Virus record (IMG/VR): IMGVR_UViG_3300025392_000148
Span: 1 to 28,821 of that record
Source of the DNA: a virus
Taxonomy: Duplodnaviria > Caudoviricetes
Reading direction: 5' to 3' (one strand)
Length of the DNA stretch: 28,821 nt
Below the pieces are notes generated by a model that was not told the origin of the DNA, ran no database searches, and saw nothing but the letters and a program-made list of their open reading frames with translations. Below, in pieces: positions 1 through 28,821 of this stretch (within the stretch, counting starts at the first letter, position 1; the number at the start of each line of letters is the position of its first letter). A program made the position numbers and the translations under genes.

Positions 1-3000
1 TGTTTAGAGCCAGGACTACCAACAAATACATAGTTGTCGTCGCTACTGATACGTACTGAACTGCCAAACTTAGCATTACTGGTAATAGTATGTGCTACAT
101 TAGCTACGGCATTAGAAGTCCATGGTGTATTAAATGTATATACTCCCCAACCTGTATTGGACTCTTGATTGACCCAAACGTGATCATTATCAATCCAACC
201 ATCCAATGGTGGATCTAGTGCAACAAGATCTGTTACTGTATTAACTCGAGCAGAATTAAGTTTATAAACTGTTCCCGATCCACTGACAGATAGTGCGCGA
301 ATTAGTGTTTGTAATGGACTAATTTCTAAAGCCGATGGCTGTACGTTACTGATCTTAATAGTAACCACTGATGGATGTGCTACACTAACTACTTCGTACA
401 CTCCATCAAATGTAGGATTAAAATACTTTAATACAAAGAAATCACCAGCAACAAAATTATGTGCATAATCAAATTCTAATTGTGCATAAGAATCAAGTAC
501 ATAAGTTAATAATGTTGCATTTAGTTTTGTTTCGTTAACTCGTAATACGTCCCACTGATTATTGTTGTCTTTTGCTATCCAAACTTTATTGCCAGCACCC
601 ATATTGGTAATTGGGTCTGTAAAATTACTGACATTAAAAATCTTATAATCAACATCATCTAAATTAACGTAGCCAACACTTGGTAAATCTGTTGATTGCA
701 CGTCTGTGGTACGGTTAGAATAAATTGATGTACTGGTACTAGATATATTACTAGCATTATAGATATTTGCCAATGTTAAGTTTGCAATAATATCTGAAGT
801 GTTGTAGTTATCTGTTAGACTAAAGGCCACTGGATTGGTATTGAATATACTTTGATCCAATACAAATTCTCGGAAAGTATTACTGTCAACTCCGCCGTAC
901 TGTCCGCCCAAGAATGCCCATTCTTCGTATATATTAATATTACCAGTTACGTTGTCAAAGTTACCTTTAGTTAATGCATTAATAACATTTAACGAACCTT
1001 TTTCTTTGATAAATCCTTGATAGAATTTAGTCTGTGTAGGAATACTAATACCTAAGTCTGTTAAGTATTGACGCTGACGGAATCCAATTAAACCAGCACT
1101 AAACATCTGTACTTCTTCGTTGGTTGGCGGAATATCAATGTCGTAGATATTTTCAAATCGTGATGCCAATGAACCGAAACTAGGCAATAAGCCAGTTTGT
1201 ATATCGCTGGCACTAATTGGCGTCCAAGCTGTCCAACTAAAATCACTGGATGCTAAAATATTTTGATTGGCTGTATAGTAAGACCCGTTGTAGACAACCA
1301 AATCTCCCAGTTGATAGTCAGTATCAACTTGCCAACTTGGTATTACTGGATTACTATAAATGTATCCTGGTGCGCTCAATGCACCAGTCCAAGCACCAGT
1401 CTTAGATCCTGATAATTTTAAACGATTCTGACGTGTACCTTGATTAGGAATATAAACAATATCACCAAAGTCGTCAACGTTATCAAATACTAATACGTGT
1501 TCAAACTGTACTAGATTTAAACGAGCAAAACAAATTATTGATCCATCTAGTGTTGAGATTTTAAATCTGTTTCCATTAACAATATTTTCTAATCTTAGTA
1601 CCGTAAAGTTATTACTCTTGATTGGTAAGAAATCCTGATTTAATAACTTGTTACCGTTGCTCAAGTTATTAATTTCATCAACTACAGTACCGTTGGTTTT
1701 TAAAATTAAATCGTTTGCTGTAGGATTTAGTAAAAGAATGTTACCAGCAGCCCAGCCCTGTTGTCCCCAAGTTAATAATTCTTTAACACTTAATGTCCAA
1801 TTTTGTTGTTCGGATAAATCAGTATTAAAGTTTGAGAATAATAGACCTTGTGATGTCAAATGTCTTTCGTAGCTGATAAGGAAATCTGCTACCTGTTGAA
1901 TTGTAGCATATTCTGTTCCGTAAGGTACAACCTGAATAGTATTTGTACTATCTTGATATATTTGAACAGCTAATTCATTTACCTTAATAGTTTGACTATT
2001 CTTATTAGCAATACTTGGAATAATTGTAAAAAATGGGTTTACATTATCGTAGCCCGATATACTATATCCAGAATCTGTTCTTGTAACAATAACAGCACTA
2101 TAAGTCACTGTTGAAACAGGAACTGATTTACTCAAGTAAATGCTATAGTTGTTGTCAGGAATAATTACACTACCACTGGTAGATCCAGGGCTTGTTTGTT
2201 CTGCACTTACTGTCAACATTGTTTTGTCAGTGAAACCACCAACTTTATAATTTAACTGTACGCTAAGATTATTAAAATATTCTTTCATCTTGGTAACAGG
2301 ATCAATTCCAAGATTTTTAATATTATCAGCAATCCAGTTAATGTATCCGCTGGTGCGGGCTATTGTACCAGTTGAAGAATCGCCATTGACTTGCAATAGT
2401 GATGGTGTAAGTTTTTGATTGTTAAATTCTGAAAATTGACCAGTTTGTGAATTTGTATAGAACTTGCTGATGTCAATTTTTGTAGAAAAATATTTGGCAG
2501 GTTTTGTTAATGCTATTGCGTATTGAATTGCAAAAGGATAATCACTGCTACGACGCCAGGCTGTTTCTGCAGGACCTTGCTGACCAACAGCAAATGCTGC
2601 ATTGGCCAATTGAGTATTATACTGTTTAATCAGTGGAATCTGTGTAGGACTTAAAATATTCCCAGAGTTATCAACGGGAATAAATTTAGACAGACCAGGA
2701 CGTGCAAAGCGTACATCTGTGTACGGCGAGCCATTATTCCAAATGTATCCAGCTTCAAGGTCTTGCCACAGTACATCGTTACTTTTAGTATACGGCGATA
2801 GACCATATCGTGTGTCCCACCAAGAAGGTTTACTACTAAATCCTAACATTTCCCATGGAGTTAAGTTTGGTGTGTCTGTATCAAACCAATATTGATATAT
2901 GGCACGCCAAGATCCCTGTAGGGGTGATCCGTCAACGATGTCTTGGAAATTACTATAATTCCATGTCCAAGGATTGTTAATATCAAATCCAGTGTTTACA

Positions 3001-6000
3001 CTATAATCAATGTTATTAGCACCAACCCAACTTAAAAAGTTTTGTCCAATGATTTCGTTGAATTCTGTCAATGAGTAATCAGTGTCTTTAAATCGTCCAG
3101 GTATTACTTCAGCTAAATCAATCTGTGTACGTGTGTAATCAGCTTTGATGTTATTATAGATACGTGTTTCTAATTCTAATAGATAATCATCACGGAAGTC
3201 GCCAAAGGCCGGAGTAATTGATCCATCGTGTCCGCGGATAACAGTTACAGGAGTTTGGTAAGTATTGTCAACATAAATTTCTGGAACACTCTTAGGATAT
3301 AATCCCAACTTAGTTGGAGTTTCGGGAATATAATTTCCGTCAGTATTAGCATAATCGCGAATTGTAATTGTGTCACCGACTGTAAATGTTTTAGTAAAAT
3401 TAACAGCAGGACTATTTAAACTAAATGTATAATCAATTCCCAATACCTGTTGCTTGCCATTTACATATACAATAATAGCACGATTACTCAATTGAGTATT
3501 ATCAAAAATACTGCTTATCTCATATTGTTGTTGGCGGGCATTAACCACTGTATAGTTAATAGTAGAATAGCTACTGCCTTGTGGCACCATGTCAGAATAG
3601 TACCAAGGAAAGCTACTATTCTTAAGAGCATTAATATTTTGTAGTATGATATCAACACCGGTGGCTGGATTGTTATAATCTAGCATGGACAAGGTTGAAC
3701 ATAGATTTAAAAACTTATTTTTAAATTTAGAATATTCTTTACGTGCCAGTGTTAGTCCATCAATAAAATTAACCAATGGATCATTTAGGAATGTCATTGC
3801 ATAAATCAATGGTGCAGAATGTTGTAATACTGTACCAGTATGATTTTTTAAATAGTTATCCTGTACAGGTATATTACCTGTGGCACTCAATGAGGTATTT
3901 TCAATTAATTTATTGTAGTGTGATCTTAACTGTCCAAGAGTGATTGTTGTAAAATTTTCATTCAGTGGATTAATATCTAAGTTTTTAGGAATTTCATAGT
4001 AGGCCATTGCACTAACAGCGTCACTAAAAATAAAGATATCAATCTTGTCATTTACTGCTACTGATGTATTAAATGCAACAATGTTATGTACACCGTAATT
4101 GGTAATTACATAGTCAGTTGCAGGAGTTAACAATACATTATTCAAATATACTTTGGTATATGGAACATCTGCTTGACTGTTTGGTAGTATGTCGATCTGT
4201 ACAAACGGTTTTTGTACTCCATCTATTTCTAATACATAGCCATCAAAAAATTTACTAAACACTTGATATTGTTTAGTTGATTCTTTATTAACTACCCAAT
4301 TGTTTAATCTTGCTGTTTCTGTGGTACCGGTACTCTTAGATAAGTAGCCCGAGTTGCAATTAACCGTTACAGTTTTTAAATTTAGTGTATAGGTAAAAGT
4401 ATCTGAGTCATAAAAATTAGCAAATACAATATCGCCAATGTTGTTAAAATTTCTATAACTTAACGGAAATCCAAGTATGGCATCATTGGTTCCTGTAACT
4501 GAAGGATAGCCAAAGAATTTTGTACCAGCAAATGTAGAATCAGGGTATACTGTTGTGTCAGCAAAACTAAAACCATTAGCATCAACTAGATCAAATAATG
4601 GAGCTTGGTTTAATCCAGTTTTGGCTTGACATAAAGTCCATTTAGTTCCATCAAAACTGTATGTTGATCCTGCGTGTGTACCCGATGTTACTAGAACATT
4701 CTGATTAGCCAATACTGGATCATCTGTAGTTTCAATTAAAGTAATATAGTCGGTATTATTAATACGCTGAATTTCAACTTGCCATACTTCATTTAATATT
4801 GTTGTATCAGCGTCGTTGGCAAAAATAATACGATCGCCATTGACTAATATGTGACCATCAATGCTGGCTGTGATTTTTCCTTCAATGTCGTTAAATGCAT
4901 CTGAAGGTGTCAGTACAATATAATTAACACTAGTTTTTGCCTGTAGACCATAATTCATTAATCGTAAGTTTGGTTCAAACTCAATGATAGGGCGGCGTCC
5001 AGGTATGCCCGGACCATAGTCTGCATCAGTATTGTTATATAATGCTGTGGCATTAATTACATCAGTGTGGAACCAATAATTACTACGAGTCCAAGGATTT
5101 AAATTTTCACTGGCTCGACTGATAGTAATATAATCAGCTGAAGTTGGTAATAGTTGGCTAAAGGATTCGGGTACTACCATTTGTGAAACTGGTATTAGTG
5201 CAATAGCTGTTCCAACTCCCTCAACATAGTATTGATTATTAGCATAGGTACTAGGAACTACTGTGCTGTCAAATTGAACTTTTAGTCCGTTGGTAAATTT
5301 TACACCATTTGGACTAGTATATCCAACAGCACCAATGATGTCTTGTACAATATTAATAGGAGTTGATTCGTTATCAACTAGTTTGATAATACCAAAAAAG
5401 TCAGGATTATTACTGTCTTGATAGTATAGATAATCTTTAGTTGCTGTAATTGGCGGAACTGTTTGATAGTTATAGTTATTATCTAACCAAAATTCTGATG
5501 ATGCGTATTGTTTACCTGAACTAATAAAGACTTTTTGTTGAGGTGCAATAACAATAGTTGGTAGCAATGAAATTGTATAATCATTGCCTGTTGGCACTAA
5601 TACAATTTTCCAAATACCAGTGCGAGCAGGACTAGCAATAGTTGTTCCACCAACTGTCCAAAAACTATCATCTATGTCGTTGTTGACAAATACAAAAGTT
5701 TTGTTATGTAGTTGGTTATTTACACCGTCAAAGCCTTGAGGATACGCTGTTAAGAAATCGCTTAATAGCTGTCCTTGTATTTGATTGTAGTGTAAATTTG
5801 TTGCTGCATCAACACTGGCCTTAATTGGCATGTTGATATAAAAATCTTGTGCTGTCTTTAAAGGAACTTTAAATGTTACCTTGCCATTGGATGCACCATT
5901 ATTAACTACGCCAAACACTTGACGTGTACTTAGACTGGTTACATTTGAATCTGTTCCAGCAACACCCGGTTGGCTTTGAATCCAGAACTGACTGTCTTGA

Positions 6001-6575
6001 GCAACATCAAATGTGTATGTGCCACCGCGTGCCATAGTTATTTGTAAATTAGGGTGTACACCTAATCCGCTGAATACATATCCGCCAATATCGGTGTTGC
6101 GAGTAACTGTATATTCCGCTGAATACGGAACTTGATTTGAGTATACGTTAACTGGAGCAGGACCGCCTGGTAACCAGTGATAGTTATAGTAGTTTACAAA
6201 CTTGTCGTAGTCAAAGTGTCCGTCGTAGCTGTAACTAGTTGCAGAAAACAAACGCTGATGGTCATTGGTAAATCCATTGTATCGCTCAATGCTGTTTAAT
6301 AAATCGATGTATCCTGAATTAAATTCAATTTGACCATTGTTATTTTTTACAACCACACTTGATTCAAGTTGATAGTTACTTCTTTTTGCTGATGTCTCAG
6401 GAACATAGTTATCACTGAATTTAAATGTAGGAGCAACTGTACGACCAATGTAACCATTCAATGGCACATTGATTGGATCAGTTGCCAATTGATCTACTGT
6501 AGCACCAAGAAAGCGTTGATTAGTCGCTGTTTGGAATACTGGTGGTAAAAAATTGATTGTGCTAACTAAGCTCAT
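1..6575 (-). CDS. Very large virion structural protein (baseplate/tail-associated), >2190 aa, C-terminus runs off the window start
   Basis: ATG at 6575 overlaps the upstream TAA (TAATG). It begins MSLVSTINFLPPVFQTATNQRFLGATVDQL. The same frame reads sensibly at ~1330 (IPSWQVDTDYQLGDLVVYNGSYYTANQN) and at the window edge (KFGSSVRISSDDNYVFVGSPGSK, FG-GAP-like). Its absence from the ORF track fits having no stop in the window. It is the last gene of the baseplate operon. Confidence 0.85.
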   Translation of the reverse strand, partial: MSLVSTINFLPPVFQTATNQRFLGATVDQLATDPINVPLNGYIGRTVAPTFKFSDNYVPETSAKRSNYQLESSVVVKNNNGQIEFNSGYIDLLNSIERYNGFTNDHQRLFSATSYSYDGHFDYDKFVNYYNYHWLPGGPAPVNVYSNQVPYSAEYTVTRNTDIGGYVFSGLGVHPNLQITMARGGTYTFDVAQDSQFWIQSQPGVAGTDSNVTSLSTRQVFGVVNNGASNGKVTFKVPLKTAQDFYINMPIKASVDAATNLHYNQIQGQLLSDFLTAYPQGFDGVNNQLHNKTFVFVNNDIDDSFWTVGGTTIASPARTGIWKIVLVPTGNDYTISLLPTIVIAPQQKVFISSGKQYASSEFWLDNNYNYQTVPPITATKDYLYYQDSNNPDFFGIIKLVDNESTPINIVQDIIGAVGYTSPNGVKFTNGLKVQFDSTVVPSTYANNQYYVEGVGTAIALIPVSQMVVPESFSQLLPTSADYITISRASENLNPWTRSNYWFHTDVINATALYNNTDADYGPGIPGRRPIIEFEPNLRLMNYGLQAKTSVNYIVLTPSDAFNDIEGKITASIDGHILVNGDRIIFANDADTTILNEVWQVEIQRINNTDYITLIETTDDPVLANQNVLVTSGTHAGSTYSFDGTKWTLCQAKTGLNQAPLFDLVDANGFSFADTTVYPDSTFAGTKFFGYPSVTGTNDAILGFPLSYRNFNNIGDIVFANFYDSDTFTYTLNLKTVTVNCNSGYLSKSTGTTETARLNNWVVNKESTKQYQVFSKFFDGYVLEIDGVQKPFVQIDILPNSQADVPYTKVYLNNVLLTPATDYVITNYGVHNIVAFNTSVAVNDKIDIFIFSDAVSAMAYYEIPKNLDINPLNENFTTITLGQLRSHYNKLIENTSLSATGNIPVQDNYLKNHTGTVLQHSAPLIYAMTFLNDPLVNFIDGLTLARKEYSKFKNKFLNLCSTLSMLDYNNPATGVDIILQNINALKNSSFPWYYSDMVPQGSSYSTINYTVVNARQQQYEISSIFDNTQLSNRAIIVYVNGKQQVLGIDYTFSLNSPAVNFTKTFTVGDTITIRDYANTDGNYIPETPTKLGLYPKSVPEIYVDNTYQTPVTVIRGHDGSITPAFGDFRDDYLLELETRIYNNIKADYTRTQIDLAEVIPGRFKDTDYSLTEFNEIIGQNFLSWVGANNIDYSVNTGFDINNPWTWNYSNFQDIVDGSPLQGSWRAIYQYWFDTDTPNLTPWEMLGFSSKPSWWDTRYGLSPYTKSNDVLWQDLEAGYIWNNGSPYTDVRFARPGLSKFIPVDNSGNILSPTQIPLIKQYNTQLANAAFAVGQQGPAETAWRRSSDYPFAIQYAIALTKPAKYFSTKIDISKFYTNSQTGQFSEFNNQKLTPSLLQVNGDSSTGTIARTSGYINWIADNIKNLGIDPVTKMKEYFNNLSVQLNYKVGGFTDKTMLTVSAEQTSPGSTSGSVIIPDNNYSIYLSKSVPVSTVTYSAVIVTRTDSGYSISGYDNVNPFFTIIPSIANKNSQTIKVNELAVQIYQDSTNTIQVVPYGTEYATIQQVADFLISYERHLTSQGLLFSNFNTDLSEQQNWTLSVKELLTWGQQGWAAGNILLLNPTANDLILKTNGTVVDEINNLSNGNKLLNQDFLPIKSNNFTVLRLENIVNGNRFKISTLDGSIICFARLNLVQFEHVLVFDNVDDFGDIVYIPNQGTRQNRLKLSGSKTGAWTGALSAPGYIYSNPVIPSWQVDTDYQLGDLVVYNGSYYTANQNILASSDFSWTAWTPISASDIQTGLLPSFGSLASRFENIYDIDIPPTNEEVQMFSAGLIGFRQRQYLTDLGISIPTQTKFYQGFIKEKGSLNVINALTKGNFDNVTGNINIYEEWAFLGGQYGGVDSNTFREFVLDQSIFNTNPVAFSLTDNYNTSDIIANLTLANIYNASNISSTSTSIYSNRTTDVQSTDLPSVGYVNLDDVDYKIFNVSNFTDPITNMGAGNKVWIAKDNNNQWDVLRVNETKLNATLLTYVLDSYAQLEFDYAHNFVAGDFFVLKYFNPTFDGVYEVVSVAHPSVVTIKISNVQPSALEISPLQTLIRALSVSGSGTVYKLNSARVNTVTDLVALDPPLDGWIDNDHVWVNQESNTGWGVYTFNTPWTSNAVANVAHTITSNAKFGSSVRISSDDNYVFVGSPGSK

Positions 6576-9500
6576 TAAAATGTTCCTACTAGGTTATTGC
6601 CAAGATTTAATTGTGCAGCTGTTACTGCAGTTACAATATCAATGTCATTTACTGTTGCAGCACTGGTAATAATTTCCCAAGGTTCAGAGTTGATTTGGAA
6701 ATAGTTACCGAAGACCAAATCATTACTGGCTGGAACGATAAGAATACTACTGATGTTTGGTGCTAGTGTTGTATGCAAATATGCAGCCAATTCACTGAAG
6801 TAAAAGGAATCACCAAAGTCCCAATTACTTACATCAAAGTATTTGTTAATTGCAGCAATAACCTGCGTTTTAATTTCGTTATCAGTTACACCCACTGCTG
6901 GATTTTTAACAATTTGGAAACGTGCTCGTAAACTTGGATCGGCTTTAGCACCAAACAAAGGTTTAAAACGTGCAGGATTATAAACAATAGTATCACTCAT
7001 AGCCTTGAAGTTATCAAGTGTGCTGTACTCAATTTCTAAACTACTTGAAGTAGGTGGAGTAGGCTGAACTATTGTGCCAGTTAAATCACGAAGCCAATTG
7101 GTATAATCAACAGTATAAGCATTTGTTAAAATGTACAAGTCAATAATGTTAATTGGTGTTGGGTCAATGCGACTACGTGCTGGCGCATTATGTTTATATT
7201 GGAAATATAAATTGTTGCGACTTGATGAAGAGTTGTTGCCTGGTATTGGGCCAACAATGTCAGTAAACATAGTTGGGAAATCAGGAACACCTAACATTTG
7301 TGTTTCTGGACTCTTGACTAAAATAGTTGATGTATCAACATAACCGTCAGGTTGTGTTACGTTATTGTAAATTTGCCAAACTATATCTTGCCCAATTGGT
7401 GTATTGGTATTTGGTAAAGTGTTAATTTTTAAAATCTTAATAAGATCATTAACTGTTGTTCCAGTTGCAGAATTATACACACGCGATTGCGGATTAAAAT
7501 AGAATTTAGTTTCGGATGCACTGGTCAATGCATAGTTAATAACTCGATACTGTATAGTATACAATCCTTGATTGTAGGTAAATTTCAATACCCAATCAGT
7601 AGAAGGGTTATTAATATCTGCTGGCAGTACGTTTGCCCAAGTTTGATTAACTTGATCATAGACTAGACCAAAATTGGTTTTAGCCTGTATCTGACTTACC
7701 ACAGTAGAAATTAAACTGCTGCTTAAATTATTTTTGTATGGGGGAATAATGGCATTAGCACCCATTAAATTGCTGTCAGTTAAAACAGCACCAGTTGGTA
7801 CAACTGAAGCAAAAGTAATTAAGTTAGGAGTGTTTACATCATTGCCGTTGACTGTACTTTTTACTGTGGCAAATGTTGCTCGATTATTATTTACAAATTG
7901 TAAACTTGCACCAGTGGCAACGTATTGTAAATTAGTATTTGTTCCAGCACCAACTTGCTGTGTGTTACCGGCATATTTTAAATATCCACTGCTGGTTGAA
8001 GTACTACTTGCAGTTTGTACAAATGTCAAGTTGGCAAAAGGACTACTATAAGATGGGTATGTACCATAATAGTAGTTACGTACTTCTGTACTGTCAATGA
8101 TAGGAATTATTTGATTATAAATTGCCGAGTAAATGTCGTTGACAGTTAAGAAACTAAATGTAGTTGACGCTGCAGTATTGTTTGCACTTAATATTCCATC
8201 ATCAGAGAAAATATTAGTAGTGGAGAATGTACTAGTTGGATTGATTGCATCCAGATATAAACTTACGCCAGAACTTGTACGATTAACTGCTTTAATCTTT
8301 TGGATATTGGTAAATGATGTTTGAGGGAAGATATTATAATCTTCGCCGGTGATCATACGGTTTTGAGTATAGTACTGTTGCGGAGCACTTGATTTAATAC
8401 TTGATAAACTTGGTGCCGCATTAGCATTGGTTACTGTGTATTTTAAACTGGCAGTAACAGTTAGGGTTTCAATAGTATTCTTTTTGCTAATGTAACTAAA
8501 TGCAATAGTAACACTTGACATATCATCTGGACTGATAGTATAAGTTGTTCCGTTACTTGTACGATAGTAAAATTTAAATTTGCCTTGCGGAATATTACTA
8601 AAACTGCCATCGCCAAACACTAGGTTAACTTGGTCATTGACCAATGTATTAACTTGATATAGATTTTTCTCTGACATGTTGTTGAATACAACATTCACGC
8701 CAGGTAGTGAAGGAACTTGAGACCATTTAGTAGATGGGTTACCATTAACGTCTAATGCATATAACCATTGGTCGCCTGTGGTAATATTATTTGTAGCAAC
8801 CTGAACATAGTTGTTGGGAATTGCGTTGGTAATATTGAATGTAGTAGAATTCAAACTGCCTTGTTTAAAATAAACAAAGAATCCAGTGTTGTTACTACCA
8901 TTGCCATTATTGTCATTACGATAAAGAATATTGAATACACCGTTGTGTGTTGGGTCAGATTCGTAAATGTAACTTTTTCCAACACTGGTACCACTAACTG
9001 CTTCAAATCCCATAGCAGTTCCGTTAACGGTTACTGCAAAAGCAGCAACAGGTAAAGTGTTAGGGTTTAAATTAATACTGTATTCGTCAGTTTGAATACC
9101 GTTGATTGCCTGACTATTTCCAGGTTTACCAAAAGCTTCGCTGGAAATCATACTGGCATTAAGTATGGCAGTAAATTGTTCCATCCAATTGTCATTGGTT
9201 AAATCATTCCAGTGTACAGTTACATTGGATAAATTTAAACCGTTGCTGTCAGCAATGGCCTCTGTTGTTTTAACGCTGTCAAATTTTAGCAGTCCACTAG
9301 ATGCAGTTGTACGTTGTGGATTAAAGGCCAGCATACGAGCTAGTTTTAATATACTGTCACGACGCTGTGCTGTGTCAATAAAGTTTTCGCGGGCATTTAG
9401 GTCGGCACGGAAAGCCAAACTTTGACCTAAAAAAGCAACCATGTCAATTAATGCCAAATATTCACTAGATTCTAAGAAATCATTAAATGACTCTGGATAG

Positions 9501-9640
9501 TAGGTCTTTAAATAATTAATCATACTGTTACGAAGTGTTTCAAAGTCGTAACTAGTAAAGTCAGCGTTTGTAAATGTTTGGTAAATCTTAGTCCAGTCTT
9601 GCTGAACTAAAAGATTTGTTTGACGTGTGGTTTGTGCCAT
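6575..9640 (-). CDS. gp6: Baseplate wedge subunit, T4 gp6-like (1021 aa)
   Basis: N-terminal DFTSYDFETLRNSMINYLKTYYPESFNDF...ENFIDTAQRRDSILKLARMLAFNP, internal LVFGDG and APQQYYTQNRMITGEDY, and C-terminal WDFGDSFYFSEL are gp6/baseplate-J-type motifs. It lies next to the gp25-like gene. Confidence 0.85.
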   Translation of the reverse strand: MAQTTRQTNLLVQQDWTKIYQTFTNADFTSYDFETLRNSMINYLKTYYPESFNDFLESSEYLALIDMVAFLGQSLAFRADLNARENFIDTAQRRDSILKLARMLAFNPQRTTASSGLLKFDSVKTTEAIADSNGLNLSNVTVHWNDLTNDNWMEQFTAILNASMISSEAFGKPGNSQAINGIQTDEYSINLNPNTLPVAAFAVTVNGTAMGFEAVSGTSVGKSYIYESDPTHNGVFNILYRNDNNGNGSNNTGFFVYFKQGSLNSTTFNITNAIPNNYVQVATNNITTGDQWLYALDVNGNPSTKWSQVPSLPGVNVVFNNMSEKNLYQVNTLVNDQVNLVFGDGSFSNIPQGKFKFYYRTSNGTTYTISPDDMSSVTIAFSYISKKNTIETLTVTASLKYTVTNANAAPSLSSIKSSAPQQYYTQNRMITGEDYNIFPQTSFTNIQKIKAVNRTSSGVSLYLDAINPTSTFSTTNIFSDDGILSANNTAASTTFSFLTVNDIYSAIYNQIIPIIDSTEVRNYYYGTYPSYSSPFANLTFVQTASSTSTSSGYLKYAGNTQQVGAGTNTNLQYVATGASLQFVNNNRATFATVKSTVNGNDVNTPNLITFASVVPTGAVLTDSNLMGANAIIPPYKNNLSSSLISTVVSQIQAKTNFGLVYDQVNQTWANVLPADINNPSTDWVLKFTYNQGLYTIQYRVINYALTSASETKFYFNPQSRVYNSATGTTVNDLIKILKINTLPNTNTPIGQDIVWQIYNNVTQPDGYVDTSTILVKSPETQMLGVPDFPTMFTDIVGPIPGNNSSSSRNNLYFQYKHNAPARSRIDPTPINIIDLYILTNAYTVDYTNWLRDLTGTIVQPTPPTSSSLEIEYSTLDNFKAMSDTIVYNPARFKPLFGAKADPSLRARFQIVKNPAVGVTDNEIKTQVIAAINKYFDVSNWDFGDSFYFSELAAYLHTTLAPNISSILIVPASNDLVFGNYFQINSEPWEIITSAATVNDIDIVTAVTAAQLNLGNNLVGTF

Positions 9641-9660
9641 ATATAATTACCCTGTATTCA

Positions 9661-9669
9661 GTATTTATC
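9661..9669 (-). promoter_or_regulatory. Putative late promoter (GATAAATAC; T4 TATAAATA-like)
   Basis: ATAAATA core about 20 nt upstream of the gp6-like ATG. The same core recurs before other structural genes, and a gp55-like sigma factor is encoded in the window. Confidence 0.65.
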
Positions 9670-9689
9670 AGGTATAATTATATGGTCAG

Positions 9690-10067
9690 TTAATTAGTGG
9701 TTAGGGTATTAGTGTTACGATCAAAGTTTAAATTGATCGTTTCTGTTTGATTTGTAGGAACGTAGCTTAAAGTTAATTGCACTAAAAAGCCAGTATCTTG
9801 CTGTGTTACTGCTACTTGGCCTACACGTAAACGTGGGTCATAGTTGATAATTTTTGTAATGTCGTTGGTAATTAACTGTTGAGTAGTTTCATCTAGGGGT
9901 TCGAATAACATATCCCAAATAACAGTACCAAAGTTTGGTTGCATTAGTTTTTGACCTTTGCGTATGCTAAAATAATTGATCAAGTCTTGTTTAGCCAACT
10001 CGTAATCAGTTAGTGTAAAATTTTTAGCACGTTGTTTTGTACTGAATCCGCGATATATAATAGCCAT
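9690..10067 (-). CDS. gp25: Baseplate wedge subunit, gp25/GPW-like (125 aa)
   Basis: LAKQDLINYFSIRKGQKLMQPNFGTVIWDMLFEP...IINYDPRL matches the gp25 signature (GER..P.FG..L...LFEP....EPR). Confidence 0.9.
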   Translation of the reverse strand: MAIIYRGFSTKQRAKNFTLTDYELAKQDLINYFSIRKGQKLMQPNFGTVIWDMLFEPLDETTQQLITNDITKIINYDPRLRVGQVAVTQQDTGFLVQLTLSYVPTNQTETINLNFDRNTNTLTTN

Positions 10068-10071
10068 AAAT

Positions 10072-10080
10072 GTATTTATT
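10072..10080 (-). promoter_or_regulatory. Putative late promoter (AATAAATAC), probably giving a near-leaderless gp25 mRNA
   Basis: The minus strand reads TAATAAATACATTTATG. The motif overlaps the upstream stop and lies 4 nt before the ATG, with no Shine-Dalgarno sequence. Confidence 0.6.
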
Positions 10081-10702
10081 AACCTAAAACTGTGACTGCG
10101 TAACGTCCGCTATTGAAGGAGTTAATACCATCGCCTAGTGCAGAATATCGCCACGAATAAGCATCTGCAACTCCCAGTGTCCAACCAACATAAATCATAC
10201 CAGCAACTATGTCAGCGGTATCTGTTGAAACAATGCCGTAGTTGGCAATTAAACCAGTATAGATATCTAGTATTAACTGATAAGCCAAATGCTCTTGGCT
10301 TGCTATGCTGGTTAGAAATCCATTTAAACTTGTAATATTGTAATTGTAGTCTGCATAAGAATTTGAATTTTTTCTTATGGTAATTGGGCGCCAGCAGGTA
10401 GAGTAGTTTACGCAATCTGTACCATAGTGTAGGTTTGAGCCTGGGGCTAGTAGTCCGTATGTTTCCAACATTTTAGTACTAAACTGATATCTGCCCAATT
10501 GATTATCGGTGCCAATTAAAGAATAGTCCCATTGACTTAGGTCATAACCAATCTGTGCTTGTAAATTTTTAATATTTGTAGCAGTCAATTGAGGAATAGT
10601 TAGAACTGTTGGACTTAATGGTGCGTCGGCACGACCTAGCCAACTAATTGGTAAAGGTTTAGCAACTGCTTTGCCGATGGCATTTCTAAATCCGCTGTCC
10701 AT
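10079..10702 (-). CDS. Baseplate-associated protein with a lysozyme-like fold (possibly degenerate)
   Basis: QAQIGYDLSQWDY...NQLGRYQFSTKMLETYG resembles the ES.G.Y...LG.YQF motif of phage lysozyme-like domains. It is coupled to the gp5-like gene by TAATG. Confidence 0.5.
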   Translation of the reverse strand: MDSGFRNAIGKAVAKPLPISWLGRADAPLSPTVLTIPQLTATNIKNLQAQIGYDLSQWDYSLIGTDNQLGRYQFSTKMLETYGLLAPGSNLHYGTDCVNYSTCWRPITIRKNSNSYADYNYNITSLNGFLTSIASQEHLAYQLILDIYTGLIANYGIVSTDTADIVAGMIYVGWTLGVADAYSWRYSALGDGINSFNSGRYAVTVLG

Positions 10703-12210
10703 TATGATGCCTTAACAGGAGCAGGTCTCTCCCATGGTTCGTGTGTTGGTACAACTTTTAGTGTAGTTAATACTGATCCGCTAGGTGACCAACCAGAGCC
10801 AGTGAAGATCGAATCTGGCAATGATTTTGGTATTGGTGGTAGAGTAGGTATTCCTGGAAGAGGAGGCACTGGACCTGTGCAATTTAAATTAAGTAGTGTG
10901 CCATCGATGCTGACTGCACCCATACCGGAAATCTTTGTTGTTGCCCCAGAAGATACAGTAAGTGCGCCCAATGCACCAATAGTCATTGCTGCACCAGCAT
11001 TTATACTGACTTTACCAACGGCGCTTATACTTGCACTTACATCGCCAGTCATACTGGCTTTCATTACTGCACTAGCTGAAAAACTACCAGCAGATTTTAA
11101 ATTAATACTAGGTAAGCTCATGCCCTTACTTGATGGTATTGCATCAACATTAAATGATGGTGTGCAAAAATTAATTGCAGCATCACTGTGGAAATTCATT
11201 GGGCCTTCGGTTCGCATATTAAATCCAGCAGCACCATATACGTTAATACTTCCATTGGGACTAAACTCTATCCATTGTTGTCCTGTTGCTGATGCAATAT
11301 ATAGAACCTTTTCTGTATCGTTCATTAGGATTTGATGTCCACCGCTAGTACGCAATCTCATTAACTGATCGTTACCATCTTTATCGCCATCATCCATAAC
11401 AAACTGATGTCCACCTTTACGATAAATTACAGTCTGTGGTTGCCCGGCAACTTGATCTGAGTTAGTTGCTCGACGACCCGGGGTACTAATTCCGTATACA
11501 TTACTTGGACTTTCGCGTAGGCTACTTGAACTGATAGCGCCACGTATTTTATCTCTATCGAGTCCTTGAGCAACCAAAGTCATTGTTTGTATTTCGTGTG
11601 GGTTACGTGGTGTTGCAGTTAATCCATCACTGTTAAACGCTGTGGGGCTACTTTTAGTACTTGTATTATATTCAGTTACTGGTAATACACTATCACTAGA
11701 CAAATACTGATCTAGTGTATCACTTGGATCTTTTGTATTGGCAGATCCACCAATGTCTCTAGCTATGCCCGGTACCATGTGATGACTTGGTGTGTCGTAT
11801 ACGCAGGCAAACCAGTAACCACGATCTAAGTCGCCAGCAACAAAGGTAACTAATACTTTACAACCAATGTCGGGCGGTACCATCCACATGCCGTAACTTT
11901 GGCCGCTGGTTGCTGGACTGTCTGGCAACTGTTGACTGTCTGTGCCAAATGTAGTTCCGTAAAAAGGACTTGCATAACTTACTGTTATTTGATTTGAATC
12001 TAATCCAGTTCCATCGGTCGTTGGGTTTACTACGCCAGTCCAGTCTGGTATGGTAACTTTTAACTGTCCCATGCGACTGCCCTCAACGTGCCCTTGCACT
12101 ATGGCTTCATAAGGACCAGGATCAATTTTTGTACCTGAATTTTTTCCAGTGGCAGTTGCAGTACTAGCAGCACCGGCTCGATTATAAAGGTTATTGTTAC
12201 TATCACCCAT
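10702..12210 (-). CDS. gp5: Baseplate central spike, gp5/VgrG-like (OB fold plus beta-helix)
   Basis: The OB-fold motif SRMGQLKVTIP...YGMWMVPPDIGCKVLVTFVAGDLDRGYWFAC is present, as are GHQFVMDDG and RLRTSGGHQILMND. C-terminal ~8-residue small-residue repeats are typical of beta-helix spikes. Confidence 0.85.
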   Translation of the reverse strand: MGDSNNNLYNRAGAASTATATGKNSGTKIDPGPYEAIVQGHVEGSRMGQLKVTIPDWTGVVNPTTDGTGLDSNQITVSYASPFYGTTFGTDSQQLPDSPATSGQSYGMWMVPPDIGCKVLVTFVAGDLDRGYWFACVYDTPSHHMVPGIARDIGGSANTKDPSDTLDQYLSSDSVLPVTEYNTSTKSSPTAFNSDGLTATPRNPHEIQTMTLVAQGLDRDKIRGAISSSSLRESPSNVYGISTPGRRATNSDQVAGQPQTVIYRKGGHQFVMDDGDKDGNDQLMRLRTSGGHQILMNDTEKVLYIASATGQQWIEFSPNGSINVYGAAGFNMRTEGPMNFHSDAAINFCTPSFNVDAIPSSKGMSLPSINLKSAGSFSASAVMKASMTGDVSASISAVGKVSINAGAAMTIGALGALTVSSGATTKISGMGAVSIDGTLLNLNCTGPVPPLPGIPTLPPIPKSLPDSIFTGSGWSPSGSVLTTLKVVPTHEPWERPAPVKAS

Positions 12211-12215
12211 TTTGA

Positions 12216-14441
12216 TTATGTTCCACTTTGTTCTCTGTCGCTGTTATATCCACCATATGGTGCTGATAAATCTGGCCCCGATGGTGCACCGTTTGAATTA
12301 GTTGGTACGCTAGTTGTTTGATTAGCTTGACTAGTACTTACAGCTGATCCCACACCCACGGGCTTTCCTGTTGCAGGATCAATAATCGATACTCTGCCAG
12401 TATTAGTTGTTTGACTAAATTTAGAAGAAAAATCTGAATTGATATATCTAGCTAAATGTAATGTTTGTTCAAATTTACCACCAGCAAATCTACTGTCAAC
12501 TTTTAATATTGTATACTGTCCGCTGAATAAACTTTGTTTACTCCAAGGTTGCGGAGCCATTAGTCCATTGTTGGTATAGTCTGTATCTATATCCAATGGT
12601 GTATTAATAGTTAGTGCAACAATAAGTTCCCCGGCGTCTGTTCTGACATGTCCGTATTTTCTTGCAAATAGATCTTGACCCATACTGTCCCAACTGTTAA
12701 AAATTGACGACTTTGTTGGACTAGGAACATAGGCCCAATCGTCTTGCTTTAACAAGGTAGGATCGCCAACAATGGTTAAGTCTACTTTGAGCATATCACC
12801 ATTGAGATTACTAAAATTTGATTTTAGTACATCGGCGCCAACAATGCCTGCAGCACGAGATGTTAATGATGTTGTTGTTCGCGGATCGTTAACTATGTTC
12901 TTTACTCTGTATGGTGTAGCTGTTCCAATGCCAAGTAATGCTGGAACTCCAAGACCAATACTTGACGGTATTAAATTGATTGCTGACCCAAGGCTCAATG
13001 CATAGTCTCCGCCGCTTTGAGCTGTAGTTTGGGCTGCTGCAATTTGTCTATTATAAGACAGAACTGATGTATAAAATGTTGTATCAAATTGTAATTTTAA
13101 ATCAACGATGTCAATGTTTTGCCCGGTGTACAGATAGTTATAACTTTTAATTGTATAGGGTGTACTGTCTGGCATAGCTGGCTGTGCAGGGTGTGCGCCT
13201 TTCCAACTTGGGTACTGATGAATCTTGTAGGTAAATGCCTTAGGATAGGAATTTCTTAAACTGTCTACGCCAGTGTTATTAACTGGTGTTCCAGATTTAT
13301 CAACCCCTTGGTATTTTGTCTGTACTACTGTTTTAACAAGATTAGTAATAACTGTTTCGTCCGGTGCACCTTTGCCAGTTTCTTGTCCTAGCTGATCATT
13401 GATTAACCAACTCGACTGTGCTATCACTTTTGTAATGATTTTAACAATAGAAGTGCCTGCATGAATATTCCAGGTATTTTTACTTAATGTTATGTCTGCG
13501 GTATTTGGATCTGCTTTGGCCAATGAAGTTTCGTTTTCGTTAACAATAGAACTTTTTAAAATATCAGGATCAATATCAAATGCAATTGAGTCACCGTAGC
13601 CAGCGTTACCTCGAGTAATTTCAGTAGTGTAGTATTCGTTAAATTGTTTTACTAATCCGGTTGGACCATTGAAGAATTCATCTACTGTACCGGCAGTAAT
13701 TTGAAATATCTTTGGAGTCTTGGCATTTTCTTCATGGTGTGCTACGTGTCCTGCTGGAGCAAAGGTAATTTTATATTCAGCACCTCTGTTACTAATATTA
13801 ATTTTAACTGCAAGAAATGTAATAGGAAAACGTTTTCTATAAACGCTGGTAGCAGAATTTTCTAGTTGATTTCCTTTGTCATCATAGCCATGGAAATCTA
13901 ACTGTAGCAAATAAGGTTGCTGTGTATAGTTATTGTACTTTGTACCGTCAAAACTTGCAGCCACTAGGTTATCAATGAATGTTACACCGTATGGTTCTAA
14001 TATAGTCATTGACCCAGACAGTAAGTTACTGTGCTCTGTAGTTTTGTTTAGACCAAATGTTGTACTGAGTTGTACGTCTTGTATATTATAGTTTAATCCT
14101 GCACTTGCCGGTAAGCGACGATCCGGATAAAGTCCACTGTCTTCAGCTACTACGTAACTAGTTGGACCTGGATTCCATGCCATAGCAGCATCAACATCGC
14201 CGGCGTCAACTAAGGCATTGTAGTCATTGACATCAAGCCACCATAGACTCCAACTATAACTCCAGCTGGCAAACTGATGCATTGGATTTGGGATAAGAGC
14301 TGTAACAGCAGGTTTTTTAGTAGTAGATGAAGATGCTGTTACTGTAACTGCACCAACAGAATCTGTTGATGGAGTTGAACTGACTGATCCATCGGCGTTG
14401 GTGGTTAATGTTGAACCGTCATCAAATATTTGAGTTGGCAT
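12216..14441 (-). CDS. Baseplate hub / tail protein (gp27/GpD-like), 741 aa
   Basis: It lies between gp53-like and gp5-like genes. The C-terminal LTIVGDP...FSGQYTILKVDSRFAGGKFEQTLHLAR is typical of hub proteins. Confidence 0.65.
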   Translation of the reverse strand: MPTQIFDDGSTLTTNADGSVSSTPSTDSVGAVTVTASSSTTKKPAVTALIPNPMHQFASWSYSWSLWWLDVNDYNALVDAGDVDAAMAWNPGPTSYVVAEDSGLYPDRRLPASAGLNYNIQDVQLSTTFGLNKTTEHSNLLSGSMTILEPYGVTFIDNLVAASFDGTKYNNYTQQPYLLQLDFHGYDDKGNQLENSATSVYRKRFPITFLAVKINISNRGAEYKITFAPAGHVAHHEENAKTPKIFQITAGTVDEFFNGPTGLVKQFNEYYTTEITRGNAGYGDSIAFDIDPDILKSSIVNENETSLAKADPNTADITLSKNTWNIHAGTSIVKIITKVIAQSSWLINDQLGQETGKGAPDETVITNLVKTVVQTKYQGVDKSGTPVNNTGVDSLRNSYPKAFTYKIHQYPSWKGAHPAQPAMPDSTPYTIKSYNYLYTGQNIDIVDLKLQFDTTFYTSVLSYNRQIAAAQTTAQSGGDYALSLGSAINLIPSSIGLGVPALLGIGTATPYRVKNIVNDPRTTTSLTSRAAGIVGADVLKSNFSNLNGDMLKVDLTIVGDPTLLKQDDWAYVPSPTKSSIFNSWDSMGQDLFARKYGHVRTDAGELIVALTINTPLDIDTDYTNNGLMAPQPWSKQSLFSGQYTILKVDSRFAGGKFEQTLHLARYINSDFSSKFSQTTNTGRVSIIDPATGKPVGVGSAVSTSQANQTTSVPTNSNGAPSGPDLSAPYGGYNSDREQSGT

Positions 14442-14444
14442 TGG

Positions 14445-14744
14445 TTAGATTCCTATAGCTGATTTAATAGTAGCTAAGGTAGGTACGTAGATAATTACAC
14501 CAGTGCGAAATCCAAACAGTGGATCTTTAAGTACGTCCGGATTACGTACAGAAAACACCCACCATAAATTACTGTCTTTATAAAGATCGTATGCTAGTAT
14601 ATCTGGACGTAGATTATACACTGGGTCGATTTGATAGTGTGCATCATCAATTGCTGGTGCAATAGTCTTGGCTTTCCATGTATCCAGGAATGGTCCAAAC
14701 ATTGGAGTGCCATAGTAAGGGCTAGTCTTTGAATAAGTTGCCAT
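14445..14744 (-). CDS. gp53: Baseplate wedge subunit, gp53/LysM-like (99 aa)
   Basis: RPDILAYDLYKDSNLWWVFSVRNP...GVIIYVP is the gp53/tail-X LysM-like motif. Confidence 0.8.
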   Translation of the reverse strand: MATYSKTSPYYGTPMFGPFLDTWKAKTIAPAIDDAHYQIDPVYNLRPDILAYDLYKDSNLWWVFSVRNPDVLKDPLFGFRTGVIIYVPTLATIKSAIGI

Positions 14745-15748
14745 TAGATAAATCCGCCTGTGGTTCTTCCATTTGTTGCGCCAAATGCTGTAGCTGGTTG
14801 ACCACTAGGTGCATTGTTAATTAATGCGCCGGCAGCAAAATTATTAAGGCTAAACACTTGACTCTGTGCATAACGACTGTAAACTGGTTGTAGTACCACA
14901 GTAATTGAACTAGTAGTTGGCAAGCGTGTACTACTTAACAATGGATTATTAAATTGAGGGTTTAGTCCAGGGTTCTGTAAAGTAACTGCCGGTTCAGGTA
15001 CGTCCATGTAGTCAACATCCGATGGCATAGTATGACTAAAGCTAGTTACCAAGCAAGGTACATTTGGGAAATAGTACTTACCATAACCATTTAGGTAAAC
15101 CAACGGAGGTGGGTTACCGGCCATCGAACCATCTTGTCCAAAGAACATTTTTGTAATTGCTCTAAAGAAATAAATGGTTGCCAGTAAGTATTGACCTTCG
15201 TTAATATTTTGTACAGTAAATTCGCCAGTTACAGTAATTGCTTGTACTTCTGAATTATCATAGTAGTACTGTGTATAGTTATTATGTGTTAATTTTTGTC
15301 CAGTATAGTTTGCAGTATGTGTAACCTGTACCTGTGGAGTATAAGGGAATACTACACCAATACGACTGGCACCGCTTTGGTCAATACCGTTATTAAACAA
15401 ACTACCGATGGCGCCAGCAAAGCTATTGGGATTGGTACCCAAATTTGTCAACGGGCTTAACAACATATTGCCCGGATCATTGTAAAAATAATTGCTATTT
15501 GGTGCTAGGTTAATACGTACACGCCAGTCTTTGCTGGCCTGGGGGAAAATTGGTACTGGTGCAGGTGCGCCTGGTGCCATACTGTACTGAAACATACCAT
15601 TGACGTTTTGACGTCCGCCCGTTTGACTTTGGGTTACACCAACTGACCCAAGTAGTGTGGAATTTATAGCTGTGCCCAACTGGGATCCAAAGCTCTGAGT
15701 GCTTGATCCGGATGGTCCTGGCAATACTGCATTAGGTAAAACTGGCAT
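14744..15748 (-). CDS. Tail tube initiator / baseplate protein (gp48/gp54-like)
   Basis: GVVFPYTPQVQVTHTANY...GNPPPLVYLNGYGKYYFPNVPCLVTSFS is a tube-fold initiator-type motif. It is the first gene of the baseplate operon and has an AGGA SD. Confidence 0.6.
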   Translation of the reverse strand: MPVLPNAVLPGPSGSSTQSFGSQLGTAINSTLLGSVGVTQSQTGGRQNVNGMFQYSMAPGAPAPVPIFPQASKDWRVRINLAPNSNYFYNDPGNMLLSPLTNLGTNPNSFAGAIGSLFNNGIDQSGASRIGVVFPYTPQVQVTHTANYTGQKLTHNNYTQYYYDNSEVQAITVTGEFTVQNINEGQYLLATIYFFRAITKMFFGQDGSMAGNPPPLVYLNGYGKYYFPNVPCLVTSFSHTMPSDVDYMDVPEPAVTLQNPGLNPQFNNPLLSSTRLPTTSSITVVLQPVYSRYAQSQVFSLNNFAAGALINNAPSGQPATAFGATNGRTTGGFI

Positions 15749-15767
15749 ATAAATCCTATGTTATACA

Positions 15768-15776
15768 GTATTTATT
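15768..15776 (-). promoter_or_regulatory. Putative late promoter (AATAAATAC) for the baseplate operon
   Basis: ATAAATA core about 20 nt upstream of the ATG at 15748, followed by an AGGA SD. Confidence 0.65.
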
Positions 15777-15819
15777 AACTTGTATAAACGGCTAATATAA
15801 TGTTAATTTAATAAAAAGG

Positions 15820-15849
15820 TTGACCAGGGTAACTTAAATATGTTAGTAT
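15820..15849 (+). promoter_or_regulatory. Sigma70-like promoter for the late sigma gene
   Basis: TTGACC (15820-15825), an 18-nt spacer and an extended -10 TGtTAGTAT (15841-15849), with an AT-rich UP-like tract upstream. Confidence 0.55.
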
Positions 15850-15874
15850 GTGCTAACTTTAAAGGAAACAAAGG

Positions 15875-16768
15875 ATGGCCCGCAATAATTATCTCAATAA
15901 TAAAGATATTCTCAAAGAAATTCATAAAAGTAAAAACAGCTATTGCTTCTACGAAACACCAGATGTAGCTGATTACGATATGATTGTCCCAGACGTAAAA
16001 AAGATCAACAAAAAGAATATCATGCAAGCACGTAAAGATCGCGCTGTTAGACTACAAAAACTAGCACACGAAGTTGCTACTGCTGATGGAACTAAAAGAA
16101 AATTAGACGAGTTTGAAATTAAACTCAAAGATGTCTTAGACACCGATGTTGTATTTCGTGTGATGACATGGGATCATATTCCAGTTGACGACGTTAAAAG
16201 CCGTAAGGCCGCTGTCAAGGCATTGGAATTAGAAGACGATGGTCCAGCACGTAGTGAATACGACGATGACGAACTAGACATTGCCGGCAATACCAAGTAC
16301 GTTAAAGTAAACTTTCCGCCATTTGAACACTACAAAGTCGACAAAGCTGGCGAACCTATATTGGTAGGACGTAGCCATTGGAAGGGCAATTTAAAGACCG
16401 GAACCTTTAGTAAGGATCACGGCAAGATGACTCCCAAGTTAGCTCACATGTTTATCAAACTGTGTGAACGTTATGCTACACGCTCTAACTGGCGTGGTTA
16501 TACATATAACGACGAAATGCGTAGTCAAGCATTGTTACAGTTAAGTCAAATTGGTCTACAGTTTGACGAATTTAAAAGTCAAAACCCTTTTGCGTATTAT
16601 ACGGCAGCAATTACCAATTCATTCACTCGAGTGTTAAATATAGAAAAGCGTAATCAAAATTTACGTGACGACATTCTTGAAATGAATAATTTAACCCCAA
16701 GTTACACACGTCAAGGTATGAAAATATCAGCAACTAGTGGTGGCAGCGACGGCGGTTATGATGACTAA
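15875..16768 (+). CDS. gp55: Late-transcription sigma factor, T4 gp55-like
   Basis: NYLNNKDILKEI at the N-terminus, and CERYATRSNWRGYTYNDEMRSQAL...FDEFKSQNPFAYYTAAITNSFTRVLNIEKRNQ matching the gp55 core. It lies upstream of gp47 and gp46 as in T4-like phages. Confidence 0.88.
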   Translation: MARNNYLNNKDILKEIHKSKNSYCFYETPDVADYDMIVPDVKKINKKNIMQARKDRAVRLQKLAHEVATADGTKRKLDEFEIKLKDVLDTDVVFRVMTWDHIPVDDVKSRKAAVKALELEDDGPARSEYDDDELDIAGNTKYVKVNFPPFEHYKVDKAGEPILVGRSHWKGNLKTGTFSKDHGKMTPKLAHMFIKLCERYATRSNWRGYTYNDEMRSQALLQLSQIGLQFDEFKSQNPFAYYTAAITNSFTRVLNIEKRNQNLRDDILEMNNLTPSYTRQGMKISATSGGSDGGYDD

Positions 16769-18291
16769 TGACCTTTAATCAAAAGATATTAATCTTAGGT
16801 AGTGAAACTCTACAAACAGACGAATTAACCGGTGCCTTGGCCAACAGCTCGGGCACAGTTAATTACGGGCTCGTTGAATCTGCAGAGTTTGTTCCTGTTA
16901 ACGTGGGCTACTATCATACGTCAACTGCTGATTTAAGTCCTGGCGACATTGTTTGCCTTTCTAAACATTTTGATCAAATTGAAATGCTAGATCAAGACAT
17001 CGAAGACTACCCGCATTTTAAAAGTCTAGTAACTACTTTACGACTAATGCAGGACTTAGAAGAGCTGGGAGTCAATACTGTATACAGAGATAACAAGTCA
17101 GCAAAAAGACTATTGCACTGGCGCAATTTCCTTAAAGAAAATAGAAGTTTTTGCATCTGGCCGTTTATTGGCGTAGTAAACGATTTTGGCATTACTACTG
17201 CCTGTAGTAAAAGTTACAAGCCGCTGACTCGATTAAACGAAATGACAGATTGGAAAAACGATCCAAACTATAACGAAGTAAGAAACAACATGATTGCCGG
17301 CACACTGATGCCAGACCGTTGCGGTGACTGTTATGCTAGAGAACAAAACGAAGGACTAACAGAAAGTGCTAGACAATTTGAAACACTTGAATGGCTACAG
17401 AGACTGTCTGTTGATTCTGTTGATGAATTAGAAAAAATAGAAAATCCACTGTTATATGAGTTCCGCCCAAGTAACAAGTGTAATATCATGTGTCGTATGT
17501 GCGACGATGCACACAGTCATTTAATTGAAAAAGAATGGAAAGCTGTAGGTATTCCATTGTTGCCAAGAAAATTTACCAGTACTCCAGATTTTGATAAAAT
17601 CAACTTTTCATCAGCACAGCGTATCTACTGGGGTGGTGGCGAACCTACAATAATGCCAGAGTTTTATAGTTTTCTAGAAAAATGCATTGCAACCGGTCAT
17701 ACTGATTTTGAATTAAACATTGGCACTAATGCTATGAAGTTTAGCGATAAATTAGTTAACCTATTAGATAGCTTTAGTAAAGTTACCTTATCTGTCAGTT
17801 ACGACGGGTACCAAAGGGTAAACGACTATGTACGCTGGTTGTCAGATTTTGACACTATGGTCGATAACTGTCGACGTTTACGAGATCGTGGACATATTAT
17901 ATCATTGCAAACGGTATTTTCAATGTGGAACGTAACTCGCATACATGAAATATTTGAATTTTATGATCGTGAATATCCAAACGCAGGTCTATTAGTACAA
18001 CCAGCCGAAGGACAAAACAGAATATTCTTACCATACAATCATCCAAGACCCGATTTGGTTGTAGAGTCAATGGAACGTTGCAAACAAACCAAAGTGTACT
18101 ATGCCAATGGCAGATCTATTAAGAGTCTAGTAGATCTTATACACAGCCACTATTCCAATCCTAATTATACTGTTGACAAAGAACTGCTAAGAGATTTTTA
18201 TGAGTTCAATGACATATTGGACAATGCTCGTGGTAGCCGATTAGAAGACTATATACCCGAACTAGCACACGCTCGTAGTATAATCGACTAA
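16768..18291 (+). CDS. Radical SAM protein with N-terminal unknown domain and N-terminal SPASM/twitch-like Cys cluster
   Basis: CNIMCRMC (CxxxCxxC), GGGEP, TNA and VSYDG...NDYVR motifs. Upstream Cys cluster FCIWPF..ACS..CGDCY. Confidence 0.88.
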   Translation: MTFNQKILILGSETLQTDELTGALANSSGTVNYGLVESAEFVPVNVGYYHTSTADLSPGDIVCLSKHFDQIEMLDQDIEDYPHFKSLVTTLRLMQDLEELGVNTVYRDNKSAKRLLHWRNFLKENRSFCIWPFIGVVNDFGITTACSKSYKPLTRLNEMTDWKNDPNYNEVRNNMIAGTLMPDRCGDCYAREQNEGLTESARQFETLEWLQRLSVDSVDELEKIENPLLYEFRPSNKCNIMCRMCDDAHSHLIEKEWKAVGIPLLPRKFTSTPDFDKINFSSAQRIYWGGGEPTIMPEFYSFLEKCIATGHTDFELNIGTNAMKFSDKLVNLLDSFSKVTLSVSYDGYQRVNDYVRWLSDFDTMVDNCRRLRDRGHIISLQTVFSMWNVTRIHEIFEFYDREYPNAGLLVQPAEGQNRIFLPYNHPRPDLVVESMERCKQTKVYYANGRSIKSLVDLIHSHYSNPNYTVDKELLRDFYEFNDILDNARGSRLEDYIPELAHARSIID

Positions 18292-18299
18292 ACTTGTTG

Positions 18300-18328
18300 T
18301 TGCAATTACCAAAATAATCGTGTATAGT
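18300..18328 (+). promoter_or_regulatory. Sigma70-like promoter, predicted leaderless gp47 mRNA
   Basis: TTGCAA-N17-TATAGT, then 7 nt to the ATG at 18336, with no SD. Confidence 0.7.
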
Positions 18329-18335
18329 AGCAGTT

Positions 18336-19352
18336 ATGACTAATCTATTTAAAAAAGCCGCTGTCTTTACTGATATCCACTTTGGATTAAAATCTAATAG
18401 CACGATCCATAACGAAGATTGTCTTAACTTTGTTAAATGGGCAACTGCTAAAGCCCGAGAGGAAGGGTGCGACACCGCACTCTTTCTTGGTGACTGGCAT
18501 AATAATCGTGCGTCAATTAATATTGTAACACTACAATACAGCCTAAGGGCGCTGGAGCATTTAAATGAAAACTTTAGTCAAACATACTTTATTCCGGGCA
18601 ACCATGATTTGTATTATCGTGATAAACGTGATGTACAATCTGTGGAGTGGGCCAAACATCTCAGTAACATTCACATTTGTAACGATTGGACTACTGTGGG
18701 TGATGTTACTATTGCTCCTTGGCTCGTTGGTGATGACTATAAGCGAGTCCCGAAACTAAAAGGCAAGTACATGTTTGGGCACTTCGAGTTGCCACACTTC
18801 TTTATGAATGCCATGGTACAGATGCCGGATCATGGAGAAATCAAAGCCGACGCATTTAAAAACTTTGAAACTGTATTCTCCGGCCATTTCCATAAACGCC
18901 AGAACAGCAAAAACATCTGGTATATTGGCAACTGCTTTCCACATAACTATGCTGACGCTGCCGATGATGCACGTGGTATGATGATCTTAGAGTGGGGTAA
19001 AGAGCCTGAATTTCATGCCTGGCCCGATCAGCCACGTTATCGTGTGTATAGACTAAGTGATACACTAAAGCGTCCAGAAGAACTATTAATGCCAGGTATG
19101 CATGTACGTGTTAATTTGGACATTGATATCAGTTACGAAGAAGCTACGTTTATCAAAGAAACATTTGCTGACACTTATAAACTGCGTGAAATTACACTTA
19201 TTCCACAGAAGTCCACTGACATTACCGAATACGAAATACAAGGCAACGTAAACTTTGAAAGCGTAGATCAAATTGTAACCAATCAATTGACCAGTATTGC
19301 CAGCGAACACTATGATCCAAATTTATTGCTGGACATCTATAGAAATTTATAA
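18336..19352 (+). CDS. gp47: Recombination endonuclease subunit, gp47/SbcD/Mre11-like metallophosphoesterase
   Basis: Phosphoesterase motifs FTDIHFG, FLGDWH, PGNHD, GHFE and SGHFHKR, plus synteny with gp46. Confidence 0.93.
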   Translation: MTNLFKKAAVFTDIHFGLKSNSTIHNEDCLNFVKWATAKAREEGCDTALFLGDWHNNRASINIVTLQYSLRALEHLNENFSQTYFIPGNHDLYYRDKRDVQSVEWAKHLSNIHICNDWTTVGDVTIAPWLVGDDYKRVPKLKGKYMFGHFELPHFFMNAMVQMPDHGEIKADAFKNFETVFSGHFHKRQNSKNIWYIGNCFPHNYADAADDARGMMILEWGKEPEFHAWPDQPRYRVYRLSDTLKRPEELLMPGMHVRVNLDIDISYEEATFIKETFADTYKLREITLIPQKSTDITEYEIQGNVNFESVDQIVTNQLTSIASEHYDPNLLLDIYRNL

Positions 19353-20791
19353 TGTTAATCACCAGGGCTTGCATTAATCCTAACATTGTATTGCACCGCA
19401 CTGACAACTTTGATATTGTTCAGTCTATCAATTATGAAGAATTTTGCGGGATGATCAATTTTTGGAAAATGTTTTTTGTAGAACAGTACAATGTAAAAGC
19501 TGGAGAACGTGCATTTATTGTTGGTAGCCCTGGATATAATTATTACGGTGCTATATTTGCTGCCATGGAACTGGGCCTAGTATTAATACTTGATTGGCCT
19601 CACTGCTATAACGAATCTGATTTGTCTAACTATAAAGTAACAATGTTTGGCAAAATTAACTACATTGTATATCTTGATTCAGCAGATCCTACAGAAAATA
19701 CACACTGGGATCAAGAAAGAAATCGTCGTTTTAGTCGTAATGTCATTACACTCAATGATTTTCAAAACTACAGTATAAAAGATGGCACCAGATATAAAGA
19801 AATAAGCGAACGTATCGACTGCGGTCCCGACGATATAGTTGTAGAATATCCCAGTAGTGGCACTACAGGCAAACCCAAACGTATCACCAATACGCATAAA
19901 AAGATTTACTTAATGGGTCAACGCATTGGTCGTATGTTTAAATTTGCGCCAGAAGATAATATTCTACATTTAACCAATTTGAATCACGGACACGGTTTAT
20001 GTTTACATTTTCTTCCAGGATTTATGATGTCCAATGTACACTATTCTGCTAATCCAAACGATCTAGCAGGTGTAACTAAATTTATCAGCGATAAAAAAAT
20101 TAATCGTGCATTACTTTATACATCAAAATTACTATTAGATTTTTTAAAACAAACTGTTAGATTAGATCACCCGTTAAAAATATTAACATTGTATCAAATT
20201 ACTCCCGAAGTTATACGATTAATGCGTGATAAAAATATTGCCGAAGTTAAAAGTACATTTGGTGATACTGCAATTGGCGCAGGATTCTTATTAAAAACAG
20301 AAACTCCCGATACAGACTTGACTGATTATAGTACAAGTAACTATGGTCCCAAAGTTGATGACTTTTGGCAATTTGAAATACGCAACGGTGTTCTATGGGT
20401 CAAGTCCGACGTGTTAGAACAAGACTGGATGACTAGCAATGATCAATTTGACATCGTCAACGGCAACTACTATTTTAAAGGTCGTGCCGATGCATATAAA
20501 ATACAAGACGAGTGGGTTGGGCTTGACGAAATAGAGCAGGCTGTACGTACAGCATTTTATTCTAAAGCTACTATTGCAGTTGATTTAGAAATGCAAAAAA
20601 TTTATCTTGCTATATGGGAAGAAGATCCTGTTGCAGAACAAATGGTCAACGACTATTTTAAACAAAAATATAAAAATGTACGTATCAGTTACGTTATTAG
20701 AAATCAAAAATATGAAGAATTTTTTAACAGTAGAAAAATAGACAACAGTAAGATTAGAGATTACTGTAGAACTCAATTAGGATTAAAATGA
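19352..20791 (+). CDS. Adenylate-forming (AMP-binding, ANL superfamily) enzyme, divergent
   Basis: P-loop-like YPSSGTTGKPKRI, plus LNHGHG, FGDT, YFKGRAD, DEIE and C-terminal RKID motifs. Confidence 0.78.
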   Translation: MLITRACINPNIVLHRTDNFDIVQSINYEEFCGMINFWKMFFVEQYNVKAGERAFIVGSPGYNYYGAIFAAMELGLVLILDWPHCYNESDLSNYKVTMFGKINYIVYLDSADPTENTHWDQERNRRFSRNVITLNDFQNYSIKDGTRYKEISERIDCGPDDIVVEYPSSGTTGKPKRITNTHKKIYLMGQRIGRMFKFAPEDNILHLTNLNHGHGLCLHFLPGFMMSNVHYSANPNDLAGVTKFISDKKINRALLYTSKLLLDFLKQTVRLDHPLKILTLYQITPEVIRLMRDKNIAEVKSTFGDTAIGAGFLLKTETPDTDLTDYSTSNYGPKVDDFWQFEIRNGVLWVKSDVLEQDWMTSNDQFDIVNGNYYFKGRADAYKIQDEWVGLDEIEQAVRTAFYSKATIAVDLEMQKIYLAIWEEDPVAEQMVNDYFKQKYKNVRISYVIRNQKYEEFFNSRKIDNSKIRDYCRTQLGLK

Positions 20792-21723
20792 AATACTTAT
20801 TAGCCGTATTACTCTGCATCAACACAGCATTTGCCGCTACATTCCCCAATGGGCCTGTTACTATTATTGTACCGTTGCCAGCTGGTTCAGGTCCCGATGT
20901 TATGGCTAGACACTTGGCAGAACAACTGACTGCTCGATGGAATCAACCAGTCGTCATCGAGAATCGTCCCGGTGCCAATGGTCTTATTGCTATGGATGCT
21001 TTTGTAAACGAAGTAAACAATCCTGGCTTAACCCTATATCTTGCTACATCAGAAAATATAGTTTCTTTTCCAATACTCTACCAGGAAACTCCATTTCATA
21101 ATATTACCATGCCTGTAGCGCCATTCTTTAAGAATGACTTAATGCTGTTTACTAGTTCAGCAACTGCTAACTATAAAGATTTGCAAGAACAGATTGTTCG
21201 TCGACCTATATTTGGTACACAGGCTTTAGGTTCCAGTAGCCACTTGGCCGGACTAGAGCTTGCTCAACACATTACAAAAACTCCAGGTACAGCAATTCCT
21301 TATAAAGAATATAATCAATGGTTTGTTGAAGTTGCTAATCAAACTATTACCTACGGATTTGGCACAGTGGCTAGCACTCGTGGATTAGAAGAAAAAGGTC
21401 GATTGCGATATATTGCAACTACTGGTAAGCAGAGAAATCCAGACTACCCTAAGGTACCAACTATTAAAGAATTGGCGGGCATTGACGTAACTAATGTGGG
21501 CTGGCTAGCCTTTTATGCCAGCAGAAATTTAAGTGCTGGCAATCAAACTCAGCTAATACAAGACTTAAATGATGTTATACACAGTACAGCTATGACCAAT
21601 GCAATTACCAATGTTAGCTATCAACCATATACTGGTTCATTGTCAGATTTCAATAATCAGACTAAGTTGGATATTCAACGATTTCAAATTTTGATTAAAA
21701 AATACGATATAAAACTCAATTGA
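20788..21723 (+). CDS. Bug/TctC-family (tripartite tricarboxylate transporter) periplasmic substrate-binding protein
   Basis: Signal peptide MKYLLAVLLCINTAFA, then FPNGPVTIIVPLPAGSGPDVMAR...QPVVIENRPGANG, GSSSHLA, IPYK and PKVPTIKE, the hallmark Bug motifs. Confidence 0.9.
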   Translation: MKYLLAVLLCINTAFAATFPNGPVTIIVPLPAGSGPDVMARHLAEQLTARWNQPVVIENRPGANGLIAMDAFVNEVNNPGLTLYLATSENIVSFPILYQETPFHNITMPVAPFFKNDLMLFTSSATANYKDLQEQIVRRPIFGTQALGSSSHLAGLELAQHITKTPGTAIPYKEYNQWFVEVANQTITYGFGTVASTRGLEEKGRLRYIATTGKQRNPDYPKVPTIKELAGIDVTNVGWLAFYASRNLSAGNQTQLIQDLNDVIHSTAMTNAITNVSYQPYTGSLSDFNNQTKLDIQRFQILIKKYDIKLN

Positions 21724-21748
21724 CCTTACAACAACTTTCATCTATACT
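21720..21748 (+). promoter_or_regulatory. Sigma70-like promoter, predicted leaderless gp46 mRNA
   Basis: TTGACC-N17-TATACT, then 7 nt to the ATG at 21756. The -35 overlaps the Bug stop codon, and there is no SD. Confidence 0.72.
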
Positions 21749-21755
21749 TGACTAA

Positions 21756-23525
21756 ATGTTCAAACTTAAAAATCTAACGGTAAAAAACTTTATGAGTGTG
21801 GGTAATGCCACACAGGCCATCGATTTCGATCGCAAGGACTTGACACTGGTCTTAGGCGAGAATTTGGATTTAGGTGGCGACGATACCGGTGCTAGAAATG
21901 GTACAGGTAAAACCACTATCATTAATGCATTAAGTTATAGTTTGTTTGGCAATGCGCTGACAAACATTAAGAAAGATAACTTAATTAACAAAACCAACGG
22001 TAAAAATATGTTAGTCACTGTTGAGTTTGAATGCGATGGTACTAGTTATAAAATTGAACGTGGTCGCAAACCAAATACCATGGCATTTTATATTGGTGAT
22101 CAAGAACAAGACATTACTGATGAAAGTCAAGGCGATAGCAGAGAAACACAGGCTGAAATTGAACGCTTGTTAAATATGAGTCACGATATGTTCAAGCATA
22201 TTGTTGCTCTTAATACATACACTGAACCATTTTTAGCACTTAAAGCCAATGATCAACGTACTATAATTGAGCAGTTACTTGGTATTACATTGTTAAGTGA
22301 AAAGGCTGATCGATTAAAAGAACAAAATAAAGCTACTAAAGATGCTATTACTCAAGAAGAGTTTCGCATCAAAGCAGTCAGCGATGCTAACAGGCGTATT
22401 GAAGAACAAATTGAAAGTCTGAAGCGCCGGCAGGGACTATGGATATCTAAACATGAAGAAGAGACGCAAAAGTTACAGGTCGGAATTGAGGAGTTACAGA
22501 AAATTGACATCCAGGCCGAGATTCAGGCACACCAAGCGTTCAAGACGTGGGATCAAACTCGCAAGGATATCAATGAACTATCGTCGGCGATTAGTCGGAC
22601 AAAGCTGGACCTTGGTAGGGAAGAAAAAACTATTAGCAAGATATCAGCAGAACTTGTTTCGCTGGAGAATCATACGTGCCATACCTGCGGTCAAGAGTTC
22701 TATGACGAGAAGCACCAACAAGTTCTGGGACAGAAGCAGAGAGATTTGGCAGGAGCAACAGAGTCGGCGCAAACACTTACTGCCACATTGGCTGAACTAC
22801 AGTCTGCTCACAATGGGTTGGGCAAGTTAGGTCCACGTCCTGAAACGTTTTATGATCGAGAGTCGGATGCTATTCATCATCAAGCTACAGTTGACAGTTT
22901 GATCAAACAACTAGAAACTAAACTAGCTGAAATTGATCCCTACACTGATCAAATTGCTGAAATGCAAACAACTGCGGTAGAAGAAATCGACTACGGTGTT
23001 ATGAATGAGCTCAATCGTGTTAAAGAACATCAAGAGTTTTTACTTAAACTGCTTACTAATAAAGATTCATTTATACGTAAACGTATTATTGATCAAAATT
23101 TAAGTTATCTAAATGCTCGTTTAGGACAGTATCTAGATCGCATTGGTTTACCGCATACAGTCAAGTTTAATAACGACCTAAGCGTAAGCATTGAAGAACT
23201 AGGTCGTGAACTGGACTTTGATAATTTAAGTCGCGGAGAACGCAATCGTTTGATACTTTCATTATCGTGGGCTTTCCGTGATGTATGGGAAAACTTATAT
23301 AATAAGATTAATTTATTATTCATCGACGAAGTTATTGATACAGGTATGGATAGCTCGGGTGTTGAAAATAGTCTAGCAATCTTAAAGAAAATGGCACGTG
23401 AAGGTGATCGTAGTGTATGGTTAGTATCACACAAAGACGAATTAGCCGGACGTGTTAATAACATTCTAACAGTAGTTAAGGAAAATGGATTTACAACCTA
23501 CAACACCGACGTCGATATTACTTAA
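21756..23525 (+). CDS. gp46: Recombination ATPase subunit, gp46/SbcC/Rad50-like
   Basis: KNFMSVG, Walker A NGTGKTT, coiled coils with the zinc hook CHTCGQ, signature LSRGE, Walker B LLFIDEVIDTGMD and H-loop VSHK. Confidence 0.95.
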   Translation: MFKLKNLTVKNFMSVGNATQAIDFDRKDLTLVLGENLDLGGDDTGARNGTGKTTIINALSYSLFGNALTNIKKDNLINKTNGKNMLVTVEFECDGTSYKIERGRKPNTMAFYIGDQEQDITDESQGDSRETQAEIERLLNMSHDMFKHIVALNTYTEPFLALKANDQRTIIEQLLGITLLSEKADRLKEQNKATKDAITQEEFRIKAVSDANRRIEEQIESLKRRQGLWISKHEEETQKLQVGIEELQKIDIQAEIQAHQAFKTWDQTRKDINELSSAISRTKLDLGREEKTISKISAELVSLENHTCHTCGQEFYDEKHQQVLGQKQRDLAGATESAQTLTATLAELQSAHNGLGKLGPRPETFYDRESDAIHHQATVDSLIKQLETKLAEIDPYTDQIAEMQTTAVEEIDYGVMNELNRVKEHQEFLLKLLTNKDSFIRKRIIDQNLSYLNARLGQYLDRIGLPHTVKFNNDLSVSIEELGRELDFDNLSRGERNRLILSLSWAFRDVWENLYNKINLLFIDEVIDTGMDSSGVENSLAILKKMAREGDRSVWLVSHKDELAGRVNNILTVVKENGFTTYNTDVDIT

Positions 23526-24486
23526 TTACCGACGTATACACATTGAAATAAGCAGTAAGTGTACTCTTAAATGTCCACGGTGTCCTCGCACAGAATTAAA
23601 ACCTGAAGCGTTGAATCGAGAAATCAGCTTATTAGAGTTTCAACGTGCATTTACCGCAGACTTATTAAGTGAGATAGACGAAATAACATTCTGTGGCGAT
23701 ATAGGTGATCCTATATATGCCCGAGACTTTCTGCCTATTGTGGAATACATTAAACAGAGTAGATTTGATACTCGTTTAGTTATTGTTACTAACGGTAGTT
23801 ACAAAGATGCTGCGTGGTGGACCAAACTAGGCGAGTTATTAAACAACCACGATACTGTGACTTTTAGCGTAGACGGCTGGGATCAAGCATCAAATGAACA
23901 GTATAGAGTTAATAGCGACTTTGCGAGTATCATTGCAGGTGCTAAAACCTTACGTGCTAATAGTAATTGTATAATGAATTGGTCAGCTATCTATTTTAGT
24001 TTTAACGAACTTGAAATGCAACACATACAAGATCTAGCCGCAGAGTTGGGTTTTGATACATTCCATCGTGTACACAGTACCAAATTTGATGGTGCCTATT
24101 TATTAGACGGAACCGATCCACTTAAGCCCAGCGCACAGTATGTACAACACGCTGGTAAGTATGTAGTCGATCGACATAGCCTAGGCACTAGAGGAGTCTC
24201 GTTACCGTTGCATCGATGGGACCGTAGAGAACGGCATCCCTGGGCACGTTGTATAAACGGTGACAAAGAAATGTTTATCAATGTAGACGGATTAGTATTT
24301 CCTTGTCCTTGGTTTAACTCGGGCTATCTGTATAACGACTTTGTAGACAAGTATCGAGATCAAATTAATATTAAAACACGAACACTAAAAGAAATACTAG
24401 CAGATCCACTATGGGAAGAACTATATACACGTTTTGAAATAGCGCCACTAGATATTTGCCAACTGAAATGTAAAAATGCTCAATAA
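23485..24486 (+). CDS. Radical SAM protein with C-terminal SPASM/twitch domain (start codon uncertain)
   Basis: CTLKCPRC, FCGDIGDP, TNGS and FSVDG motifs. C-terminal ARC...INVDGLVFPCPW...ICQLKC. It overlaps the end of gp46 by 41 nt. Confidence 0.88.
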   Translation: MDLQPTTPTSILLNYRRIHIEISSKCTLKCPRCPRTELKPEALNREISLLEFQRAFTADLLSEIDEITFCGDIGDPIYARDFLPIVEYIKQSRFDTRLVIVTNGSYKDAAWWTKLGELLNNHDTVTFSVDGWDQASNEQYRVNSDFASIIAGAKTLRANSNCIMNWSAIYFSFNELEMQHIQDLAAELGFDTFHRVHSTKFDGAYLLDGTDPLKPSAQYVQHAGKYVVDRHSLGTRGVSLPLHRWDRRERHPWARCINGDKEMFINVDGLVFPCPWFNSGYLYNDFVDKYRDQINIKTRTLKEILADPLWEELYTRFEIAPLDICQLKCKNAQ

Positions 24487-25732
24487 AGATATATTCTGTA
24501 ACATACCCTGGGTAGAAGTTCACATCAATGCCGATGGAACTTATCACTCTTGTGGCGCACAACCTAATACTATAAGTAATACGCCAGCAGGTATAACCAA
24601 TAATGTGCATCAGATGACTATCCCGGAATGGATCAATAGTGAACATCAGCGTCGTGCTAGAAAAAATAAGTTAGAGGGTGTAGAAGAACCACTATGTGGC
24701 ATGTGCTATGCCGAGGATGCTAGCGGATCAAGTAGCAAACGTGTTAAAGAAAATTTAAAAAGCAGTATCAGTGACTTAACATTTTACAAAGATTATCCGA
24801 CTAGCCCAGACTTTAATATGTTTGAGTTTAGTCGGGCCGATGGTAGCACTGATAATTTACGCCCTTACAGTTATCATATCAGTTTAGGAAATGAATGTAA
24901 TCTTGCTTGCAAGATGTGTGGGCCAACTGCTAGCAGTCGATTAGCGGTACAAATGATTCAAGATGGGTCATACACAGGCCCGGCTCGTATGAACTGGACT
25001 ACTAACGAATCTTCGTGGAATCATGTAGTGGATTATATTTGTTCAACAGATAATCTACGTTTTGTACATATTATTGGTGGCGAGCCGCTAATGAATCCTA
25101 AATTTGAAGATTTAATTGATAGATTAATTTCTGCAGGTAAAACAGATATCTATTTAGGGTTTACTACAAACGGCACTATGGTTAATATACCGTTGATTAA
25201 AAAGTTAAATGTATTTAGGCATGTGGACATTGGCATTAGCATAGAGGCTGCCGGTGCGTTGAACAATGCTATCCGTGATGGTTCTACTACAGAAACAGTA
25301 CTAGATAACATAGATATCTACTTAAAATACCGCCGCGAGGCACATGTTTATGTTACGTTAAGGGCTGTACCTAGTGCATTGAGTGTACACACGCTTGATG
25401 AACTATATCATTGGTGCATCAGTCGCCGATTAGATGTTGTAACTAATATGCTTACCTTTCCAGAATATCAGCAAATACGCAACTTGCCGGACTTGGTTAA
25501 ACAGCGATTGTTAGATCAATACGGTCAGTGGGAATACAGTGAGCCTTTACCGGGTACAAGTGATCCTAGAGATCCAAATAGATTTAGAGAACACATTGAT
25601 AGCGAAATACGTGCTATTATAAATTGCTTACAGCAACCAGCTGATCCTGTGTTAACAGCAGAGCTATACCGCAAATTAACGGCTTGGGGATGGTTAGATG
25701 ATCCAAATCTCAAGAAATATTTTGAAATTTAA
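24476..25732 (+). CDS. Radical SAM protein with N-terminal SPASM/twitch-like Cys cluster
   Basis: FCNIPW..INADGTYHSCG..CGMCY, then CNLACKMC, IIGGEP, TTNGT and ISIE. Confidence 0.88.
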   Translation: MLNKDIFCNIPWVEVHINADGTYHSCGAQPNTISNTPAGITNNVHQMTIPEWINSEHQRRARKNKLEGVEEPLCGMCYAEDASGSSSKRVKENLKSSISDLTFYKDYPTSPDFNMFEFSRADGSTDNLRPYSYHISLGNECNLACKMCGPTASSRLAVQMIQDGSYTGPARMNWTTNESSWNHVVDYICSTDNLRFVHIIGGEPLMNPKFEDLIDRLISAGKTDIYLGFTTNGTMVNIPLIKKLNVFRHVDIGISIEAAGALNNAIRDGSTTETVLDNIDIYLKYRREAHVYVTLRAVPSALSVHTLDELYHWCISRRLDVVTNMLTFPEYQQIRNLPDLVKQRLLDQYGQWEYSEPLPGTSDPRDPNRFREHIDSEIRAIINCLQQPADPVLTAELYRKLTAWGWLDDPNLKKYFEI

Positions 25733-25740
25733 GGTAGAGT

Positions 25741-25749
25741 GATAACTAC
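25741..25749 (+). promoter_or_regulatory. Possible late-promoter variant (GATAACTAC) before the GIY-YIG gene
   Basis: One mismatch to GATAAATAC, 5 nt upstream of the ATG at 25755. The geometry resembles the gp25 promoter. Confidence 0.4.
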
Positions 25750-25754
25750 TATGC

Positions 25755-26183
25755 ATGTCATGGCTTTTCGAAAACACTCAAGTAGAAGTTCTACCCGAAG
25801 ATTGTGTTGGTTTTGTTTATTTGATAACAAATAACTTAACCGGCAGGAAATATATTGGCAAAAAATTAGCAAAGTTTAAAAAAACCACTTATCGTATGGT
25901 TAAACTCAAAAACGGTAAGAAGAAACGTAAGAAGATACGAGGTACAATCGATAGTGATTGGCAAACCTATTATGGGTCTAGTCCAGAACTATCCAAGGAT
26001 GTGGCAGAATTAGGCGTTGACAATTTCAGTAGAGAAATACTATACTACTGCAAAAGTAAAGCAGAATGCAGTTACATTGAGGCGAGAGAACAATTTGCTC
26101 GCCGGGTACTAGAAACAACAGATTATTATAACGGACACATACAAGTCCGTGTACATGGCTCACATATTATCAACAAGATTTAG
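25755..26183 (+). CDS. Small stand-alone GIY-YIG nuclease-family protein (142 aa)
   Basis: GFVYLITNNLTGRKYIGKK (GIY-YIG), YYGSS, FSREIL, conserved Glu helix (SYIEAREQF) and YYN. It has a Lys/Arg-rich insertion and no C-terminal DNA-binding domain. Confidence 0.82.
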   Translation: MSWLFENTQVEVLPEDCVGFVYLITNNLTGRKYIGKKLAKFKKTTYRMVKLKNGKKKRKKIRGTIDSDWQTYYGSSPELSKDVAELGVDNFSREILYYCKSKAECSYIEAREQFARRVLETTDYYNGHIQVRVHGSHIINKI

Positions 26184-26230
26184 TTCTTCAGACAAAAAGT
26201 CTAACTGCTTTAAAACCCATTAACAGTAAC

Positions 26231-26590
26231 AGGCTCGCACAGGCCAAACACGTGTGCCTATGACAACTCGATAATAAGAGGGACGGAAATCTTGCCGCTG
26301 TAGCAAGTGCTCAATCACTATCCTTAACAGGACGAAGATCGCTAATCGCCGCGGTTTGATTGTTTGAAGAACTAGATAAGGCTAAAAAGACGTGCTAGTG
26401 ATAGCACACGGTTAATATGTATGTTAGCGTATATGTATTAATCCGCCGTTGTAAAAAGACGCAACTCGAGGTACCGGACAACCGCCTCTGTAATTTGTTG
26501 TAACGCTAAGTGACTGTGCTACTCGGATAATGCTACAGATCTTAACTTTGCCCTGTGCGGGCAAAGTGTGACCAATTAATCTGGATAATA
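26231..26590 (+). ncRNA. Putative large structured non-coding RNA of unrecognised family (boundaries approximate)
   Basis: The 495-nt gap has no listed ORF in an otherwise gap-free genome. At least 7 stems were found by eye, including a three-way junction (26312-26362), a GUGA GNRA-loop hairpin (26392-26407), a G-U-rich ~14-bp stem (26410-26443) and a perfect 9-bp stem (26545-26567). Confidence 0.6.
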
Positions 26591-26624
26591 CTTAAAAACA
26601 GCAATAGTTCTTATATAGTGTTTA

Positions 26625-26679
26625 AAAGAAAAAAACATTAACGAGCAAAGCGAAGTTAATAGATCTGCGAAGTAGATCT
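26625..26679 (-). terminator. Tandem hairpins plus T-tract right after the minus-strand stop; possible intrinsic terminator
   Basis: Minus strand: AGATCT-acttcgc-AGATCT, ATTAAC-N12-GTTAAT, then GTTTTTTTCTTTT. The stems are AT-rich, so it would be weak. Confidence 0.35.
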
Positions 26680-26897
26680 TAAAAGAATGGCAATCCTGAT
26701 TCTTTAGTAGTATCTAAATTAGATTCAATAATTGCACTAATTAATTTTCTATCTTCATAACTAAGCATCATGGCGTCATCGTAAGAGATACTACCACGCA
26801 TGAACCAACATGCTGTTAGGAGGTCTTTCTTCGTGGCTTTTGCATCCTTGTCGAGACTTTCTAGTAGTTCGACAATTTCCTCATTTGGTAATGTCAA
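26679..26897 (-). CDS. gp51-like hub assembly / tail chaperone C-terminal segment, probably expressed by -1 frameshift from the upstream gene
   Basis: CWFMRGSISYDDAMMLSYEDRKLI resembles the gp51/tail-chaperone-T motif. It has only a TTG start, and its frame is open back through the slippery site. Confidence 0.7.
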   Translation of the reverse strand: MTLPNEEIVELLESLDKDAKATKKDLLTACWFMRGSISYDDAMMLSYEDRKLISAIIESNLDTTKESGLPFF

Positions 26898-26902
26898 AAG
26901 CC

Positions 26903-27751
26903 TTATGCGAAAAAAGTTGATTGCTCAAATATAAACGGTGTAACAAACTCTTTATTACATTCGGTATTTTCGCAAGCTAGTGTTAATTCTGTGTATTTGT
27001 TATTAGTTGATTGAATAGCTTCTAATTGATCTTTGATTGCTGTCCAAACTGACTTATCGCAGTTGTCTAAGAATTCACGGATAAATGTTTGATCTTCGAC
27101 CACTTGCCCATCTTCTGTCTTAATGCCTGCAATACTTTTACCAACTTGGTTAATACCTGTTTCAATTAGTCGTTGAAATAATATATCAAATTCTTTTGTC
27201 TTTTGTTCATCAGTAAGTTCTTGATTCTGAACTAACTGTATAATACGTTGCTCTTCAAAGTTCATCAAATTATTTTTATTAAAATCTTCGTAGCTTTGAG
27301 GCTTTAACAAAATTTCTAAATTATTAACTTTTACAGTAGTAGACCAATCGGCTAGTGTAATTTTGTCTAGTAGCACAGATAAATCTAATGCTTTTTCATT
27401 TTTACTGCCACAATGTGGGCATGCCGCAGTAAATTCCATTTCTTTACCGTATGTGGCTAAACGAATAGCAATTAGTACTGGATCTAAGTCAACTGTTGGC
27501 ATCTTCCACGCATCTTTAATAGCAGGACAGCAACTTTCAATGACATGCACAGTACTTGAGCCATTCATTAATGCATCTGGTGTTTTCATAGTTATTTCGT
27601 CTCTAGCAGTCATAGCATAGATAGGAACTTCACCTGTAACAGGTATATTAACTGCACCTTCAGCGTACCAACGTCCGTTACTAGGTAACTTTAAATATAA
27701 AACTGGTTGTCTAAAGTGTTTAGCTAAGGGGTTATTGGATAAATTGCCCAT
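26903..27751 (-). CDS. gp26: Baseplate hub assembly chaperone, T4 gp26-like
   Basis: YLKLPSNG...VPIYAMTARDEITMK...VDLDPVLIAIRLATYG...CPHCG and a C-terminal C..C follow the gp26-type pattern. It has a GGAG SD and lies next to the tape measure gene. Confidence 0.8.
   Translation of the reverse strand: MGNLSNNPLAKHFRQPVLYLKLPSNGRWYAEGAVNIPVTGEVPIYAMTARDEITMKTPDALMNGSSTVHVIESCCPAIKDAWKMPTVDLDPVLIAIRLATYGKEMEFTAACPHCGSKNEKALDLSVLLDKITLADWSTTVKVNNLEILLKPQSYEDFNKNNLMNFEEQRIIQLVQNQELTDEQKTKEFDILFQRLIETGINQVGKSIAGIKTEDGQVVEDQTFIREFLDNCDKSVWTAIKDQLEAIQSTNNKYTELTLACENTECNKEFVTPFIFEQSTFFA
26909..26915 (-). other. Putative programmed -1 ribosomal frameshift site T-TTT-TTC
   Basis: ACT TTT TTC GCA TAA is an in-phase X XXY YYZ heptamer just before the stop. 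The -1 frame reads CGC ATA AGG CTT TTG ACA TTA CCA, continuous with ORF 26679-26897. Confidence 0.7.
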
Positions 27752-27762
27752 TTTTGAATCTC

Positions 27763-27789
27763 CATAAATAGTTGATATATGTACTTATC
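27763..27789. promoter_or_regulatory. Face-to-face pair of putative late promoters between divergent genes
   Basis: CATAAATA on + (27763-27770) points to the tape measure gene. GATAAGTAC on - (27781-27789) points to the gp26-like gene. Confidence 0.55.
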
Positions 27790-27816
27790 TGAAAAATTAA
27801 CGGCGTAGATTAAAAT

Positions 27817-28821
27817 ATGGAAGACCTAGATCCGCAATTACGAGCTCAAATGGAAAAATTTGGCATCACTATGGATGCCTTAACTGCCATTTTAAAAGCT
27901 AATTCTTCAGCGTCTAAGAGTGCAACACTCGAAGCACTAAATCAAATAAAAGCCCAAAAACAATTAATTGAGTCTATTAAGTCATCATTGGGTATGTCGG
28001 ACAAGCAGGCCTTACAAATGGCCAAGCAGATTAAACTTGAAGAAAAACAATCTGAAGAATTAAAAAAACGTTTAGATGCTGAAAAAGAACAAGACGAAGC
28101 TCGTAAAAAGGCCGGGCAACAAGCTGTTAAAGATTTATTAAGTTTTGCAAAACAAAACGTCAGTGCTACTCAGAGTGTTTATAACAGTAACGAAGCCTTT
28201 ACAGCAGTAATTCCAACACTACAGTTAGTAGGCACAGCATTTAAAGCTATTAGTCAAGCTATTGCTGGTGCCGCCACTGGCATTCCATTCATTGGTGGAT
28301 TAAGCGAAGGCGCTAGTAAAGTCATTGGTGCTGCAATTGATATTGCTACAGCAGTAACACAAGCTCAAGTTGAAAATGCTCAAAAATATGTAAACACTTA
28401 TGCTGCCTTAAGCAAGGTTGGTATTACATTTGGTGGTGCAGTTGAGCAAATGCGCCAAAGTGCAATGAACGGCGGACTGAGTCTAGATGCTTATTCTAAA
28501 TTTATCACCAGTAATATACAGAATTTAAGTTTGTTAGGTGGCACCACTGAAGAAGGTGCTGCTCGTATAACTAAGATGGGCAAAATCATTGCCGACGGAA
28601 ATCCTAAACTGTTATCCATGTATGGCAGTTACGAAGACCTACAAGGTGCTACATCCGACTATGTAGCAATGATGGCTCGTTATGGTATAGACATCAATAA
28701 AACAGATAAAGACTTAAATGCTGGCGCTAAAGAGTATCTGTTTAATATGAAAGAGCTCAGTGCCTTAACTGGTAAGAGCGCCGACGAACTTAAGAAGGCT
28801 GAAGAGGAACGTGCAAAGAGT
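27817..28821 (+). CDS. Tail tape measure protein, N-terminal part (runs off the window end)
   Basis: ATG at 27817 opens a frame to the window end (335 codons): MEDLDPQLRAQMEKFG...YAALSKVGITFGGAVEQMRQSAMNGGLSLDAYSKFI...KEYLFNMKELSALTGKSADELKK. It is Ala/Gly-rich and helical, next to the chaperone genes, and not in the ORF track. Confidence 0.8.
   Translation, partial: MEDLDPQLRAQMEKFGITMDALTAILKANSSASKSATLEALNQIKAQKQLIESIKSSLGMSDKQALQMAKQIKLEEKQSEELKKRLDAEKEQDEARKKAGQQAVKDLLSFAKQNVSATQSVYNSNEAFTAVIPTLQLVGTAFKAISQAIAGAATGIPFIGGLSEGASKVIGAAIDIATAVTQAQVENAQKYVNTYAALSKVGITFGGAVEQMRQSAMNGGLSLDAYSKFITSNIQNLSLLGGTTEEGAARITKMGKIIADGNPKLLSMYGSYEDLQGATSDYVAMMARYGIDINKTDKDLNAGAKEYLFNMKELSALTGKSADELKKAEEERAKS

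Follow-up and report, generated by a model that had tools for sequence, protein, structure and literature searches.

A conserved RNA-like element with a concerted direct repeat at a core locus of T4-like jumbo phages, and its possible role as a transcript-primed DNA site

A structured, RNA-like element is present at positions 26232-26679 of the window, a term used here for the whole 28.8-kb virus record, and belongs to the conserved, single-copy part of the core genome of T4-like jumbo phages of roughly 350 kb, where it is kept whichever nuclease gene precedes it. Its sequence is conserved, its paired bases covary, its 5' domains are exchanged between relatives, it is independent of the adjacent nuclease, and the two copies of a short direct repeat within it have changed in concert. 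The reading we favor, at a probability of about 40%, is that the element acts in cis as a transcript-primed DNA priming site, by analogy with the R-loops of ColE1 and T4. The initial annotation had described a GIY-YIG nuclease gene followed by a structured RNA of ~360-400 nt; the element is indeed structured and conserved, but that size was too small, and it reaches 26679.

Gene context

The window is DNA of a T4-like myophage, and its gene order runs from baseplate genes to homologs of gp55 (15875-16768), gp47 (18336-19352) and gp46 (SbcC/Rad50-like, identified by family match; 21756..23525, + strand), which anchor the locus upstream and are accompanied by radical-SAM and other inserts. These are followed by a 142-aa ORF (25755-26183), a gap of 495 nt, and a convergent pair of tail-hub genes (26679..27751, - strand), of which the gp26-like gene has a family match and the gp51-like gene is labeled from its position, without such a match. 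The ORF and the gap lie as first annotated, and the other gaps are short, as had been noted: the remaining 17 among the 19 main ORFs are all 126 nt or less. Several other features of the window were recorded. The interval 16768-25732 carries three radical-SAM genes, an AMP-binding enzyme and a TctC-like solute receptor among gp55, gp47 and gp46, and is a hypervariable insertion region; positions 1-6600 (- strand) hold an open frame of at least 2197 codons that runs off the window start and probably encodes a large tail or baseplate protein; and a run of six T plus C (26909-26915, - strand) ends the gp26-like gene, adjoining a 72-aa ORF with a TTG start.

Among 68 loci with nuclease homologs, gp46 is found within 3 kb upstream in 65. 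A late-promoter-like motif of the T4 gp55 type, with a presumed promoter function, precedes the nuclease gene in the window (25741..25748, + strand), and the same motif stands ahead of 44 of 57 distinct nuclease-homolog starts. When slightly widened, it precedes 63 of 378 ORFs in genome G002 and 53 of 378 in genome G001, compared to 1 and 3, respectively, in coding controls. The element itself has no late-type motif of its own within 150 nt of the RNA start (0/42).

The genomes of the largest relatives are 344-347 kb long, and two relative genomes carry 28 and 32 tRNA or tmRNA genes, including a permuted tmRNA. The permuted, two-piece tmRNA genes lie within tRNA clusters (contig L280, 10821-11310, of G002; contig L303, 3303-3716, of G001), that of G002 encodes an unusually long tag peptide, and a sequence at 8959-9033 of contig L302 was called as a tRNA with a CUA anticodon. 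A tmRNA or tRNA-like RNA was rejected as an identity for the element, since ARAGORN found no tRNA-like domain in the window and the tmRNA of G001 and G002 lies elsewhere. A retron or diversity-generating retroelement was likewise rejected, as the reverse transcriptase family PF00078 was detected in none of five genomes (three near-complete; search controls positive).

Extent and fold of the element

Folding of the single sequence is modestly better than that of shuffled sequences (z -2.21 for the + strand, -1.02 for the - strand), and the comparison of homologs supports the fold strongly. When a 98-pair structure was checked on 40 class-A sequences that had not been fitted to any structure, 72 pairs had changed on both sides and 94.9% of cells were paired; none of 500 shuffles reached this value and slid controls paired at 33-41%, although these controls lean in favor of the structure, which had been derived by mutual information from sequences that include the 40 tested. 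Sequence conservation extends to about 26680. Across the helices within 26232-26567 of 77 sequences, G-U pairs outnumber A-C combinations by 364 to 79, which fixes the + strand up to 26567 and bears out the proposal that the RNA is co-oriented with the nuclease gene.

All of the stems listed in the initial annotation were found where it had placed them; its inner CGG-acaa-CCG hairpin is unsupported, and 26478-26482 pairs with 26448-26452 as a pseudoknot (40/40 paired). Four pseudoknots, the co-varying direct repeat and two 3' hairpins extending to 26679 had been missed.

The 5' domain of class A (26232..26365, + strand) is the Polynucleobacter-1 motif, Rfam family RF01718, the whole model of which is matched, over positions 1-141, at 94.1 bits against a gathering score of 37, and covariation supports the same domain. 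The Rfam check suggested in the initial annotation thus identified the 5' third as already described and left the rest without a match, with no other Rfam family found on the element at E<=1. This domain opens with an H-type pseudoknot (26232-35 with 26242-45; 26237-41 with 26253-57) and contains a three-way junction. Beyond the Rfam model, an extension supported by covariation (26348..26509, + strand) adds three further pseudoknots (26348-50 with 26380-82, 26424-30 with 26503-09, and that of 26448-52 with 26478-82), a GNRA hairpin (26392-26407), a long G-U-rich stem (26410-26443) and a conserved core (26468-26488). Two other observations concern the alignment. Positions 26321 and 26333 co-vary as U-C or C-U (53 and 24 of 77 sequences), likely as a non-canonical pair, and some class-A elements (L002, L014, L027, L084 and L085) carry an A+T-rich insertion of ~10-nt periodic repeats after the conserved core, at class-A alignment columns 330-380, which is iteron-like or hairpin-forming.

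A direct repeat that changes in concert

Downstream of the extension are two copies of a direct repeat on the + strand, copy 1 at 26510..26533 (core 26525-26531) and copy 2 at 26568..26591 (core 26583-26589), with identical cores. Between them is a GC-rich hairpin (26545..26567, + strand) with 95.6% of cells paired, and the other classes have a hairpin of different sequence in this slot. Repeats were located in 125 of 134 elements, and 123 remained after two mislocated rows were dropped. The 7-nt cores of the two copies are identical in 119 of these 123, in 12 different states; shuffling gave means of 21.6 and 26.4, and the copy of the nearest relative matches in 71 of 123. Several states recur in both classes A and B, marine loci add more, and many combinations are seen at three variable repeat positions. 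Ahead of the core lies an invariant 3-nt mismatch (26522-24 versus 26580-82), and position -1 is identical between the copies in 119 of 120 cases. The repeat pair was found once in each of G001 and G002.

Concerted, identical change requires that one copy be recognized by the other, be it by pairing across strands, by like-with-like pairing or through a protein that evolves together with the two. When the copies of a direct repeat change identically, this is an unusual comparative indication of cross-strand contact. A complementary partner of the repeat was sought, and none was found covarying inside the element or recurring at one place in the flanks. Where the copies differ (positions +3 to +11), the differences would leave copy-1 RNA forming a wobble pair on the complement of copy 2 in 110 cases, versus 3 in the reverse direction; since a single, nearly fixed position supplies 88 of these 110 and one class-B subgroup many of the others, this directional test is weak. 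The search for a variable, guide-like segment, also suggested in the initial annotation, did yield a variable 7-mer within a fixed scaffold, but its only consistent match is to the second copy; the three genomes examined neither avoid their own 7-mer nor contain a conserved inverted target. Readings of the repeat as a ribosome-hopping or box C/D-like signal were rejected by eye, given the stop codon after both copies and the reversed order of the boxes.

Linker and terminal hairpins

The second repeat copy is followed by a variable, A+T-rich linker (26592..26636, strand not assigned), evident from sequence and alignment, which in many relatives contains a minus-strand minihairpin. Two terminal hairpins with tandem G-A and GNA or GNNA loops complete the element (26637..26679, + strand) and are supported by covarying stems and loop tallies. 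Most of the loops are cGNAg or GNNA, the latter including non-GNRA forms, TTTA and GNYA are also seen, and the hairpin pair occurs once per genome in G001 and G002. They have no G-U bias (G-U 16 versus A-C 29), so that the chemistry differs along the element, the 5' part having its strong G-U excess and GNRA loops. From their loop types, the terminal hairpins are predicted to fold as single-stranded DNA minihairpins. GNA minihairpins are reported to be very stable in DNA and related RNA hairpins less so, and such minihairpins are found at the priming sites of G4 and RSF1010 and at N4 promoters (PMC13037366). The terminal hairpins lie on the strand that an R-loop would displace. Their DNA folding energy is unremarkable (z -1.6 and -1.4), in a model that is not expected to score minihairpin stability.

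Classes and distribution

Eighty close nuclease-homolog loci were collected, and all 66 with at least 500 nt of downstream sequence carry an element (36 of class A, 25 of class B and 5 of class C). In 55 of the 66 it starts within 200 nt of the nuclease stop codon, and in most of the remainder, about one locus in six, a gene for a protein of 280-350 aa is inserted between the two. Inserted genes of this kind, coding for 275-356 aa (L010, 3306-4319; L015, 536-1603; L043, 3428-4252), have no Pfam or PHROG match. In place of the class-A 5' domain, classes B, C and others carry dissimilar ones; those of B and C have their own covarying pairs and no Rfam match, and marine nuclease homologs (50-59% identity, with gp46 upstream) reveal further classes. 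What the classes share is the 3' end, with its succession of repeat, hairpin, repeat, A+T-rich linker and terminal hairpins.

There is one copy of the element per genome, nearly always at the syntenic locus. A class-B-like element near position 2000 (- strand) of contig L089 lies among small genes, with neither the nuclease nor gp46 within 2 kb, indicating that the element can move. Among 50,697 records of cultured phages, no match to the element was found. Cellular genomes gave 70 motif matches, with ~69 estimated by chance; four of the 70 are full elements on contigs of bacterial metagenome-assembled genomes (MAGs; L234, L242, L223 and L257) and are probably misbinned phage. Two of these four are on 148- and 183-kb contigs of one MAG, and all four are weak host leads only. 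In two sequencing runs, the element and gene are covered by contigs of relatives (0.05 of query words each), and these contigs show neither expression nor ends.

Two further observations concern related positions in other phages. Downstream of the resolvase gene in L574, L578-L580 and L582 is a non-coding stretch outside the known classes but with similar terminal hairpins, perhaps another class. In Pseudomonas phage MIJ3 (L607, 1981-3494) and in PA5oct (75671-77170), 1.5 kb without a long ORF separates a resolvase-like gene from the gp26 region, and inspection by eye shows a hairpin between the copies of a short, imperfect direct repeat, with a late-type motif pointing into the stretch. This gap has no match to the element HMM at E<=1 and no Rfam match above a gathering score, and is absent from the four PA5oct ncRNAs; it is possibly an analogue in a tractable phage.

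The adjacent nuclease and its replacement

The gene preceding the element (25755..26183, + strand) codes for a stand-alone, Seg-type GIY-YIG nuclease of 142 aa, as judged by family match (PF19835, E 7e-33; phrog_447, for which the name NAD synthetase is a misannotation) and a structure model. Residues Y22, Y33, G35, E109 and N126 are invariant in 48 sequences, and the predicted structure (pLDDT 91) comprises a single GIY-YIG domain and a long basic beta-hairpin. The closest fold is the catalytic domain of I-TevI (Z 8.6, rmsd 2.7, 82 aligned), ahead of HIGLE (Z 3.9) and Slx1 (Z 3.1); PDB sequence searches gave no meaningful match and the Atlas returned PF19835 only. A C-terminal DNA-binding module is absent, as first described, the protein having a single domain. 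The basic insertion, which had been singled out as a special trait, is in fact a hairpin found family-wide: it is present, ~6 residues shorter, in the cultured-phage homologs Melnitz, phiM12, S-SSM7 and ACP17, in which the next gene begins 148, 28, -8 and 0 nt after the stop codon and leaves no room for the RNA. In the cultured-phage collection the family is represented by 496 records and is often labeled NAD synthetase. The nuclease gene is single-copy per genome, and G005 and G009 also hold longer, weaker matches to PF19835.

Among loci found by searching with the element and having at least 1.8 kb of flank, 60 of 65 in one search and 66 of 69 in another have the nuclease gene upstream. In three loci without it, the slot is filled by a PD-(D/E)XK protein (PF24608/phrog_244) annotated as a resolvase. 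Among 78 phrog_244 loci, gp46 is in the flank of 72 and a GIY-YIG gene is within 3 kb in none. With at least 700 nt available downstream in 77 of them, 68 of 77 retain an element, 52 of classes A-C and 16 of other classes; these counts include identical contigs, and classes A-C account for 37 of 54 distinct proteins. Over 269 nt, the element of the window shares 81% identity with one that follows a resolvase gene, and resolvase-borne elements are up to 85% identical to GIY-borne copies. Co-occurrence, the subject of another suggested check, therefore holds in one direction, all 66 close homolog loci carrying an element, but the element is also kept where there is no GIY-YIG gene. The phrog_244 gene was found in none of four near-complete GIY-YIG genomes (in a search without a positive control) and PF19835 in none of three near-complete resolvase genomes (the same search being positive in other genomes).

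Exchange of the two genes has been frequent. A tree built from 134 gp46 C-termini requires at least 12 changes of nuclease type, compared to a mean of 38 after shuffling, and different nucleases are found in phages that share 96-98% identity in this region of gp46. The RNA class changes 10 times on the nuclease protein tree (shuffled mean 29), proteins 98.6% identical adjoin RNAs of class A and class B, and by mutual information the nuclease residues track RNA class or repeat state no better than those of a tail-gene control.

Repeated exchange with a resolvase-like gene beside gp46 suggests that both proteins do the same job, cutting branched DNA, and gives the nuclease a testable role in junction cutting. 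The GIY-YIG protein is probably a junction or branch nuclease, and likely the Holliday-junction nuclease of the phage. Counting against this role are the presence of endonuclease VII in one of four near-complete GIY-YIG genomes and the absence of a special Slx1 signal in the fold search. With respect to the element, the protein is likely to be a neighbor, at most a processor of branched DNA, and not the partner of the RNA.

Possible functions of the element

If the element is a transcript-primed site, it might operate as follows. Transcription from the late-type promoter would make it the 3' trailer of the nuclease mRNA, and the 5' part of the element would fold into a multi-pseudoknot RNA that presents repeat copy 1. 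The RNA of copy 1 could then hybridize to the template strand of copy 2, which lies 58 nt further downstream, and this hybrid would hold a bubble open as an R-loop over the A+T-rich linker. The displaced + strand may fold into DNA minihairpins that load primase or the phage helicase, with an RNA end or a cut strand priming synthesis. Cross-strand pairing predicts identical repeat cores, as observed in 119 of 123 elements, and the RNA-type 5' part, the DNA-type loops of the 3' hairpins and the single copy per genome also support such a site. A DnaB-like helicase is encoded in four of five genomes. None of five genomes has an RNase HI gene, so a host or other enzyme would be needed, and a search for gp59 gave no match in any genome, without a positive control. 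ColE1 and T4 are reported to use transcript R-loops as origins (PMC5043065, PMC12599619, PMC3016281), and several T4 origins are near transcription-strand switches, the T4 origins having no common local motif (PMC3016281). The promoter motif ahead of the nuclease gene is late-type, which counts against priming, as transcription at T4 oriF and oriG starts from middle promoters and UvsW closes these origins down at late times (PMC3016281). Also counting against it, genes converge on the site and the invariant 3-nt mismatch would interrupt the proposed hybrid. No origin-type skew switch is seen here in G001 or G002, where GC and GC3 skew follow the coding strand. A wider and more speculative proposal, which we regard as rather improbable in this full form, is that interchangeable, multi-pseudoknot RNAs of 350-450 nt in one major clade of aquatic jumbo phages recognize their own template via a short variable repeat, as a guide in cis, and open, nick or prime one site per genome, making it an RNA-defined, possibly catalytic, origin or packaging start.

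A doubtful but serious alternative to priming is a large structured ncRNA that stands by itself, released by processing of the late transcript to work in trans. Its repeat copies would touch (for example, by parallel like-with-like pairs) or bind one dimeric protein, and its 3' hairpins would be terminators or stabilizers. An RNA of ~360 nt with four pseudoknots exceeds what an R-loop needs, and the several dissimilar 5' folds on a common 3' end would suit an ncRNA, as would the invariant pyrimidine mismatch and the identity of position -1 (119/120), which fit continuous contact between the copies. However, no genome has been seen to carry a second copy of the element, which is almost always found at the one locus, its 3' hairpins lack a G-U bias and have DNA-type loops, and the many combinations of the three variable repeat positions would be hard for one protein specificity to follow. 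The secondary suggestion of the initial annotation, an independent or replication-priming RNA, is covered by this reading and the priming reading together, and we count it as supported.

It is unlikely that the site starts late packaging or recombination, with RNA-DNA or slipped-strand pairing making branched DNA that the adjacent junction nuclease, of either fold, would cut, and with the cut ends serving headful packaging or recombination-dependent replication. The late-type promoter motif would agree with this, as would the position of the element after a resolvase-like gene in 68 of 77 loci and after a GIY-YIG gene in 66 of 66, and T4 endonuclease VII is reported to resolve branches during packaging (PMC3016281). 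Yet gp46 is also syntenic (65/68), so nuclease adjacency needs no function; roughly one locus in six has a gene of ~280-350 aa lying between the nuclease gene and the element, just 10 of 48 resolvase genes have the promoter motif ahead of them, and the element of L089 is in another neighborhood.

Quite improbable is a 3' regulatory trailer of the recombination operon, affecting mRNA stability, termination against the convergent tail operon or feedback on the upstream gene. In many loci elements do begin only a few bases from the stop codon of the gene before them, they lack a late-type motif of their own (0/42) at a site where transcripts converge, and the motif was scored as possibly cis-regulatory in Weinberg et al. 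2010 (PMC2864571). The upstream gene, however, can be any of several unrelated genes, and the concerted repeat and DNA-type hairpins would go unexplained.

Least probable by far is the main idea of the initial annotation, a GIY-YIG ribonucleoprotein whose RNA would guide the nuclease or regulate it: for all its constant proximity (66/66 close homolog loci, 55 of them within 200 nt, and 60/65 and 66/69 element-first loci), the predicted long basic hairpin of the protein and a repeat core that varies within a fixed scaffold, it fails because an element kept beside either nuclease, with up to 85% identity between the two settings, is unlikely to be a guide for one of them, and because near-identical proteins adjoin RNAs of different class, protein and RNA share no more information than the tail-gene control, cultured homologs have the hairpin without the RNA, and the single-copy element comes with no avoidance of its own 7-mer in three genomes. 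This lead should be dropped.

Comparison with known systems

In ColE1, an upstream stretch of RNA pairs with the template near the origin. The element differs from ColE1 RNA II in its phage core locus, late-type promoter, multi-pseudoknot folds and concerted 7-nt repeat, and its function is proposed by analogy. TIGR-Tas systems consist of a repeat array and a Nop-domain protein; here there are two repeat copies and no array. OMEGA/HEARO systems are RNA-guided and place a compact nuclease beside a large structured RNA, an arrangement seen here as well, but the nuclease has a GIY-YIG fold, is not mobile and is present in one copy, without protein-RNA co-variation, and the RNA is kept without the protein. 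GOLLD and ROOL are large, ornate RNAs of phages and prophages, with several hundred bases and many pseudoknots. The element is of comparable size and also has many pseudoknots, but it has no Rfam match to either, occupies a fixed core locus, and ends in a repeat and DNA-type hairpins.

The GIY-YIG nuclease has the fold and family (PF19835) of the Seg/I-TevI enzymes, without their C-terminal binding module, and is single-copy. A role like that of Holliday-junction resolvases has been conjectured for conserved Uri-domain proteins and REase-fold proteins of jumbo phages (Iyer et al. 2021, PMC7824862); our likening of the nuclease to the Uri-domain proteins is by fold and suggested role, and the locus-level exchange with phrog_244 comes from the present analysis.

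Only the 5' third of the element is already catalogued. Positions 26232-26365 fit the whole Polynucleobacter-1 model (RF01718; Weinberg et al. 2010, PMC2864571), but the model covers ~134 of ~450 conserved bases, is without the pseudoknots and repeat, and misses classes B, C and others. Our literature search found no paper on the full element, its exchangeable domains, the concerted repeat or the nuclease exchange, and for the motif only Weinberg et al. 2010; the supplements of that study and of Fremin 2023 may bear on it, and the latter (PMC10690425) describes models of up to 151 nt, and pieces of the element may be in its supplementary files. An orphan Rfam motif turns out to be one part of a far larger core element, carried by jumbo phages that are abundant and uncultured.

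Compared to T4 oriF and oriG, the element differs in its ornate, conserved RNA, no equivalent of which is described for T4 in the part of PMC3016281 available to us, and in its late-type promoter motif, the T4 promoters being middle-mode. It shares with them a T4-like phage, a position near a strand switch and, if the priming reading is true, a transcript-formed R-loop, in which case these phages would start DNA synthesis or packaging with an ornate RNA.
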